This document shows, piece by piece, positions 1 through 64,000 of a stretch of 64,000 bases of DNA. A program made the position numbers and the translations under genes. The stretch's first letter is position 1, and each line of letters starts with the position of its first letter. The stretch lies in NCBI GenBank assembly GCA_963796105.1, contig CAWCKJ010000003.1, positions 384,001-448,000 on the forward strand, read 5' to 3'. This DNA comes from a candidate division FCPU426 bacterium. Its GTDB lineage: Bacteria > Oederibacteriota > Muellerivitia > Muellerivitales > Muellerivitaceae. The notes beneath the pieces were generated by a model that saw only the letters and a program-made list of their open reading frames with translations, was not told where the DNA came from and did no database searches.

Positions 1-2669
1 ATGGAGCCGTAGGACATGGCCCCCGTTGCGAAACGCCTCACGATTTCCTTGGCCGGCTCCACCTGGTCCAGGGGGATGGGGTTTCCCTTCTTGAACTTGA
101 ACAGTCCCCTCAGGGTGCAAAGGGCCGTGGTCTGGTCGTTGACGTCCCTGGAGTATTCCTTGAATTTCTTGAAATCGCCTGTCCGGACCGCCTGCTGGAG
201 CTTTTGGACCGTGTCGGGGTTGAAGAGGTGCTTTTCCCCGTCCCTGCGCCATTGGTAGCGCCCTCCCCAATCGAGATCCAGCTCCCGGTCCGGCCTTTCC
301 GGGAAGGCTCCCCTGTGCCTCTGTTCCATCTCGGCGGCCACCTCGGCCAATCCTATGCCCTGGATGCGGGAGGGGGTCCAGGTGAAATACTTGTCCACGA
401 ACTCCTTGTTCAAGCCGATGGCCTCGAAGATCTGGGCGCCCCTGTAGCTTTGGATGGTGGAAATGCCCATCTTGGACATGACCTTGACGATGCCCTTGTT
501 GGCGGCCTTGATGTACTTCTTGACGGCGGTCTTGTGGTCCGTGTCGGGCGGGAGGATTTTCCGGCGGATCATGTCATCAAGGGTCTCGAAAGCCAGGTAG
601 GGGTTCACCGCGTTGGCGCCGTATCCCACCAGCAGGGCGAAATGGTGCACTTCCCTGGGCTCTCCCGTCTCCAGGATCAGGCCCGCCTTGGTGCGCTCCC
701 CCTTCTTGATCAGGTGGTGATGCACGCCGGCGGTCGCAAGCAGGCTGGGTATGGGGGCCAGGTCATGGTTCATTCCCCGGTCCGTCAGGATGATGATTTG
801 AAAGCCTTCCTTTACCCCCTGGCTGGCCTTTTCGCAGACGCCTTCCATGGCCTTGGCCAGTCCCGCGCCCCCCTCGGATACCTTGAAGAGGATGGGAATA
901 GTGAGTGCCTTGTAACCCCTGTGGGAAAGATGGGTGAACTTGGCCAGTTCGTCGTTATCCAGCACGGGGCTTTGAAGCTCGATCTGCCCGCAGCTTTGGG
1001 GGGTGGGCTTCAAAAGGTTGCCCTCGGGACCCAGGGTGGTGTTGACCGACGTCACCAATTGCTCGCGGATGGCGTCCAGGGGCGGGTTGGTGACCTGGGC
1101 GAAAAGCTGCTTGAAATACTGGAACAGGGGCTGGGGGTGGTTGGACAGCACCGCCAGGGGCGTGTCCTCCCCCATGGAGCCGATGGGCTCCTCGCCGTTC
1201 GTGGCCATGGGGGCCATCAGGAAGCGGATGTCCTCGTGGGTGTAGCCGAAAGCCCTCTGGCGCCTCAGGACCGTGTCATGGTCCGGCTCCGGCACGTGCG
1301 GGGCCGCGGGCAGCTGCTCCAGGGGAATCAGGTTTTCCTTGAGCCAGTCCCCGTAAGGGTGGGCCTTGGAGATTTTTTCCTTCAATTCCAGGTCGTCGAT
1401 GATCCTGCCCTCGCCCAGGTCGATGAGGAACATCTTGCCCGGTTCCAGCCTTCCCTTCTTGAGGATGCGCTTGGGATCGACTTCCAGGACCCCGACTTCG
1501 GAAGCCATGATGACCAGGTCGTCCTTGGTCACGTAATAACGCGACGGCCGGAGGCCGTTCCGGTCCAGGACGGCGCCGATGACCCTGCCGTCGGTGAAGG
1601 CGATGGAGGCCGGGCCGTCCCAGGGCTCCATCAGGCAGGAATGGTAGTGGTAGAAATCCTTCTTGTACTGGGGCATGGTGGCGTGGCCGCTCCAGGCCTC
1701 GGGGATGAGCATCATCATGGCGTGGGGCAGGCTTCTTCCGGCCAAAAGCAGGATTTCCAGGGCGTTGTCGAAAGTGGCGGAGTCCGACTGGCCTTCCCTG
1801 ACGATGGGGAGCAGGCGCTTGATCTCCTCCTTCGTATAGTAATCGCTCTCGAACAGGGCCTCCCTGGCGTGCATCCAGTTGATGTTCCCCCTGAGGGTGT
1901 TGATTTCCCCGTTGTGGGCGATATAGCGGTAGGGGTGGGCGAGGTCCCAGGAGGGGAAGGTGTTGGTGGAGAAACGGGAATGGATCAAGGCCAGGGCCGA
2001 GTCCATGTCGTGGTCGCGTAAATCGGGGAAATAGGAGGCTTCCTGGCTGGGCGTCAGCATGCCCTTGTAAACCACCGTCCTGCAGGAGAGGCTGGCCACG
2101 TAAAAGAGCTTTTTTTCCTTGATCCCGGCCGTATTGACGGCGTTTTCGACCCTCTTTCGGATCAGGAAAAGCTTGCGCTCGAAGGAATCCTCGTCCTTGA
2201 GGGAGTGGGACCTTCCGATGAAGATCTGCTTCATGACCGGCTCGCAAGCCCTGGCGCTGGGGCCGACGTCCGAGTTCTCCGTGGGAACCAAACGCCAGCC
2301 CAGTAGTTCCTGTCCTTCTTCCTTAATGGTACGGCTGAAGATATCCTCGCAAGTCCTGGCCTCGTCCGGGTCCCGCGGCAGGAAAACCATTCCGACCCCG
2401 TAATGGCCCTCGGCGGGAAGCTTGATGTCCCATTTGGATGCGTTTTTCCGGAAAAACCTGTCGGAGACCTGGATCAAAACGCCCGCGCCGTCGCCCGTGT
2501 TGCTCTCGCATCCGCAGGCGCCCCTATGGGCGAGGTTGAGGAGGATTTCCACGCCCTTTTCCACGATCTCATGGGACTTTTTGTTCTTGATGTTCACGAC
2601 GAAGCCCACGCCGCAGGAATCCTTGCCGGCGTCGAAGGGATGGAGAAGATTTTCAGGTTGGTTTGACAT
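1..2669 (-). CDS. gltB: Glutamate synthase large subunit (3' part runs off the window)
   Basis: Translated by hand from ATG 2669: MSNQPENLLHPFDAGKDSCGVGFVVNIKNKKSHEIV...HRGACGCESNTGDGAG, later HSRFSTNTFPSWDLAHPYRYIAHNGEINT and EPWDGPA (GATase-2 domain). Absent from the ORF track because it is truncated. Confidence 0.97.
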   Translation of the reverse strand, partial: MSNQPENLLHPFDAGKDSCGVGFVVNIKNKKSHEIVEKGVEILLNLAHRGACGCESNTGDGAGVLIQVSDRFFRKNASKWDIKLPAEGHYGVGMVFLPRDPDEARTCEDIFSRTIKEEGQELLGWRLVPTENSDVGPSARACEPVMKQIFIGRSHSLKDEDSFERKLFLIRKRVENAVNTAGIKEKKLFYVASLSCRTVVYKGMLTPSQEASYFPDLRDHDMDSALALIHSRFSTNTFPSWDLAHPYRYIAHNGEINTLRGNINWMHAREALFESDYYTKEEIKRLLPIVREGQSDSATFDNALEILLLAGRSLPHAMMMLIPEAWSGHATMPQYKKDFYHYHSCLMEPWDGPASIAFTDGRVIGAVLDRNGLRPSRYYVTKDDLVIMASEVGVLEVDPKRILKKGRLEPGKMFLIDLGEGRIIDDLELKEKISKAHPYGDWLKENLIPLEQLPAAPHVPEPDHDTVLRRQRAFGYTHEDIRFLMAPMATNGEEPIGSMGEDTPLAVLSNHPQPLFQYFKQLFAQVTNPPLDAIREQLVTSVNTTLGPEGNLLKPTPQSCGQIELQSPVLDNDELAKFTHLSHRGYKALTIPILFKVSEGGAGLAKAMEGVCEKASQGVKEGFQIIILTDRGMNHDLAPIPSLLATAGVHHHLIKKGERTKAGLILETGEPREVHHFALLVGYGANAVNPYLAFETLDDMIRRKILPPDTDHKTAVKKYIKAANKGIVKVMSKMGISTIQSYRGAQIFEAIGLNKEFVDKYFTWTPSRIQGIGLAEVAAEMEQRHRGAFPERPDRELDLDWGGRYQWRRDGEKHLFNPDTVQKLQQAVRTGDFKKFKEYSRDVNDQTTALCTLRGLFKFKKGNPIPLDQVEPAKEIVRRFATGAMSYGS

Positions 2670-2703
2670 GCGTCACTCCCCGTTAATAGGGTTATATGGA
2701 GTT

Positions 2704-2733
2704 AAAAAAAGCGGCCACTCGAAGGGCGCCGCT
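2704..2733 (-). terminator. Intrinsic terminator-like hairpin in the gltB leader
   Basis: Minus strand AGCGGC-GCCCTTCGAGTG-GCCGCT followed by a T run. Confidence 0.6.
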
Positions 2734-2814
2734 GATCTAAAGCATAAATTTTAAGTGGTTTAAATTACAATAGAATCAACGCATTTTCAAGGAAAGTCAG
2801 ATAAACCGTAATTC

Positions 2815-2989
2815 ACCCCAGGGACACAGAGACCCGGCCAAAAACACCAATTTATAATCGATTTTCCCTGCTGAGCTTGATTGAAAGAAAGAAGAATAAT
2901 TAGTTTTTTATAATCATTGGTTCTTCAAATGAATTTGTTTGATTATGCGTAATGATTTGGTTTTCTCTGGGTCTCTGTGTCCCTGTGGT
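2815..2989. mobile_element. MITE/REP-like element with 21-bp terminal inverted repeats
   Basis: ACCCCAGGGACACAGAGACCC (2815-2835) and GGGTCTCTGTGTCCCTGTGGT (2969-2989) are inverted repeats with 1 mismatch around an AT-rich core. Confidence 0.55.
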
Positions 2990-3001
2990 AAAAGTCGGGT
3001 T

Positions 3002-4153
<1,152 letters not shown>

Positions 4154-4182
4154 TCAAATCAAATAACTTAAGAAGGAACGCA

Positions 4183-4800
4183 TTATAAGGCCGGATCGGA
4201 TCTGCCAGTCCGAATTTTCGCTAATAACGGATCTAAGGAAGACCTTGTTCTTGGTCCCATGACAGCATGCGGGAAAACACCAGGCTGGTTCTTCAAGGCT
4301 TGTTTTTCTTCCGGGGAGGCTTTGGTCCCTTGGTCTTCCCATTTCACCGGAATTTTCGGGAGAAGGGAAGACGCTGGACTCACAGCCTGGCTGGGAGGGG
4401 GCGGGACCATCGGGGCCTGACTTCCCGGATTCCGCCTGCAAATGGCGCAGATGCAAAAAGCCTCGTTCCGTTTTTTGACGTTGTTCGCGTAGTCCCTGAT
4501 TAAATAGCCCTGTTTTGAGGCTTTTTGTATCAAGGTCTTGAAGCCGGGGATCTGCCTCAAGTGAAGCAGGGCTTGGTCCACGTTGTTGATGCCGACCGCG
4601 TTTTCCCACAAGGCCAGCAAATCGGCCCGGGTGACCGGCACTCCCTGCCTCTCGAGCAGGCAATTCAAGATGTTACGGCTCATTTCATTGATGTCGGAAA
4701 CGGCCCCATCGATGAACAAGTGGCTTTCTTTCCTGGGCATTTCAACGTACACGAAACAGCAGCATTTGGTTTCAGGGTTATTGATCTCATAAACGGGCAT
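4183..4800 (-). CDS. Orphan OmpR/PhoB-type winged-helix protein with Cys motifs
   Basis: ILNCLLERQGVPVTRADLLALWENAVGINNVDQALLHLRQ...KQGYLI resembles Trans_reg_C; no receiver domain. Confidence 0.55.
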   Translation of the reverse strand: MPVYEINNPETKCCCFVYVEMPRKESHLFIDGAVSDINEMSRNILNCLLERQGVPVTRADLLALWENAVGINNVDQALLHLRQIPGFKTLIQKASKQGYLIRDYANNVKKRNEAFCICAICRRNPGSQAPMVPPPPSQAVSPASSLLPKIPVKWEDQGTKASPEEKQALKNQPGVFPHAVMGPRTRSSLDPLLAKIRTGRSDPAL

Positions 4801-5080
4801 GGCACAGCTCCGTTAACGGCATGGGTCGCGGGAAAATTTCCGGCGGAGAGAAGGTCCTTCGAACCGCAGGCACGGGATCAAAAGCGGGGTGAAAACAATT
4901 CATTAAATGGATTATACCTCTTCCGGTTCATTTTGGCTTCCGGCAGACGTTGAAAACCCGCTTAAAAATAACTGAGTGATAACTTAACGGGAACTTAAAA
5001 CATTATTCAGTTTATATTCAGGACGCGCCGTTACTTTTCGTGGCCTAATGGATTCCAGAAAAGATCCCTGGAGGAAAAAC

Positions 5081-6016
5081 ATGGCTGAGACAAACAATGA
5101 GATCAGCATCAAGCCGGAGGCCACCTTCGCGAAGCTGGCCGCCATTTTGGAGGCGGCATATGACTTGGGCATTTTACTGCGCCGGCCGGTCGGCGTGGAG
5201 GAGGCTGCGCTTTACTTCGCCAGGATGCGGGAGGCCGAGTTTTGGAATATCAAGGCCCAAAATGACCACGAGGAGCAAATGAAAGAGGTGGGCATATATT
5301 TATACGGGGAGAACACAAGGCTCAAAACCGATATCGGCCAGCTCCGCGCCGAGCGGGAATGGACCGCGAAATACGCCGAGGCCTTCCGCCGGTACCGGGA
5401 AAGCCCGGGGCGCAACGGCTTCGTATTCATCGCCAAGCATATCGTCAACAATTACGGTTTACATATGAGGCCCTCCCACGAGGTCTCGGAAGCGGTGAAC
5501 AACTTTTTTTGCAACGTGTTCGTGAACCATGAGCGGGTCCAGGACCTGTTGTTGAGGGATTTCATCCTTTCCCTGACCCCCGACGAGCAGGCCTTCATCC
5601 AGGAGCTCATGCCGGATTCGGACATCGTGAACCTCTCCGCCCTGGCCGCCATCCGGATCGCCAGGGCCAAGGACCCCGGGGTGGATCAGTTGCGGAAGGA
5701 CCGTGAATTGAAGCTGATGGGCTCCATCACCATGAAATACCGGGACTATCACCAGGGGGAAATCCCGGAAAACGTGACTGAAATGAGGGACTACGACCTC
5801 GTCATCAAGGATGAATTCGGCACCAAACGGCCTTACATGGAGCTTTCCTTCCGGAAACACAAGGGCGGAGGCACAGTCCTGCAGGATCTCATATCATTGG
5901 TGGCCACTCCGGGAAACATCCTTCGATTCGTCTTTTACGGTCAGGACAAGGACGCGGCATGTTCCAAGATTCTATATATCCTCGGTAAACGCTACGATGG
6001 CCGATCGGATCAGTGA
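5081..6016 (+). CDS. HPr-like domain protein (HPr fold split by a large insertion, N-terminal extension)
   Basis: IVNNYGLHMRPS (HPr His15 motif) and C-terminal DLISLVATPGNILRFVFYGQDKDAACSKILYIL; GGAGG SD before ATG 5081. Confidence 0.6.
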   Translation: MAETNNEISIKPEATFAKLAAILEAAYDLGILLRRPVGVEEAALYFARMREAEFWNIKAQNDHEEQMKEVGIYLYGENTRLKTDIGQLRAEREWTAKYAEAFRRYRESPGRNGFVFIAKHIVNNYGLHMRPSHEVSEAVNNFFCNVFVNHERVQDLLLRDFILSLTPDEQAFIQELMPDSDIVNLSALAAIRIARAKDPGVDQLRKDRELKLMGSITMKYRDYHQGEIPENVTEMRDYDLVIKDEFGTKRPYMELSFRKHKGGGTVLQDLISLVATPGNILRFVFYGQDKDAACSKILYILGKRYDGRSDQ

Positions 6017-6036
6017 GCTGAGGTATACTTCTTTCC

Positions 6037-6429
6037 ATGAAAGTCATTAAAATCCACTCCAGCAAGCGCGAGCAGGTCCTGGATATCACTCCCCAGGTCA
6101 AGGAGTTCGCGGCCCAAAACGGGCAAAAGTCCGGGCTGATCGCGGTCTATTGCCCCCACACCACCGCCGCGGTGACGGTCAATGAGAACGCCGATCCGGA
6201 TGTGAAAACGGATCTTCTTTATCACCTGAAGAAAACCATCCCCCAATCACCGGAGTTCCAGCATTCCGAGGACAACTCGGACGCCCACATCAAGGCGGTC
6301 TTAAGCGGTTTATCGCAGGTTTTTATCGTGGAGGAGGGCAAGTTGATGCTGGGCCAGTGGCAGGGGGTTTATTTCCTGGAGTTCGACGGCCCCCGTGAGC
6401 GCGAGGTGTGGTTGAAATTTATTTCGTGA
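6037..6429 (+). CDS. yjbQ: YjbQ/UPF0047 family protein
   Basis: PHTTAAVTVNENADPDV, NSDAHIKA, LGQWQGVYFLEFDGPRER. Confidence 0.93.
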   Translation: MKVIKIHSSKREQVLDITPQVKEFAAQNGQKSGLIAVYCPHTTAAVTVNENADPDVKTDLLYHLKKTIPQSPEFQHSEDNSDAHIKAVLSGLSQVFIVEEGKLMLGQWQGVYFLEFDGPREREVWLKFIS

Positions 6430-6505
6430 CTCACAACCGCGCGGATAATCCGCTGTTCGCAACGGCTTGCAAACGCCCATTCAATTGAAACTGGAGAACC
6501 CAGCC

Positions 6506-6539
6506 AAAAAAAAGCCCCCGGCTGAGAAACCGGGAGCTG
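6506..6539 (-). terminator. Intrinsic terminator of the adhesin gene
   Basis: AGCTCCCGG-TTTCTCAG-CCGGGGGCT followed by a T run on the minus strand. Confidence 0.8.
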
Positions 6540-6575
6540 TCAAAAACCGCGTTCTAATGGTTTTGAGGTTACCGC

Positions 6576-7835
6576 TTAAAAGCCGAACCCGACTCCCCCT
6601 CCCACCTGGGTGTAATCCGCGCTTCCATTGCTGGAGGCACTGATGGTGGCGGACCATCCCTCGAATGCCCTTTGATAGGCCACCCCGATCCCTGCCTGCC
6701 CGCCCATGACGCCCACCCCCACGGCCAGCCGGTTGTCGCCCCTCTGGCCCACCGCCGCCACCGCCGCGTTGGCCGCCGCGGCCACCACCGCGCCGGAGGA
6801 CTGCGCCTGGGTCTTGGAAAACACCTGGTTCTGTTGGGAAATGGAATTCAACTGCCCGACGTTGGCGGCATCCGTGCTGTTGACGCCGTCCGCCACGTTG
6901 GTGATTCGGCGCGTTAATCCCGTGCTGGAGTTCCCGACTGAGACCGTGTTGGTCTGGTTGGCCGCGGAACCGGCCCCCAGGGCGACGCTGTTGGCCCCTG
7001 TGGCGGAGCTGTTGGCCCCGATGGCCGTGCTGTTGGCGGCGCCGGCGGCGCTATTGCTTCCCACCGCCGTGCTGTTGGCCCCGCCCGCGTTGCTGTTGAA
7101 ACCGTTGGCGGTGCTGGAAGTCCCGGTGGCGAGGCTTCCCCCACCGGCGGCGGTGCTGTCATCCCCGCTGGCGGTGCTGGATATCCCGACCGCGACGCTG
7201 GAAACCCCGGAGGCGCCGCTGGAGCTTCCAACGGCCGTGCTGTAGTCGCCGCCGGCGGCGCTGTTAGACCCATTGGCGGTGCTGGAAATCCCGATGGCGT
7301 TGCTGTGCATCCCGGTGGCGGTGCTGTTGTCCCCGCTGGCGGAGCTGAGCAATCCGGTGGCGGTGCTGTTATCCCCGCCGGCGGTGGAATCCGCCCCGTA
7401 AGCGGAGCTGTCGGTTCCTATAGCTTGGCTGTTATATCCATTGGAGGTACTGGCGATCCCGACCGCGGCGCTTCCCGCCCCCGTGGCGGTGCTTTGCATT
7501 TTGCTGGCATAGCTGTTGTAGCCGTTGGCGGTGCTGTCCTCGCCGTTGGCGGCGCTTCCGACTCCGGCGGCGGTGGAGTTATCCCCGCTAGCGGCGCTGT
7601 TTGCCCCAGTGGCGGTGCTGTTCGCCCCGCTCGCGGCGCTGCTTCCCCCGGTGGCGGTTCCGTAATCACCGCTGGCCGTGGCGGACGCTCCATAGGCGGA
7701 GCTGTTGATCCCGCTTGCGGAGGCTCCTGTTCCATTTTGTGTGTCTTGCGCCCATAACCGCGAGTCTTTTCCCGTCAATCCAATTATGAGGAATAAAACA
7801 CAGGCTAGGCTGAACAACCTCATCGACGTTTTCAT
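6576..7835 (-). CDS. Trimeric autotransporter adhesin (YadA-like)
   Basis: Signal peptide, many 14-aa head repeats (ASGDNSTATGxxSA), neck NTVSVG...RRITNVADG...DAANVGQL, anchor ending VGGGVGFGF. Confidence 0.92.
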   Translation of the reverse strand: MKTSMRLFSLACVLFLIIGLTGKDSRLWAQDTQNGTGASASGINSSAYGASATASGDYGTATGGSSAASGANSTATGANSAASGDNSTAAGVGSAANGEDSTANGYNSYASKMQSTATGAGSAAVGIASTSNGYNSQAIGTDSSAYGADSTAGGDNSTATGLLSSASGDNSTATGMHSNAIGISSTANGSNSAAGGDYSTAVGSSSGASGVSSVAVGISSTASGDDSTAAGGGSLATGTSSTANGFNSNAGGANSTAVGSNSAAGAANSTAIGANSSATGANSVALGAGSAANQTNTVSVGNSSTGLTRRITNVADGVNSTDAANVGQLNSISQQNQVFSKTQAQSSGAVVAAAANAAVAAVGQRGDNRLAVGVGVMGGQAGIGVAYQRAFEGWSATISASSNGSADYTQVGGGVGFGF

Positions 7836-8000
7836 AAACTCTCCTTGATCCGAAATGGACTTGAAGACATTTAACCACTGGTTTCCATCTTAGTAAACCA
7901 GGTCCATGTCCGGGAAAATGCCTGAATCATTTTCCCTTTTAACCTTTTTACAGGACTCGGGAGAGTACTTATCTGAATTTTTTATGGATGATTGGAATAT

Positions 8001-8097
8001 ACCGTTAGATGAGCCTAAACAACCGTTAGGAGGTGATTTCACCAGACTTTATTGGGCAGTCGGGCTGTGTAAATAGCTGGGGATTGGGTGTAAACAG
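8001..8097. promoter_or_regulatory. Two pairs of direct repeats with 21-bp period (LytTR-like operator candidate)
   Basis: ACCGTTAG at 8001 and 8022; GTGTAAAyAG at 8067 and 8088. Confidence 0.4.
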
Positions 8098-8182
8098 TCG
8101 TTTTAGGCCTAATTAATCCCCCGCCCTTAAAAGACTGTTAGAATAGAAAAAACGAACTCAATTACTTTCCATAGGTGATTTT

Positions 8183-8368
8183 ATGATTTGGATGTCTTTA
8201 GCTATCTTGGCTGTGCTTTCCATTTGCTTCTGGCTGTTTAACCTGATTAACACGAAAAATACCGATCAGAACTATATCCAAGACCGTAAAAAGTATTTCC
8301 CCACCCGTTTGATACTACCATCCAAAGCTCCCGTCCCGGTAAACCCGAAAATAAAGGACGTAAAATAA
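8183..8368 (+). CDS. Small single-TM hypothetical protein
   Basis: AGGTGA SD, hydrophobic N-terminus, 61 aa. Confidence 0.5.
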   Translation: MIWMSLAILAVLSICFWLFNLINTKNTDQNYIQDRKKYFPTRLILPSKAPVPVNPKIKDVK

Positions 8369-8464
8369 GTATCGGGAAATGAAAAATGAATTTTCGAGGA
8401 AAATTTATTTCATGAAACTAATATGAAATTCGAGTCGATTGGCTCCCAGATTGCCTTTTGAATT

Positions 8465-8755
8465 CTACTTATACCTAGTTTTAGCCAATTGAATGGAATC
8501 ATCTAAAGATTTCCAAGCCGCCTCGACCCCCACCTGCAAATCTCCCCAGGCTTCCTCGGTGGCTTTGTTTAGGCGGCCCAATTTGTCCTGAAAATCCCTT
8601 CGCTTTTCCTTCAAATCATCCACGTGTTTTTGCATTTCCACGCGGGCCGAAGCCCCAGCCCGGACGGCGTTGGACTGAAGCTTATCCATATCGTTATTCC
8701 ACTGATCCATGCTGGCTTTCATCTTTTTCACGAAAGCGTCCCTGACTTCCCCCAT
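8465..8755 (-). CDS. Small coiled-coil protein (sll1863-like stress family)
   Basis: RDAFVKKMKASMDQW...ATEEAWGDLQVGVEAAWKSL pattern; GGGGAG SD. Confidence 0.75.
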   Translation of the reverse strand: MGEVRDAFVKKMKASMDQWNNDMDKLQSNAVRAGASARVEMQKHVDDLKEKRRDFQDKLGRLNKATEEAWGDLQVGVEAAWKSLDDSIQLAKTRYK

Positions 8756-9023
8756 GATTGATATCTCCCCTTAATTGGATTTACGGCCAAAGCGATTATA
8801 GGAATATTACTTAAAAATAAGTGGGAATTAGGCCCCCCCATTGCCGGCTGGCTCATGGCGGTTTACGAATTTCCACCAGGTTTTATCGGAGAACCCATTT
8901 TAGGCTCTTCCGAAATAGTTAAACCCATTCTATTCTTCTAGGTGAATAATAAGGCCGGATTCGATATAATTAAATCGTTTTAATTAGTTGTTTTAACACT
9001 ATCCCCTCGTTTGGAGCCGCCTC

Positions 9024-12000
9024 ATGAAAATCTTCCTAGGAAAGTTTTGTCCCAAAATGAAACCGCTTTTATCCGGATCCCGTATTAGATACTTTTCTTT
9101 CTTTGCCCTCGCTTTATTATTCCTGCGGGTAGGCGGTGCTTTCTCCCCCGCCTCCGCGAACGTTCTCTTCTCCAACGTCTTCGGTTCCAACATGGTTCTC
9201 CAGCAGGGCGTGTCGATTCACGTGTGGGGTACAGCCAACACCGGGGAGGCAGTCACTGTCTCTTTCGGCGCAACGACCGTGACCGGAGCCGGAGACAATA
9301 ATGGCAACTGGTCTCTATATCTACCTTCTAATACAGCCAACGCCACCGGCCAAAACCTTTCCGCGTCGGGCCCCTCTAATTCCCAACCCCTCACCAATGT
9401 AGTAATCGGCGACGTCTATCTTTTATCGGGCCAATCCAACATGTGGTACGTTTGGAGCAACTGCACTGATAGATCAGGAACTGTGACCATAGGGCTTTCG
9501 GAGGCCGCTACCGCCACCTTCCCGAACATGCGGATCAGGCACGTCAATTCGGCGGCTTCGCAAACCCCCGTGGCGGATGTGCCGACGGGCCAATGGTATC
9601 AATATATTCCCGGCAATGACGCTAATACTCTCAGTTACACGGGCCTGGGCTATTACATCGGCAGGGATATTTCCCAGGCCACCACGAACACCATTCCAAT
9701 TGGTCTGTTAGAATCGGATTACCCTGGAATGCCACTGGAGATTTTTTTAAGCACGGACGCCATCCAGGCTGACCCGATCCTGGCGCCGGCCATTATCACC
9801 CCCTCCTCCCCCGCGACCTATACGGCTGAGGTTTACAACGCCATGATCGCGCCCCTGACGCCCTTCAACATCCGGGCAGTGGTTTGGGACCAGGGCGAGT
9901 CCAACGAGGGCGCCCCTTCTTATTTCCCCTCCTACGAATACGATTATCTCCTGCCGGAACTCATCAAGAACTGGCGCGAGAAATGGAACCAGAATTTTCC
10001 CTTCTACATTATCCAGCTCCAGAACATCGCCAACATGAACCCCGCGGTAATCCCCACTCCCATTCCCACCGGTCTCCCCTGCACCTACTGGAATGGCACG
10101 GAACCCTATAGCACCGCTTACAGCGTGGGGATCGCCGATGTGCGTTTTGGGCAATTCACTACCTTGAAGATGCCATTCACCGGCATGAGCGTGAATTTCG
10201 ACTTGAACCCCCGCGCGCTCAATTGCGACTCTTCCCTTTCCTACCACCCTCCCGACAAGCAGGATTTCGCGGCCCGCATCGTGCCCTGGATCCTGCGGGA
10301 TATTTACGGGCAGTCCCCCCTATCCATGACCGGCCCCCTTTATCAATCCTCCCAAACCCAGGGTTCCACAATTATCTGCCATTTCACATCCCCCAGCGGC
10401 GGGGCTTTTAGCCTTTCCACAAGCGATTCGAATCCCGTCACCGCGTTCCAAATCGCCGATTCCAGTAATTCCACGAATTACTATTGGGCCAATGCCGCCA
10501 TTTCCTCCGACGGGCAAAGTGTTTCGGTTTGGAGCCCCTCGGTAACGACTCCTATCTCGGCGCGCTATGCCTGGGGCTGGGATCCGGTTGATCCCAACGG
10601 CCCCGTGGCCAACCTCTCGGACACCAACGGCTACCTGGCCTCCCCCTACCAAACCTATAACTTCTCAAATATGCTCGTGACTGGCAACGGCAGCGCCGCC
10701 GTTTCCGACATGAACCTGACGCCATCCACCGGCAACGGGACGGATCTTGGAACTTTAGGCTTATGCCAAGCCGTGATTGAAACCTTCACCATCACCAACG
10801 ACCCAGCCGCCCTCGCGAACCTCAACTTGACCGGCGGCCCCAATTACGTCCGGATCACCGGCGCTAACGCGGCGGATTTCACGGTCGTTTCACAGCCATC
10901 GTCTTCTTCCCTAATACCCGGCGCCAGTGAGATCTTCCAGATCCGGTTCCAACCAGGCTCAACAGGCTTACGGCAGGCCATTCTTCAAATTCCCTGCGAC
11001 ACGCCTCAAAAAACCCCCTATACCATCTATATTCAGGCCACAGGCGCGGATAATTGCACCGCGACACCGACCTACACCGGCACCTGGTACTCCCCCACTC
11101 CCACTAATACGAACACCCCCACCATCACCCCTTCCCCCACCCTTACTCCCTCCGTGGCGGTAAGCATGATCGACAATTTCGACACGAATACCATCCAACC
11201 CGCGTCAAGCCGGCTGAATCTTTGGGGACAACCCTGGGGCGCTTATTCCGGAAGCGGGGCAACTATAGGGGTCACTTACTTCTCGCCAGGGGACGATGGG
11301 ACAGCCGATTGCGTCAGCCTTTTCGGGAACGTTCCCGCCAACGGTTATTGCAATTACTTGTCCTATCTTTTGAGCAATAAAGCCACCTTCAACGCTTTGA
11401 CGGCGGGTTACACAGGTATCATATTCGAGGTGAACGACAGTGACGGCAGCCAAATCCGGGCCCAAGTCATGTCCCAAGCCGTTACTTCCAATGATTATTT
11501 CGGCTCCTACTACACGGCGCCCCATACCGGACAATGGTACCCTGTGACGATTTTATTCTCGCAAATGTCCCAAGCTGGGTGGGGACACGATGTGCTTCCC
11601 ACTGCGTATAATCCCGCCACGGAAATTACGGGCGTGAAATTCGACATTACCTCTACAGGTAATTACGCATTTCTCCTGGACCAAGTCGCGTTTTTCGGTC
11701 CCTTGCCCACTGCCACGCCCACAGGAACATGGTACACCGCGACTCCCACCGTCACGGCCACCCCCACCATCACTCCCACCCCGACGGTCTCTCCTACCTT
11801 CACCCCGACCGGCTCCGCGACGCCCACAAAAACCAGCACACCCCCGCCGGACACCACTCTTTATAACTTCGAAAACGGCACGGTCATGGGTTGGAGTAAC
11901 GTTATTCCCTCAACGGACACCACACAAAATTCCTCCACGATGTCCTTTCTGGGGAACCACTCCCTGGCGGTAAGCTTGAATTTCCCTTGGACCGCCACCG

Positions 12001-12821
12001 GCGACAATGAATTCGGGGTAGAACCCCAGGCGAACCTGCTTTCCCCGGTTACCAATTTAACCGGAAAAACCTTGATCGCCCACCTCTGGGTGCCGTCCAA
12101 CTTCCCCGTTTCGCTCCAGGCGGACATTTATTTTAAAAGCGGTGGATCCTGGGCCTGGCAAACCGGCCCCTCGACGACCCTGGTGCCAAACACCTGGAAC
12201 ACTCTGACTTTGGACCCAACCGTGTCCTTTAACGTGAGCGGTACTCCTGATATCACCAATGTGCTGGGGATCGGGATACAGATACTTTATTCCGGGACTT
12301 GGACAGGCACGGTTTACATGGACTCCATGGACGTCCTCTACGTTGGAGGATCGCCCACCCCGACACCCACGGTTTCACCGACCATAACACCCAGTCCAAC
12401 CTTGACACCCACCCCGTCCCTGACATCCACCCCCACTCTTACACTCAGTCCCACGCCCAGCCCGACCAACAGTCCGACCCCCACCAACACCCCTACTCCG
12501 TCCCCTACGCCGACCCTGACGCAAACCCCGACACCCACGACGGCCTGTGTGGCTCCCCTGCTTTACCCGAATCCCGTCAGGGGAGACACGATGCAAATAC
12601 GCCTGTCTCCATGCTCGATTACCCCCCACGTATCGGTGAAACTTTTCACGGTTTCATTCCGGAAAGTGATGGACTTGGATGTCAACCCGATTCCATCGGC
12701 CGGGAATTTCTCGCTTCCCCTGTTGGATAATTGGAACAAGCCTCTCACGAACGGCTTGTATTACCTGGTGATTACCACGCCCCAAGGAAGGACCATCACC
12801 AAGATGCTGGTGATACGGTAA
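9024..12821 (+). CDS. Secreted modular sialate O-acetylesterase (SGNH/SASA) with Ig-like, CBM-like domains, Pro/Thr linkers and a T9SS-CTD-like tail
   Basis: [38 protein letters not shown]; choice-of-anchor-D-like segment; CIA30/CBM11-like and YNFE-type CBM-like segments; tail LYPNP...GLYYLVI...KMLVIR. Exact start uncertain. Confidence 0.85.
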
Positions 12822-12823
12822 AA

Positions 12824-12861
12824 AGCAATTTTAAATTCTCGATTTTGAATTTTAAATTGCT
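12824..12861. terminator. AT-rich inverted repeat between convergent genes
   Basis: AGCAATTTTAAATTC-N8-GAATTTTAAATTGCT (1 mismatch). Confidence 0.45.
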
Positions 12862-12933
12862 GGGGATTAACAAGTTACGAAAAACACGGATTATTTCATT
12901 TATCTAATGCCGATAAGCCCTATTTGCCATTTC

Positions 12934-13833
12934 TCACTGCCGTTGGGCATTGTCAGGGTCCAGGGCGTAAGGCGCGACTCCTCCGTTGAAATCCCTTGGC
13001 CGTTGGGTAACGACCGGTACCTCGTTGCAGTCCTCGAAGTACTTTCCCCCTATTTCCTCCAGAAGCGGCGAACCAGCCAAGAGGACCGAGGTTGCGGCTC
13101 CCTGTTGCGGGGTTTTCCGCTTTTCGGGAGGCGTTTTGAGGCCTCCCGTGTATCTCTGGAGGTTGGTCGGAATTGCCCCGGGATTCAAGGCGTTGGCGAA
13201 AATGCCATCCCCCGCCCACCTTCTGTTCGCCTCCACCGCCAGAAGGACATCCGCCGTCTTGGACTGCCCATACGCCGCAAAAGGCTCATAGGGCTTGAAG
13301 TTGAAGTGGGGATCGTCAAACAGGACTGGCGAGATCAGGTTCGCGCTGGAACTTACCGACACGATTCGCGCGCCCTTGGAGGATTTCAAAGCGGGATACA
13401 AGCGCGTCGTCAGGGCGAAATGGCCAAGGAAATTGGTCGCAAACTGCTTTTCCCATCCCTGGGGGGTCCTTTCCAGCGTGGGAATGGCCATAACGCCGGC
13501 GTTGTTAACCAGGATGTGGAGCGGACCTTCCCATTGATCCGCGAACTTTCGAATGGAATCCAGGTCGAGCAAATCGAGCAGGCGCAGCAAAACTTTCAGG
13601 TTCCCTGCAGTATTTTTGATCTCTTCCGCCGCCGATTGCCCAGCCTCGAACCTTCGGACCGCCAAGGTCACTTCAGCCCCCGCGCTAGCCAGCGCCCGGG
13701 CCGTCTCTAACCCGATCCCAGAGGCCCCTCCCGTGACAATGGCTCGCTTACCGGTGAGATCGACGCCCTGAAGGATGTCGCTGGCAGTCGAATGGAAGCC
13801 GAAAGGCGTAGTGATAGGGGGCAATGAAGACAC
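12934..13833 (-). CDS. Short-chain dehydrogenase/reductase (retinol dehydrogenase-like)
   Basis: TGGASGIG, NNAG, YGQSK; C-terminus may be clipped by a premature TGA. Confidence 0.92.
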   Translation of the reverse strand: MSSLPPITTPFGFHSTASDILQGVDLTGKRAIVTGGASGIGLETARALASAGAEVTLAVRRFEAGQSAAEEIKNTAGNLKVLLRLLDLLDLDSIRKFADQWEGPLHILVNNAGVMAIPTLERTPQGWEKQFATNFLGHFALTTRLYPALKSSKGARIVSVSSSANLISPVLFDDPHFNFKPYEPFAAYGQSKTADVLLAVEANRRWAGDGIFANALNPGAIPTNLQRYTGGLKTPPEKRKTPQQGAATSVLLAGSPLLEEIGGKYFEDCNEVPVVTQRPRDFNGGVAPYALDPDNAQRQ

Positions 13834-13864
13834 TCTTTATAAGAAATTATTCAGGAGCCTTCAA

Positions 13865-14473
13865 TTAAAAATTAAACGCCAGGAAATTCGCCTTGAGTTC
13901 CGGCTGGTTGATGTTCCAGGTGATAGTCTCATCTTCCCCGCGGATGACCGCGTTATAACGCTGGACCGCCGCGAACTTGGAAGTTTCAGCCTGAGCCAGC
14001 TCAAACGCCCCCACATATTCCAACACCAGTCCTACAAGGCCCACCCCGATACCCGCGCTCACTTGAGAATCGATTTGACCGTTGCCCGTCTGGAGGTTGT
14101 TGTCGGACGCAATCACGCTAAGACCCAGGACTAAAACCCCGATCCCTCCCACAAGCAGGGGCACGCCGACATCCCCTGAGCTTTTGGATACGCCCAACAA
14201 ACGGTTGGCCTCGGCGTCATTCAAGGTGCGAATGAGCTTATCCACGCTCACAAAATCCTTAAGCTCCTCTTTCGCGTAATAGTACCGGAGGCCTTCCACA
14301 GTCGTAAATTTCACGACTATGGCCTTGCGCTTTTTCACGGACTTGGAAACTTTCGGCAATTTCGGAACCTTGTGAACTTCCGGCGTCGGAATGGGTGTCT
14401 GGGCCAGGACTAAGGAATGAATTAAAAACGCTCCCACGAGAACAGCGGCAAGAGTAAGCGGTCTTTTAAACAT
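13865..14473 (-). CDS. Hypothetical exported/membrane protein
   Basis: Signal peptide, two Gly-rich hydrophobic helices, terminal Phe. Confidence 0.7.
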   Translation of the reverse strand: MFKRPLTLAAVLVGAFLIHSLVLAQTPIPTPEVHKVPKLPKVSKSVKKRKAIVVKFTTVEGLRYYYAKEELKDFVSVDKLIRTLNDAEANRLLGVSKSSGDVGVPLLVGGIGVLVLGLSVIASDNNLQTGNGQIDSQVSAGIGVGLVGLVLEYVGAFELAQAETSKFAAVQRYNAVIRGEDETITWNINQPELKANFLAFNF

Positions 14474-14598
14474 ATTCTTCTTCCTTGAATGTTGCGCTGA
14501 TAAAAACCTTGAAATAAGCGTCCCGTCCCGGATCGGGGAAAATAAGTAGCCTATTTTCGGAAATAAATGGTTCCATAAAACTCCCGATAGTTACAAAT

Positions 14599-15549
14599 TC
14601 ACTTTGTGCATTCCTTATAAAAGTCGTAGCAGTTGTCCTTGTTCACCTTGTCATCGCGCCATTTCATGGCGTCCCGCGGGTGCTGGTTGAGAAGGCCTGA
14701 AATGCCGTAAATGTCGTTGAAGCCCCACTCCATCTTTTCCCGGAGCGGGACGAACTGCTCCTGGATGACCTTGTAGATGGGCCGGACGTCGAATTTCGGG
14801 TTTTGCAGGAACCCCAGCAGGAGCTCCAGGGGGCAGTTGCCCGCTCCCCGGCCCATGCCGTTGATGGTGGCGTCCAGCATGTTCACGCCCTCGATGATGC
14901 ACTGCTGGGTGTTGGCGTAGGCCAGCTGGATGTTGTTGTGGCCGTGGAAACCCAGCTTCTCGATGGGGACGTACTTCTTGTAGAGGGTCAGGTAATGGGT
15001 GATCTGCTCGGAGTAAAAGGCCCCGTAGGTGTCCACCAGGTACAGGCAGTCCACCTCCGGCGACTTGGAAACGTCCTCCAGCGCCTCGTTGAGCTCCGTC
15101 TCGATGGCGGCCGATACCGCCATGATATTGAGGGATGTCGAGTATCCCTTGTCCTTGGAGCGCTTGACCGCGTCCAGGGCCTTGTCGATCTGGGGCACGT
15201 AGCAGGCCGTGCGGATCATGTCCACGGGGCTGTCCTTCTTGTTCTTGAGCCCGTTGAGATCGATGCGTCCGATGTCAAACATGACAGCGAGCTTGGGACG
15301 GTTGCTCCCCTTGTAGTTCCCTACCACCCGCTTCAGGAGCTCCTCGTCGCAAAAATTCCAAGGGCCGAACTTGGAGCGCGGGTACTCGTCGCTTTCCACG
15401 AGCTTCTTGCCCAGCTCGATGATGTCCACCCCCGCCTCGCAGACGGCGGCGTAAACCGCCTTTACGAAATCCTCGGCGAACTGGTAATTGTTGATCAATC
15501 CCCCGTCGCGGATGGTGCAATCCAAGACCTTGAGCTCTTTTCGAAACAT
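14599..15549 (-). CDS. DRE-TIM metallolyase (HMGL-like, 4-hydroxy-2-oxovalerate aldolase-like)
   Basis: LDCTIRDGG, GFHGHNN, GMGRGAGNCPLE. Confidence 0.88.
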   Translation of the reverse strand: MFRKELKVLDCTIRDGGLINNYQFAEDFVKAVYAAVCEAGVDIIELGKKLVESDEYPRSKFGPWNFCDEELLKRVVGNYKGSNRPKLAVMFDIGRIDLNGLKNKKDSPVDMIRTACYVPQIDKALDAVKRSKDKGYSTSLNIMAVSAAIETELNEALEDVSKSPEVDCLYLVDTYGAFYSEQITHYLTLYKKYVPIEKLGFHGHNNIQLAYANTQQCIIEGVNMLDATINGMGRGAGNCPLELLLGFLQNPKFDVRPIYKVIQEQFVPLREKMEWGFNDIYGISGLLNQHPRDAMKWRDDKVNKDNCYDFYKECTK

Positions 15550-15709
15550 GGGATGTCCTTTTAAAGAATTGGTATGTGTACGATAAACAAGGGCCGGGAC
15601 TCACCCTCCTGGCCCTTCCAAACACCGACACATCCTAAACCGACTGGCTTTGGGCGTAAATCTGAATGTTTGTTGTTGCTTGCTTTAGGGAAAGGCTTTT
15701 TCAGCGATT

Positions 15710-16117
15710 TCAGCGGATCCCATGCTTGTTGAGAAAGGGACCGTATTCCCTGTCGATAACCTTGATGTGCTGGGTCAGCCATTCCTTGAGGTAATTCATC
15801 ACCTTTTGGGAGATCAGGTATTCCCCGGCGTCATACTCGGAACGCAGTTTTTGAACCTGTCGGATGAACACCTTATGCTCGAGCCGGTGCAGGGCCAGGT
15901 CTGGATAGCTGAATTTTTCCAGCAGGCCTTCCTCGTAGGAAAAATGCTTCTGAATGTAAAGCGACAAACCTTTGAATGTGGCTTCCATCTCGTTCCAGCC
16001 ATGGCCCTCGGTCATGGCCTGGTGCAGGCCATTGACCAGATCGATCAGGTTTTGGTGCTGGTCGTCGATTTCCGCGACACCCACCGAAAATTCACTGGTC
16101 CATGCGATAAAAGCCAT
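15710..16117 (-). CDS. Bacteriohemerythrin
   Basis: W...SVGVAEIDDQH, HFSYEE, HRLEH, WLTQHIKVID. Confidence 0.93.
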   Translation of the reverse strand: MAFIAWTSEFSVGVAEIDDQHQNLIDLVNGLHQAMTEGHGWNEMEATFKGLSLYIQKHFSYEEGLLEKFSYPDLALHRLEHKVFIRQVQKLRSEYDAGEYLISQKVMNYLKEWLTQHIKVIDREYGPFLNKHGIR

Positions 16118-16304
16118 GTGTTCCGATCCTCAAGAAGTTCACACAAGGGCGCCAGGGATGGCCCCGCGGTCAGTAGATTATAGAATGAAATCCGGAAACC
16201 GGAGTTGGAAATGAGGGGCCCAACAACATCGGCCCTGGGAATCACTTCTGGGCGGGTTTAGAACCTAGAATCAAAAGGCGGGAATCAGAAATAAACTTCG
16301 GGAA

Positions 16305-16679
16305 TTACCTGATTTTAGCGGACCATCGAATCAGGTAGTTTTTCAATAAGTCCGCGTCCTCTTCCTTAATGGCCTCGAAATGCAGGCCTTCTCCATTCTC
16401 CATTGCCCAGACCACTTCTCCGAACGCCGAAAGGATATTGGAAGTTTCAGGAAGGTTGATCTCAAGGCGGACGATACTGCCCACACTCATACCCGAATTT
16501 CCAGCCAGGCAAAGACCACCCAGGCTTACATTGACGGTATGGCTGACTCTCTCTCCGCTTTTGCGGTCAAATATCGTCTTCATTTCCCTTTGCTCGTCCA
16601 GAACCCTGTGTTTGACAGGAATGTTGAGCGGAACCCTGGGATGGATTCTTTTCTCTGTGAACCTATTCGCGTCGGTCAT
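16305..16679 (-). CDS. PilZ domain c-di-GMP receptor
   Basis: EKRIHPR (RxxxR) and NVSLGG (D/NxSxxG), GEVVW...GLHF. Confidence 0.88.
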   Translation of the reverse strand: MTDANRFTEKRIHPRVPLNIPVKHRVLDEQREMKTIFDRKSGERVSHTVNVSLGGLCLAGNSGMSVGSIVRLEINLPETSNILSAFGEVVWAMENGEGLHFEAIKEEDADLLKNYLIRWSAKIR

Positions 16680-17172
16680 ATAGGGCTTCCTTGAATTCGA
16701 AATATATTTGTGCCGGCTGAATCAGACGGCACAATTTATAAAATCAACTCCATTAACATTCTGAGGATAATGTGGCAAGAGAAAAAAATCCTCATCAAAC
16801 GTGTGATAAAAGTGTTAAACGGTTTATCTCATTTGCGGGTCGTAAACTTAAAATGAGGACAAAAAAGAGTTTTCCCATATTCATTTTCGTTGGAAAGTCG
16901 GCCGAACCTGACTTAAAACCCTATCAACCTTTCAAATTATTCCAAAATGACGCTTGTAGGGTCTAACTTTGCGTGATTTAGGGACGTAATTGAGCGTTGT
17001 TGACCTAAATAGGGGTTTAACCCTTTTCTTAAAAACCCCGGAAATCAAAGCCTAAAAATTCAGTCAGAACCCCGCGAAGACTTTAATTCCGTTAGTTCTC
17101 GAGACTTCCTGAGTGGATTGGATTTAGATAAATGGTATTTCAAATGTTGGAAAAGAATGACCCGGAGATAAG

Positions 17173-17248
<76 letters not shown>

Positions 17249-17305
17249 ACAAAAAGGGACGCTTAAGAGAGCGAATTATTCTGGAATAACTCAGAATGGT
17301 TTTGA

Positions 17306-17334
17306 AGATTATCAAGACATAAAGGACTTGTCAA
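17306..17334 (-). promoter_or_regulatory. Sigma70 promoter for tRNA-Phe
   Basis: TTGACA-N17-TAATCT. Confidence 0.6.
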
Positions 17335-17380
17335 CCCAAGACACCGGCCTGCATTGCCGTGAATAGGCCGATTTGTTATT

Positions 17381-18376
17381 TCAAAAAATGCGGAACTGGT
17401 TGAATCTCATGTTAAGAGCGAAGTAAAAAGTATCCTGGCTGGTGGTTTGAAAATCAGCGGGGTCATAAGCGATATCGACTGAGAAATCGTTGTCATCAAT
17501 GGCACGGGTTAAACTGCATCCTAGCGTGTAATTTTCAAAAACATTGCCCGTAAACTGCGAAAAGGATTGAAACTGGTACCCCCCGCGGACGCAGAACAGT
17601 TTCGGGAAGACCCAAACCTCGCCGCCTATGCCCATTTTCATGCCTTGATCCGAAGGTTTGAAAACCTCTAAACCCAGGTTCATGTCTTTTTGGTTCCCTA
17701 GATCCTGATGGATGCCAACCCCCAAGCGGATGAACATGGGAAGGGGATCCGCGCTCCCGGTCAAAGCCTGGTCGAATTTCATGCTGGTCCCTATGTTCAA
17801 GATCGAAAGGCCAGCCTTGATCCCGTAGGGTAATTTTTCCAATGTCGCGCCGACGTTAAAACCTAGTGCCTCGGAGGAATAGGACGCTAAATCGCTTTGG
17901 ATGTATTCCAACGTGCCCCCCAAACGGATCGCGGGTGAGACTTTCGTGGCGAATGTCCCCGAAACCAATATGTCGTCCGCGTTAACCGGCGGAGCGCCGT
18001 TCTGGTTGTCCACTGGAGGCATATGGCGGTACTCGAAATTGAGCGCAGCCGCGGTCTCAAAACCAATCGCCGAGGCGAAGGTCAAGTATTCATACTGGAT
18101 CTGAGCCAAACTATCTAAATGGTAGATGAGTAATTGGGAGGCTTTCAAGTTTGACAAACCAGCGGGATTATAATCAATGGAATAGGCGTCATCCCCCATT
18201 GCGGTATAAACACCGGCCATCCCGGCAGGACGCACTCCCTGAGTGATTTTTAAAAGGTCAGCCGTCGTGGTACCGACAGTTTGGGAAAAGGTCCGGCAGA
18301 ACCCCGCCGCCACAAAAAATACAAATAACCATCCGATAATTGATTTTGATCTGAACATATTTTCTAGTTTCATCAT
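17381..18376 (-). CDS. PorV/PorQ (UPF0164)-family outer-membrane beta-barrel
   Basis: DLLKITQGVRPAGMAGVYTAMGDDAYSIDYNPAGL, amphipathic strands; AGGAGG SD before ATG 18376. Confidence 0.82.
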   Translation of the reverse strand: MMKLENMFRSKSIIGWLFVFFVAAGFCRTFSQTVGTTTADLLKITQGVRPAGMAGVYTAMGDDAYSIDYNPAGLSNLKASQLLIYHLDSLAQIQYEYLTFASAIGFETAAALNFEYRHMPPVDNQNGAPPVNADDILVSGTFATKVSPAIRLGGTLEYIQSDLASYSSEALGFNVGATLEKLPYGIKAGLSILNIGTSMKFDQALTGSADPLPMFIRLGVGIHQDLGNQKDMNLGLEVFKPSDQGMKMGIGGEVWVFPKLFCVRGGYQFQSFSQFTGNVFENYTLGCSLTRAIDDNDFSVDIAYDPADFQTTSQDTFYFALNMRFNQFRIF

Positions 18377-18408
18377 TCCTTCCCTCCTAAAAACCTTATA
18401 TAAAAAAA

Positions 18409-19380
18409 TCAAAATTTGGTGCTGATGGAAATTCGATGCGTGTCCCCGAAGACATCCTCGGGAGCGTAAGCATAATCCAGGAAAGCCACTGTGCCGTTGA
18501 AATCAAGTCCATAACCGGCCCCTAGCGTGGGGCCCACCCCGCTGAGGGAAGTGTCCAAAAACTGGTAGCCGCCCCGCAAAGTGGCCCTGTTGCCAATCCA
18601 TTTCAAATTATACTCTACACCAACCCGCATCCCAACCTTGTCTTCAATGGGTTGGATGGGGAAAATAGCGTCCACGCTGATGGCGCCGTCATCCTGGTCG
18701 GAAAAAAGCTCATAACGCCTGTAAGAAATCCCCGTATTGAGGCTGAAAGGTAAATCAAAGCTGGATTCCTGCGCTCCAAGGTTTTTAAGCGCTATTCCGA
18801 CTCTCATTCCGTCAAATGGCGGCAGGACAATCAATCCCGCGTCTAAGCTGAAAAGGGACGAGGAAAGGGTATCAATCTGTTGTTGCATTAATTTCCCAGT
18901 CAAGCCGAAGTGCACCGCTTGGCTGATTTCATGGGCGTATGAAAGGGTGAATATACTGTCGCCGCTGGAAAAAGTCCCGACTGTCTGGCCCTGGTCGTTC
19001 GTCCTGGGCATATTTCCCGGCTGGAGAAGGTTCACGCTGATGGCCGCGACCCCTCCGATGGAGGGGGAGAAAGACCCCACGGGGGTGGCAAAAGCGACGA
19101 ACTCATAACTCATCTGCTGATAAAGCGAAAGATATGTCAAATTTAATTCATTAGTGAGAACGCTGGCCAACCCCGCGGGATTGTAATATACAGCCCCGAC
19201 GTCATCCCCCATGGCCGTATAGGCCTCGCCGCTTCCCATCGCCCTGGATACGGGAGAAATTTTCAAGAAATCAAAAGCACTACGCCCAGCGTTCGCTGTT
19301 TGAGCCTGAGAACTGCCAGAAAGACCGAGGGCAAAGAATAGAAAAGAGAAACATATGCGCTTCAAAAAAACGCGATTCAT
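18409..19380 (-). CDS. PorV/PorQ (UPF0164)-family outer-membrane beta-barrel
   Basis: AFDFLKISPVSRAMGSGEAYTAMGDDVGAVYYNPAGL ... LDYAY...GDTHRISISTKF. Confidence 0.88.
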   Translation of the reverse strand: MNRVFLKRICFSFLFFALGLSGSSQAQTANAGRSAFDFLKISPVSRAMGSGEAYTAMGDDVGAVYYNPAGLASVLTNELNLTYLSLYQQMSYEFVAFATPVGSFSPSIGGVAAISVNLLQPGNMPRTNDQGQTVGTFSSGDSIFTLSYAHEISQAVHFGLTGKLMQQQIDTLSSSLFSLDAGLIVLPPFDGMRVGIALKNLGAQESSFDLPFSLNTGISYRRYELFSDQDDGAISVDAIFPIQPIEDKVGMRVGVEYNLKWIGNRATLRGGYQFLDTSLSGVGPTLGAGYGLDFNGTVAFLDYAYAPEDVFGDTHRISISTKF

Positions 19381-20943
19381 TTAGGCTCCGTTCCGCGAGC
19401 GGGAGATTGCGATCTTGCCAAACTGTTTAGATCCATTTGGTCCCTCAATCAGATACAGGTAAAAACCCGAGGAAACTGGATTACTGTCGCCATTCGTCCC
19501 ATCCCAGATAAAAGTTCCTAGGTTTAAATTGGAAGAAATCAAGAATACACTGGGATCAGTTGAGTTCAATACTTTCACTAATTCGAGCTTGATGGTGTAA
19601 ATTTTCAAGGTTGATCCGACCGGCACGCAGGCGAATTTGATACAACCATGCGAACCGCATGAACCAAGAGTGCCAGAGGGCAAGTGGTTATTCGGTGGAC
19701 TTGCCTGGAAATCCATTGGATTGGGATAGATGTAGATGGGACAAGGAGTCTGGGTCGGCGGAGGCGTCATGGTAAATGTACCCGTGGGGGTGATGGTAAA
19801 AGTGTTGGTCGGAGTATCGGTGATGGTCGGTGTATAGGTGAAGGTGTATGTGTATGTGTTTGTAAAAGTGTTAGTGTATGTATAAGTGGGGGTGTAAGTA
19901 TATGTGTATGTGAATGTGTTGGTAAAGGTCGGGGTGCTAGTCCAAGTATAAGTATAGGTATAGGTGTTGGTAACAGTCGGAGTGCCGGTGAAGGTACTTG
20001 TGAACGGCGGAGTCCAGGTGCCCGTCGGGGTTTGCGTAAGCGTGGGAGTTTGAGTTGGGCTCAAGGTGGCCGTTGGAGAGTCTGTTTGGGTCGGAGTCTG
20101 GGTGAACGTATTGGTTGGAGGCGGGGTCGGGGTGTTCGTTGGAGATAACGTGGGTGTGAATGTATCTGTATTTGTCGGCGTAGGGGTAATGGTGGGAGTA
20201 TTCGTTTTAGTGGGTGTTTCAGTGACGGTATAGGTAAAAGTCGGGGTGGGGGGCACGATGCAGGGCAATGTGCCGGACCACCTCAGGTTGTCCATATAAA
20301 CCAAGTTGGAATCCATTTCATCAGCAAATCCTGAAGGAATGATGACCTGGACCAAACTAACCGGATGTGTCAAACCTGACACATCAACAAAAATCGTCGA
20401 CCAAGTATTGGCAATTGTGGAACCAGCTAAAATACCGGAAACGGCGCAATTATAAACAAGGTCATTATCCGTAACGGCGGTAACCGCACCGCTTGTATCA
20501 ATTACTGTAATATCCATTTTTCTTCCTATATTGGCAGTATATACATCCAATTCGATAAAACTTTGGGTCGATTGAACTGTTGCGGCAGTTCCCGGATGAG
20601 GATCGGTATAAGTCAATGTAACACCACAATCTTCACAATCCTGGCTTGCATTGGTATACCCCGTTGTTAAGGGTGAGGTTTCGCCCAGATTCAAATTATC
20701 CGGATTTGTGGTGTTATTAGTGAGTACCCCCAATGAGAAAACCGTTCCGGTTCCCGAGGGGTCGGAATTAGTAACCATCCAACTTGTTATAGCATTGTCG
20801 AAATGCTGGTTCGGGTCGTTTGATAGCGGATAACAGGTTATCCCAAAAGCAGAAGAATATCCGGAAAGGAAAGTCAAAATAAAAAGAATTGAATAACCCA
20901 ACCCCAGGGATTTAACAGAAAACAAATCTCGTTTTAAAAACAT
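19381..20943 (-). CDS. Secreted Thr-rich protein with T9SS-CTD/FlgD-Ig-like C-terminus
   Basis: Signal peptide; ~170-aa TX repeat tract; IYPNP...LKIYTIKLELVK...WDGTNGDSNPVSSGFYLYLI...GKIAI. Confidence 0.8.
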   Translation of the reverse strand: MFLKRDLFSVKSLGLGYSILFILTFLSGYSSAFGITCYPLSNDPNQHFDNAITSWMVTNSDPSGTGTVFSLGVLTNNTTNPDNLNLGETSPLTTGYTNASQDCEDCGVTLTYTDPHPGTAATVQSTQSFIELDVYTANIGRKMDITVIDTSGAVTAVTDNDLVYNCAVSGILAGSTIANTWSTIFVDVSGLTHPVSLVQVIIPSGFADEMDSNLVYMDNLRWSGTLPCIVPPTPTFTYTVTETPTKTNTPTITPTPTNTDTFTPTLSPTNTPTPPPTNTFTQTPTQTDSPTATLSPTQTPTLTQTPTGTWTPPFTSTFTGTPTVTNTYTYTYTWTSTPTFTNTFTYTYTYTPTYTYTNTFTNTYTYTFTYTPTITDTPTNTFTITPTGTFTMTPPPTQTPCPIYIYPNPMDFQASPPNNHLPSGTLGSCGSHGCIKFACVPVGSTLKIYTIKLELVKVLNSTDPSVFLISSNLNLGTFIWDGTNGDSNPVSSGFYLYLIEGPNGSKQFGKIAISRSRNGA

Positions 20944-20952
20944 TCACTTCTC

Positions 20953-23900
20953 CTAAAGCACTATATCCAGCAAATTGAATGCCCCCACCGCGACCAAATC
21001 CGACCTTTCGGGTGTCGGTAACCGGTTCAAAGCCGGAATATTGGGTGTTGAAACCGTAAGATTCCCCAGAACCTGTTGGTTTTCCGGCGCCAATCGATTC
21101 GGAACACCATTGGAAGGAGTTCCTAAAACCGCCTGGCTCTCCGAAGTAGCCCTATTATCCCTATTTGGAAGGGTTCGCGCAACTGATTCAAAGGCTGAAA
21201 TTTGTGGGGTTGAAAATATGGGATTCAGCAACGGTGGAGGTTGCTGACTTGTGACGGTTTGGACTGGAGGGGCAGATGTGGCAAAAAAACCCTGACTTGA
21301 GGGTGAAAAGGTGTTCAAAGAGGCGATTTGAAGGGCACTTAGGGTTTCCTGCAACCTTTGACTCAAAGCTTTTCTACCGACTTCCCTGATCCGATCCTGA
21401 ATAAGTTGGTCCTGGGTTTCCTGGCTTAAAGCATCCGGTCCGGGACCCACGTTCGGGATAATCACGAATGGTTTGGCTCCTGTCAATTGGTCCTGCGTAT
21501 TCTCAGTGGTCGAACCCTGAAGAGGGGCGGAAATATTGATATTAAGGTTTGTCGTCAAGGGAACAGCCGGCAATGGGGAGGGCGCCACTAACCTGGAATG
21601 AACCGGAACTTTGTTCTCAGCGATGACCACTTCACTATTAGTCACATTGGAAAAGGTGGGTCCCTGGTTTGGTTGAAAGGGATTTAACAGCCCTGGATAC
21701 GCTGCTTGTCCGGGATTGGGAATATTGGGCATCTGAGCGGGCTCCAAATTGACATTGTTTTGAGGCGCAACGGGAGTCTGGATACCTTTTGCTCCCACTT
21801 GAGGACTCCTTCGCCTGGAATCAAGACCTATCGTTACGGGTGGATTTTGATTTGAAAATTGGTTATTTAGGGTCGGTGTTTTTCCTGGGCCAATTTCCTT
21901 ATTCCCCATGGTTTCGGGATTGGGATTAGAAATGGGCTGAACAGCCTCAGGAGTTAAAGTTCGAGGATTTAGAGACTCTGTTTCCGGAAGGTTGACGGCT
22001 ATTAAATTTTGATTCGAAGGCCCGCCAGCCATTACCCGAAAATTCGGCTCCCGTGTCCCTGTCAGCGCGAATTGCTTAGGTTGGTTCTGTGTACCAGCCT
22101 GAGTAGTAGGTCTCACCGCAACCGGCTGGTTTTGAGTCCTTTCAGGATTGGTTTGGGGCATTTGAACCTTGGTTTCCTTCTGTTCCTCATTGGCGGTTGT
22201 TCTCAAATTTTGATTGGCAATGGGTTGAACCGCTTCCGGAGGAGCCGGTCTTGAAGGCTGATTCGAGTTTACAGGCGCTTGATTAATGATCGGATTAGTT
22301 TGAACCGGCCCGCCCGCCACAACCCTGAAATTAGGCTCCCGAGTCGCAGTCCGAGCTGATTGCGTAGGTTGGTTCTGTGTACTTGTTTGGGAAGTAGGTC
22401 TCACCGCAACGGCCTGGTTTTGAGCCCTTCCAGGATTGGTTTGGGGCATTTGAACCTTGATTTTCGGTTGCTCCTCGTTGGGGGTCGTTCTCAAGTTTTG
22501 ATTGGCAATGGGTTGGACCCCTTCCGGAGGAGCCGGTCTTGAAGGCTGATTCGAGTTTACAGACGCTTGATTAACGGCCGGATTAGTTTGAACCGGCCCA
22601 CCCGCCACAACCCTGAAATTAGGCTCCTGAGTCTCAGTCCGAGCTGATTGCGCTGGTTGGTTCTGTATACCAGCCTGGGTATTAGGTCTCACCGCAACCG
22701 GCTGGTTTTTAACCCTTCCAGGATTGGCTTGGGGCGTTTGAACCCTGGTTTCCGGTTGCTCCCAGTTGGAGGTTGTTCTCAGGTTTTGATTGGCAATGGG
22801 TTGAACCGCTTCTGGAGGCGCCGGTCTCGAAGGCGGATTCTCGTTTACCGGCGTTTGATAAACGGCCGGATTAGTTTGAACCGGCCCGCCCGCCACAACC
22901 CTGAAATTAGGCTCCCGAGTCGCAGTCCGCGCGGATTGCGCTGGTTGGTTCTGTGGACCTGTTTGGGTATTAGGTCTCACCGCAACCGGTTGATTTTGAA
23001 CCCCTCCAGAATTTGCATGGGGCGTTTGAACCCTAGTTTCCGGCCGCTCCTTGTTAGTAGTTGTTCTCAAGTTTTGATTGGCAATGGGTTGAACCGCTTC
23101 CGGAGGCGCCGGTCTTGAAAGCGGATTCTCGTTTACCGGAGCTTGATTAACGGCCGGATTAGATTGAACCGGCCCACCCGCCACAACCCTGAAATTAGGC
23201 TCCCGAGTCACAGTCCACGCGGGTTGCGTTGGCTGCTTCTGAGTTCCAGCCTGGATATCAGGCACCACCGCAACCGGCTGGTTTTGAATCCTTCCAGGAT
23301 TGGTTTGGGGCGTTTGAGCCCTGGTTTCCGGACGCTCATTGTTGACGGTTGTTCTCGAGTTTTGATCGACAATCGGTTGGATTGTTTCAGGATTCCCTGG
23401 TTTTAGAGCCGCCCCGGAGGACTCAATCCTAGAATTGGAATTGGTCGCGGCAGGGATTACGGTTCCCCGAGCAACGGCTTGCGCGCTTTCAAATTGAAGG
23501 TTATTACTTCCGGTACCAGGTTGGATGAGATTTATTTCAACCCCGCCTTTTCCCGCCATATTGGGAAAGGCCTGGCCCCGATTAACGGGACCCTCCAAGC
23601 GTGAATGACCTGTTGTTTCCGCTGATACGGTTTTGGCATTAGCCCCGGGAATTTTGGAATTTTCACCCACAACTCTTGAATTTCGAGCGTCATTGAAACG
23701 GTTATTGGGAAGATTTGTTTCAGCTGGATTCCCGCTGGGATGAATAATATTTTGATTACCGGCCGTCTGACCAGTCACCCCGCCCTCCATTACAGGGAAA
23801 TCCTGTTTTGAAAATCGATCCGCCGGCGGAGGAAGAAGAAGATTTTTTAATTGATTCAATCCGCTTTGAAGGGTTTGAACCCCCTGGATGGCGTCTTGGA

Positions 23901-24108
23901 TGACCATCGGGAGGGGTCCGAATTTCTGGGTTAAAAAATTAACGGCTTTTACTGAAAGTTTTTCATCCCGTGACGCCTCCGGCTTGGGGTCCTGATTGAT
24001 TTTCCTCAAGGCGGGGTCTGTCCCCAGAACAAGGGGTTGAACCGTTAGATCGTCCTTTCTCCTGACGGAACCGATGGAGTTATTTCCAATGAATGAGTAT
24101 CCAGCCAT
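20953..24108 (-). CDS. Large disordered Asn/Gln/Pro-rich protein with 96-aa tandem repeats
   Basis: 1051-aa ORF after flbD with AAGGA SD; no signal peptide seen. Confidence 0.75.
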   Translation of the reverse strand: MAGYSFIGNNSIGSVRRKDDLTVQPLVLGTDPALRKINQDPKPEASRDEKLSVKAVNFLTQKFGPLPMVIQDAIQGVQTLQSGLNQLKNLLLPPPADRFSKQDFPVMEGGVTGQTAGNQNIIHPSGNPAETNLPNNRFNDARNSRVVGENSKIPGANAKTVSAETTGHSRLEGPVNRGQAFPNMAGKGGVEINLIQPGTGSNNLQFESAQAVARGTVIPAATNSNSRIESSGAALKPGNPETIQPIVDQNSRTTVNNERPETRAQTPQTNPGRIQNQPVAVVPDIQAGTQKQPTQPAWTVTREPNFRVVAGGPVQSNPAVNQAPVNENPLSRPAPPEAVQPIANQNLRTTTNKERPETRVQTPHANSGGVQNQPVAVRPNTQTGPQNQPAQSARTATREPNFRVVAGGPVQTNPAVYQTPVNENPPSRPAPPEAVQPIANQNLRTTSNWEQPETRVQTPQANPGRVKNQPVAVRPNTQAGIQNQPAQSARTETQEPNFRVVAGGPVQTNPAVNQASVNSNQPSRPAPPEGVQPIANQNLRTTPNEEQPKIKVQMPQTNPGRAQNQAVAVRPTSQTSTQNQPTQSARTATREPNFRVVAGGPVQTNPIINQAPVNSNQPSRPAPPEAVQPIANQNLRTTANEEQKETKVQMPQTNPERTQNQPVAVRPTTQAGTQNQPKQFALTGTREPNFRVMAGGPSNQNLIAVNLPETESLNPRTLTPEAVQPISNPNPETMGNKEIGPGKTPTLNNQFSNQNPPVTIGLDSRRRSPQVGAKGIQTPVAPQNNVNLEPAQMPNIPNPGQAAYPGLLNPFQPNQGPTFSNVTNSEVVIAENKVPVHSRLVAPSPLPAVPLTTNLNINISAPLQGSTTENTQDQLTGAKPFVIIPNVGPGPDALSQETQDQLIQDRIREVGRKALSQRLQETLSALQIASLNTFSPSSQGFFATSAPPVQTVTSQQPPPLLNPIFSTPQISAFESVARTLPNRDNRATSESQAVLGTPSNGVPNRLAPENQQVLGNLTVSTPNIPALNRLPTPERSDLVAVGAFNLLDIVL
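21920..23395 (-). repeat. ~5 tandem 288-bp (96-aa) repeats
   Basis: TGATTGGCAATGGG-like anchor at 22211, 22499, 22787, 23075 and 23363. Confidence 0.92.
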
Positions 24109-24140
24109 TTTTCCATCCTTCTAGTCAAACCAGACCTTGC

Positions 24141-24341
24141 TTAATGGTTTTCCACCACTTTGGGATAACAGCGGGACTTATACTCGACGATATGTCCTAC
24201 TACTTGGGAGATGGTTTCCTTGACGGTCATTTTCTTGCCGTTTTGGAGTGTAAGTATCGTCTCAGGTGAGCTCTCCAGAAAAAGAATTAAATCGGCGTTG
24301 ACATAAACTTCCCGTCCGTCTAATCGGGTTACTGGTATCAT
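24141..24341 (-). CDS. flbD: Flagellar protein FlbD/SwrD
   Basis: MIPVTRLDGREVYVNADLILFLESSPETILTLQNGKKMTVKE; GGTGAGG SD. Confidence 0.92.
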   Translation of the reverse strand: MIPVTRLDGREVYVNADLILFLESSPETILTLQNGKKMTVKETISQVVGHIVEYKSRCYPKVVENH

Positions 24342-24474
24342 TGCCTCACCTTCAATGCCTTCAACTTCTATTTTATCACAAGATACCCAGGCCATGGCCC
24401 AATTACAAGACCAGTTGACTCATGCCGACATCGATGGAGCAACTTGATAAACCCAAATTTTTCCAAGTGAGTCT

Positions 24475-24552
24475 AAAAAAAACGGCGCCCCCCGTGAAGG
24501 AAAGCGCCGCCTATTCCAACAAAACCGTGCTTCCGGTTGCCCGGAAGCACGG
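24475..24552 (-). terminator. Tandem intrinsic terminators after flgE
   Basis: CCGTGCTTCCGG-GCAA-CCGGAAGCACGG-TTTTGTT, then CGGCGCTTTCC-TTCAC-GGGGGGCGCCG-T8. Confidence 0.85.
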
Positions 24553-24575
24553 CCTCAATCTTTAAAACTCAGTTA

Positions 24576-26534
24576 TCAACCACCCTGGCCCAATTGGGTC
24601 AGGACCTGCAGGTTGGCGTTCTCAACCGCGATCACGCGGGAATTCACGTCAAATCCCCTTTGCGCGATGATCATATTGGATAACTCCGTCGTCAAATCGA
24701 CGTTCGAAGCCTCCAAAGCGCCTCCCTCAATGGTCCCAAGGCCGAGCTTTCCGGCCGTTCCCACTGTTTCCGCACCCGCGTTAGTCGAAGCTTGATAGTA
24801 ATTGTTCCCAACGTTATCTAAACCGCCCTCATTCTCAACGTTCGCCATGGCAATCTGCCCCAAAGCCGTGGTCTGACCGTTGGAGAACGTCCCTTGAATC
24901 GTCCCAGTGGCGTCAAAAGCGAGGCTTTGCAGGGTGCCGTCAGCGTAACCGTTCTGTGTTTCCGTGGCGTGGCTGTCCGGAACATAAGTGTTGACCCCGT
25001 TCACGATCTGGTAGGAACCTTCCGCGTCCCCGGTCAAGCCGTCCCGCTTGCCGTAGATATAGGAAGTGCCATTGACGCTGCTTTCCGAACCGGCGGTGCC
25101 AAAATTCATGTTGACTGCCATGATCTCGGCCCCGAAAGTAGGAATAGGTGATACAGGATTTGCGCCCTCGTTAATGGGTGCCAAGTATATGGTGGCTTGG
25201 CTTTGCACATCTTGATTCGTAGCGGCAATGTTACGAACTCCACCCATCGAAGCCAAGGAGCCATCGGTATTGAAATAGATGAAATCTCCCCAATACTGGT
25301 CGCCGGCTGTACCCTTATCATAACCAGCCAAAGCGGCTAGAGGGGCTGGCACAGGTTGTGGTTGTCCCGGGGGTGTTCCAATTCCGCCAATCTCACCTTG
25401 GGTAATTCCAGTGCCGCCAACCAAAGTCGCGTCGCTGACTTTGCCTCCGTTGGTGGTGTCAAAAGCGTACCAAGCATAACAAGTCTGGTTTGGCCCTGCC
25501 AGATTGTTAATAGGCGGATTGGCCGTACCCAGATCCATGACCTGGTAGAACTGGGTGGTGATCTGCCGAGCGGTCCCAGTCGAATCATAAACAGTCGTGG
25601 TAGTTGTCAAAGCCGGAGGAATCGGCGGGTTTTGATCCCAAGCGTAATTCCCGCCGTCGGCTACCACGTCAGCCAAGTCTTGTCCTTGCGTCATGACAGG
25701 CGTCGTCGGCTGGAAAGTAGCGGTCGCCAAGGGATTGTTCGGGTCAGGCGGCTGGCTCAGATTCCCCAACTCTATCATGGCAAACGTTCCATTCGCATTT
25801 CCCGGGGGATAGGGTACCAGTGCCGCTTTCGCGGCATTCATCTGGGCGGTTTGGAACATGAATGGGAGAACCGGTGCCAAATTGCTCCCCACATTCAAAG
25901 GATCGGCTTGTTGGAAGGAATCCAGATTTCCGACAAAGTTAAGCTGGGTCGTAGCCTTGGCTGGTTCCACGAAATTCGGGCTGATCTGGATTTTCCCGAT
26001 GTTAGCCGGGTTGGAATTATCCAGTACCAGGCTCGCGGTCGTGATCACTGAGGGCTGTTGGCCAAGAGGTCCCCGAGTGTCCAGGATTTGGGTCGAATAC
26101 TCGGTCTGGGCGCTCCATCCCTGGATCAACCCACCGTTCTGGTCGACCAAGTTTCCGACGCTGTCAAAGGTCAAGTTGCCGGCCCTGGTCAAATAGGTTT
26201 GACCGGCCTTGTTTGACATCAGGAAGCCGTTGCCGTTGATGGCGATGTCCGTCGAAAGCCCGGTTTGTTGGATGGCCCCTTCCGTCCATAAAGTGGTAAT
26301 GGAAGCGACTCTTGTTCCCAATCCCACCTGCTGTGGATCGACCCCGCCGAGATTACTGCCGGTGTTGTCCCCCTGGCCGGAATAAAGCGTTTGACTCAAC
26401 GCATCCTCAAACTCCACTCGGCTGGCCTTGTAAGCCACCGTGTTGGTGTTGGAGATGTTATTTCCGATCACATCGAGCCAAGTGCTATTGGCTTCCAGGC
26501 CGGAAATGGCGCTAAACATGTCTCGAAGACCCAT
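24576..26534 (-). CDS. flgE: Flagellar hook protein (enlarged, ~652 aa)
   Basis: SAISGLEANSTWLDVIGNNISN, TRAGNLTFD, LEASNVDLTTELSNMIIAQRGF; AAGGAGG SD before ATG 26534. Confidence 0.93.
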   Translation of the reverse strand: MGLRDMFSAISGLEANSTWLDVIGNNISNTNTVAYKASRVEFEDALSQTLYSGQGDNTGSNLGGVDPQQVGLGTRVASITTLWTEGAIQQTGLSTDIAINGNGFLMSNKAGQTYLTRAGNLTFDSVGNLVDQNGGLIQGWSAQTEYSTQILDTRGPLGQQPSVITTASLVLDNSNPANIGKIQISPNFVEPAKATTQLNFVGNLDSFQQADPLNVGSNLAPVLPFMFQTAQMNAAKAALVPYPPGNANGTFAMIELGNLSQPPDPNNPLATATFQPTTPVMTQGQDLADVVADGGNYAWDQNPPIPPALTTTTTVYDSTGTARQITTQFYQVMDLGTANPPINNLAGPNQTCYAWYAFDTTNGGKVSDATLVGGTGITQGEIGGIGTPPGQPQPVPAPLAALAGYDKGTAGDQYWGDFIYFNTDGSLASMGGVRNIAATNQDVQSQATIYLAPINEGANPVSPIPTFGAEIMAVNMNFGTAGSESSVNGTSYIYGKRDGLTGDAEGSYQIVNGVNTYVPDSHATETQNGYADGTLQSLAFDATGTIQGTFSNGQTTALGQIAMANVENEGGLDNVGNNYYQASTNAGAETVGTAGKLGLGTIEGGALEASNVDLTTELSNMIIAQRGFDVNSRVIAVENANLQVLTQLGQGG

Positions 26535-26554
26535 TGTCTTCCTCCTTGAAATTA

Positions 26555-26607
26555 GGCGGGCATTAAACCCGCCGGGTTTTCGGGCTTCCTCCAAGAGGTC
26601 CAGCCCG
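26555..26607 (-). promoter_or_regulatory. Structured flgE leader (GGA-bulge hairpin plus second hairpin), candidate cis-regulatory RNA
   Basis: CGGGCT-GGA-CCTC-TTG-GAGG-A-AGCCCG then GGCGGG-TTTAATG-CCCGCC. Confidence 0.6.
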
Positions 26608-26621
26608 TTCGCTGCTTAAGA

Positions 26622-27032
26622 CTAAACAATCACCGCGCTATCGATATTCGTGAAGACATTTTCTTTCATACTGCCCCCATCCAGCGCGGTTATGACCGTC
26701 CGATTCGTTACGCTGACAATGAAGGCCTGACTATCCATCACCAGAAGGGACTGTTTCGCGCCCTTGGCCGCGGCCTTATTCACCCCGGTCGTGATGCGAT
26801 CCATATCATCCTCTGAAAGCTGGATGTTTCTCAGGCTCAACCGCTCCTTCGCGTGAGCGGAAAACTTCAAAGACTCTCCCTTTCCCACCGCCGTCTGGAA
26901 AACCGTCTGAAAAGGCTGTACGCCCTCCGCCGCCCGGCTCGCCTGCTGCTGGATCACCTTCAACTGAGCCTGGCTTTGGACCTTGTCCACGGGATTGAGA
27001 TGGGAATCGTTAAAGTTCACTTGTTGAACCAC
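26622..27032 (-). CDS. Flagellar operon protein, TIGR02530 family
   Basis: LKFSAHAKERLSLRNI...KGAKQSLLV...NRTVITALD...NVFTNIDSAVIV between flgD and flgE. Confidence 0.92.
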   Translation of the reverse strand: MVQQVNFNDSHLNPVDKVQSQAQLKVIQQQASRAAEGVQPFQTVFQTAVGKGESLKFSAHAKERLSLRNIQLSEDDMDRITTGVNKAAAKGAKQSLLVMDSQAFIVSVTNRTVITALDGGSMKENVFTNIDSAVIV

Positions 27033-27099
27033 TTTGTCTTCACCTGCCCTTCACCGGCCCGGACCTAACCAAGCCAAAATTAAAAACTCACACTACACC

Positions 27100-27531
27100 T
27101 CAACCACCAGATGCTGAAACAACATTCCCCACATTTTGTACAGATGACAAAGGATAATTCACCCCGTTCACCTGAACAGCAGGACCGTTCGCGTAATAAA
27201 CAATTCCGCTGACTTGCCCAGTCGTAAACCCGCTCGGCTGACTCGGATCCGCCACTGTGACAGTTTGCCCAATCATTGAAACGGCTGAGTTTTCCAAAAC
27301 CGTTTCCATGCTTGTATTCATGTTGGACATTTGTTCCAGGGACGAAAACTGAGCCAATTGAGCGACAAACTGGCTGCTATCCTGCGGATTCATCGGGTCC
27401 TGGTTCTTCAGCTGTGTGATCAGGAGCGTTAAAAAAGTGCTCTGGGACACAAACTGATTATTCGCGGTAACTGCGCCGGCCAAAGCGTTACTGTTGCTAG
27501 AACTTGAACCACTTACCCCGCTGATTGCCAT
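27100..27531 (-). CDS. flgD: Hook cap protein (short)
   Basis: FLTLLITQLKNQDPMNPQDSSQFVAQLAQFSSLEQM. Confidence 0.95.
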   Translation of the reverse strand: MAISGVSGSSSSNSNALAGAVTANNQFVSQSTFLTLLITQLKNQDPMNPQDSSQFVAQLAQFSSLEQMSNMNTSMETVLENSAVSMIGQTVTVADPSQPSGFTTGQVSGIVYYANGPAVQVNGVNYPLSSVQNVGNVVSASGG

Positions 27532-27569
27532 TAAAATCACCCCGCTTTCGATTCCAACTCTTACGTAAA

Positions 27570-27596
27570 CTAACGGCTTAAATCGTTAAAACTTAA
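27570..27596 (-). promoter_or_regulatory. Sigma28 (FliA)-like promoter upstream of flgD
   Basis: TTAA-N15-GCCGTTAG, matching the motif upstream of flgM. Confidence 0.6.
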
Positions 27597-27619
27597 CCTT
27601 TTTTCGCTAAAAAAACCAC

Positions 27620-30600
27620 TTAAACCAACATATCCACCAAAGAAGTTCGCAGGGACATAGGCGCTAAAACATCAATATTTTCAAGCGTTTCAGAGGATTG
27701 GAGCGCCAAATCGGACAAATAACCCTTGTTAGAAGGGCCAAAACCTTCCCTCTGATATTGGAAATATTGGGCCAAAAGGTTCGTGGACCCGCCTTGAACA
27801 TGGACTTGGAGCTGGTCAATCTGGAGGCCCGATTGGCTTAAGGCGGCCTTTAAATCGACCAAGTTATGCTGAAGGGCTTCCTTGACATCAGGATTGGACA
27901 CTGTAATCCTGGCTGATACAGCCTGATCCACCAGTGAAACCTGCACGGTAACCCGGCCTAAGTTGGCGGGGACCAATTGGAAGTTGAGCGAAGTTACCAT
28001 TTTTGCATCTGCGGCGTGAGCCGTGATTTGATCCGTAACTTGCCGGAATAACGTCACATTATCCAAAGTATTATTCTGCTGATTCAAAACCGCGTTATTC
28101 CCGGCAGACAAGATAACTTTATCAGCATCTCCATTATCCCCGGACGTTTTTAGGTTTGGATTGGTTAAGTCCTTATTCCCGGAGCCGGTCAACACGGAAT
28201 TGCTTGAAATCAATTCGTTCATTTGCGAGGAATTTCCTGTGTTGGCAACTGCGATTACAGCCTGAGGCGTCAACGGTTGGACCACCGATGTAGTTTCGAC
28301 ATTCAAGTTGCCCAGAGAAGTATTGTCAGTAGATTTCAGCAGGTTCTGAGTTGTAACCTGAGTTTTGCTCGCGTTCAACGTTGACATTGAACCAGTCAAG
28401 TTTTGAGCGTTTGTAACCTGGGGTGCTAAGGAAGCGGGATTAAATGTTTGATCAACAGCTTTCCTAGCGCCGGGATTACTCTGATTTTCAAGTGAATAAG
28501 CGGGATCATTGTTGGTAAGATTTTTCGAATTTCCAGGAGAATGATTGCCCATGGAAACTGATAAATTTATTCCCGGAGATAAACTTTGCTGAGAGGCATT
28601 CGTGTTTTGCAGATCCAGGCTTGAAGCAATCAAGTTTTGTGCGGTGATATCAGAAATACTGTCACTTAAAGGATTTTCTGGAATCGAAGGGTTCGAATTA
28701 TTCATTGATATTCCCTGATTCGAGGAACTATTTAGAATTATCGAAACTGGTTGAGCAGTCGATGGATTTGATTGCTTTTGTCCATTATTTTCTAAAATTG
28801 TTTGATTTTGTTCTTTAGGCTCAGATAGCAAAAGTTGATTTTCATCTTTTTGGCCGTTCAAAGAAGCAATCGGGATTTGCCGTTGTGAAGTCTGAAGCGC
28901 ATCTTTCGGAATCACTGAGACTTCGGCAAAAATTGCGGTTTCGCTAAGCACTTTTGAATTTTGTGAGTTGGGCGATCCAACTTCAATATTAGGAATAATC
29001 AAGCCTGTGCTTGTCGTCAACCTTGACCGTTTGTCGCCGCCATCAATGGTTAGACCACTCTGGCCAGAAGTTTGATCATTTTGGCTCTTCACATCCGGTG
29101 TCCTTGTTACCGGCTTCGTAGGTTGCACATCAGCTAATATGTCGATTGGGGCGGAAATAACATTTGAAATTTCAGGATCGGAGATTACAGCATTCTGTTG
29201 TTGAACCGAGTTATTTATTGTTCCCACATTATTTTGCTCGTTTCCATTGTTGGGCGCAGAATTCGTTCCTGCCGGAGTAAAATTCCGGAATTGAGAAGAG
29301 TTATTAATCTTAATTGAATTTCCAACTGCTTCGCTAAAATTCAACAAATTCCTCTGGGCCAGCAAATTATTGATTTGGTTTATCTCATGCGTGTCCCACG
29401 AACCTAAAGCCTCGAAATGGCTCGGAAAACCCTTTTGATTCAAGGTTGAATTTTGCGATGCCAAGAGCGCTTCAGCATTCAAATTGTTATTTATGGTTGG
29501 AGTTTTTCCATCTTCGATCGGCAGTACAAGATTATTAACCTGAGAAGAGACATTATTCTTAGAAGAAATTTGGCTCAAGATTGTTCCCAATTGAATATCT
29601 TGATTCTCCCGCAAAATGCTAGTCGTTTGATTTGTGGGCAAAGGACCGTCATCGGTTTTGCCCGCAGGGATTGAAAGGTATTCATCAGGAGTTTGATGAC
29701 TGGGAGCAGCTAGCAATTTTGAATCCGGCGAATTATTTTTGTTGCCATTTTGCGAGGTGTTTAAAACCACCTGATTCGCGCCAACTTTAGTAAGTAATTG
29801 AACTAAATTTTTTAAGTTTTGGACGTCATTTGAATTAGAAGTGCCGGCTTGAACAGGTTCTTGGATTACAGTTATCGGCTGGTATTGAGTTCCATTTGCG
29901 CCCAATTCCGATAAGGTTTTCAAAACAGCATTTACCTTTTCTTGAGAAATGGTTCCATTAGTGTCCAAAGGAACTCCCGGACGGGGAGTGAATAAAAAGG
30001 GCTCTTGAATTCCATTTGTCAGGCTTTGGTTTACTTGTTGACCCGAATCAACACTGGCGGCAAAATCAGAAATAGTTTGATTCGTTTCGGATGTTGCACT
30101 ATTGAAATTCAAGTCCTGGTTTGGCTGATTTAACAGAGTTAGCAATTGCGTGTTTTGAGACAAGATTTGCTGTAAAAGATTCCAAGCGTTGTTTTGGATC
30201 CCTGTAGAGGTCTGTATTCCAGGATTAGTTTTATCTGTCAGTTCAGCGTTTTTCAAATCGCTTAAAATTTCAGCGGCATCCGCTGAACTTATTTTTCCTC
30301 CCCCAAGCGATGCAAGAAGGTTTTGAGCTTGGGCCGGATCATTTTGAGCGAGATTTAAAAGACGGCTAATAAATTCTTTTAAATCAGGCATCTGCTGAAC
30401 CGAAGGTATTAATACAGAAGCATTGCCGTTTATTATAGCGTTCCCATGATTATCTTGAATTAAGCCCGAATCGTTTGATTTTGAATTCTTATTGAATACA
30501 GCACTGTTGTTATCATTTGAATTACCATTACCAGATGTAAATACCTTGCCCATAACGTCATCAAAAGAGTTACCCTGCGAATTGCCACCCCTAGGAGACA

Positions 30601-30679
30601 CAATAGAACTCTTCAAGAAAGCCGAGCTCTCACTAGGTGCAGCTTGAAATAAACTTAAAAGTTCACTGACGTTTTTCAA
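27620..30679 (-). CDS. fliK: Hook-length control protein (very long, 1019 aa)
   Basis: C-terminal T3S4 domain LNFQLVPANLGRVTVQV...VKEALQHNLVDLKAALSQSGLQID; low-complexity N-terminus; directly upstream of flgD. Confidence 0.87.
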   Translation of the reverse strand: MKNVSELLSLFQAAPSESSAFLKSSIVSPRGGNSQGNSFDDVMGKVFTSGNGNSNDNNSAVFNKNSKSNDSGLIQDNHGNAIINGNASVLIPSVQQMPDLKEFISRLLNLAQNDPAQAQNLLASLGGGKISSADAAEILSDLKNAELTDKTNPGIQTSTGIQNNAWNLLQQILSQNTQLLTLLNQPNQDLNFNSATSETNQTISDFAASVDSGQQVNQSLTNGIQEPFLFTPRPGVPLDTNGTISQEKVNAVLKTLSELGANGTQYQPITVIQEPVQAGTSNSNDVQNLKNLVQLLTKVGANQVVLNTSQNGNKNNSPDSKLLAAPSHQTPDEYLSIPAGKTDDGPLPTNQTTSILRENQDIQLGTILSQISSKNNVSSQVNNLVLPIEDGKTPTINNNLNAEALLASQNSTLNQKGFPSHFEALGSWDTHEINQINNLLAQRNLLNFSEAVGNSIKINNSSQFRNFTPAGTNSAPNNGNEQNNVGTINNSVQQQNAVISDPEISNVISAPIDILADVQPTKPVTRTPDVKSQNDQTSGQSGLTIDGGDKRSRLTTSTGLIIPNIEVGSPNSQNSKVLSETAIFAEVSVIPKDALQTSQRQIPIASLNGQKDENQLLLSEPKEQNQTILENNGQKQSNPSTAQPVSIILNSSSNQGISMNNSNPSIPENPLSDSISDITAQNLIASSLDLQNTNASQQSLSPGINLSVSMGNHSPGNSKNLTNNDPAYSLENQSNPGARKAVDQTFNPASLAPQVTNAQNLTGSMSTLNASKTQVTTQNLLKSTDNTSLGNLNVETTSVVQPLTPQAVIAVANTGNSSQMNELISSNSVLTGSGNKDLTNPNLKTSGDNGDADKVILSAGNNAVLNQQNNTLDNVTLFRQVTDQITAHAADAKMVTSLNFQLVPANLGRVTVQVSLVDQAVSARITVSNPDVKEALQHNLVDLKAALSQSGLQIDQLQVHVQGGSTNLLAQYFQYQREGFGPSNKGYLSDLALQSSETLENIDVLAPMSLRTSLVDMLV

Positions 30680-30689
30680 TCATTTCACC

Positions 30690-33287
30690 TCAAGTTGATT
30701 TAGGCTGGAAAATACTGGTCGACGTAGACCCACCAACCACATTCACCAAATCGGAATACATTTGATCGATCACCTGAAGAACTTGCAGTAAGGCGTTGTA
30801 AGTAATTAAAGATTGCATTGCCTGTTGTTCAATATTCGCGATGGGCACTCCCGGGGTTGATGTGGTGGAAGTTGAACCACTTGTAGTACCAGTCGAAACA
30901 CCCGCGATATTGGCCTGGGCGTCATTCAATTGTGTTAGGGAATCTGAAGCCTGATTAGTAAGTAATTCCTGATTTGAAACATCTCCTCCAATTTGAGTCA
31001 ATAATCCGGCAGCAATATTCCCTACAGAAGTAAGATTACCGTTTAAACCAGTGAAATCGGTAAAATTTCCGGAATTATCGAGGATTGTTATAGGTTGAGG
31101 GGTATGGTCGAACAGAGTCAACGTCTGGGTTCCAGTATTAAAACTGGCAGTAATGGCGTTACCCGTAGCCGTTGCGATCTCCTGAGCGATCGCAGATAGG
31201 GACATCGTATCAGTCCAAAGTATTTGGTAAGTTTGATTATTCCCCGCCGTAATGGTAAAAGTTCCACTTGTTCCTGGAATAACACGGTAAGCCTCGGCAT
31301 TGGGACCTGTGTTGAAATTAGTGGCGATACCAATTGAATCCAAAGCGGTTGAAGCCGGGAAAGTTGCATCAACATAGTCGATCTTAGGCTCCGAACCGGC
31401 AAAACTATTATTCATCCGGATGGAGCTGGACAGGACATTGGACAGGTTACTCCAATTCGAAACACCACCTATGAAATTCCCGGAGACATTAACCAGGCTT
31501 ATGGGATTGTTGGAAAAAATGAAAAACTGCCGAGCAGTGGCGTTATAAACAGCGTTGACGTTAGGGTCTGCCGCGTTGATTTTTGCGAGGATGCTGTCTA
31601 TTGAGTCCGCGAGAGTATAAGTTACCAATTGTTGATTAACGGTAAACGACCCGGCGACGGGCGGCGTGGAAAAAATTAATGTCCCGATGGGTTGGGTAGG
31701 ATCAAGAATAGCTCCAGCAATTGCCGGTTGGCTTTCCATGAGGTTGTTTCCCAAAAGATTCGGAAGATTGCCAAGGAATTTGGCGATAGTCCCATCGGCG
31801 GTATCGTTAGGATTAATTGCGGCAGCTAACAATTCATTATTGGAAATTAATCCGCCATTAACGCTTATATTACCGGCGCCAAAACCAGTGAAAAATGCAG
31901 TACCGGTGGTAGTTCCATTAGCCGCATAACCTGCTTCATGAAGAGTATTGGTAACATTAATTACCGATGTGGCAATTTGGTCCACTTGGTCTTTATAGGA
32001 TTCTAAAACGACATTCGATGATTGAAGTTCCCCAGCAAGATTCCCCCCCGTGATCAAAGAACTTATGTCATTGTCAACTATCGCGGAGGGCGAAAAAGTA
32101 ACTGTATTAGCCCCGGGATCAATTTGAGACCAACTTAGAAAGTTATCTCCACCAATTTCCGTGATGACAAGCGGATTGGGTCCTGTGCCATTAATCATAA
32201 TTTGTTGCGCAACAGGGTTAAAAGTTGCAGTAACGTTTTGTATAGCGTCAATTTGAGCAATGATAGAATTAATTGAATCAACCGCGGGATTATAGGCAAC
32301 GACCGTTCCATTAATAGTAAAGGAACCGCCTGTAGGAGCCACAGTAAACAACCCGGCTTGGCTGGCTAGGGTTGCCGCCGCATTGATCTTATTCGGTGCT
32401 GGCAGTAAAGGATTATTAATCGGGCCCCCACCCGCGGCGGTGACCCAAGTCGTAAGCGATCCATAAGGTGTCCCATTAGCCAAAGTAAGCGTCACAGAAA
32501 CCAAATTCGGGTTATGCTGGTTATCAATGGAAGTTTGCAAAGTCGTAGCGCCCCCGGAATCAAGCAAGGCAACCCCGCCCAAATACACACTGACGGTTCC
32601 GTTGTTCCCAATAACAACCTGATTATTAATTAACATCGAGAGTAGGTCTAATGCGTAATCGCGGGCATCTAGAAGACTGTTTTGATTGGAGCCTTGTGTA
32701 GTGTTCAGCTGTTGATTAATCGAGGACAATTGTTGAAGTAGTTGATTGATTTGAGTCACCGTTGAATTAATCTGACCATTTATATTCAATTGATCGTTCT
32801 GCAAAGCCTCATATTGGGAATTTGCCAACTGAGCAAAAGTTACGCCATCATCAATAACATCGGTTCGCAAACCGTTATTTAATGGATTCGCGGATAAATT
32901 CGTCCAATCTTGAGCGAAAGTTGACAACGCCCCGCTTAAGGTTGCGTTCCCATTGACGATGCTATTAATATTAGCGAGCGTCTGGTTTAAAATTTCGGCC
33001 TTGCCCAAAACCGAACTTTCCTGCTGAATTTGTTGGTCCAAATATAAGTTTCTTAATCGTGTAATGCTTTCCACGTAAGGACCGCTTCCAACATATTGAA
33101 TTCCAGTGCCTGAATAAAATGGCGTTGATATTCCATCGCTTACATTAACTCGTTCAAGACTATTCATCAAATAACCTTGCGAGTCTAAAGATGGCTGTGC
33201 CAAATTAGAGGCCGTAACATCTTGTTCCAATTGTTGGAGAAGCAAAGCGCTTGTTATCGTATTAAGACTTTGAAAACTATTAATCAT
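30690..33287 (-). CDS. flgK: Divergent hook-associated protein 1 with repeated insertion domains
   Basis: VESITRLRNLYLDQQ, LLDARDYALDLLS, ITGGNLAGEL, INVTNTLHEAGY; directly downstream of flgN. Confidence 0.8.
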   Translation of the reverse strand: MINSFQSLNTITSALLLQQLEQDVTASNLAQPSLDSQGYLMNSLERVNVSDGISTPFYSGTGIQYVGSGPYVESITRLRNLYLDQQIQQESSVLGKAEILNQTLANINSIVNGNATLSGALSTFAQDWTNLSANPLNNGLRTDVIDDGVTFAQLANSQYEALQNDQLNINGQINSTVTQINQLLQQLSSINQQLNTTQGSNQNSLLDARDYALDLLSMLINNQVVIGNNGTVSVYLGGVALLDSGGATTLQTSIDNQHNPNLVSVTLTLANGTPYGSLTTWVTAAGGGPINNPLLPAPNKINAAATLASQAGLFTVAPTGGSFTINGTVVAYNPAVDSINSIIAQIDAIQNVTATFNPVAQQIMINGTGPNPLVITEIGGDNFLSWSQIDPGANTVTFSPSAIVDNDISSLITGGNLAGELQSSNVVLESYKDQVDQIATSVINVTNTLHEAGYAANGTTTGTAFFTGFGAGNISVNGGLISNNELLAAAINPNDTADGTIAKFLGNLPNLLGNNLMESQPAIAGAILDPTQPIGTLIFSTPPVAGSFTVNQQLVTYTLADSIDSILAKINAADPNVNAVYNATARQFFIFSNNPISLVNVSGNFIGGVSNWSNLSNVLSSSIRMNNSFAGSEPKIDYVDATFPASTALDSIGIATNFNTGPNAEAYRVIPGTSGTFTITAGNNQTYQILWTDTMSLSAIAQEIATATGNAITASFNTGTQTLTLFDHTPQPITILDNSGNFTDFTGLNGNLTSVGNIAAGLLTQIGGDVSNQELLTNQASDSLTQLNDAQANIAGVSTGTTSGSTSTTSTPGVPIANIEQQAMQSLITYNALLQVLQVIDQMYSDLVNVVGGSTSTSIFQPKST

Positions 33288-33296
33288 TTTTTCTCC

Positions 33297-33782
33297 CTAA
33301 ACCGTACGATTCACAAAAGAGCGTCTATTCATTTCCGGATCGTGTCCTGGATAAAAAGATTTCTTTACTCCGCCGTCTGCAACTATTTTCAAAGTAAAAT
33401 TTACATAAGAAAGAGCATTGTTTAATAACTTTTCGTTCCGCTGATTAAATTCTTCGAGTTTTTTGGCAGCCTGAGTTAACTCCAATAAGGATTTTTTTAA
33501 TTCCTCAACAACCTCCAAGGGGCATCTCACTATTAATTCCGTTAGTGAAACTTTCTGAAGCTTGTAAATTTGAGCTAGTTTTTTCAACACATCATTCCTT
33601 CGTCCTGAAAGCGGGCCAAGAGCAAACACTTCTTTCTCTTCCAGCCTCACGTTATCAGGAAGAGTTTCAACTTTTCCAGACATCAATAGCTCCCTTTGCA
33701 AACCAGCAAGATGTAATAAACTTCTGTAATGTTCAGTTTCTTTTTTCAAACAATCAATTAAAGTTTGAAATAATTCATTCAT
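33297..33782 (-). CDS. flgN: FlgN export chaperone
   Basis: Helical protein with NQRNEKLLNNALSYVNFTL between flgM and flgK. Confidence 0.85.
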   Translation of the reverse strand: MNELFQTLIDCLKKETEHYRSLLHLAGLQRELLMSGKVETLPDNVRLEEKEVFALGPLSGRRNDVLKKLAQIYKLQKVSLTELIVRCPLEVVEELKKSLLELTQAAKKLEEFNQRNEKLLNNALSYVNFTLKIVADGGVKKSFYPGHDPEMNRRSFVNRTV

Positions 33783-33790
33783 TCTTAGGC

Positions 33791-34075
33791 CTAGAGATCG
33801 ATAATTTTCATATCAATGAGACGGGCCGCAAGCTTGTTTGCATCAATTGCAAATTTCCCCGTTTGGACTAATTGTGACAATTGTTCCACCTTCGCGTTTT
33901 GTGCCGCTTCCTGTTTTAATACTTCTCTATGAATCGACTGGAAAACTTCTGCAAACGAACTAAATGAAACAGATGATGACTGAGAATTTGAAGGCTCAGG
34001 TAGGATACTTTTTGATTTATCCGATTTAAAAGTTTGGAGAACAGCAGGAATACTTTGAAAGCCATCGATCCTCAT
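33791..34075 (-). CDS. flgM: Anti-sigma28 factor
   Basis: SVSFSS...AKVEQLSQLVQTGKFAIDANKLAARL; AGGAG SD. Confidence 0.85.
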   Translation of the reverse strand: MRIDGFQSIPAVLQTFKSDKSKSILPEPSNSQSSSVSFSSFAEVFQSIHREVLKQEAAQNAKVEQLSQLVQTGKFAIDANKLAARLIDMKIIDL

Positions 34076-34104
34076 AGGCAACTCCTTATGTTTTCTTAAG
34101 TTAC

Positions 34105-34131
34105 CTAACGGGTTTTAATTCAAAAACTTTA
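34105..34131 (-). promoter_or_regulatory. Sigma28 (FliA)-like promoter of flgM-flgN-flgK
   Basis: TAAA-N15-CCCGTTAG. Confidence 0.7.
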
Positions 34132-34381
34132 GTAAATTAATTAAATATTGAATTTTTATTATTTTTTAGGTTGAATTTTAAAAGATTTTAAAATCAATAA
34201 ATATAACTCGACAAATATATTGACTCATCAATTTTTGGTTTCTTATTTTTGGGGGAATTGTTCAATAAAATCAAATTTGATATCAGCTAAACGAGGAATT
34301 GTTATTTACGTTATCTAATTAATCAAAAAACTATGTCTTTATAGGGGTTATAACGATAAAACTTATGAATCAAGATATAAA

Positions 34382-34810
34382 TCAATTTGAATGAATGTTT
34401 TTATATCTCTTTGGTTTTGTAACCTTTTGATTAATAAAATTTTCGTCTTTTAAAGTTTTTTGATTTTTAAATTTGTCTATATCATTTTTCAGTTCTTCCG
34501 AAAGGGTTTTTATGCATTTCTCGCACATCTTTCCTTGGGAAATGGGAATTCCACAGCTTTCACAGTACAACCCTGTATCAACCTTTACAAGCCTAAGACG
34601 ATTTTCACGAACATATCTAAATATTTCTTTTATATCAATACCTGTTTCCTGAGAAATTTCTTGTGCGGTTGCACTTGGGCGGGTCGACAAAAAATGGAAA
34701 ATTTTCGTGTAATTGTTTTCTTCTTCTTTAATACAAATAAGACAAATATCCCTTCCGCCAGGAACTTGATTAAATACTTTGCCACATTTTGTACAATTTG
34801 CCCAACTCAT
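34382..34810 (-). CDS. yvyF: Flagellar operon protein YvyF (TIGR03826-like)
   Basis: NCTKCGKVF...ICLIC, HTH, CESCGIPISQGKMCEKC. Confidence 0.88.
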   Translation of the reverse strand: MSWANCTKCGKVFNQVPGGRDICLICIKEEENNYTKIFHFLSTRPSATAQEISQETGIDIKEIFRYVRENRLRLVKVDTGLYCESCGIPISQGKMCEKCIKTLSEELKNDIDKFKNQKTLKDENFINQKVTKPKRYKNIHSN

Positions 34811-35292
34811 GAAAAGATTTTCTGATGGATTTCAGTTGCTCCCTTTAATCTTTCATAAAGCATATGACTAATACCAATACCACCAACGGAGGCCAACTGG
34901 GTACTTAGTTGTTCATCATGCATAGACTCAAAAAAACCATACGCCTGCGAATTCCCCAATAAACCGGATTTTTGTACGGAATTTCTCATTTCTTTTAAGA
35001 GCATTTGAAGGAATAACGACTCAAAATCTTTTGAAACCTTTTGAATTTCAGAATCGGAATGGAGATGAACCCCAGATACTGGATTTATGTGGTTCAATGG
35101 ACTTAAAGATTGGGTCGAAGGGCTAGAAGGCAAATGAGAAATATAAGTATTGTTAATAATAGCATCCCCAGCCATTTGTGAAGTTATATTTGATTTTGAA
35201 GTTTGATTCGGTTGAAGTGAATTTCGATAATTAAAATCGGTTCTGTTTTGAAGGGGTAACAAGGGTTCTATGGGTTGAGAATATAAATTCAT
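34807..35292 (-). CDS. flgJ: FlgJ rod-binding domain protein (no muramidase domain)
   Basis: VSKDFESLFLQMLLKEMRNSV...GGIGISHMLYERL. Confidence 0.85.
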   Translation of the reverse strand: MNLYSQPIEPLLPLQNRTDFNYRNSLQPNQTSKSNITSQMAGDAIINNTYISHLPSSPSTQSLSPLNHINPVSGVHLHSDSEIQKVSKDFESLFLQMLLKEMRNSVQKSGLLGNSQAYGFFESMHDEQLSTQLASVGGIGISHMLYERLKGATEIHQKIFS

Positions 35293-35310
35293 GTAATCAA
35301 TCTCCGAATA

Positions 35311-36432
35311 TTATATGATTTCAAGCTCCGCATGTAAGGCGCCAGCTGCTTTAATGGCTTGAAGAATTGAAATCAAATCCCTTGGGGTAGCTCCTACAGC
35401 GTTAATCGCCGAAACCACATCAATTAAAGATGCGCCCTCAGGCAAAACAATTAAATTGCCCTGTTTACCAGTATCCTCAGCGCTTAATGTAGTTGTGTGA
35501 GTTAATTCATCATGACCAAAAACAGCGTCATGGGAAATTTGTGTGGTCTTTTTAACTACTAAATGTAAATTTCCATGAGCAATTGCAACCGCTTCAATCC
35601 GAACATCTTGCCCTAGTACTACTGTTCCTGTACGCTCATTAACAACAACACGGTTTTCAGAAGAATCAGTCAAAACAGGGGTGTCTTCAACCGCTGCTAT
35701 GAAATCAACGACATTATCTTTGTAATTGTTCGGGATTTTCACTTCAATTTGTCCGCCATCAGTTGCCTTTGCAACTTGTTCTCCAAATTGCTGGTTTATA
35801 GCTTGCGTGGCTAAAGAAGCCTGCCCGAAATCAGGATGATTTAATAATATTGCGATTGTGTCATTATCAATAAAAGTGGAAGGAACTTCTCGCTCCACCA
35901 AAGCACCATTTGGAACTCTCCCAGTTGATGTACTATCAACTTGAACCAATGGAAATTCACCAGTGTTGTCAGAAAATCCACCAACCGCAAGCGGACCTTG
36001 AGCAACAGCATAAACCTGTCCATCAGGCCCTTGTAGAGGGGTCATCAAAAGAACACCCCCTTGCAAACTTCTAGCGTCCCCTACTGAAGAAACGATAACA
36101 TCAATTTTATCTCCTGATTTTAACAATGGGGACAATTGTGCAGTCGCCATAATAGCAGCAACATTTTGAGTTCTAATTTGATCCGGACCAATTTTAATTC
36201 CAAATTGATACAACATATTGGTAATGCTTTGTAACGTTGATACGACTCTCTGCGTATCACCAGTTCTTTGTAATCCAACAACCAGACCATATCCAATCAG
36301 CTGATTTTCGCGAACTCCCTTTACCTTCCCAATAGTTTTCAATCTCACCTGAGCGGCATTTAATGGCAAAAATATAAAGCATAATAAAAATACGCTTAAT
36401 ACAAACTTTATCCAATTTAATGATTTGTTCAT
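35311..36432 (-). CDS. flgI: P-ring protein
   Basis: GVRENQLIGYGLVVGL, SLQGGVLLMTPL, ILQAIKAAGALHAELEII. Confidence 0.96.
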   Translation of the reverse strand: MNKSLNWIKFVLSVFLLCFIFLPLNAAQVRLKTIGKVKGVRENQLIGYGLVVGLQRTGDTQRVVSTLQSITNMLYQFGIKIGPDQIRTQNVAAIMATAQLSPLLKSGDKIDVIVSSVGDARSLQGGVLLMTPLQGPDGQVYAVAQGPLAVGGFSDNTGEFPLVQVDSTSTGRVPNGALVEREVPSTFIDNDTIAILLNHPDFGQASLATQAINQQFGEQVAKATDGGQIEVKIPNNYKDNVVDFIAAVEDTPVLTDSSENRVVVNERTGTVVLGQDVRIEAVAIAHGNLHLVVKKTTQISHDAVFGHDELTHTTTLSAEDTGKQGNLIVLPEGASLIDVVSAINAVGATPRDLISILQAIKAAGALHAELEII

Positions 36433-36452
36433 TCTCAGCTCCTCACTAAAAA

Positions 36453-37073
36453 CTAAAATAAACCAAGCCAACTCATTATCCTTGTCAAAATTCCAGGTTT
36501 CGCAGATTCCGATGCAGGCCCGGTGCCCGTTATTTTTATTTTCGCATTGGCGACCCTAGAAGATAAAACCATGTTATCACGAGTAATATCATCAGGCCGG
36601 ATTTCACCGGTAACTTCGATTGTTTGCTTATCGTCATTTACTTCGACATATCTATTTCCATCAATTAAATAGTTACCATTCGGAAGAACCGAAATAATTT
36701 TTGCAGTCATTTCACCCGTAATAGTTGTGCTTCTACTTGAAGTACCCTGTCCCTGATGAGCCGAACTGGCGCCGACTCCAATTTGATTATTTGTATTTAA
36801 AACATTTGCCCCGTATACGCCTGCACCCATATACCCTGTTCCAGCGCCTATAGCTAAACTGGAAGTTTTTTGGTTTTGACTACTAGCGGCCTGTGTTGCC
36901 TGTGTATCCTCTTGTATCATAACAGTTATTACATCGCCCACTCTTCTTGCTCTTTTTTCGTTATAAATTGAACTTGTTCCTTCTAAAGGGTAAAGAGAAT
37001 CTGCCATCAACTTTTGAATCAAAGGCATTATTAGAATCACTATAAAAAAGAAAATCACTTTACGCATGATCAA
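36453..37073 (-). CDS. flgH: L-ring protein
   Basis: KRARRVGDVITVMIQE, VLPNGNYLIDG, GEIRPDDI, PGILTR. Confidence 0.93.
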   Translation of the reverse strand: MIMRKVIFFFIVILIMPLIQKLMADSLYPLEGTSSIYNEKRARRVGDVITVMIQEDTQATQAASSQNQKTSSLAIGAGTGYMGAGVYGANVLNTNNQIGVGASSAHQGQGTSSRSTTITGEMTAKIISVLPNGNYLIDGNRYVEVNDDKQTIEVTGEIRPDDITRDNMVLSSRVANAKIKITGTGPASESAKPGILTRIMSWLGLF

Positions 37074-37086
37074 CCCCTATCCCGAA

Positions 37087-38061
37087 CTACTGTTTTTCAT
37101 CAATTAAAACAGTTTTTTCGTCTAAAACCTTCCCATGTAATACTTTACCAGAATCCGTATTTAATACCTGAATATTATCCCCCGCTTTTCCATCAAAAAG
37201 AGCTTTTGCTTGAATGCTTAATTCTATATTTCCCTTATGGACAATCGCCTGTATCAATTGGGCTCTTTTTATAACAGGTGGATCGTTTAGTTCACTAAGT
37301 CGAATTATTGAACCTATTGGCAATGAGTAAGCTGCTGTTCTTCCCAAAACATTTTCTGCTTTTTGTAAAAAACCCGGAAGAATTTTTGAACTTTGCATTC
37401 TAACCAATCCAACATTAGAAGCTTTAAATTTTTCCCCTTTTTCGACCATTTTTGTTGTTGTCACAACTGATCGGTATATTTCCGAATCGACTCGCAAAGG
37501 CAATACGCGCACAATGCGACCATCCACAGATAATTCAGTCGTTAGTAATACTGAACCCTCATACTTTCCTGAAAAAGAAGGACGAAAACTTGCAGTTACG
37601 TTGCCGGCCGGTAAAACTATTTTCTTGTTCCCGCCCAATACTTTTACTTCAACATTTGCCGGCTGGTCTTGAATTTGCTTCAAAATAAAATTTTTTATTC
37701 CAGGCAATAAACTTTGAGGTGAAAACTCTTGCCCTCGAGTCATTACTTGAACCAATTCAGGGCCCTGAAATGCAAAATCTTCAATATTACAACCTTCTCG
37801 CCGAAGAACAATCCTAACGTATCCCTTTGTTATCTTAATAACATTACCAGCCGGCGCAGTCCTTCCGATTTTAATTTTGCTTAACTTATCAATAACCGTT
37901 TTATTGTTTCCTATTAAGTCCGCGACATCACCTAAAGTAATATCAGGCCCAACTACATTCGTTTTTTCAACGAATTTAATTATTAATTGCCCATTTGCGG
38001 CCAGAAGCAAATTAGTAAAAGAAAAAAACACAAAAAACAAAACGGTTACTATTTTATTCAT
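37087..38061 (-). CDS. flgA: P-ring assembly chaperone
   Basis: ITLGDVA N-domain, SAF domain, ALFDGKAGDNIQVLNTDSGKVL. Confidence 0.9.
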   Translation of the reverse strand: MNKIVTVLFFVFFSFTNLLLAANGQLIIKFVEKTNVVGPDITLGDVADLIGNNKTVIDKLSKIKIGRTAPAGNVIKITKGYVRIVLRREGCNIEDFAFQGPELVQVMTRGQEFSPQSLLPGIKNFILKQIQDQPANVEVKVLGGNKKIVLPAGNVTASFRPSFSGKYEGSVLLTTELSVDGRIVRVLPLRVDSEIYRSVVTTTKMVEKGEKFKASNVGLVRMQSSKILPGFLQKAENVLGRTAAYSLPIGSIIRLSELNDPPVIKRAQLIQAIVHKGNIELSIQAKALFDGKAGDNIQVLNTDSGKVLHGKVLDEKTVLIDEKQ

Positions 38062-38076
38062 GCCGCTAAATCAATA

Positions 38077-38874
38077 TCATGGAAATTGCTTCATAGTTGA
38101 AATGTCATACAGCATTGAATCGGAAGTTGAAACAGCCTTGGAATTTAACTCATATGCCCTTTGTGCGACTATCAAATTAACCATTTCACTCACCACATCA
38201 ACATTGGATGCCTCTAATTCACCCTGTTGAACTTGTGGAAAACCTACTGAACCAGGGGTGCCTTGAATCGGCGACCCGGAAGCGGGTGTCTCTTGATAAA
38301 GATTATTTCCTAATGCCTCTAACCCCGCAGGATTAACAAAGCGAGTTAATTCAAGCTGTCCAACTTGTGCCTGTTGGGTTCCACCAGCGGTTTGGATCAT
38401 AATCTGACCCGTTGCGGTTATCTGAATCTGCGAGGTATCAGCTGGAAGTTGAACAGGGGGATCTAAAAAATACCCATTTGCAGTAACCAGATTTCCATTA
38501 GCATCCTGGGTAAATGAACCATCCCTCGTATATGCAGTAGTTCCATTAGGAAGAGTTACCTGAAAAAAACTATTATCTCCCGCAATCAACAGATCAAGAG
38601 GATTATTCGTGTTTTGGATAGGGCCTTCAGTGAAAATCCTCTGCGTGGAAACCGGCTTGACACCTTCTCCTACTTGAAGACCTACAGGTGTGTTCGTGTC
38701 CGGAGACGTCGGATTACCAGCAGGCTTAAGATCCCGATATAAAAGATCCTGGAAATCAACTCTTTGCTTTTTAAAACCCGTTGTACTGACATTGGCAAGG
38801 TTGTTTGAAATTGTATCAATATTTAACTGTTGCGCAGCCATACCAGTTGCTGCTGTGTACAGTGACTGCATCAT
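38077..38874 (-). CDS. flgG: Distal rod protein
   Basis: MMQSLYTAATGMAAQQLNIDTISNNLANV, YTRDGSF, LEASNVDVVSEMVNLIVAQRAYE. Confidence 0.96.
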   Translation of the reverse strand: MMQSLYTAATGMAAQQLNIDTISNNLANVSTTGFKKQRVDFQDLLYRDLKPAGNPTSPDTNTPVGLQVGEGVKPVSTQRIFTEGPIQNTNNPLDLLIAGDNSFFQVTLPNGTTAYTRDGSFTQDANGNLVTANGYFLDPPVQLPADTSQIQITATGQIMIQTAGGTQQAQVGQLELTRFVNPAGLEALGNNLYQETPASGSPIQGTPGSVGFPQVQQGELEASNVDVVSEMVNLIVAQRAYELNSKAVSTSDSMLYDISTMKQFP

Positions 38875-38936
38875 AAAAGCCTCCTAAAGTTCATCGCTCT
38901 GGGAATAAACAAAATAACCAGAACTCTGATTTTTTT

Positions 38937-38991
38937 CACCGTATCAATCGATCCACGGTGAGAACGGTCTCCGCTTTGCAGTCCAACCGTT
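38937..38991 (-). promoter_or_regulatory. Structured flgG leader (two GGA-containing hairpins), candidate cis-regulatory RNA
   Basis: AACGGTT-GGA-CTGC-AAA-GCGG-A-GACCGTT then CACCGT-GGA-TCGATTGA-T-ACGGTG. Confidence 0.6.
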
Positions 38992-39024
38992 TTAAAACCC
39001 AAAATCAAATGATCGACAAACTTA

Positions 39025-39810
39025 TTAAACCCTTAAGGTCCCAATTTCAGTTGCAGCTTCATTTAAAACATGGTCATAAGTAGAAATAACCCTTGAATTC
39101 AACTCATAATTTCTATAAGTATCAATCATGTTTACCATTTCCATCATTGAATTAACGTTTGATTGCTCTAAATAACCTTGCTGAACTTGAATTCCATCCG
39201 GTGAACTATCTATTTTGTTTTGTGTTTTAACCTCGAATAAAGAATGTCCAACTTTATTGAGTTGATTTTCATTTTGAACTTTAACAATTAACAATTGATC
39301 CAAGGCTTTCCCGTCAACCATCAAATTCCCTTGTTGATCAGAAGTAACCTCAGTTCCATCAATATAAATTTCGCCATTATGTCCCAAGACCGGTAAACCA
39401 TCCTTTGTTACCAGTCGCCCATTTGAATCTAAGCTAAAGTTACCATCTCGAGTTAACCAAGTTTTTCCATCTGGTCCTAAAACCGAGAAAAAACCGGAAC
39501 CATTGAGTGCAAAATCAAGGGGACTTTTAGTCTCAAGGTGTGACCCTTGTGAATAATCAGTGGTTATCGTTTGTGGTATTACTCCTCCTCCCATAACTCC
39601 AATATTTGGCCTCAACTCAGCAGTACCATCCATCACATTAATTCGTTGATCATGAATTCTGGCAATTAAATAAGTTGGAAAAGCTACATCCACAGACCGG
39701 TTTTGCTTAAATCCAATAGTGCTGACGTTAGCCAAGTTGTTAGCAATAACGTCTTGTCGCGCAAGTGTAGAGTTCAAGCCAGATGCAGCAATGTATAGTC
39801 CGCTCGGCAC
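39025..39810 (-). CDS. flgF: Rod protein FlgF
   Basis: GLYIAASG...DVIANNLANVST.GFK, LTRDGNF, GYLEQSNVN; upstream of flgG; AAGGAG SD with GTG start. Confidence 0.88.
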   Translation of the reverse strand: MPSGLYIAASGLNSTLARQDVIANNLANVSTIGFKQNRSVDVAFPTYLIARIHDQRINVMDGTAELRPNIGVMGGGVIPQTITTDYSQGSHLETKSPLDFALNGSGFFSVLGPDGKTWLTRDGNFSLDSNGRLVTKDGLPVLGHNGEIYIDGTEVTSDQQGNLMVDGKALDQLLIVKVQNENQLNKVGHSLFEVKTQNKIDSSPDGIQVQQGYLEQSNVNSMMEMVNMIDTYRNYELNSRVISTYDHVLNEAATEIGTLRV

Positions 39811-39844
39811 TTTATAAACTCCTTAATGATTTATACTTTAAATA

Positions 39845-41419
39845 TCAACGGCTATGCACTGGCACAGCAGTTCCAGCTGCTTGAATAACGGTACTATAGG
39901 GTAATGCAACAGCACTTATTTCTTTGGATCTTGAACTTTCTGTTCCATCGTTTCCAACTGTCGTTAAAGAAAAGAAATATCTTTGTCCGACTTTTAACTT
40001 CCGAACCAGATAGGTTGGAACATTACTAATGGGCTGAGCATTTACTTTTTCAAACCGCCCACCTGAAACTTCTGAAATGTAAATATTATACCCTTTTGCA
40101 CTGATCTTTCCCGGATCAGCCAACCCCGCTATTCCGGCTTGCTTAGCAATATCAATGACACCCTCATTTTGAAGCTCGCTTTGAACCACAACCGGTGCGC
40201 CAGGAGCAGATGTCGTGCCAGCTATTATCTCTCTTGAATATTGACTTTCAACTGGAGGTACAGTATTGGTTATTGAACTTACCACAAAATAATAATGAGT
40301 ATTTTTCTCTAATCCACGTAGCGAATAATAATTTGCCTTTACCGGTTTTTGGTTGATTTTTACATAACCTCCACCAGAAGTTTTAGTGAAATAAACGTTA
40401 TATCCAGCCAAGGAAAGGGACGGTGAATTTACCCACCTAAGGGTAATAATATCGCCATCCACTGATGCATTTAAACCTTCCGGAATAAAACTTTTCACTT
40501 TCCCCAAGAAAGACTCGCCAAACCGCCAATTGGCAGAGATCCGATGCGTTGCTCCTAGAAATTCAGCATGACCCATATAAGCATAATCAATTCCCCAAGA
40601 TTTTGAACGATAACTGATCCCAGCAGTAAACTGTCCAGGAAGTGTCATAAAATCACTATACCCGGTTCTGATTCCAAGTTGGTCCTCAAAAAACCAGCCT
40701 TCAATACCTGCGTGCAACAGTGTATGATCCCCTACTGTTTGGTCACTAATGCTTTCAAATTCCCAAGCTGTAACTAAATCGTCAGTAAACTCATAACTAA
40801 ATCCACCCCTGACACTCAATGCAACCGGATCAACGTTTCCACCCTGCCAACGAATAGTTGTGTCCACATCTTGAGCGCATAAACCAATATTTATTTGTTT
40901 TCCATATCGAGGATTCAAAATTGGCATATGATATAGAAAACCCAGATCAAGGCCCCAACCAGTAGCTTGAAGTCCTGGTTGATTTGACGAATCCGCACCA
41001 TAAAGTTTTAAATTCAGCCCGCAAGAAATAGACTTATCAATCGCTAATGGCGCTGCAAAAGACCCATAATAAATCCGTTCATTCAAGGAGCCGTCAGTAA
41101 AAAAATGTTGTTGAGTGGCAATTGCCCACGCCATTTGATCGCCAAAAGGCTGCACATACACGCCTTCAAAATCATCCTCTTTTCCGTTTAAAAGAATTGC
41201 GGCCATTCCTGATATTTCAGGGCGTAAAACTTGAACAAGACCAGCAGGATTGAAAAAAACCGCATCACCAGAATCCGCTACTGTTGTAAATGCCCCACCC
41301 ATTCCCAAAGGTCGAGCACCAATACCCGTAACGCCGCCTTTAGCAAAAGTCTGTGCTTTCACAGAAGTTATCGGCAGCAAAAGCAATAATAGGATGGCAG
41401 CTAAATTCCTAATAACCAT
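39845..41419 (-). CDS. PorV-like beta-barrel fused to two fibronectin type III domains
   Basis: GIGARPLGMGGAFTTVADSGDAVFFNPAGL...IDYAY...THRISANWRFG, then two (A/K)GYN(V/I)Y...L...Y(Y/F)F FN3-like modules. Confidence 0.82.
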   Translation of the reverse strand: MVIRNLAAILLLLLLPITSVKAQTFAKGGVTGIGARPLGMGGAFTTVADSGDAVFFNPAGLVQVLRPEISGMAAILLNGKEDDFEGVYVQPFGDQMAWAIATQQHFFTDGSLNERIYYGSFAAPLAIDKSISCGLNLKLYGADSSNQPGLQATGWGLDLGFLYHMPILNPRYGKQINIGLCAQDVDTTIRWQGGNVDPVALSVRGGFSYEFTDDLVTAWEFESISDQTVGDHTLLHAGIEGWFFEDQLGIRTGYSDFMTLPGQFTAGISYRSKSWGIDYAYMGHAEFLGATHRISANWRFGESFLGKVKSFIPEGLNASVDGDIITLRWVNSPSLSLAGYNVYFTKTSGGGYVKINQKPVKANYYSLRGLEKNTHYYFVVSSITNTVPPVESQYSREIIAGTTSAPGAPVVVQSELQNEGVIDIAKQAGIAGLADPGKISAKGYNIYISEVSGGRFEKVNAQPISNVPTYLVRKLKVGQRYFFSLTTVGNDGTESSRSKEISAVALPYSTVIQAAGTAVPVHSR

Positions 41420-43589
41420 TCGGGCCTACCTTCTCACCATTTATATGGATGTCCGAAAGCTGCAAAAACTGTAACTGATTTATTTTCCCAACAGCAAAAT
41501 TAGCAGCCACTTGGGTTGGAGTAATTATAACCAATTCATTTTTTCCATAATATACACGAGTTGATATCTCTTTTAAACCTGTTCCTACTGAATTCACACC
41601 CGTTTTTACCACTTCTCCCGCTTCTTGGAATATATAAGGGACATATGTCAAATGGGAACGATAATTTATAATAATAATAGCGTCCCCATTAAGGTTTTTA
41701 TCAAAATGAGCATTTAGCACTTGATCTGGGTTCAAATGGTTAAATCCCATTACCGGAACATTACCAGCTTCCGGATAACCCGTATTATTGGCAGAATCAG
41801 TCGGGTTAACATTTTTCTGCTGAGCATTAGCGGTATTGGATACTAATTCCATGGATTCAAGCATTTTCTTGAGATTTTCCTGAGCCAAAGTTGTAAGTTT
41901 TTTCCGTTCTTGCTCAAGTAATGATTGTTGTTGTCGGCGAATGTTGATAAGTTTAGCCGAGTCTTTAATTGATCCCTCATTTACAGAGGATAATATTTCA
42001 ATTGTTTGAACGGGGGTTGAACCAATATGTTCTAATTGATCTTGGACTTGAAAAGCCCAAGTATAAACACCCGGCGGTAAGGGTTGATACTCATCATCTT
42101 CACCACTCCAAAGCAATTTAGTTGTAGGTGATCCAACCCCTCTTAAACCCCTCACCAAATGGTTGTTTTTATCATAAATTAATACGCTCCAACGATTAAC
42201 TGTAACATCCTCAGTTGTATCTAAATGAAATTCCGCTTTTTCACCTTGAGCAGGAAAAAATGAGGCCGGTTGAACATAAGCTCCTACTTTAGGTGGCGGC
42301 AACTCCTCTCCTCCGCCAAAGCGATAAGCCATTCCAATATAAAAATTCTCAAAATTTATACCACCCGTGTCATATGAACCAATAGCTGATCCCGCTGTTA
42401 CACTCGCAGAAGGAGAAACTGGCAAAAGATAAGCCGCATCTGTTTGAAAATCTCCGTTGAAAGCTCTTAAGCTTAATCCTAATGAAAAAATTCCGGGACG
42501 ACTTAAAGGCGTTGAATAACCCCCACGTACGGCCATAACGTCCCTAAAAAACCAGAATTCTGTTCCGAAACGAAGATATTTATTATCGGAATCCGAAAAT
42601 CTCGGATCAGAAATTTGGTCAAAATCAATTGCAGTAATATTTCGTATTTTAAATAAGTAAGCATTTTTATACGCAAATCCTAATGTGATTTCTGGCGGAA
42701 TGTTAGCTTGATATCCTGGTCCCACATTAAAAGTAATGGGGGTAGCACCAGGAGGAATGTACAAGATATTAGAACCCGCAGTTAGGCCATTTGGATATTG
42801 CGCCAAACCCACTAAATCGTTCAAAGCTAAACCAATTCTAAATTCCTCTGAATATTTAGTTATTGGAATTCTATAAAGGATACCAACATCCACTCCAAAT
42901 CCGGTAACTTGAGTCGCATTATTAAGTGCCTTTGCCAAACTAGGGTCATTTCCAAAATATCGTATGTAATAAGGATCGTTTGTAATTCTTTTTATATTAA
43001 CTCCAACCGAAAAATTCCTAACAGCAGAAAAACGAGCCGCATAAGAAAGAAGAATTTCACTTTGTTGAAAACTCGGATTTTGAAGATAACTAAATTGCGA
43101 CGATGTCGGTTGATCTAAAAAATTATTTCCAATATATAAATTGCGTTGATCGTGAAAGGGCCGGAAAAGAGATATCCCTAATGTATTTTCTTTTGCAAGT
43201 GGAGCAATAAATTGGAAGGAAGCGTACCATGGAAATCCAAATCCAGGCTTTCCATTAACCTTGTCCATGAAATAATCGGGAGCACTTGAGATTGATAATT
43301 CGTAAGATGAAAGCTGAGCCAAACCAGCAACATTCCAATAAGCTGCTGATGCATCATCCGAAATTGCGACAAATGCCCCACCCATTCCAATAGCCCTGGG
43401 ACCAATTCCTGAGGTTTCCTTCCATCCGAAAATAGGGTTGATCGTTTGAGAATAAGCAACATTTGCAAATAAAATAATAAATAAAAAACCAATTAATAAA
43501 TTAAGATTTCGTTTATGCGCATTCGAGTACCGAATAATTCTTTTATTTAATTTTTGCACCTTTATCATCACCCTTCTTGTTTTACCCAA
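41409..43589 (-). CDS. PorV-like beta-barrel plus FlgD-Ig-like domain and coiled-coil tail
   Basis: GIGPRAIGMGGAFVAISDDASAAYWNVAGL; WSVLIYDKNNHLVR...LLWSGEDDEYQPLPPGVY; start may lie slightly downstream. Confidence 0.8.
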   Translation of the reverse strand: MGKTRRVMIKVQKLNKRIIRYSNAHKRNLNLLIGFLFIILFANVAYSQTINPIFGWKETSGIGPRAIGMGGAFVAISDDASAAYWNVAGLAQLSSYELSISSAPDYFMDKVNGKPGFGFPWYASFQFIAPLAKENTLGISLFRPFHDQRNLYIGNNFLDQPTSSQFSYLQNPSFQQSEILLSYAARFSAVRNFSVGVNIKRITNDPYYIRYFGNDPSLAKALNNATQVTGFGVDVGILYRIPITKYSEEFRIGLALNDLVGLAQYPNGLTAGSNILYIPPGATPITFNVGPGYQANIPPEITLGFAYKNAYLFKIRNITAIDFDQISDPRFSDSDNKYLRFGTEFWFFRDVMAVRGGYSTPLSRPGIFSLGLSLRAFNGDFQTDAAYLLPVSPSASVTAGSAIGSYDTGGINFENFYIGMAYRFGGGEELPPPKVGAYVQPASFFPAQGEKAEFHLDTTEDVTVNRWSVLIYDKNNHLVRGLRGVGSPTTKLLWSGEDDEYQPLPPGVYTWAFQVQDQLEHIGSTPVQTIEILSSVNEGSIKDSAKLINIRRQQQSLLEQERKKLTTLAQENLKKMLESMELVSNTANAQQKNVNPTDSANNTGYPEAGNVPVMGFNHLNPDQVLNAHFDKNLNGDAIIIINYRSHLTYVPYIFQEAGEVVKTGVNSVGTGLKEISTRVYYGKNELVIITPTQVAANFAVGKINQLQFLQLSDIHINGEKVGPNGY

Positions 43590-43620
43590 ATCATATTGAA
43601 TAAAACGATTATTTTATATT

Positions 43621-43920
43621 TTATTTCACTTTTTCGCCAGTATCTGTTTTGTAAATCGCCACCAAAATTTCCGCAACAATTTGATATAGGTTAGATGGTA
43701 TATCTTGGTTTATGTTTAGTTTATCGAGCATATCGACAAGTAACCTGTCTTCTAAAACAGGAACTCCATTTTTTTTTGCGATATTTATTAATCTTTCCGC
43801 AATCATCCCTTTCCCTTTTGCAATAATGCGTGGTGCAGGCATTGTTTTCTTATCATACCTAAGTGCGATAGCAGTTTTACGAAGAATTCTCTTTCGCGGC
43901 AAAGATTCCGGAGGGCTCAA
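43621..43920 (-). CDS. FlhB C-terminal-like protein (YlqH/EscU-type)
   Basis: AIALRYDKKTMPAPRIIAKGKG.IAERLINIAKKNGVP...IPSNLYQIVAEIL. Confidence 0.9.
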   Translation of the reverse strand: MSPPESLPRKRILRKTAIALRYDKKTMPAPRIIAKGKGMIAERLINIAKKNGVPVLEDRLLVDMLDKLNINQDIPSNLYQIVAEILVAIYKTDTGEKVK

Positions 43921-44075
43921 ACCTCATCCAATCCATTTCAGTAGTGGCCCTACAGGGACACTTATTCCCGCTTCAAAACAATGGTTATACTCATAAATTA
44001 AAAAACAGTTTATCTTATAAATTTTACTCTAAACGCATTTTATATCTCATTGTTTAACCCTTTTCCATTTTAGAA

Positions 44076-44242
44076 GTGAAACATCTCCACGGGCGTAAAG
44101 GTCGGGGCTTCGGGCCGTGGTGGGATCTAAAAACAAGAGCAAATCAAAGTTCCTCACCTGCGGACCGCCTAAACCCGTCAGCCCTCCGAGCTGCCATTCA
44201 TCCCTAGGTTTAAAAGCCTGGGGATTAACTGGCGATTTTTAA
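44076..44242 (-). mobile_element. Non-autonomous IS200/IS605-family miniature element (LE and RE hairpins only)
   Basis: GC-rich patch; LE-like ATCGCCAGTTAATCCCCAGGCTTTTAAACCTAGGGATGAATGGC and RE-like GAAGCCCCGACCTTTACGCCCGTGGAGATGTTTCAC. Confidence 0.62.
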
Positions 44243-44293
44243 TAGACTAACTTTATTTATCATGAATTGACAAAATAAGGTTTTACTTTAAGC

Positions 44294-44911
44294 TCAATTC
44301 GGCGTTGTAAAATTTCTTCCCCTTAAATTTAAAATCAGTTGTATCTCCGCCAAACTCAATTTTGTTATTTTCGCAATTTCGTTTAATTCGTAATCATCAT
44401 CAACCAAACGATAAATTTCTTTTACAATTGATGAAGAAAAACTTACCATTTCCTCGCCTTGTATGAATTGCGGTTTTTTAAAACCTTTTTTCGGTACATT
44501 TATAATTTCATTTGTCCCACGGGTATTTTTTTTAATACCATTGTCCGTATTATTCGATCCTTTAAACATCGCAGTATTATCAGGCAATAGACATTTTAAA
44601 TCATTAGTTGATTTATTAATTTTGGAGTGCAAAATTTTCATATTGTGAATATTTATTTCTAGTTCTTCTTTTTTTTTATCCGCAGATTCAACTTGAGCTC
44701 GAACTTCATCTGTAACTTTTTTTCCAACTTCTTTCATAATTAATAATAATTCTTGAAGATTATTTTTCATTTCTTGGATCTGAATATCATTAATCAAATC
44801 AATATCCTCTTTTTTGCGAGAGATTAAACTAGTGGAATAATGAAACAAAAAAAGAATAGAAAACAGTAAAACTGTGTCAAATAAAACTTGAGTAATTATA
44901 AAAATTACCAC
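44294..44911 (-). CDS. Membrane-anchored coiled-coil protein with C-terminal HTH (DUF2802/DUF6115-like)
   Basis: N-terminal TM; IYRLVDDDYELNEIAKITKLSLAEIQLILNL. Confidence 0.7.
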   Translation of the reverse strand: MVIFIITQVLFDTVLLFSILFLFHYSTSLISRKKEDIDLINDIQIQEMKNNLQELLLIMKEVGKKVTDEVRAQVESADKKKEELEINIHNMKILHSKINKSTNDLKCLLPDNTAMFKGSNNTDNGIKKNTRGTNEIINVPKKGFKKPQFIQGEEMVSFSSSIVKEIYRLVDDDYELNEIAKITKLSLAEIQLILNLRGRNFTTPN

Positions 44912-44912
44912 T

Positions 44913-45233
44913 TTAAACCTTTATGTCGATGTGGTTTTTACTACTTTTTACAAAATTCGATTCCTCATTCTTAATGTTCTTATCCCCTTCGTAATAACCT
45001 TCTTCGCCATTAAATTGTTGATGACTCGATTGATCTTCGTCCTGAATCAGACTCAGATGGTTTGAATTTGATTTTTCCGATTCTTGAACTTGTTCCCTTA
45101 TTTTTCTTAAGTGCTCCATCGATTCCAATTGCGTTAAAATTTGTTTTCTGTTTTGTTCCGATTGAAAAACCACCTGCATTTTAGCTAGCGCATCCCCCTG
45201 CATTTTTAAATAATTACCATCTAAACCGTACAT
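44913..45233 (-). CDS. Hypothetical flagellar-operon protein
   Basis: Directly downstream of fapA; ends NHIDIKV. Confidence 0.7.
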   Translation of the reverse strand: MYGLDGNYLKMQGDALAKMQVVFQSEQNRKQILTQLESMEHLRKIREQVQESEKSNSNHLSLIQDEDQSSHQQFNGEEGYYEGDKNIKNEESNFVKSSKNHIDIKV

Positions 45234-45240
45234 TTTTCCC

Positions 45241-46932
45241 TCAATTTCCTCTAAAAGGCCCGACTTTTATTTCCCCATCTGATTCAGTAAGTGTGCAATA
45301 TTTCAACTCCTCCGTTATTTGACGAGAAGATCTATTGATCGTAATTTTAACACCCGTATGAATTATTCCCATGCAAGTCACTTTTGCTCTTTTTCTTCTA
45401 TCTTCAGCCGCATCCTGATCACGTTTTTCCAATTCTTGTTTTTTTTCTGTTAGAGTTTTAGTATCAGCAATTAATTTAAATTGAGCCCTCGTCAATTTTG
45501 TAAAAAGTTCCTTTTTATCCGGGGGCAAATTACCGCCCATTTTATTTTGTAAATCTTTTAAAAACTGGACACCTTTTCGGGTCTTATCAAGATTTTCTAT
45601 GGAGTTTTTTAATTCAGTCTCGATTTTATGCAATTCATCTCTCAATCCAATTGCTTCACCAACAATAACTTCTGTTGGGGTTGCGAAATTGGATCCCATT
45701 GATGCTGCGTTAACCTCGTATCCAGCAATTACCTGTCCACCGACAATAACGCCTTTTCTTCCAGCCACGGTTATTTTCCCGCCTACGGTTATTTTGCTGT
45801 GCATAATAGCTTGAGAGCAATTGAGGTTACCAGCAGCCTCAACTGTTGCATTACGAATGTATTTAATAATCGCATCACCCTGACAAGTTATTTTCGCCTT
45901 GTCATTTCCACTTACACCACCAGCAATTGTCAATTTTCCACCGCTTTTAATTTCCGCACCTTCTACTACACCATTAACAATTACATCTTCTCCCGCATAA
46001 AGTTTAAATCCATCTTTCACATCACCACGAACAATAACAGTTCCTATAAAATCGATGTTACCAGTAGACAAATTGATGTCTCCCGGAATTTCAAACAACG
46101 CCATTACTGATATTTTATTGTCTTTAACTATTACCTGCCCATCTGCATCAGCAATAAACTCATCTTTGTTTTCAGGGTTTAGAACAACACCCTTAGCGGC
46201 AATTATTTCTATATCTTTGCCATCTTTAGCCTCTATTGGCTTCCCAGTTACAGTCATTCCGTGAGTACCTTTAGTAGGTGGGATTTTACGAGCCAATAAA
46301 GTACCTTTAGTTATATTATCGATCTTATGAACTGCACGATAATCCACTCTTCCGTCTTCAGTCTCCTCAAGAACAGGAACTTGGGTTTCCTCTTCCACCT
46401 TCTTTTTGTAAAGATATTCAACTCGAGCATCTTCCCCATTGTTCACGGGTGTACCAAAAGCAATTTCCATTTCTACTGGTTCAATAAAATTTTTCAATTC
46501 AGCTAATTTTATTAATTTTTCAGATAATTCACTCACACGAGTTTCATCAAGGCCATAAATAACATTTCTGTTCTTCAAAGTTTCACGGACTTCTTCTATA
46601 GTTGAAAAATGTCCATTTTCACCTTGTGGCGGAACTATTGTTACCTTAGCAAGCATTTCATCATCACTGATCTCAACAAAAATCTGTTCCTGACCGTCGA
46701 TTAACGCGAATTTATTTTGGGCGATTTTTTGAGCGCGACCCGCCGCTTGAGAAATAATTTGATTTAATAAATTTGGGTTGTTAATTTCCACTTTGAATTT
46801 TGCCAATTCTTTTTTGACATCCTCTAGAACAACCCTATTTCCTTTTCCAGTGGGAGGAAACACCGTCAAATAAATACCATCGTTTTCTTTGGTAACAGTT
46901 ATGTAGCCATTTATATCTTTAGTTCCGACCAT
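45241..46932 (-). CDS. fapA: FapA/DUF342 flagellar assembly protein
   Basis: GDINLSTGNIDFIGTVIVRGDVKDGF, beta-helix, GRKGVIVGG; GAGGAGG SD before ATG 46932. Confidence 0.9.
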   Translation of the reverse strand: MVGTKDINGYITVTKENDGIYLTVFPPTGKGNRVVLEDVKKELAKFKVEINNPNLLNQIISQAAGRAQKIAQNKFALIDGQEQIFVEISDDEMLAKVTIVPPQGENGHFSTIEEVRETLKNRNVIYGLDETRVSELSEKLIKLAELKNFIEPVEMEIAFGTPVNNGEDARVEYLYKKKVEEETQVPVLEETEDGRVDYRAVHKIDNITKGTLLARKIPPTKGTHGMTVTGKPIEAKDGKDIEIIAAKGVVLNPENKDEFIADADGQVIVKDNKISVMALFEIPGDINLSTGNIDFIGTVIVRGDVKDGFKLYAGEDVIVNGVVEGAEIKSGGKLTIAGGVSGNDKAKITCQGDAIIKYIRNATVEAAGNLNCSQAIMHSKITVGGKITVAGRKGVIVGGQVIAGYEVNAASMGSNFATPTEVIVGEAIGLRDELHKIETELKNSIENLDKTRKGVQFLKDLQNKMGGNLPPDKKELFTKLTRAQFKLIADTKTLTEKKQELEKRDQDAAEDRRKRAKVTCMGIIHTGVKITINRSSRQITEELKYCTLTESDGEIKVGPFRGN

Positions 46933-47725
46933 GTTTCCTCCTCTCACCCACTAATTCCTGTAACCGATAAACAGCCATATTATGAATCTGGCAAATACGA
47001 GATTCACTAACTTTCAAAATCTTTCCAATTTGCTTAAAAGTTAAATTTTCAACATAATATAAATGTAAAACATTTTGTTCAGACTCTTTAAGCAGAAGTA
47101 AAGCTTTCGCAACTCGATCAATTTTCTCTTGTTTTTCAACTTTATCAAGAGGATTTTCAACCCCATTATCCGACAATAAATCGGCTAAAGTATCACCTTC
47201 TAGACCATTTTCAACATACGCTACGTCCAACGAAAGAAGGTTAAGCATATTGATTTCTGCAATCCAATCATAAAGATCTCCAAGACAAATTCCTAAATAT
47301 TTAGCAATTTCTTCTTCACGGGGTAATCTTCCAAATTTACCTTGTAATTTTTTTTCAGCTTCCTTTATTGCCCTTCCTTGCTTTCGTAAATTCCTTCTTG
47401 CAAAATCAAGGTTCCGTAGTTCATCTATCATTTGGCCCCGAATACGATATCGAGCATATGATTCAAAAGCAATTTCCGGATTTAACACTTTTTCTTTAGG
47501 CGGAATAAAACGATCAATAGCCTGCAAAAGACCAATTACACCAGCAGAAACTAAATCTTCTTTCTTTTCTAAGTAAGCATTCAATGGTAACCTTGATAAT
47601 AATCTTCTGCTTTCGCCATCAACTAAAAAATAATACTCCAATGCTATTTTGTCACGAACAGCTAAATCCTTCTTGTTTTTTAAAAATCTTAGCCACAGTG
47701 AATGTGATTTCCCTCCAGTGTTCAT
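46919..47725 (-). CDS. fliA: RNA polymerase sigma28
   Basis: DLVSAGVIGLLQAIDRF, FESYARYRIRGQMIDELR, LTFKQIGKILKVSESRICQIH. Confidence 0.93.
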   Translation of the reverse strand: MNTGGKSHSLWLRFLKNKKDLAVRDKIALEYYFLVDGESRRLLSRLPLNAYLEKKEDLVSAGVIGLLQAIDRFIPPKEKVLNPEIAFESYARYRIRGQMIDELRNLDFARRNLRKQGRAIKEAEKKLQGKFGRLPREEEIAKYLGICLGDLYDWIAEINMLNLLSLDVAYVENGLEGDTLADLLSDNGVENPLDKVEKQEKIDRVAKALLLLKESEQNVLHLYYVENLTFKQIGKILKVSESRICQIHNMAVYRLQELVGERRKHGRN

Positions 47726-47740
47726 TTACCTTAACGGTGT

Positions 47741-48148
47741 TTACTTATCAGGGGAAAATTCAGGGAAAGTAAAATCAATTGTTTTACCTTTATCATTATT
47801 GTCGTCAGAAGTATTTTCTTGACCTGATCTAGTTTCTTGCTGTTCCGTTTTGAACCTCATATCAATTGAAACATCCTTTAACAAGTTTTCACGATTTAAT
47901 AAATTTATAAAATAACGAAGAAAAAACCATAATATAACCACTCCCAAAAGAAAACCCGCAAAAGAAGCGCCTAAAAATGCTAATACTAAACTATCCATAG
48001 GCACCCCCTGGTAAGCTCCAATCATTGTTATAATTAAAAAACCAAATGCCGAACCAATTGAACCAGAAACCATATACATTCTAACTAAACTGGATGGTTT
48101 CTCTTTGGTGATTTCATAGTATTGTTTATTTTTGGGCCTGTCAGACAT
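47741..48148 (-). CDS. Hypothetical two-TM membrane protein
   Basis: Two hydrophobic helices; ends KGKTIDFTFPE; GAGGAG SD. Confidence 0.7.
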   Translation of the reverse strand: MSDRPKNKQYYEITKEKPSSLVRMYMVSGSIGSAFGFLIITMIGAYQGVPMDSLVLAFLGASFAGFLLGVVILWFFLRYFINLLNRENLLKDVSIDMRFKTEQQETRSGQENTSDDNNDKGKTIDFTFPEFSPDK

Positions 48149-48349
48149 AACAACTCCTCTAATTCATTTTTTAAACATTTTTATTTTTTTCAACATCAAT
48201 TATCAAACTTGCTTTGACTCACTTTTTGTTATACCCATTTTCATCATACCAGTTAAGTGAATTTTAAGGCATGAAGAAAATCTTTATAATCGTTAAAAAA
48301 TAAATAAATTAAAATATAAAATAAATTTCACAAGATTCACTCCAATAAA

Positions 48350-48386
48350 CCAATCCGAAACTTCTCAGGAACCGCCAGAAATAAAT
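48350..48386 (-). pseudogene. Possible flhG remnant
   Basis: Frame reads *FISGGS*EVSD where flhG normally follows flhF; very short match. Confidence 0.25.
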
Positions 48387-48397
48387 CACTTTAGAAT

Positions 48398-49597
48398 TTA
48401 ACTTAATAGTGACCTTACAATCCTTTCTGATAATGTATTTACTTCAGCAATCTCAAGATCATCAGGAACGTTTTGTCCTGTTGCGTAATAAGACAATGGA
48501 ATTTGAAAATTATTCATCAAATTCAAAAAAGCTCCATAATATCGCGTTTCGTCCAATTTCGTAAAAATCATTCTATTGATTGGGACTGCAAGACCAAAAC
48601 ATTCTATGATTCTTATCATGTCATAGTATTTAGTAGTTGAAGACAGAACAAGGTGAATTTCATCGGGCTGACTTTTTGTTATAAATAACTTTAATTCATC
48701 TAATTGTTCGTTATTGGAAGGACTACGCCCAGCAGTATCAAGCAAAACCAAATCCACACCTTTATGCCGTTCAATTATTCCCTCAATCTCGTCGGAAGAA
48801 TTCGCTACCTCAACAGGTATTCCCATAATCCTCCCATATGTTTTTAATTGTTCAGTTGCAGCAATTCTGTATGTATCTGAAGTAATTAAAGTAACTTTTT
48901 TCCTATTTACCAAACTAAATTTCGCCGCAAGTTTAGCTAAGGTGGTTGTTTTCCCAACGCCGGTGGGGCCAACAAAAGCAATAACTTTTTGAAACCCATT
49001 GAAAGTTAAAGGACTTGCCACCTTTATTAAATTTGATACAAATCGTTGCAACCAAAATTGAACTTCCTCATTTTTTTCAACATTAATTTTTTCATTTATC
49101 ATCCCACGAACAATTCTTTGAATTAGGAACTCCTCAATTTCTTGTTTTACCATTTTTTTCTTAAACCTTGCCAACCCTTCGGCGATTATTAGATTTGTAT
49201 CATTCGGGGTATATTCTTTCATTACAGTTGGCACGGTTGAAGTTTTCATTTCATTAAGTTCCCGCTGTAATGCTTTCACTTTAGTTCTATTCGGATCTAA
49301 ATTTTCTATTACTAGCGTAGAATCTCTACTCAGCATGTTATGTCTTGAAATTTGATGATCTTTTTTTTCAATAGGTATTTGAAGTGATAGAGAGGTATTT
49401 TTTCTCTTAGCAAAATCATCTAATAAATTCAAATCTAACCCGGCAGTTATTTCCGCCATATGTTTACCAAAAAGACCTAAAACACCCCCTTTGCGAAAAG
49501 TTTTAGTATATAAGATCACAGCTTCTGGGCCCAAGTCCTTTTTCACTTTCACTAAAGCTTCTTGAATAGTTGGCGCTTCATACCTTTTTATTCTCAT
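48398..49597 (-). CDS. flhF: SRP-family GTPase FlhF
   Basis: GPTGVGKTTTLAKLAA, DTYRIAA, DTAGRS, TKLDE, GQNVPDD. Confidence 0.96.
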   Translation of the reverse strand: MRIKRYEAPTIQEALVKVKKDLGPEAVILYTKTFRKGGVLGLFGKHMAEITAGLDLNLLDDFAKRKNTSLSLQIPIEKKDHQISRHNMLSRDSTLVIENLDPNRTKVKALQRELNEMKTSTVPTVMKEYTPNDTNLIIAEGLARFKKKMVKQEIEEFLIQRIVRGMINEKINVEKNEEVQFWLQRFVSNLIKVASPLTFNGFQKVIAFVGPTGVGKTTTLAKLAAKFSLVNRKKVTLITSDTYRIAATEQLKTYGRIMGIPVEVANSSDEIEGIIERHKGVDLVLLDTAGRSPSNNEQLDELKLFITKSQPDEIHLVLSSTTKYYDMIRIIECFGLAVPINRMIFTKLDETRYYGAFLNLMNNFQIPLSYYATGQNVPDDLEIAEVNTLSERIVRSLLS

Positions 49598-51675
49598 GCA
49601 CCAACCTCAATAGAACCAACAGATTGTATTTCCGTTCTCGGCAAAAGTTCGCTAAATGACAAAACTGTTAAATGAGGGATAAAACGCTCAATGATTTTTT
49701 TAAAATAGGGACGAACATTCGGTGAACACAAAACCAAAGGCTGCTGATTGTTTCCCGCCATTTTCTCAATCCCGTTTGATAGGCTCCTGAAAATCTGTTG
49801 TAAAAGCCTGGGATCTAATGCTGTAAACGAACCACTTTCAGCAGCTTGTATTGATTCTAATATTGTTTTTTCCAATTTTGGATCTAGAGTTAATGCATAA
49901 ATTTTCCCATCGTTTGACTGGTGAGATTTTGTAATTGAACGCGACAATGCTCTTCTTGCATATTCTGTCAATATTTGAGTATCTTTTGTTTCGCGTATAT
50001 GATCCGCAACAGCCTCTAATATTGTTTCCAAATCGCGTATTGGGATATGTTCCTTTAAAAGGTTTTGAAGGATTTTTTGCAAATCACCAACTAATAAATG
50101 CGATGGAACTGTTTCATCAATAACAGCAGGTGTATCTTTTTTAAAAGTTTCTAATAGTTTTGAAACACTTTGCCGAGTTAAAAACTCATGTGCCTGATTT
50201 CTTATAATTTCAGTTAAATGTGTTGAAATGACAGTCGAAGCATCTACAACTGAATATCCCGCCTGCTCAGCTATTAGCTTTTCATCATCCGTTATCCAAT
50301 ACGCAACCAAATTAAAAGTCGGCTCTTTTGTTTCAATCCCTTGAATTTTTACCAAGTTAGGACCAGTCGCCATTGCCAATAGATGTCCTGGCATAATCTT
50401 CCAACGTGATACTTCCACTCCTTTAATTTTAATAATATATTCAGATGGTTGTAATTGCATATTGTCGCGAATTCGAATTGGAGGAACAACTAAACCCAAG
50501 TCACTTGCCATTTGACGTCTAATACTCGTAATTCTTTCAAGCAAATCACCACCTTGAGCTTCATCAACCAAAGGTATCAAACTATAACCAATTTCGATTT
50601 CTAAATGGTCAACCTGTAATAACGATGAAACATTTTCAGGCTCCTTTTTCTTTTCAGGAATAAGTTGGTTTGCTTTTTCCACTTCTTCTTTTTCCCTTTT
50701 AACAACAGATCGAAGGTAGAATGCCAAAAAACCAGATAACAACGAAATGAAAATAAAAGCAACATGAGGCATTCTGGGAAAGAGTCCGAAAAAAAACATA
50801 ACGCCAGAGGTAATCCAAAGAGCCCTTGGTTGTGCAATAATTTGTTTGATAAGATCTGTTCCAAGATCGCTTTCCGAAGCTGCTCGAGTAACAACAATAC
50901 CTGTTGCGGTTGATAGCATAAGCGCAGGAATTTGAGTTGCTAAACCACCACCTATAGTTAATAGAGTATAACGTGTTAAAACTTCTGCCCAGCCTAACCC
51001 CCCTACATAAAACCCCATCGCAAATCCACCTAATATATTAATGATAGCGATAATAATAGCCGCAATCGCATCCCCACGAACAAACTTGCTGGCTCCGTCC
51101 ATTGCACCATAAAAATCAGCTTCTCTTTCAACCTCCTTGCGTCTTTTCCGAGCTTGATCATCGGTGATTAGACCTGAATTCAAATCCGCATCAATCGCCA
51201 TTTGTTTTCCTGGCATTGCATCTAAAGTAAACCGAGCTGCAACCTCCGCAACCCGTTGAGCACCATTGGTAATAACTATAAATTGAATGATAATTAGAAT
51301 CAGGAAAACAACAAACCCAACTATTGGGCTGCCTCCAATAACAAATTGCCCTATCGATTCAATAACTTTCCCAGCTGCATCTGAACCCTCGTTACCATGT
51401 AAAAGAATTAATCGTGTCGCAGAAACTTCTAATGCAAGGCGGAAAAGCGTTGTTATTAAAAGTAAAGTAGGAAAAATTGAAAATTGCAAAGGTTCAAGCG
51501 TATACATAGTTACCAAAACAACAACAAGAGCCAAAGTAATGTTAAATGAAATAAGAATATCCAAAACGATACTTGGCAATGGAATAAACAACATGAGAAT
51601 AACCATGACTAAGGCAAACGCAATAATAAGACCGCTTTTCTCTTGAATTGTTTTTATAGTGATCGCTTCAGGCAT
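49594..51675 (-). CDS. flhA: Export gate protein FlhA
   Basis: RVAEVAARFTLDAMPGKQMAIDADL, FYGAMDGASKFVRGDA. Confidence 0.98.
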   Translation of the reverse strand: MPEAITIKTIQEKSGLIIAFALVMVILMLFIPLPSIVLDILISFNITLALVVVLVTMYTLEPLQFSIFPTLLLITTLFRLALEVSATRLILLHGNEGSDAAGKVIESIGQFVIGGSPIVGFVVFLILIIIQFIVITNGAQRVAEVAARFTLDAMPGKQMAIDADLNSGLITDDQARKRRKEVEREADFYGAMDGASKFVRGDAIAAIIIAIINILGGFAMGFYVGGLGWAEVLTRYTLLTIGGGLATQIPALMLSTATGIVVTRAASESDLGTDLIKQIIAQPRALWITSGVMFFFGLFPRMPHVAFIFISLLSGFLAFYLRSVVKREKEEVEKANQLIPEKKKEPENVSSLLQVDHLEIEIGYSLIPLVDEAQGGDLLERITSIRRQMASDLGLVVPPIRIRDNMQLQPSEYIIKIKGVEVSRWKIMPGHLLAMATGPNLVKIQGIETKEPTFNLVAYWITDDEKLIAEQAGYSVVDASTVISTHLTEIIRNQAHEFLTRQSVSKLLETFKKDTPAVIDETVPSHLLVGDLQKILQNLLKEHIPIRDLETILEAVADHIRETKDTQILTEYARRALSRSITKSHQSNDGKIYALTLDPKLEKTILESIQAAESGSFTALDPRLLQQIFRSLSNGIEKMAGNNQQPLVLCSPNVRPYFKKIIERFIPHLTVLSFSELLPRTEIQSVGSIEVGA

Positions 51676-51783
51676 TTTCCCCTCAAAAATCCGAGTTAAA
51701 AGAACTTCTGATTTAACCCTTTTAAAATTTTATAATTCATTTCATATTTTCCACAATTACCTTGAATTATCATCTCCCAATTC

Positions 51784-52860
51784 TTACATAGCTGTAGCAT
51801 ATGTTTTTTCTTCTTCTTTTTTGTTCATACGATAAACAAATGCAAGGATTTCAGCAACGGCTTCGAATAAATCCGGAGGAATCGGAGCGCCCACAGGACA
51901 AGATTTTAAAAGAGCTCGTGCCAGAGGTGGATTCTGTACTATTGGAATTTTACATTTATTCGCCATTTCCTTAATTCTTTCCGCAATAACTCTTTCGCCC
52001 TTAGCTAAAACAATTGGAGCTTGCATACCTTTCTTATATTCTAATGCAACTGCTATGTGAGTTGGATTTGTTATAACTACATCTGCATTGGGAATAGCGT
52101 CAAACATTCGCCTTCGAGCCATTTCTCTTTGTATTTGACGAATCCTCGCCTTAATCATTGGATCACCTTCAGATTGGCGGTATTCATCCCTAACCTCTTG
52201 TCTAGTCATTTTAAGGCCTTCTTCGTATTCCCATTTTTGATAAAAATAATCCAAAATTGCCAATATCACCAATATTAATATGATACTATTTAAAATTTTC
52301 ATAGTAAGGGATCCTATAAATTTTAAAGATTCAATACCTTGCATATCAATAGTTGGAATTAAATTGGGCATAGAATTCTTTACCCCTAAATAACCAATCC
52401 ATCCAATGATTAGTAATTTTAAAATGGCCTTTATAAACTCGACCAATGATCGTCTTGAAAATAAACGTTGAAATCCTGTCGCTGGATTAATGTTAGTTAT
52501 TTTAGGTGTTAGCGGTTTTAAACTAAAGAGAACACCAACCTGAAAGTAATTAACAGCAAAACCAGCTAATAAAACCACTCCCAGTATTGGTGCAAGAATT
52601 TTAAAAATTTGCCACATAAAAAAAATGCCAAAAGAGTAAATGTTTTCCAACCCTAAACTAATTCCCATATTCTGATAAGCAGTCACCATTAAAAGACCTA
52701 ATGAATTAATAATATAAGCGCCGGCATATCGAAAAGTCAGGATTGCCGCCAACAAAATTACAACTGAGTTAATCTCGATAGAACGCATGACTTGACCACG
52801 TTCACGCGCTTCTTGCTTTCTTTTTGGTGTTGCTTTTTCAGATCTTGCTGGATCAGCCAT
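51784..52860 (-). CDS. flhB: Export switch protein FlhB
   Basis: SEKATPKRKQEARERGQV, EGDP, NPTH autocleavage motif. Confidence 0.97.
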   Translation of the reverse strand: MADPARSEKATPKRKQEARERGQVMRSIEINSVVILLAAILTFRYAGAYIINSLGLLMVTAYQNMGISLGLENIYSFGIFFMWQIFKILAPILGVVLLAGFAVNYFQVGVLFSLKPLTPKITNINPATGFQRLFSRRSLVEFIKAILKLLIIGWIGYLGVKNSMPNLIPTIDMQGIESLKFIGSLTMKILNSIILILVILAILDYFYQKWEYEEGLKMTRQEVRDEYRQSEGDPMIKARIRQIQREMARRRMFDAIPNADVVITNPTHIAVALEYKKGMQAPIVLAKGERVIAERIKEMANKCKIPIVQNPPLARALLKSCPVGAPIPPDLFEAVAEILAFVYRMNKKEEEKTYATAM

Positions 52861-52884
52861 TTAAACCTCTAATTTTCCAGAAAA

Positions 52885-53670
52885 TCACCTAATGAATTGG
52901 ATTATTGAACTCAAATCACCTTTTAATCCTTTAAACATATCTTGTAAAATGTAAACGAAAAATGACATTGACATAGCCACAATTATTAAACCAACTGCCA
53001 TATTTAATGGCAATCCAACAATAAATACATTCATTTGTGGGACAGTGCGAGCAATTATTCCCAAAGCAAGATTGGTTATAAAAAGTGCTCCAATCACAGG
53101 AGCTCCTACACGAAATGATATGAAAAATACTTTTGAAAATAAATGCATCATTTCAGTTCCTAGTGATGGAGAAAAATGAGCTTGTCCTAAATTAATGGCA
53201 GTAAAACTATCGACAACAGCTCTCAATAGAATATGATGCCCATCTACAGCAAGAAAAACCAATGTTGCGACCAAATAATAATATTGCCCCATAACAGAAA
53301 TTTGAGTGCTCGTAACCGGGTCAATGATATTTACCATTCCGAGCCCCATTTGGATATCTACTATCTGCCCTGCCAACTGTATGCCGGTGAAAAGAAGAGT
53401 TGCACCCAAACCAATGCACAAACCGATTAATAATTCCCTGGAGACCGCCAAACCTAATTGCAAACCCGAAAAAGGTAACTTATCTGTGGTAATCGCAACT
53501 ATCGGAAAAACCAACAATGTTATAAGTAAAGTCCAAGAAGCTTTTAGCTGGACAGGAATGTTACGACTAGCAAAAACAGGTGCGGTAAAGAATATACCTG
53601 CAATTCTCATAAGAATTAAAACAAAAGCAACTACGTCTTTCGTTTGGAAAGCAAAAGGATTGGTTGGCAT
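52885..53670 (-). CDS. fliR: FliR
   Basis: AGQIVDIQMGLGM, ARTVPQMNVFIVGLP. Confidence 0.95.
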   Translation of the reverse strand: MPTNPFAFQTKDVVAFVLILMRIAGIFFTAPVFASRNIPVQLKASWTLLITLLVFPIVAITTDKLPFSGLQLGLAVSRELLIGLCIGLGATLLFTGIQLAGQIVDIQMGLGMVNIIDPVTSTQISVMGQYYYLVATLVFLAVDGHHILLRAVVDSFTAINLGQAHFSPSLGTEMMHLFSKVFFISFRVGAPVIGALFITNLALGIIARTVPQMNVFIVGLPLNMAVGLIIVAMSMSFFVYILQDMFKGLKGDLSSIIQFIR

Positions 53671-53677
53671 CTATTTC

Positions 53678-53947
53678 TCACTTAAAGTAGTTTGGAAGAT
53701 TTATCCATAAATTTGAAGTGTAGTTTAAAAGAATAAGCATCATCCACTTTCCGAAAATTAATATAGCAAAAAAAATTGCAACAATTTTAGGGATAAAAGT
53801 TAAAGTCATTTCCTGAATTTGTGTAACCGCCTGAAATATCGAAACTGCCACACCCACGGCCAATCCGAGCCCTAGTATAGGAGCTGAAATTAACAAGGTT
53901 ATCCATAAAGCTCTATTTGCTAAATCCGCAATAAAATCAACACTCAT
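53678..53947 (-). CDS. fliQ: FliQ
   Basis: VSIFQAVTQIQEMTLTFIPK; ATG 53947. Confidence 0.95.
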   Translation of the reverse strand: MSVDFIADLANRALWITLLISAPILGLGLAVGVAVSIFQAVTQIQEMTLTFIPKIVAIFFAILIFGKWMMLILLNYTSNLWINLPNYFK

Positions 53948-53964
53948 TACTTTCCTCGCATTAA

Positions 53965-54717
53965 TTAAAAACTTAAAGCAATGGAACGCACAATCATATT
54001 CCAACCATCGACCATAATAAAAAGAAGAATTTTAAAAGGAAGGGATATTAATACTGGTGGCAACATCAGCATACCCATTGACATTAAAACTGAAGCAACC
54101 ACCATATCGATTATCAAAAAAGGAATAAATATAATAAAACCCATTTCAAAACCTCTTTTCAACTCACTTATAATGAAGGCTGGAATTAATACCCATGTGG
54201 ATATATCTTCCGGTGTTTTGGGTCTAGTTGATTTAGATAAAGCTACAAAGAGAGCCAAATCTTTTTCGCGAGTTTGCTTAAGCATAAATTGTCGAATGGG
54301 ACTTTCAGCATTTTTCAATGCTTCAACAGTTCCTATTTTATTTGAAAGAAAAGGAGTTATTGCCTCCTTATCAATTTTTGAAAACGTTGGTTGCATCGTA
54401 AAAAAAGTTAAAAACAACGCCAGGCCAACAAGGACCTGATTTGGGGGTACTTGTTGAGTCCCCAAAGCTTGTCTTAAAAAAGCTAAAATAACAACAATTC
54501 TTGTAAAAGAAGTCATCATTATCAATATCGCAGGAGCCAGGGATAATACTGTTAATACGAGAAGAATTTGAATGCTCATTGCAATATCTTGTGAATTTTT
54601 TGCCTGGTCTATACCAATTCTGATACTGGGAAAAGGAAAATCAGCAGCAAAATTCAAGGAAGGAATAAAAAAACAAAAAATAATAACCGAATATATGAAT
54701 TTATTCCCAGCCTTCAT
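53965..54717 (-). CDS. fliP: FliP
   Basis: MMTSFTRIVVILAFLRQALGTQQVPPNQ, LPPVLISLPFK. Confidence 0.97.
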   Translation of the reverse strand: MKAGNKFIYSVIIFCFFIPSLNFAADFPFPSIRIGIDQAKNSQDIAMSIQILLVLTVLSLAPAILIMMTSFTRIVVILAFLRQALGTQQVPPNQVLVGLALFLTFFTMQPTFSKIDKEAITPFLSNKIGTVEALKNAESPIRQFMLKQTREKDLALFVALSKSTRPKTPEDISTWVLIPAFIISELKRGFEMGFIIFIPFLIIDMVVASVLMSMGMLMLPPVLISLPFKILLFIMVDGWNMIVRSIALSF

Positions 54718-55409
54718 TGTTCCTCCGATTTATCCACATTTTCTTTTCTAACCTTGATAATATTTTTTAAATTATTCAAATAACCACTTATGGCATCAGT
54801 ACTTTCGCGAATTGAATTTTCAGCTCCATTTTTTTTAAAATTGATATCTTGTTTTTGAAGTTCACGGTTAAATATATTTTGAAATGCTTTTGGCAAATTT
54901 GTTTTTAAAGCTTCAATCTCTTCTGGCAACGTAATTATATCTAAACAATTTATTTCCTCACGCCCCAAGCCAAGTATTAAAATTTTTCTTCCCACTTCAA
55001 CTAAAAAAATCGCCTTTTGTGGGGCCAAATAAAGAGAAGTTAATACTTTAACCGGTTTTCCTTCATTAAATTGCCTGGCCCAACCTCTTCTTTCCCAAAT
55101 AACCTTTAATCCCCAAAGAGTTAAATAAATTATCGTAATAATTAGAACCAGAGCAAAAAGAATTTTTCCCATTGTATAAAATATACTTGGTGATGGGGTT
55201 TGATTTTCTAAAGGCAGGTTTAAAGGAAGGAGCGTATTTTCTTGGTTGTTTTTTATAATTTGATCTGTTTGAAAAATCAAACTTTGGGAGTCAACGGCGA
55301 TTAATTTAGAAAGATTTAATACAAATATAAAAAAAACAAATAATGTCATCCGTCCAACCAATAAAAACAACTTTACAGAACGGTTAATATTAATCTTTAT
55401 TAAAACCAT
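54714..55409 (-). CDS. fliO: FliO
   Basis: TM, then VKVLTSLYLAPQKAIFLVEVGRKILILG; upstream of fliP; start uncertain. Confidence 0.82.
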   Translation of the reverse strand: MVLIKININRSVKLFLLVGRMTLFVFFIFVLNLSKLIAVDSQSLIFQTDQIIKNNQENTLLPLNLPLENQTPSPSIFYTMGKILFALVLIITIIYLTLWGLKVIWERRGWARQFNEGKPVKVLTSLYLAPQKAIFLVEVGRKILILGLGREEINCLDIITLPEEIEALKTNLPKAFQNIFNRELQKQDINFKKNGAENSIRESTDAISGYLNNLKNIIKVRKENVDKSEEQ

Positions 55410-55435
55410 TGAAATTAGGCCACGCCTATTTGAAA

Positions 55436-56374
55436 TCAGGATTGAACCGCAGTTAACCGTTCCTCAGGATTCAGAATTTCCGTAATCCTAACACCAAAAT
55501 TCTCATCGATAACAACAACTTCACCCTTTGCTATCAATTTTTCATTTATTAATATATCAACAGCTTCTCCGGCTAATTTATCTAGTTCTACAACAGAACC
55601 AGGGGCCAATGCCAATATTTCCTTGACCAATTTTGTTGTTCTCCCCAATTCAACTGTCATTTTTAAGGGGACATCCAGTAAAAGTCCAATATTTCCCTCA
55701 AGTGGACGGTTTGTTACCACGCTATCATTATTTTCCAAAACTACACCTCCTGCGATCTTTTTTTTATTCTCAAGTATAAACTCATCATTTGTTCCACTCA
55801 AAACCTGAAGAGCTTCTGATTCTTTATTAATAAATAAAGAACTTGCGACAAGATCAGGAATACAAAACATAATTTCGCTTGATAATAGACCTTGAATAAA
55901 TATTCCGAATGTTATAACAATTAAATTGTTTTCTTTTAAAAACAAAGTGCTTTTCGACAAAGAGGAATCAAAAAGTGAAATATCAACCAATTCTAAAGAC
56001 TTGTTCGTTGTTGAATTTCTGATTCCATTATCCAGAGATTCAAGTAACTGTTGAACCACTTCTCGATACGCCGAAAAATGAAGTTCACTCATGATTTCAG
56101 CAGGTTGAGACCCGTCTTGCCCAATTAAAATGTCTGAAATTATAGTACAATCTCTCTCCTTCATTAAAAAAAGACCCGATGAATTCACTATACTAGAACT
56201 TTTAAATCTTGCGCAAACATATTTCCCACTTAAACTAAAAGATACGGAATTTAAGTCCTTATTAAATACATCAGAAAAGCTTACAGAAACATCCCTACCT
56301 AAAAGTTCAGTTAAAGAATGCGCCATGCCAGAGGCTACGGACTCAGCGATATTCCTTATCTTACTTGTAACCAT
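55436..56374 (-). CDS. fliY: C-ring protein FliY/FliN (degenerate CheC-like domain plus SpoA domain)
   Basis: C-terminal [16 protein letters not shown]...[14 protein letters not shown]; CheC-like N-terminus. Confidence 0.85.
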
Positions 56375-56389
56375 AAACTATCCAAATGA

Positions 56390-57415
56390 TCATAATAATT
56401 CATCACGAAATACAACTCTTGAAATTTGAATCGCCTTTTTTTTCGAGGATATTCCTGGTCGACCCTTTAACTTAACTAAACCCTCTATTAACACATCTAT
56501 TTCATTATGTGGGCTCGAATTTAACCGAACGACATCAGATGTTTTTAACTTCAACAACTCTTGAACAGTAATTTGCGCTGAGCCAACTTGTACAACAAAC
56601 GGCACTTTCGTTTCTTTCATTACTTTTGTTAAATTATCAACAGTTTCCGTTGTTGATTCTTTTTTACCAACGGTAAACCATTTTTGTGCAGATAGATCTC
56701 CAATTACAGGTTCCAAAACAACATATGGAATACACATTGACATTTTCCCGGTCACTTCATTTACCTTCACTTCAAATTCAATTACCGCAGCAATTTCATT
56801 CGGCGCAACAATTTGAACGAATTGTGCTGTCGTTTCATAGCCACTTAGTTTAGGTTGAAAATGACCAACTTTTAGCCAAGCCTCTTGAAGATTTTCCATA
56901 CCCCTATTAATAATCTTCTCAATTACGGATTGTTCAATAAGGGTTAACTCTCGGGCAGCAGTTGGAGCCTTGCCAGGTCCACCCAAAATACGATCTATCA
57001 AAGTTAATACTAATTCGGGATTAATTTCCAATAAAAAAGATCCATCCAAAGGCTCCATTTTAACCACAAAAAGACAATCTGGCCTTGGCAAAGACATTGT
57101 GTATTCACGAAAAGGAAGTTGAGTCACTGAAATAACTTTTATTTCAGCAACGGTACGCAAATACGCAGCTACTGATGCAGTAAACCCCCTTGAAAATATC
57201 TCATGCAACATTTCCAAAGTTCTCATATGATCTTTCGAGAACCGATTTGGTCTATTAAAATCATATGTCTTTATCTTACGACCCTGATCATCAACAATTA
57301 CGCCTAATTCTGTAGTATTCGTCGCTAAGACCTCTTCGGCGCCAGAATTAGTTATACCAACATCTAATTCGGAAAGAAGTGCATTAACTTCTCCGTCGGA
57401 CAATAAGTCTTCCAT
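56390..57415 (-). CDS. fliM: C-ring protein FliM
   Basis: LLSDGEVNALL, YDFNRPNRFSKD, RELTLIE. Confidence 0.95.
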   Translation of the reverse strand: MEDLLSDGEVNALLSELDVGITNSGAEEVLATNTTELGVIVDDQGRKIKTYDFNRPNRFSKDHMRTLEMLHEIFSRGFTASVAAYLRTVAEIKVISVTQLPFREYTMSLPRPDCLFVVKMEPLDGSFLLEINPELVLTLIDRILGGPGKAPTAARELTLIEQSVIEKIINRGMENLQEAWLKVGHFQPKLSGYETTAQFVQIVAPNEIAAVIEFEVKVNEVTGKMSMCIPYVVLEPVIGDLSAQKWFTVGKKESTTETVDNLTKVMKETKVPFVVQVGSAQITVQELLKLKTSDVVRLNSSPHNEIDVLIEGLVKLKGRPGISSKKKAIQISRVVFRDELL

Positions 57416-57452
57416 TTATTGCTTCCTCCCTCCAAAACTCAATTGTAAAAGC

Positions 57453-57929
57453 TTATTGAATTGCAAACTGAGTTAAAAATACATTGGTAATCGCCCCGAA
57501 TTTTAAAGCCTCGTTAATTTTTAACTGAAGTTCTCTTCGAAAGCGTTCTTTTCCTTCGGAGGTAGAGAGTTCTGATGCAATTCGATCATTTAAAAGCGTA
57601 TTGACCAAATCCTGAAATTGCGGAGCCCGATCTTTAACCTCCTTATCTAACTCCAAATTCACTTTGCTATATTCTAGCTGAATTTCCGCCCGAACATAAC
57701 GGGAAGCTTCTTCATCTGCCAAATTCACAATGAAAGTGCCCAGATCAAATATTTTTCCCGGTTCAGGTTTTATTTCAATGATCTTTTCTTCTTTTTGTTG
57801 ATTTGTCTTGGAAAAATAACCCATGAATCCAGCCGTTGCGAGGGCAATCATTCCAAGAGCTGTAACCGCGCTTAATAAAACCAAAAGGTTCAACACCCTC
57901 TTAGTTCCTCTATCTCCTTGATCAGCCAT
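57453..57929 (-). CDS. fliL: FliL
   Basis: TM, FIVNLAD...RYV, ELSTSEGKE, VFLTQFAIQ. Confidence 0.93.
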   Translation of the reverse strand: MADQGDRGTKRVLNLLVLLSAVTALGMIALATAGFMGYFSKTNQQKEEKIIEIKPEPGKIFDLGTFIVNLADEEASRYVRAEIQLEYSKVNLELDKEVKDRAPQFQDLVNTLLNDRIASELSTSEGKERFRRELQLKINEALKFGAITNVFLTQFAIQ

Positions 57930-57947
57930 CTTTATCCCTCCTCTTTA

Positions 57948-58703
57948 TTAATCCAACTTCATGATTACAATGTCGACCCGACGGTTAATCCGTCGATTCG
58001 ATTCACTGATATTCGGCACCAAGGGTTGATATTCTGCATAACCTGCTGCAGAAAATCTGCTCGGATCCAAACCCTTTTCCATCACCAAATACTTAACAAC
58101 CGAAGTGGCACGTAAAGACGAAAGCTCCCAATTACTGATAATTTTGTTAGTGTTTATTGTTAAGTCATCAGTATGTCCTTCAACAGCAACTTGATTATGT
58201 GGGAACTTATTTAAAATTAATGCAACATTATTAAGAATCTCTTTCATTTCAGGTTTAATAAGGTAATCGCCTAAATCAAATAACACTTTATCCGTTAATA
58301 GGCTAATAACTAAACCCTTCGCTTCTTTTCTAATTGAAACTTTATTAGCACCAAGTGGTTTTATTAAATAATTTTTCGCGATTTTCCCAACGTCCTTTTT
58401 TTCATCACCCCCTGGCCCGCCTTCCTCAGGTTCGCCTGGTATGATTTTGTAATGATCGCCTGCGTTTGAACTTTGAGAAGGTAATATTGTCGTATTACCA
58501 GGAATAGGACCAAAAACCGAACGAAATTGAGCCATCATTTCCTGCAATACAACCTTATTTTGAGAAGAGGCAAGAGCGTACAATATAATAAAAAGCGCCA
58601 ATAACAAGGTAATCATGTCGGCGTAAGTTAGTAACCAACGCATCATACCGCCGGATTCAAGTTCCAGTCCGGCTTCCTTGGCACCACCACGACGTTTCGG
58701 CAT
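57948..58703 (-). CDS. motB: Stator B subunit
   Basis: RWLLTYADMITLLLALF; OmpA-like VEGHTD, NWELSSLRA, NRRVDI. Confidence 0.95.
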   Translation of the reverse strand: MPKRRGGAKEAGLELESGGMMRWLLTYADMITLLLALFIILYALASSQNKVVLQEMMAQFRSVFGPIPGNTTILPSQSSNAGDHYKIIPGEPEEGGPGGDEKKDVGKIAKNYLIKPLGANKVSIRKEAKGLVISLLTDKVLFDLGDYLIKPEMKEILNNVALILNKFPHNQVAVEGHTDDLTINTNKIISNWELSSLRATSVVKYLVMEKGLDPSRFSAAGYAEYQPLVPNISESNRRINRRVDIVIMKLD

Positions 58704-58736
58704 TTCCCACTCCCATTAACGGTTTACAACATCAAA

Positions 58737-59555
58737 TTACTCTTCCCCTTTTGCTTCACCTTGAGCTTTTTGTGCCTCTAAATTGACTTTCAATTTCGGT
58801 GGCAAGAAAGCTTTTAACTTTTCCTCAACAATACGAGGATTATCACCAGCTGAAATCGCCAATATTCCCTCTAACATTACTTCTCTCAATAATACTTCTT
58901 GTTGACTATTTTGTTTCAGCTTGAAAGATATCGGCAAAAAAATGATATTCGCAAAAGAAATACCATAAAAAGTTGCGATAAATGCAGTCGCAATTGCACC
59001 TGCAATTTCTGTTCCGCTAGTTGAGGCACCACCTTCCCCCATCGAACCCAAAGCATGTATCAATCCCAGCACAGTTCCAATAATACCAAGTGTGGGAGAA
59101 AAGCCACCAAAAGTCCCAAATATACTTTCGCCTATTTTGTGCCGAGACTCGAGAAATGCAATGTCAGTTTCCATAATATTTCTTATCATTTCTATGTCCG
59201 TACCGTCAACAACAAGCTGCAAACCTTTTTTTAAGAATGGATCCGGAATAGCTTCCGCTTCTTCTTCCAAACCCAATAAACCTTCACGTCGCGCTTTAGT
59301 TGCGAAACCAACCAATTGATTAACAATGGCGCCAGGATCCAATTCCTGCTTTTGAAATGCTTTTCTTAAAACCGGAAAAAACTCTCGAATGCTATCGGAA
59401 GGAAAACTCATTATTGTTGCACCCGCCGAACCAAAACCTACTATTAAAAAAGCCGAAGGTTTTAATAAAATTGATAATCTTACGCCTTCAAGTAAAGCAC
59501 CTCCTACCACTCCAAGAAGGCCTAAAAATAAACCTATAATCGTTGCTAGATCCAC
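58737..59555 (-). CDS. motA: Stator A subunit
   Basis: ARREGLLGLE, PTLGIIGTVLGLI, AFIATFYG, GDNPRIVEEKL. Confidence 0.96.
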   Translation of the reverse strand: MDLATIIGLFLGLLGVVGGALLEGVRLSILLKPSAFLIVGFGSAGATIMSFPSDSIREFFPVLRKAFQKQELDPGAIVNQLVGFATKARREGLLGLEEEAEAIPDPFLKKGLQLVVDGTDIEMIRNIMETDIAFLESRHKIGESIFGTFGGFSPTLGIIGTVLGLIHALGSMGEGGASTSGTEIAGAIATAFIATFYGISFANIIFLPISFKLKQNSQQEVLLREVMLEGILAISAGDNPRIVEEKLKAFLPPKLKVNLEAQKAQGEAKGEE

Positions 59556-59646
59556 GAAATCACCTCCAAAAATTTCCTCATTGTTTATTTCAAATCATAA
59601 AACAACATTGTTGGAAATAAAAACAGAACTAAAATTTCCTCCAAGC

Positions 59647-60138
59647 TTAAATGGTAACTGCAAGAACAGATTCCCTAGCTTTTTCAACTCGGTCCCGACG
59701 AATAAACGAGATTGAAGAAATTTCATCTAAAAATCTTCGTTCCTCGGTATAAATTTCATTATTATTTAAAAGTAATTTTTTTTCTCGCAGATTTTCAAGA
59801 ACTTTCTTTTCACGTGACGCTTTAACTAAGATTTTTTGGCGTTTTTCCACCTCTTGAATCAAATCATTCTCCACGACACGATAATCTTTTTCACGATAAG
59901 TAAGCCACTCTTTATACTCACAAAAAGCGATTATTTCACCAGAATTGTAGTTTATGTTTTTTTCAAACTCAGAAAATTCGTTCAAAAAAATAATTTCTTT
60001 TTCCATGTGTTCATTTAATTCTTCTTGGATTTTTAAAAGTTTTCCTTTTGCATGAGATAATTCACGAACTCGAATATTTTCGATATCTTTACGCAACTTA
60101 AGAACTTTTTCCAATCTAAAGTAAAACCTTTTGGCCAT
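59647..60138 (-). CDS. fliJ: FliJ
   Basis: FYFRLEKVLKLR...EKKVLENLREK...EERRFLDE after fliI. Confidence 0.88.
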   Translation of the reverse strand: MAKRFYFRLEKVLKLRKDIENIRVRELSHAKGKLLKIQEELNEHMEKEIIFLNEFSEFEKNINYNSGEIIAFCEYKEWLTYREKDYRVVENDLIQEVEKRQKILVKASREKKVLENLREKKLLLNNNEIYTEERRFLDEISSISFIRRDRVEKARESVLAVTI

Positions 60139-60144
60139 AAAACC

Positions 60145-61485
60145 TCAATTTAAAAATACTTTTGATTTTTGAAGAGTTTCACTCCATTTTGTTTCTTCCT
60201 CACGAGTTTGTCTTAAAAACGCTTGAACACTGTCCAGTTTTTGAATCGCCACATCAACCTTGTGATTAGTTCCCTTCACATAAGCGCCTATCGCGATTAA
60301 ATCTTCTACACTTTTATAGGTTGCCAAAATTGACCGAATATTTTCTGCGGCTTCGAGTTGTTCTTTGGTGACAATATCCCTCATAACTCTTGAAACGCTA
60401 TTTAAAACATCAATTGCAGGATAATGATTTTGCGATGCCAACTCCCTTGATAAAACTATATGCCCATCCAAAATGGCGCGACAAGTGTCAGAGATCGGAT
60501 CATTCATATCGTCCGCTTCTACTAAAATTGTGTACAAACCCGTGATACTTCCTTGATGAGATGTAGTTCCCGCTCTTTCTAATACTTTGGGTAAAAGGGC
60601 AAATACCGATGGTGTATATCCCTTCGTCGTAGGTGGTTCCCCTATTGCCAATCCCACTTCTCTTTGTGCCATTGCAAACCTTGTAACTGAATCCATCATC
60701 AGCATTACTTTATTTCCTTTATCACGAAAATACTCTGCAATTGTAGTAGCCACCAGAGCCGCTTGAATTCGAATGAGTGAAGGTTGATCGGAGGTTGCTA
60801 CAACGACCACACTACGAGACAATCCTTTTTTTCCAAGGTCTCTTTCCAAGAAATCTCTTACTTCTCTTCCTCTTTCCCCGACTAATGCGATCACATTAAT
60901 ATCTGCTTCAGTCTGTTTAGCAATCATTCCCAATAATGTGCTTTTACCAACTCCAGAACCAGAAAATATTCCAAGTCGTTGACCCTCACCCAATGTTAAT
61001 AACGAATCAATAGCGCGTACGCCAGTTGCAACATGAGTGTTTATTCTTCTACGGTCCATAGCAGGAGGGGGGTCCCGATGAATCGGGTATTTTTCATCCA
61101 ACGGAAAAATTGGACCATTACCATCTATAGATTTTCCCATAGCATCTATGACTCGTCCTAAGAGCCCATTTCCAACAGAAATCTTAAATGGAGCGCCAGT
61201 TTTAACAACCTCACTTCCAGGCCCTAATCCTCTCATCTCGCCTAAGGGCATCAACAATACGTGATGTTGTCTAAATCCAACCACTTCCGCCAATAAAGGC
61301 GATCCTTTCCCATCCGCTGGAGTTATCCAGCAAGCTTCCCCTACGGAAGCAATAGGCCCAGATGACTCAATAACTAAACCAACGACTTGTTCAACTTTTC
61401 CGTTTATTTTCGTTAATTCTGTTTGATTAATACAATCTTTAAGAACGCTTAATGGAGGTAGAATTTCATTTAACAAAGAGTTCAA
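60145..61485 (-). CDS. fliI: Export ATPase FliI
   Basis: GSGVGKS, GERGREV, DSVTRFAMAQRE; GAGGAGG SD suggests TTG start at 61485. Confidence 0.97.
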   Translation of the reverse strand: MNSLLNEILPPLSVLKDCINQTELTKINGKVEQVVGLVIESSGPIASVGEACWITPADGKGSPLLAEVVGFRQHHVLLMPLGEMRGLGPGSEVVKTGAPFKISVGNGLLGRVIDAMGKSIDGNGPIFPLDEKYPIHRDPPPAMDRRRINTHVATGVRAIDSLLTLGEGQRLGIFSGSGVGKSTLLGMIAKQTEADINVIALVGERGREVRDFLERDLGKKGLSRSVVVVATSDQPSLIRIQAALVATTIAEYFRDKGNKVMLMMDSVTRFAMAQREVGLAIGEPPTTKGYTPSVFALLPKVLERAGTTSHQGSITGLYTILVEADDMNDPISDTCRAILDGHIVLSRELASQNHYPAIDVLNSVSRVMRDIVTKEQLEAAENIRSILATYKSVEDLIAIGAYVKGTNHKVDVAIQKLDSVQAFLRQTREEETKWSETLQKSKVFLN

Positions 61486-61504
61486 TTCATACCTCCTCAA
61501 GGTC

Positions 61505-62416
61505 TTAACGTATTAATTCACTTTCTAAATTTTGTTTAATCTGATCGGCAACCGTCGTTAAACGAGAATCAATCGTTCCCGCTTCAGTCTCTAGCAAGCA
61601 TCCACCAACTTCAATTCTGGAGTCCGGAATAATTTCAAGTTGCTTAGCCCCCACAGACAATGCTAAAAATTCTTTGTTTTTCTCAACTTCCAAAAAATCA
61701 TTAGGGTTAACATGCAACTTAAAATTAATCCTATCCTGCGCTTTCTTTAAGACTATTTCAGCAAAACCTATGACCAAATTTTTGTAATTTTTAGAAATTT
61801 CACTTAAACAAAGTCGTAAAGATTCATCAACAAGTTCTATAAGAATAGGCTTTAATTCAAATAAAAGTTTTTTTCTTTGTCCTAATAAGTCTTCGCCTAT
61901 TTTAACCCAATTTTTTATGAGTTCCTGATATGTTTCTTTTCCCTCTTGTTTTCCTCTTTCAAAACCATCGATATGTCCACTCTTGAATCCTTCTTCATAT
62001 CCTTCTTTAGTTCTTTCAGTTTTTAAATTCAAAATATCTTTTTCAGCTTCTTCCTTCAGTTTTTCAATAAGATCATTCCCATCCCAACGAGCCTTCTCCA
62101 AAAACTCAAATGCATTCTTTTTCGCAATCTGTTCAATTTTCAAAGCCTCTTGTACAGCATCCTCTTTAGCCTTAATTATTATTTCATCAGGAGACTCTAA
62201 ATCTTTTGTCAATGAACTGTTTTTTAAAACCTTGTCATTAAAATCCGAAAAATCGAAAGATTGTACAGGTAATGTGTTTTTATCAATTACCCACATTTCA
62301 CCAGGCGTTTTTTGTTTCAACCTTTTTTTTATTTCTTTTTGCCAATCCAAATTATCAAGCAAAAAATTAACATCAGATATTTGATATTGATCATTCCCCA
62401 AAACTTCACGACCCAT
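61505..62416 (-). CDS. fliH: FliH
   Basis: GYEEGFKSGHIDGFERG repeats; GGCLLETEAGTIDSRL. Confidence 0.92.
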   Translation of the reverse strand: MGREVLGNDQYQISDVNFLLDNLDWQKEIKKRLKQKTPGEMWVIDKNTLPVQSFDFSDFNDKVLKNSSLTKDLESPDEIIIKAKEDAVQEALKIEQIAKKNAFEFLEKARWDGNDLIEKLKEEAEKDILNLKTERTKEGYEEGFKSGHIDGFERGKQEGKETYQELIKNWVKIGEDLLGQRKKLLFELKPILIELVDESLRLCLSEISKNYKNLVIGFAEIVLKKAQDRINFKLHVNPNDFLEVEKNKEFLALSVGAKQLEIIPDSRIEVGGCLLETEAGTIDSRLTTVADQIKQNLESELIR

Positions 62417-62444
62417 TTTTTCCCATTCTCGAAAGAAATTTCTT

Positions 62445-63464
62445 CTAAATCATTACTTCTTCTTCGCCGCCACGCGCAACAACAATTTCCCCCATTTCTT
62501 CCAGTTGTCTGACAACATTAACGATTTTTTGCTGCGCTTCCTCCGCGTGTTTCAGTCGAACAGGTCCCATTACTTCCATATCTTCCAAAATCATTGCCTT
62601 AGCTCTGCTTGACATGTTTTTCAGTAAGAGCTCCTTCACTTCTTCTTTGGCGCCCTTAAGTGCTAATGCTAAATCTTTCGCGTCTACTTCGCGTAACACT
62701 TGTTGAATAGTACGGTTATCCAAATTTATAAGGTCGTCAAAAACAAACATCAGACGTTTTACTTCCTCAGCTAACTCTGGATTTGATTCTTCAAGTTTTT
62801 CCATGATAGCTTTTTCAGTAGAACGATCAGCACGATTTAAAACCTCAGCCAAAGAACGAACCCCACCTGCAGCAGTAAACTCCTGTGTGAATATCGAAGA
62901 TATGCGACGCTCTAAAACTCTTTCAATTTCCATAACAACATCTGGAGCCGCACGGTCTAACACAGCAATTCGGGTCGCAACATCAACTTGGACATCACCT
63001 GATAAATGTCCAAGAATTGTAGCCGCATGATCGGGAGTCAAATGAGCCAATATCAACGCAATAGTTTGGGGGTGTTCTGACTGAATAAAATTTAACAACT
63101 GTTGAGGGTCTGTCCTTTTAATATAATCAAAAGGCGTCATCTGCAAGGAGCCCTGCAACCGATTAATAATCTCCATTGCCTTATTGGCGCCCAGTGCTCT
63201 TTCTAATATTTCATGGGCATACTCAACCCCGCCTTGAGAAATGTACTCTTGAGCAGCGGCAATATTCAATACTTCCTGCATCACAGAATCTTTTTCATCA
63301 GGTGTGATTTTTCTTAAATTCGCAATTTGAAGAGTTACCTGTTCAACCGTTTCTTCTTTCAAATGTTGGTATATTTTCGAAGCCAAATCCGGCCCCAATG
63401 AAATAAGAAGAGCCGCAGCCTTTTGTTCACCTGATAAAATTGTTTTTTTCTTGGTTTCCGCCAT
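62445..63464 (-). CDS. fliG: FliG
   Basis: KAAALLISLG, EHPQTIALIL, MFVFDD, NMSSRA. Confidence 0.97.
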   Translation of the reverse strand: MAETKKKTILSGEQKAAALLISLGPDLASKIYQHLKEETVEQVTLQIANLRKITPDEKDSVMQEVLNIAAAQEYISQGGVEYAHEILERALGANKAMEIINRLQGSLQMTPFDYIKRTDPQQLLNFIQSEHPQTIALILAHLTPDHAATILGHLSGDVQVDVATRIAVLDRAAPDVVMEIERVLERRISSIFTQEFTAAGGVRSLAEVLNRADRSTEKAIMEKLEESNPELAEEVKRLMFVFDDLINLDNRTIQQVLREVDAKDLALALKGAKEEVKELLLKNMSSRAKAMILEDMEVMGPVRLKHAEEAQQKIVNVVRQLEEMGEIVVARGGEEEVMI

Positions 63465-63470
63465 GGAAAG

Positions 63471-64000
63471 CTACTCCTCAGAAAGCCATTTCTTTATAAT
63501 TTGTGCAACATTTTCAGGATTCTTATTCGCCATTTCAAATACTTCTTTTCTTACCGCTTCACGCTTCTTTGCATCACGTGCAGCCTCAGCCCTCGCTAAG
63601 TCTTCTGCTGTCACATCGGTTGTAATGATATCTTCAACTTGAGGCGTCATTATGGGTTCCTCAAGTTCCAAATCATCTAAATTTTCCACAAACTTTTTTT
63701 CTTTCTTTGGTTTCAACATAGATCTTAAGAAAAGAAGCACCCCCAAAGCCATTAATACCAGAAGTCCTATTTTCCCAAGCGTTAAATAAAAGTTTTGTTG
63801 GGTTTCCATTCGATTCTCCTTCAAACTTGCCACTTCTTGGGAATTATCAAACGGCATATTTTCCACAGCTACCTGATCACCACGGTTTAAATCCATACCA
63901 GCTGCAGCAATAACAGCTGTCTTAATCGCCTCAACTTGTTGAGGTTGCAAATTATCAACAAACACACCAACCGATATCCGTTTAGGTGATCCCGGAGCTA
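63471..64000 (-). CDS. fliF: MS-ring protein FliF (3' part; 5' end outside the window)
   Basis: AAAGMDLNRGDQVAVENMPF, TM, NPENVAQIIKKWLSEE. Confidence 0.93.
   Translation of the reverse strand, partial: APGSPKRISVGVFVDNLQPQQVEAIKTAVIAAAGMDLNRGDQVAVENMPFDNSQEVASLKENRMETQQNFYLTLGKIGLLVLMALGVLLFLRSMLKPKKEKKFVENLDDLELEEPIMTPQVEDIITTDVTAEDLARAEAARDAKKREAVRKEVFEMANKNPENVAQIIKKWLSEE

Follow-up and report, generated by a model that had tools for sequence, protein, structure and literature searches.

A cassette made up of a tagged cargo gene and two barrel genes was confirmed as real in the analysed window, a stretch of 64,000 nucleotides from a flagellated bacterium outside Bacteroidota. The first barrel is probably the dedicated carrier and surface anchor of the cargo in a type IX-like secretion system (T9SS) with SprA and with no detectable motor or sortase, and the two genes are best read as a cargo and its dedicated carrier in a T9SS variant lacking motor and sortase. 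A preliminary description of this DNA had proposed T9SS-related cargo-barrel pairs in a flagellated organism that did not resemble Bacteroidota, which is supported by the present data. It had also reported a CTD-like secreted protein abutting two tandem PorV-like genes with a 0-bp gap; the ORFs were confirmed and both barrels exceed the cut-off of the NF033709 model. The genome (G000) is 96.8% complete and its GTDB phylum, 99 genomes in total, includes Ca. Goldbacteria, the MutL of one phylum member sharing 94% identity with a protein of Ca. Goldbacteria.

The cargo gene (19381..20943, minus strand) codes for 520 residues with a signal-peptide-like N-terminus, a head of carbohydrate-binding-module (CBM) fold, a Thr/Pro stalk and a CTD-like tail. 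The head (residues 36-232; 20248..20838, minus) is predicted to be a CBM-type beta-sandwich. Its AlphaFold2 model, computed with 18 orthologs, reached a pLDDT of 82.7 and a pTM of 0.83 and had CBM11 as best Foldseek match (E 3.9e-7); VIA-align gave a Z of 13.2 with a mannanase CBM (rmsd 2.8 over 139 residues) and of 10.4 with the sheath protein FlaA1, with which dozens of CBMs tie. In the Atlas the head fell into clusters that are unnamed or CBM-like, no match was found with the head profile in PDB sequences, and single-sequence AlphaFold2 modelling of the whole cargo yielded a pLDDT of only 31. The low-complexity stalk (19738..20253, minus; 172 residues, 78 Thr and 31 Pro) differs in length among orthologs. 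It is followed by the C-terminal domain (residues 401-520; 19381..19743, minus), a CTD-like domain of the PorZ/PorU type that contains an insertion with Cys and in which Lys510 is invariant. With a 0-bp gap after the cargo stop starts the first barrel, PorVa (18409..19380, minus; 323 residues, the last one Phe), the predicted cognate carrier of the cargo. The second barrel, PorVb (17381..18412, minus), is separable from the cargo in relatives and its true start is probably the ATG at 18376, which is preceded by an AGGAGG site. Both barrels belong to the PorV/PorQ family. A tRNA-Phe gene (17173..17248, minus), conserved in the family, lies directly downstream of the cassette.

The tail carries the motif YPNP...IYT...WDG...SG.Y...K. 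It reached the cut-off of none of the curated CTD models TIGR04183 (11.7 of 23 bits), CHU_C (15.5 of 27) and FlgD_ig (14.6 of 27), and TIGR04131 was absent among the tail matches at E<=1. The expectation that the tail would satisfy CTD models thus failed at the level of curated cut-offs, but homology to the PorZ and PorU CTDs was found (E 1e-7 to 1e-8). Among families, the PorZ CTD region matches best, all 20 orthologous tails giving a match at E<=1 (best 2.1e-8), and the tail profile recognised the control PorU tail with 91% probability (E 9e-7). Against the PDB, the best match was again PorZ (5M11), at an E of merely 0.086. Some other tails of the genome pass TIGR04183 or PF18962, and reversed ORFs gave no match to the CTD profile. 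The same Ig domain was also found inside C-terminal extensions of barrels and in membrane-anchored anti-sigma-like proteins, so that its presence does not in every case mark a protein for export. Altogether the genome contains 123 CTD-tailed proteins, about 9% of the genome, among them cargos with xylanase-like, esterase-like and CBM domains. The second CTD-like protein noticed previously (9024..12821, plus) does bear a CTD-like tail of the common type (TIGR04183 19.1 of 23 bits), behind an acetylesterase-like and a CBM-like domain, but it is encoded on the opposite strand, outside the cassette, and counts as another cargo of the system.

The barrels were assigned with NF033709, the NCBIfam model of the PorV/PorQ family (cut-off 90 bits), on which the first scored 123.2 and the second 122.9 bits. 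None of the barrels scanned reached a PorV or PorQ equivalog cut-off; the first gave 108 bits with the PorQ model (cut-off 220) versus 37 with the PorV model, both under their own cut-offs. The profile of the second matched F. johnsoniae PorV (6H3I_F, E 2.6e-17). In the genome, 18 ORFs match NF033709, 16 of them at or over the cut-off, and some barrels bear an OmpA-like domain. Four PorV-like genes had been announced for the window: the two cassette barrels stand above the cut-off, whereas the other two (39845-41419 and 41409-43589, minus), with C-terminal FN3 or FlgD-Ig extensions, are of the same family but remained under it in that scan (57.8 and 88.2 bits); they form a separate module in front of flgF.

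Co-folding of a CTD with its barrel, suggested at the outset, gave a score of 0.88 for the first barrel and the tail, the best of three controls reaching 0.55; that control had retained the tail. The co-fold mark is reached by 116 of 157 solved pairs and by 2 of 215 mismatched pairs. Contact agreement between runs was at least 94% and partner pLDDT at least 79. The predicted interface involves barrel residues 87-90 and 119-139 and, on the tail, Lys510 among others; the interface loops align weakly with Asn87 and Phe115 of PorV, which are CTD contacts according to PMC12398890. The predicted complex resembles solved PorV-CTD complexes, and the pass may reflect memory of such look-alikes. The co-fold covers the pairing of the tail with the first barrel.

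The trio of cargo and two barrels is kept in 21 of the 22 orthologous loci examined, and the coupled stop/start spacing of cargo and first barrel in all 20 orthologous cassettes measured (-16 to +5). Genome-wide, a CTD gene lies directly upstream of 10 of the 18 PorV-family genes, against a background of 3.1% (binomial p 2.6e-11), with gaps of -28 to 0 in the ten pairs; 113 of the 123 tails are encoded with no barrel gene next to them. Tails that belong to a pair diverge more than the others (nearest-neighbour identity 0.37 versus 0.64, p 2e-4). Over the ten pairs, barrel similarity correlates with tail similarity (Mantel rho 0.51, p 0.002), and nearest barrel and nearest tail coincide in three pairs only. 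Such co-variation is also expected if gene pairs duplicate as units. G015 has this head domain (110.8 bits) joined to a tail of another type and placed in front of a barrel of another clade, and in this genome only the second barrel comes after flgE; a second barrel without cargo is also present in G032 and G038. From these gene arrangements, only the first barrel appears to track the cargo, the second being separable. The proposal of dedicated cargo-barrel pairs is sustained by genome-wide adjacency, co-variation, the natural exchange of tail and barrel in G015 and the co-fold.

The whole-genome search called for in the preliminary description detected SprA, but neither GldL, GldM, GldN nor PorU. 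The absence of sprA holds for the window; the same contig carries the gene at a distance of about 170 kb. The single homolog (2017 residues, with an N-terminal FN3-like region and a final Phe) scored 207.6 bits with TIGR04189 (cut-off 200), with no match to Pfam SprA_N and none in the PDB by single-sequence phmmer. As an earlier profile (A1, E 1e-172) contained Bacteroidota rows, a profile of 21 phylum-only sequences was used instead and matched F. johnsoniae SprA (6H3I) with an E of 2.6e-52. SprA matches occur in 92 of the 99 phylum genomes and in 58 of the 60 high-quality ones, usually with a coupled CTD gene directly after sprA. In a tree rooted at midpoint only, these proteins group with Elusimicrobiota- and Spirochaetes-labelled ones, apart from those labelled FCB.

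In agreement with the missing PorKLMN motor noted in the window, none was detected by genome-wide profile searches, which operate at the sequence level (HMM) and would let a very divergent motor escape. GldM was found in none of the 99 phylum genomes at E 1e-3 and GldL in none of four, the control genome G041 being positive for both; GldM and GldN were found in none of 28 genomes at E 0.01, with control scores of 1e-57 to 1e-60. For GldK, G000 and G031 gave only generic sub-cut-off sulfatase-modifying-factor-like matches (63 of 350 bits), and G002 and G029 none. Among the matches listed for G000, the PorU model was covered at its CTD end only, and control PorU used as query retrieved CTD tails only in this genome; one partial match of the C25 region was obtained in G036. 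PorP (PF11751) was not found in G000 with a positive control, and PorW/SprE corresponded to a weak generic TPR match (24 of 250 bits). The four ExbB/TolQ homologs of G000 have no barrel or sprA gene nearby, and no recurring uncharacterised membrane-gene block was seen by eye beside sprA in 20 loci. The flagellar motor as general energiser was rejected: G001, G027 and G030 are without FlhA and yet keep SprA. The system announced as minimal is so in its machinery, but not in its load of 123 cargos and 18 barrels.

The cassette is preceded on the minus strand (20953..24395) by flbD (24141-24395) and a 1051-residue low-complexity gene that stops 9 bases short of the cargo. The 3' end of this low-complexity gene contains, 239 bases before the cargo start, a promoter-like motif, TTGCGC-17-GATAAT (21154..21182, minus), present in 10/10 defining loci and 6/9 further loci (0.01 expected from shuffles); it is the single match in the window and one of 22 genome-wide. 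A terminator-like hairpin with T-run follows flgE (24480..24512, minus), and a similar one was seen by eye, with no shuffle control, in 15 of 16 folded loci. General scans of this region for promoters and for terminators gave about as many matches as expected by chance (11 versus 10.4 and 14 versus 15.7), and no sigma-28 consensus site was found at the cassette. As judged from these sequence signals, the cassette probably has its own promoter and is not read with the hook operon. Because this promoter-like motif is conserved, the flagellar location looks positional. Candidate co-losses of cassette and flagella were rejected in G013 (assembly break) and G026 (fragmented assembly); G005, G009 and G014 (63-80% complete) keep a cassette barrel without FlgI match and G020 presents the reverse. 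The sole remaining case is G001, without FlgI, FlhA and both barrels.

Four other explanations were weighed. An ordinary motor-driven T9SS, whose GldK/L/M/N have diverged past HMM detection or been replaced by a conserved analog, is unlikely. An example of such an analog would be the TPR-lipoprotein/TPR/barrel cluster C3:563359-571105, coupled to a Ton or a Tol motor; in G031 and G037, homologs of the TPR genes of this cluster are found in the vicinity of sprA, and in G028 and G035 the barrel of the cluster comes after sprA and a cargo. The lineage is divergent, as SprA barely reaches its cut-off and lacks the SprA_N match, and release is energy-dependent in the studied system (PMC10994853). 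The GldM and GldN counts obtained beside strong controls nevertheless argue against a hidden motor, as do the membrane genes around sprA, which by eye form no recurring uncharacterised block in 20 loci, and the ExbB/TolQ homologs, unlinked to T9SS genes in G000. A tail acting as periplasmic FlgD-like Ig domain, docking on the barrel from inside with no SprA export, would account for scores below the CTD cut-offs and similar for FlgD_ig, and for the same domain in barrel extensions and anti-sigma-like membrane proteins. This is very improbable in view of the near-universal SprA, usually followed by a coupled CTD gene, of cargo domains that suit extracellular substrates, and of the co-fold, which puts the tail on loops aligning with the extracellular CTD site of PorV.

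A flagellum-associated module, whose barrels position the cargo at the base or the filament of the flagellum to act there as adhesin or as sheath-like protein, is quite doubtful. It would fit with flgE upstream in 15 of 20 cassette loci, the contig ending first in the other five, with a CTD cargo and barrel that come after flgK in G028, G029, G033 and G039, four genomes from other families, with a second barrel pair ahead of flgF in several families, with G001 and with the FlaA1 match. On the other hand, the motif before the cargo is of sigma-70 type and conserved, the hairpin intervenes after flgE and no sigma-28 consensus site accompanies the cassette; moreover, the flgK-linked cargos fail to match the head profile, related pairs lie away from flagellar genes in G031, G036 and G037, the co-loss is an assembly break in G013 and a single case in G001, and FlaA1 is tied with dozens of CBMs. 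Finally, barrels could be interchangeable within a T9SS-like export, adjacency reflecting co-regulation and operon duplication with no dedicated binding. PorV is plastic in its recognition of type A CTDs (PMC10994853), crosstalk among type B pairs is described in PMC12618676, and most tails lack an adjacent barrel; there is little chance of it, however, given the coupled spacing conserved in all 20 orthologous cassettes measured, the specific divergence of paired tails and the joint change of tail and barrel in G015.

The dedicated cargo-carrier pair has counterparts in known systems. Like PorZ-PorQ and PorU-PorV of the P. gingivalis attachment complex, the cassette would pair a CTD-like protein with its own PorV/PorQ-family barrel. 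According to PMC12398890, PorZ keeps its type A-like CTD uncleaved and is anchored by a PorV/PorQ-family barrel that belongs to it; for the cassette, uncleaved anchoring is our proposal. The likeness to PorZ-PorQ includes the best match of the tail, the PorZ CTD, and the higher score of the first barrel on the PorQ than on the PorV model. In contrast, the passenger consists of a head with CBM fold, carried by a Thr/Pro stalk, rather than of beta-propellers (two in PorZ) or a sortase, neither cassette barrel attains the PorQ or PorV equivalog cut-off, PorU is undetected and the pairing occurs ten times in the genome. As in the type B pairs F. johnsoniae SprB-SprF and P. gingivalis PG1035-PorP-PorE, the cargo gene is directly upstream of the carrier gene; type B cargo stays bound to its PorP/SprF shuttle and orphans can share a carrier (PMC12618676). 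Unlike in these, the carriers are of the PorV/PorQ family, the tails type A/FlgD-like, and there is no gliding track. The OmpA-like domain of some barrels recalls anchoring by PorE, here with the peptidoglycan-binding domain fused to the barrel. One SprA homolog, PorV homologs and cargo with signal peptides and CTD-like tags are shared with the Bacteroidota translocon SprA/Sov-PorV (PDB 6H3I, 6H3J, 8GL6 series), from which the system differs by the undetected GldK/L/M/N and by a flagellated host outside Bacteroidota.

No description of such a system outside FCB was found in the main texts of the open-access literature searched, and two reviews give T9SS and CTD as exclusive to the FCB superphylum (PMC12398890, PMC12611786); a 2025 model derives T9SS from gliding machinery (PMC12635249). 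A flagellated phylum with SprA in 92/99 genomes, GldM in 0/99 and, in this genome, tagged cargos at about 9% would put to the test the need for energy as well as the order in which the system evolved, and small two-gene cargo-carrier units make a tail-to-barrel recognition code testable. More tentatively, SprA and a family of PorV-type carriers, each serving one specialised cargo, might constitute a complete and self-sufficient export-and-display system in the Goldbacteria phylum and in neighbouring groups, one that works with no GldKLMN energy chain.

By analogy with Bacteroidota, the cargo would be exported by Sec, the barrel would dock at the lateral gate of SprA and capture the tail with its outer loops, and the cargo-barrel pair would then leave the SprA pore. 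In F. johnsoniae this release requires the motor (PMC10994853); here it could be spontaneous or driven by an unrecognised partner, for which no candidate was found. As no PorU was detected, we propose that the tail is uncut and the cargo retained on the barrel, where the Thr/Pro stalk would present the CBM-like head as a glycan adhesin. The second barrel would most likely carry other, unlinked cargos, and the approximately 110 cargos without adjacent barrel are probably served by a small number of general carriers, for which C3:696897-697853 is the best candidate.

The gene group noticed in the preliminary description, a cargo gene abutting two tandem PorV-like genes, is real as described. On the minus strand, the gene of the 520-aa cargo (19381-20943) is followed, with a 0-bp gap between its stop and the next start, by that of a first barrel of 323 aa (18409-19380), then by the second barrel gene (17381-18412, with a probable true start at 18376) and a tRNA-Phe. 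Both barrels exceed the 90-bit cut-off of NF033709, the PorV/PorQ family (123.2 and 122.9 bits, respectively), and neither reaches the PorV or PorQ equivalog cut-offs. The count of four PorV-like genes in the window was likewise confirmed, the other two being located at 39845-43589, before flgF. The low-complexity gene upstream of the cassette encodes 1051 aa, and flbD and flgE are also found on that side.

The cargo N-terminus is, by eye, hydrophobic and signal-peptide-like. It is followed by a head (about 195 residues), a stalk of 172 residues that contains 78 Thr and 31 Pro, and a tail of 120 residues. The head structure, built with 18 orthologs, was confidently predicted (pLDDT 82.7, pTM 0.83) and should be a carbohydrate-binding-module (CBM) sandwich, with CBM11 as best Foldseek match (E 3.9e-7) and a VIA-align Z of 13.2 (rmsd 2.8 over 139 residues). 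Level with many CBMs, FlaA1 of the flagellar sheath has the same fold (Z 10.4), and such a predicted fold says nothing on the ligand.

The tail missed every cut-off on which it was scored (TIGR04183, CHU_C and FlgD_ig). Despite this, it is probably homologous to the C-terminal sorting domains (CTDs) of type IX secretion (T9SS), since the PorZ CTD region is matched by 20/20 orthologous tails (best E 2.1e-8), the tail profile aligns with the control PorU tail at 91% probability and Lys510, close to the tail end, is invariant; this residue resembles the conserved lysine that PMC10994853 describes for type A CTDs. The co-fold suggested at the outset, run for the tail and the first barrel, gave a score of 0.88 against 0.55 for the best of three controls, the mark used being passed by 116/157 solved pairs and 2/215 mismatched pairs. 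Contact agreement of the runs was at least 94% and partner pLDDT at least 79. Because PorV-CTD complexes have already been solved, this pass indicates likeness and not binding. On the barrel side the predicted interface comprises residues 27-41, 87-90 and 119-139, and on the tail side it includes Lys510. Two of the barrel interface loops align, weakly (E 0.073), with Asn87 and Phe115 of PorV, reported as CTD contacts in PMC12398890, and this correspondence would place the tail outside the cell.

Concerning the rest of the machinery, the genome-wide search revealed SprA, the T9SS outer-membrane pore, whereas PorK-N counterparts and PorU were not detected. SprA is encoded by a single gene of 2017 aa (contig C3:212289-218342; TIGR04189 207.6 bits for a cut-off of 200). 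A profile of 21 SprA sequences, all from the phylum, retrieved F. johnsoniae SprA at E 2.6e-52, and 92/99 phylum genomes contain a match (E<=1e-12). The host genome has 18 barrel ORFs, many of them extended after the barrel by TPR, FN3, FlgD-Ig or OmpA domains. The iterated tail profile matched the C-terminus of 123 host proteins and of 0 reversed ORFs, the 123 including a few fragments and also three anti-sigma-like proteins; together they represent 9.1% of the genome and 96 carry Thr-x stalks. GldM was found in 0/99 phylum genomes and in 0/28 in a further search, GldN in 0/28, GldL in 0/4 and PorP not in the host, the Flavobacteriales controls being detected each time; GldK matches were all at or below 63 bits, under the cut-off of 350. 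Among the matches listed for the host, the PorU model matched by its CTD end alone, and one partial match to its catalytic region appeared in the compared genome G036. Control PorU, GldL, GldM and GldN sequences gave nothing in the host beyond the match of PorU to CTD tails. No substitute energiser was found: neither barrels nor sprA are encoded within 4-5 kb of any of the four host ExbB/TolQ homologs. Control PorV scores best on the extension-free barrel at C3:696897 (E 1.6e-8), which is clearly orthologous to a barrel (E below 1e-100) in 21/25 other family and order genomes searched and is, on these grounds, the strongest candidate for the role of general carrier.

A 1618-aa FN3-rich CTD gene starts 13 bases after sprA (C3:212289-223212 region; locus L003:12289-20000), and a CTD gene is immediately 3' of sprA in 13/20 relative loci scanned; the 1618-aa product is a candidate translocon-associated cargo or plug. 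The best candidate for core accessory machinery is the cluster at C3:563359-571105 (locus L028:8359-16105), coding for a barrel with FlgD-Ig and OmpA, a plain barrel, two TPR proteins (one of them a lipoprotein) and an unknown of 511 aa. It is kept in the compared genome G001 except for the 511-aa unknown, and parts of it are linked to sprA in other families. The three anti-sigma-like membrane proteins (L031:2132-2788, after an ECF sigma gene; L030:4702-5751; L030:14905-15555) end in the same CTD/FlgD-Ig domain, each beside a cargo-barrel pair, and could be a sensor linking barrel or export status to transcription.

In the host, a CTD gene lies immediately 5' of 10/18 barrel genes (gaps -28 to 0; background 3.1%, p 2.6e-11). 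Divergence is greater among the 10 paired tails than among the 113 unpaired ones (median identity to the nearest neighbour 0.37 vs 0.64, p 2e-4); the common F-R-K-V motif occurs in 0/10 of the former and 34/113 of the latter. Barrel and tail similarities are correlated (Mantel rho 0.51, p 0.002), nearest neighbours coinciding in just 3/10 pairs, and this co-variation could be explained by co-duplication alone. The cassette is kept in 20/21 orthologous loci scanned (the best cargo matches plus L024) and in the genome G012; the L089 cargo, removed from the locus scan by the ORF overlap filter, is visible in the cargo search. The exception is G015, where the second barrel stands alone behind flgE, the original cargo and first barrel being missing there, and where the cargo head (110.8 bits) is joined to another tail type in a natural domain swap (L085:111-4407 and L152:1-2865). 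The swapped cargo precedes a barrel with FlgD-Ig, OmpA and TPR domains, ortholog of the host barrel C4:94315 (support 100); the host tails nearest to the swapped one include the cargo of C4:94315, and the cassette tail ranks 60th. In G032 and G038, the nearest relative of the first barrel comes after a CTD cargo and the ortholog of the second barrel is elsewhere. The swap and these arrangements indicate that the tail and the first barrel travel together and that the second barrel is separable.

That the cassette would be a flagellum-associated module seems to us improbable, although flgE is upstream in 15/20 cassette loci, cargo-barrel pairs come after flgK in four genomes from three other families and an apparent co-loss of cassette and flagella is seen in one genome, G001. 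Against these observations, the cargo is preceded by its own promoter-like motif, TTGC(G/A)(C/T)-17-GATAAT (window 21182-21154), found in 10/10 defining loci and 6/9 others, and a hairpin and T-run were seen by eye after flgE in 15/16 loci; moreover, the flgK-linked cargos did not match the head profile and related pairs have no flagellar linkage in G031, G037 and G036. We read the flagellar link of the cassette as mostly positional. SprA is retained in genomes without FlhA. A second presumed co-loss genome, G013, was rejected for an assembly break.

The host genome (4.98 Mb, 96.8% complete) belongs to a GTDB phylum of 99 genomes. The MutL of G031, a genome of the phylum, shares 94% identity with a protein that bears the label Candidatus Goldbacteria, a name given to the FCPU426 cluster in PMC7031533, where T9SS appears, in the main text, only in one reference title. 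The closest named SprA relatives are from Elusimicrobiota (E 3.6e-61) and Endomicrobium, those of Bacteroidota being weaker (about 1e-21). In a FastTree of 44 SprA rows, rooted by midpoint only, 19 phylum sequences lie on one side of a branch (100), separate from 9 FCB-labelled rows. T9SS is presented as exclusive to FCB in PMC12398890 and PMC12611786, as found nowhere outside Bacteroidetes among 2013-era genomes in 10.1101/031039, and as derived from the gliding machinery in PMC12635249. In the main texts of the open-access literature searched, no description of such a system outside FCB was found. The present analysis contributes a count across the phylum, the co-variation of tails with barrels, the swap in G015, the finding that the second barrel is separable and the promoter-like motif proper to the cassette.

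To the observed anatomy, families and pairing of the cassette and the non-detection of motor and sortase, we add a proposal: the cargo would leave the cytoplasm by Sec export, its tail would be captured inside the SprA pore by the outer loops of the barrel and released laterally, and, the tail staying uncleaved, the stalk would display a putative glycan-binding head. The cassette would work in the manner of PorZ-PorQ (PMC12398890), and also of type B cargos carried by PorP/SprF shuttles (PMC12618676), yet it is a member of neither, and the host system departs from the canonical T9SS in that no motor, ring or sortase was detected.

The barrels at 39845-43589 carry C-terminal FN3 or FlgD-Ig extensions immediately before flgF and might belong to the flagellar base as an outer-membrane component; the FN3-extended one also precedes flgF in G026, G028, G031, G033, G035, G037 and G038, and lies elsewhere in G029. 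The flagellar cluster (window 28000-64000) has 33-43% G+C and a strong skew, for a genome at about 50%. The repeat-rich 1051-aa gene behind flbD (20953-24108) matched no family; its counterparts in relatives have 396-869 aa and mostly an L-L-D-L-V-L-like tail. In many relatives (L024:4458-5486, L070:3358-4350), flgE and the cassette are separated by a Kelch-repeat lipoprotein gene, which the host lacks at this place. Finally, a different contig carries a second gene closely similar to flgK (C7:14118-16364; window copy at 30690-33287), and a YadA-head trimeric autotransporter-like protein is encoded at 6576-7835.

What the first reader, a model, noticed from the sequence alone, without database searches (positions are those of the whole stretch)
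39845..43589. Two multidomain PorV-like barrels embedded in the flagellar rod/ring operon
Seen: two overlapping genes with the GxRxxGMGGAF...D..A..(W/F)N(P/V)AGL PorV/UPF0164 signature lie between the FlhB-like gene and flgF-flgG-flgA-flgH-flgI on the same strand, 34 bp from flgF. One has two FN3 domains; the other has a FlgD-Ig domain and a coiled coil. PorV is known as the T9SS substrate shuttle of Bacteroidota and is not a standard flagellar component. Inference: these may be undescribed outer-membrane accessories of the basal body (rod exit, L-ring scaffold, sheath) or link flagellar and CTD-type export.
Basis: partly seen in the sequence, partly recalled or inferred. Interest (0 to 1): 0.75.

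Follow-up and report, generated by a model that had tools for sequence, protein, structure and literature searches.

The report
Outer-membrane barrel pair in flagellar operon
Two neighbouring genes for PorV-type outer-membrane barrel proteins with extra tail domains sit directly in front of the flagellar rod and ring genes in most flagellated members of an uncultured phylum and in none of its members without flagellar genes, so they are likely an undescribed outer-membrane part of the flagellar motor.

Summary
Two overlapping genes (41409-43589, 726 aa, "P_B"; 39845-41419, 524 aa, "P_A") lie between a FlhB-C-like gene and flgF-flgG-flgA-flgH-flgI. Both have the PorV/PorQ N-terminal motif. Their predicted barrels match PorV best (P_B: Z 28.3 to 6h3i_F). 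P_A adds two FN3 domains. P_B adds an Ig-like domain, a long helix and a C-terminal domain with no family match.

The gene order is kept in 15 of 15 family/order loci, and 8 of 9 distant-family loci with enough flank have flgF right after the pair. In 99 genomes of the phylum, P_B occurs in 64 of 75 with a flagellar marker (FlgI or FlhA) and 0 of 24 without. P_A is as conserved as the rod and P-ring proteins.

I read the pair as a lineage-specific, barrel-anchored flagellar accessory. This rests on gene context and co-occurrence only. Seven flagellated genomes in two families lack the pair.

No paper describing it turned up. The scan has noted the same pair on four other genomes of this phylum, with the same reading.

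The parts
43621..43920 (-). FlhB C-terminal-domain-like small protein (99 aa), the gene just upstream of the pair
   Evidence: Pfam Bac_export_2 E 1.2e-20. NCBIfam TIGR00789 flhB_rel 92.6 bits, below its cut-off of 117. Kept upstream of P_B in 15 of 15 family/order loci.
41409..43589 (-). P_B: 726-aa PorV/FadL-type barrel protein with Ig-like domain, helix and C-terminal domain. Start codon uncertain.
   Evidence: Full-length orthologues in 64 of 99 genomes of the phylum.
42312..43433 (-). P_B residues 53-426: conserved N-terminal motif plus beta-barrel
   Evidence: PorV_fam 88.2 bits. VIA-align Z 28.3 to PorV 6h3i_F over model residues 46-431.
41985..42302 (-). P_B residues 430-535: Ig-like beta-sandwich directly after the barrel
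   Evidence: Weak Pfam FlgD_ig. Best structural match is the C-terminal domain of PorU, 6za2_B 1054-1158, Z 13.2, rmsd 2.1 A, 98 residues; unrelated FN3/Ig domains score about Z 10. The same domain follows the barrel in three other PorV-like paralogues of this genome.
41856..41960 (-). P_B residues 544-578: long helix (possible coiled coil), followed by a disordered linker at 579-613
   Evidence: AF2 secondary structure and pLDDT.
41430..41720 (-). P_B residues 624-720: conserved alpha/beta C-terminal domain with no family match
   Evidence: pLDDT 81-92. No Pfam hit, no ESM Atlas hit, no PDB sequence hit. Among the best 150 hits of a 1.84-billion-protein profile search, every hit spanning the whole profile was P_B-like: 10 full-length proteins plus one 464-aa fragment.
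39845..41419 (-). P_A: 524-aa PorV/FadL-type barrel protein with two FN3 domains
   Evidence: Next to P_B in every locus that holds P_B and enough flank.
40520..41347 (-). P_A residues 25-300: conserved N-terminal motif plus barrel (14 long strands by DSSP between residues 68 and 300)
   Evidence: PorV_fam 57.8 bits, below cut-off. DSSP of the model. Foldseek 6h3i_F E 4.9e-8.
40214..40483 (-). P_A residues 313-402: first FN3 domain
   Evidence: Pfam fn3 E 1.8e-9. PDB 3mpc_A E 2.4e-5.
39908..40165 (-). P_A residues 419-504: second FN3-like sandwich
   Evidence: AF2 model. FN3 tandems dominate the Foldseek list.
39025..39810 (-). flgF (rod), 34 bp downstream of P_A
   Evidence: Pfam Flg_bb_rod, LlgE_F_G_D1, Flg_bbr_C.
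34807..38874 (-). flgG, flgA, flgH, flgI and a rod-binding (FlgJ-N-like) gene: the rest of the rod/ring operon
   Evidence: Pfam.

Best explanation
P_B and P_A are paralogous PorV/FadL-type outer-membrane barrel proteins encoded as an overlapping pair directly upstream of flgF, and they are likely dedicated, barrel-anchored accessory parts of the flagellar basal body whose C-terminal domains would hang into the periplasm beside the L and P rings.

Shown directly: the genes, their domain make-up, the PorV-like fold of the models, the conserved gene order, and the co-occurrence with flagellar genes.

Inferred:
- Both barrels sit in the outer membrane with their tails in the periplasm, because a barrel with an even number of strands ends on the periplasmic side. 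This is a general rule, recalled.
- They are made together with the rod and ring proteins.
- The P_A FN3 pair, at most about 8-9 nm long, would lie alongside the L/P rings. P_B, through its Ig domain, helix and roughly 35-residue linker, would reach deeper, to the P ring, the peptidoglycan or the stators.
- Together they would form or anchor a collar that fixes the bushing in the outer membrane or protects the membrane during rotation. Lipoprotein rings do this in Vibrio and Campylobacterota.
For: 1. Position. The pair has an 11-bp overlap, lies 34 bp from flgF and 31 bp after the FlhB-C-like gene. No terminator- or promoter-like signal exceeds chance.

2. Synteny.
- The order FlhA...FliA-FapA-..-FlhBc-P_B-P_A-FlgF-FlgG-FlgA-FlgH-FlgI is kept in 15 of 15 family/order loci. 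The 11-bp overlap is kept in all 15 (ORF coordinates).
- In other families, 8 of 9 loci with enough flank have P_B-P_A-FlgF (L047, L049, L050, L051, L054; L147, L148, L150).
- All 5 full-length hits in named genome records lie in flagellar context: four as P_B-P_A-flgF and L056 cut off by the contig end inside P_B. These records may duplicate genomes already counted.

3. Co-occurrence in 99 genomes of the phylum. P_B (profile A3, full-length hits, E <= 1e-40) is in 64 genomes. FlgI is in 69, FlhA in 69, and either marker in 75. P_B is in 64 of those 75 and in 0 of the 24 without a marker. The 24 include the same-genus genome G001 (93% complete) and several genomes 96-100% complete.

4. Constraint. 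Mean identity to the window protein over the 15 loci is 71.9% for P_A and 60.0% for P_B. For comparison: FlgF 72.6, FlgG 74.4, FlgI 75.8, FlgH 68.2, FlgA 45.1, FlgN 48.0.

5. Orthology. On a quick ML tree of 59 barrels, the 20 P_A rows and the 22 P_B rows each form one group (SH-aLRT 91 and 97), with the same order of families inside both. The pair therefore predates the split of these families.

6. Specificity. The helix plus C-terminal-domain module of P_B was found only in P_B-like proteins of 657-772 aa. 75 loci of barrel-only paralogues from other phyla had no flagellar neighbours.

7. Precedent.
- PorV and PorQ barrels anchor PorU and PorZ and sit above the periplasmic PorKN ring, and the barrel PorG is disulfide-bonded to PorK (PMC12365241, passages read).
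- Accessory rings around the L/P rings exist in Vibrio: FlgT, FlgO and FlgP, which are lipid-anchored (bioRxiv 10.64898/2025.12.02.691832, passages read).
Against: - No call shows contact with any flagellar protein. The complex prediction could not be run.
- Seven flagellated genomes in families f7 and f10 lack P_B. In G036 the flgF operon starts right after unrelated genes. The pair is therefore not needed for a flagellum as such.
- In G029 the pair lies between metK/ahcY and riboflavin genes, about 265 kb from flgI.
- Because the pair is adjacent to flgF-flgI, joint absence from fragmentary assemblies is partly trivial. In G013 the contig ends 2.4 kb after flhA. Related genomes are not independent samples.
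- PorV-like barrels are a large family here: 19 paralogues. Four carry the same Ig-like domain, and others sit beside CTD-tagged proteins. A role in surface-protein anchoring remains possible.
- Model confidence is moderate (pLDDT 69.8 and 74.7), and the P_B strand count is ambiguous at 14-15. The side of the membrane on which the tails lie is not tested.
- P_A is below the PorV_fam cut-off.
Confidence: 0.55

Rival explanations
1. Assembly aid rather than a permanent part. The barrels would act transiently, opening or organising the outer membrane where the rod and hook break through, or helping to insert the L-ring protein, which here has no lipid anchor. They would not stay in the finished motor.
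For: - The pair is encoded with flgA, the P-ring chaperone, and the ring genes.
- FlgH of this genome and of nearly all relatives has a plain signal peptide (...LMA|DSLYP) and no lipobox cysteine. FlgH of V. cholerae is lipidated at Cys16.
- Three of the seven best structural matches of the barrel are chains of Bacteroidota BAM complexes (9hjm_F, 9n2d_B, 9hj3_F, Z 25.7-26.0).
Against: - The FlgH proteins of families f7 and f10, which lack the pair, also have no clear lipobox, so the pair does not track the missing lipid anchor.
- P_A is as conserved as the rod and ring proteins and far more conserved than the chaperones FlgA and FlgN. This fits a structural part better.
Confidence: 0.2
2. Carrier or anchor of a surface protein, in the manner of PorV-PorU and PorQ-PorZ. 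The barrels would hold or shuttle a CTD-type tagged protein, or display their own tails on the cell surface as an inverse autotransporter does. They would be only co-regulated with motility.
For: - The genome has a SprA-like 2020-aa ORF, below the family cut-off. An earlier unchecked note reports about 110-120 CTD-tagged proteins (e1-9890466).
- The closest paralogue of P_A overlaps the end of a 2385-aa NHL-repeat protein with a CTD-type tail.
- The P_B Ig-like domain matches the C-terminal domain of PorU best (Z 13.2).
- A second PorV/PorQ-like pair follows a 520-aa protein with a weak PorZ-tail match just after flgE.
Against: - No CTD-tagged gene lies next to P_B or P_A.
- The pair is never found without flagellar genes (0 of 24). 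In contrast, the second pair's barrel PorV3 is found in G005 and G009, where no flagellar marker was found; these genomes are 80% and 65% complete.
- The linkers from the last barrel strand to the next domain are only about 10-12 residues.
- The barrel lumen would be filled by the conserved N-terminal segment, as in FadL and PorV (recalled).
- Intimin- or invasin-type barrels are not among the listed matches. This is an absence from a list, not a test.
Confidence: 0.15
3. Ordinary FadL-like uptake channels that merely ride in the operon and have no role in motility.
For: FadL and the toluene channels are close structural matches (Z 26-27). Some orthologues carry precomputed Pfam PF03349.
Against: - The position is conserved across at least 17 families.
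- The pair is absent wherever flagellar genes are absent.
- P_A is as constrained as the rod proteins.
- The tails are large and conserved, which uptake channels do not have.
Confidence: 0.05

Closest known systems
[quoted passage not shown]
   Same: The N-terminal GxRxxGMGGAF...NPAGL motif. A FadL-type barrel of about 14 strands. PorV is the best structural match of both models.
   Different: Far below the PorV equivalog cut-off (26.5 and 12.9 bits against 250) and the PorQ model. They carry large C-terminal tails that PorV lacks. They are encoded in the flagellar rod/ring operon, not with secretion genes.
T9SS attachment complex on the PorKN ring (PorV-PorU, PorQ-PorZ, PorG-PorK) of P. gingivalis
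   Same: In both, outer-membrane barrels would be coupled to a large ring just under the membrane. Here a barrel is combined with a CTD-like Ig domain (passages).
   Different: There the Ig-like CTD belongs to a separate surface protein and binds in trans. Here it is fused after the barrel and would be periplasmic. The ring would be the flagellar L/P ring. No contact is shown here.
Vibrio H-ring (FlgT, FlgO, FlgP), the Campylobacterota basal disk (FlgP) and the H. pylori hp0838 lipoprotein
   Same: Lineage-specific outer-membrane-associated additions around the L/P rings, encoded with flagellar genes (passages; PMC11756786, search listing only).
   Different: No sequence relationship. Those proteins are lipid-anchored or soluble. 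P_A and P_B would be anchored by integral beta-barrels.
FlgD hook cap
   Same: Weak similarity of the P_B Ig-like domain to the FlgD Ig domain (Pfam E 0.003-0.01; PDB FlgD E 0.08-0.17).
   Different: P_B has no FlgD N-terminal or tudor domain. The real flgD is at 27100-27540, and that FlgD itself has no Ig domain.

Membership tests
PorV/PorQ family (NCBIfam NF033709) | Score at or above the curated cut-off of 90 bits | tested here: inconclusive
   P_B 88.2 bits as a protein, or 89 bits (90.6 with neighbours) in the six-frame search. P_A 57.8 and 53.2 bits, below the cut-off.
PorV/PorQ family (NCBIfam NF033709) | FadL-type barrel of about 14 strands with a conserved N-terminal segment | tested here: met
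   P_B against 6h3i_F: Z 28.3, rmsd 3.4 A, 291 residues. P_A against 6h3i_F: Foldseek E 4.9e-8, with 14 long strands by DSSP. The motif is present in both.
T9SS PorV proper (NF033710 equivalog) | Score at or above 250 bits | tested here: not met
   26.5 bits (P_B) and 12.9 bits (P_A).
T9SS PorV proper (NF033710 equivalog) | Binds SprA and CTD cargo | not testable with these tools
   Only context is available: the pair lies in the flagellar operon, and the SprA-like ORF is about 210 kb away on the same contig.
FadL/TodX substrate channels (Pfam PF03349) | Match to the family model | tested here: not met
   No PF03349 hit at E <= 0.01 for either window protein. Some orthologues carry a precomputed PF03349 hit. 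The fold is shared (Z 26-27).
Flagellar outer-membrane accessory rings (H-ring FlgT/FlgO/FlgP, basal disk FlgP) | Sequence membership in those families | tested here: not met
   No such Pfam or NCBIfam hit.
Flagellar outer-membrane accessory rings (H-ring FlgT/FlgO/FlgP, basal disk FlgP) | Encoded with flagellar genes and distributed with them | tested here: met
Flagellar outer-membrane accessory rings (H-ring FlgT/FlgO/FlgP, basal disk FlgP) | Forms a ring around the L/P rings | not testable with these tools
   Needs tomography or biochemistry.
Flagellar outer-membrane accessory rings (H-ring FlgT/FlgO/FlgP, basal disk FlgP) | Anchored by N-terminal lipidation | tested here: not met
   Both have plain signal peptides (...SVKA|QT and ...VAYS|QT) with no lipobox cysteine. 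The anchor would be the barrel.
FlgD | FlgD N-terminal domain (PF03963) and tudor domain | tested here: not met
   Absent from P_B. Present in the gene at 27100-27540.
Inverse autotransporters (intimin/invasin type) | 12-stranded barrel followed by a surface-displayed Ig-like passenger | tested here: inconclusive
   The domain order (barrel, then Ig-like domains) is alike, and one listed match, 5g26_A, could not be identified from its title. The best barrel matches are PorV/FadL at Z 26-28; classical autotransporter barrels score Z about 11-12. The side of the membrane is not tested.

The most novel reading that the evidence does not exclude
The flagellar motor of this phylum carries the first integral beta-barrel components of any basal body. 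A PorV/PorQ-type barrel pair, one member with a CTD-like Ig domain fused in cis, builds an outer-membrane-embedded collar on the L/P rings. The 'barrel plus Ig tag plus ring' module known from the type IX secretion attachment complex would then also have been recruited to the flagellum.
Probability: 0.35. Interest if true: 0.8.

Novelty: new variant of a known kind. Interest (0 to 1): 0.62.

Why it matters
Flagellar motors differ between lineages mainly in the accessory structures added around a common core. The known outer-membrane additions (H-ring, basal disk) are lipoproteins. A conserved pair of integral barrel proteins in the rod/ring operon would be a different way to fix the bushing in the outer membrane.

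The case offers a natural comparison. Some members of the phylum are flagellated without the pair (families f7 and f10), which makes the question testable by tomography of environmental or enriched cells. The organisms are uncultured, so direct genetics is not at hand.

Tried and rejected
- Complex prediction (FlgI 40-386 + FlgH 25-206 + P_A 302-524): never accepted because the queue was full. No result.
- RNA evidence: no RNA holder listed.
- Promoter and terminator scan: counts at chance level. A sigma-28-like pattern (recalled motif) gave one match outside the cluster, as expected by chance. Rfam found nothing in 43500-44400.
- C-terminal domain of P_B: no Pfam hit, no ESM Atlas hit, and no PDB sequence hit beyond weak FlgD Ig matches. 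The whole-model VIA search barely tested this part.
- Fusion of P_B and P_A in family f23, suggested by long open frames: rejected. A stop codon separates them in L147-L150.
- P0085 and P0091, and most of the 150 best hits: they share only repeated Ig-like domains.
- Correlation between the pair and a missing FlgH lipobox: rejected.
- 'Flagellar island acquired by transfer': not supported as such. The low-GC stretch also covers secDF and other housekeeping genes, flgE and flgD have typical GC, and relatives' flagellar loci range from 40 to 61% GC.
- Shorter stand-alone forms of the P_B tail: 19 hits, mostly fragments on short contigs.
Absence outside the phylum is therefore not shown. Four genomes of other phyla had only Ig-domain hits.
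- Literature: searches for PorV + flagellar + basal body (4 papers, none on this by title or abstract), L-ring/FlgO/beta-barrel and PorQ/UPF0164/FadL-like with flagellar motor/flgF (none of the 12 listed holds both kinds of term) found no description.


Full report
**What is there.** On the minus strand the window carries one long flagellar cluster running from about 64000 down to about 24600. In order it holds:
- FliF (its end), FliG, FliH, FliI, FliJ, MotA, MotB, FliL, FliM, FliN, FliO, FliP, FliQ, FliR, FlhB, FlhA, FlhF
- a 135-aa membrane protein, FliA, FapA and two unknown proteins
- a FlhB-C-terminal-like 99-aa protein (43621-43920)
- the two genes in question
- FlgF, FlgG, FlgA, FlgH, FlgI, a rod-binding protein, a YvyF-like protein, FlgN, FlgK, a FliK-like protein, FlgD, a TIGR02530 protein and FlgE

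P_B (41409-43589, 726 aa) and P_A (39845-41419, 524 aa) overlap by 11 bp. P_A ends 34 bp before flgF.

**What the proteins are.** Pfam sees only fn3 in P_A, and weak TraF_2 and FlgD_ig matches in P_B. The NCBIfam PorV/PorQ family model covers almost its whole length in both. P_B scores 88.2 bits and P_A 57.8 bits against a cut-off of 90. The PorV equivalog model is far from met, at 26.5 and 12.9 bits against 250.

AlphaFold models built on alignments of 20 and 22 orthologues have mean pLDDT 69.8 and 74.7.
- P_A: 14 long strands between residues 68 and 300, then two beta-sandwiches at 314-402 and 419-504.
- P_B: a barrel at about 59-424, an Ig-like sandwich at 436-532, a helix at 544-578, a disordered stretch at 579-613, and a confident alpha/beta domain at 624-720.

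By Foldseek the best barrel match of both models is PorV of F. johnsoniae. VIA-align over 48,161 chains gives for P_B:
- PorV 6h3i_F: Z 28.3, rmsd 3.4 A, 291 residues
- FadL: Z 26.8
- TodX: Z 26.1
- Chains of three Bacteroidota BAM complexes: Z 25.7-26.0
- For the Ig-like domain, the C-terminal domain of PorU: Z 13.2, rmsd 2.1 A, 98 residues. Unrelated FN3 and Ig domains follow at about Z 10.

The two barrels are 27% identical (E 3e-26). The 'FlgD-Ig' label is weak by sequence, but the fold is an Ig-like sandwich.

**A large family in this genome.** The genome (4.98 Mb, 16 contigs) holds about 19 PorV-like paralogues, many with C-terminal extensions. The P_B-type Ig domain follows the barrel in three other paralogues. 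The paralogue closest to P_A (485 aa) overlaps the end of a 2385-aa NHL-repeat protein with a type IX-style C-terminal tag. PorV-like barrels thus seem to be general outer-membrane partners of Ig-tagged proteins in this organism, and P_A and P_B are two specialised members.

**Synteny.** Full-length P_B matches occur in 19 of 24 same-family genomes and in most other families sampled. I took 20-kb stretches around 25 of them and laid the window's flagellar proteins on them.
- All 15 family/order loci keep the order from FlhA to FlgK, with P_B-P_A between the FlhB-C-like gene and FlgF. All 15 also keep the 11-bp overlap.
- Of nine loci from other families with enough flank, eight have P_B-P_A-FlgF.
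- The ninth, the complete chromosome G029, has the pair between metK/ahcY and riboflavin genes, far from flgI.
- Three more loci end inside or just after P_A.
- All five full-length hits in named genome records lie in flagellar context: four show P_B-P_A-flgF and the fifth (L056) ends inside P_B. The 75 barrel-only hits from other phyla have no flagellar neighbour.

**Co-occurrence.** All 99 held genomes of the phylum were searched three ways:
- With a profile of the P_B tail, where full-length hits separate cleanly from Ig-only hits.
- With Pfam FlgI.
- With Pfam FHIPEP, that is FlhA.

P_B is in 64 genomes and a flagellar marker is in 75. P_B is in 64 of those 75 and in none of the 24 without a marker.

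Of the 11 flagellar genomes without P_B:
- Four belong to families that otherwise have it and are fragmentary or cut at the cluster. In G013 the contig ends 2.4 kb after flhA. The others are G014, G015 and G041.
- Seven belong to families f7 and f10. Their flagellar proteins are the most divergent from the window's, and in G036 the flgF operon starts directly after unrelated genes.

Two cautions apply. The pair is adjacent to the ring genes, so joint absence from draft genomes is partly trivial. Related genomes are also not independent. Even so, the same-genus genome G001 (93% complete) and several 96-100% complete genomes lack all three.

**Constraint and history.** Over the 15 close loci, P_A is 71.9% identical to the window protein and P_B 60.0%. 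The rod and ring proteins are in the same range (FlgF 72.6, FlgG 74.4, FlgI 75.8, FlgH 68.2), while the chaperones are much lower (FlgA 45.1, FlgN 48.0). A quick maximum-likelihood tree of 59 barrels places all P_A rows in one group and all P_B rows in another (SH-aLRT 91 and 97), with matching family order. The careful search did not finish. The pair is old and inherited together.

**Is the tail of P_B known elsewhere?** No. Word-based searches found only P_B-like proteins, named 'hypothetical' or 'PorV/PorQ family protein'. The full HMMER scan of 1.84 billion representatives gave 357 hits at E <= 1e-30. Among the best 150, the hits spanning the whole profile are ten proteins of 657-772 aa with the module at the C-terminal end, plus one 464-aa fragment (P0053); four more partial fragments were also listed. 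The rest are long proteins with many repeated Ig-like domains.

**Reading.** The context, the distribution and the rod-like conservation point to a dedicated flagellar role. The architecture is an outer-membrane barrel followed after only 10-12 residues by folded domains. This suggests tails that hang into the periplasm next to the L and P rings. P_B would reach further down through its helix and linker.

The nearest functional parallels are the lipoprotein rings of Vibrio (passages) and the barrels that sit on the PorKN ring of the type IX system (passages). I therefore read the pair as a barrel-anchored collar or anchor of the bushing.

This is inference. No contact, topology or expression was tested. 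The one tool that could have tested contact was not available.

The rivals are listed with their evidence above: a transient assembly aid, an anchor or carrier of a surface protein, and a hitchhiking channel.

**Novelty.** Four literature searches found no description, judged from titles, abstracts and the two papers read in passages. The scan itself has met the same pair on four other genomes of this phylum and read it the same way. My calls reproduce that reading independently on this genome. I file it as a new variant of a known kind: lineage-specific flagellar motor accessories.

Noticed in passing
window 17381-24108 (-): Directly after flgE lie a 1051-aa and a 520-aa protein of no family, then a second pair of PorV/PorQ-like barrels. 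The 520-aa protein has a weak PorZ-tail match at residues 433-512. The barrels are at 18409-19380 (323 aa) and 17381-18412 (343 aa), both PorV_fam 123 bits.

The order flgE, 520-aa gene, barrel, barrel is kept in 4 of 4 family genomes examined. The first barrel also occurs in G005 and G009, where no flagellar marker was found; these are 80% and 65% complete.
   Followed up: partly
window 36453-37073 (-): The L-ring protein FlgH has a plain signal peptide (...QKLMA|DSLYP) and no cysteine, so it is likely not lipidated. The same holds in nearly all relatives, including those without the barrel pair. One genome, G017, has a lipobox-like VAGC.
   Followed up: yes
window 28000-64000 and on to G000:C3:459000: A stretch of about 47 kb has 33-40% GC in a genome of 51.2% GC, below the 5th percentile of 5-kb windows. 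It covers most of the flagellar cluster but also mtnA-like, P5C reductase, secF and secD genes. flgE and flgD have typical GC.
   Followed up: partly
window 48148-48398: Only 250 bp separate flhF from the next gene. Relatives have about 1 kb there, with a MinD/FlhG-like ORF (313 aa in L032). tblastn of that ORF finds nothing in this genome at E < 1e-5, so flhG seems to be missing here.
   Followed up: partly
window 44085-44245: A GC-rich stretch of about 160 bases lies in the AT-rich spacer between the 205-aa unknown gene and the flhB-like gene. There is no Rfam match, and only one weak 49-base match elsewhere in the genome.
   Followed up: partly
window 27100-27540 (-) and 27620-30679 (-): FlgD is short (146 aa: N-terminal and tudor domains, no Ig domain). 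The FliK-like protein is very long, at 1019 aa.
   Followed up: no
G000:C2:36458-45043 (L145): A 2385-aa NHL-repeat protein with a type IX-style C-terminal tag is followed, with overlap, by the 485-aa PorV-like paralogue closest to P_A and then by a small TPR protein.
   Followed up: partly
window 44294-45233 and 47741-48148 (-): Three conserved genes of no family lie inside the cluster (205 aa, 106 aa and a 135-aa membrane protein). The 205-aa and 135-aa genes are present in 15 of 15 family/order loci, at only 37-39% identity.
   Followed up: no
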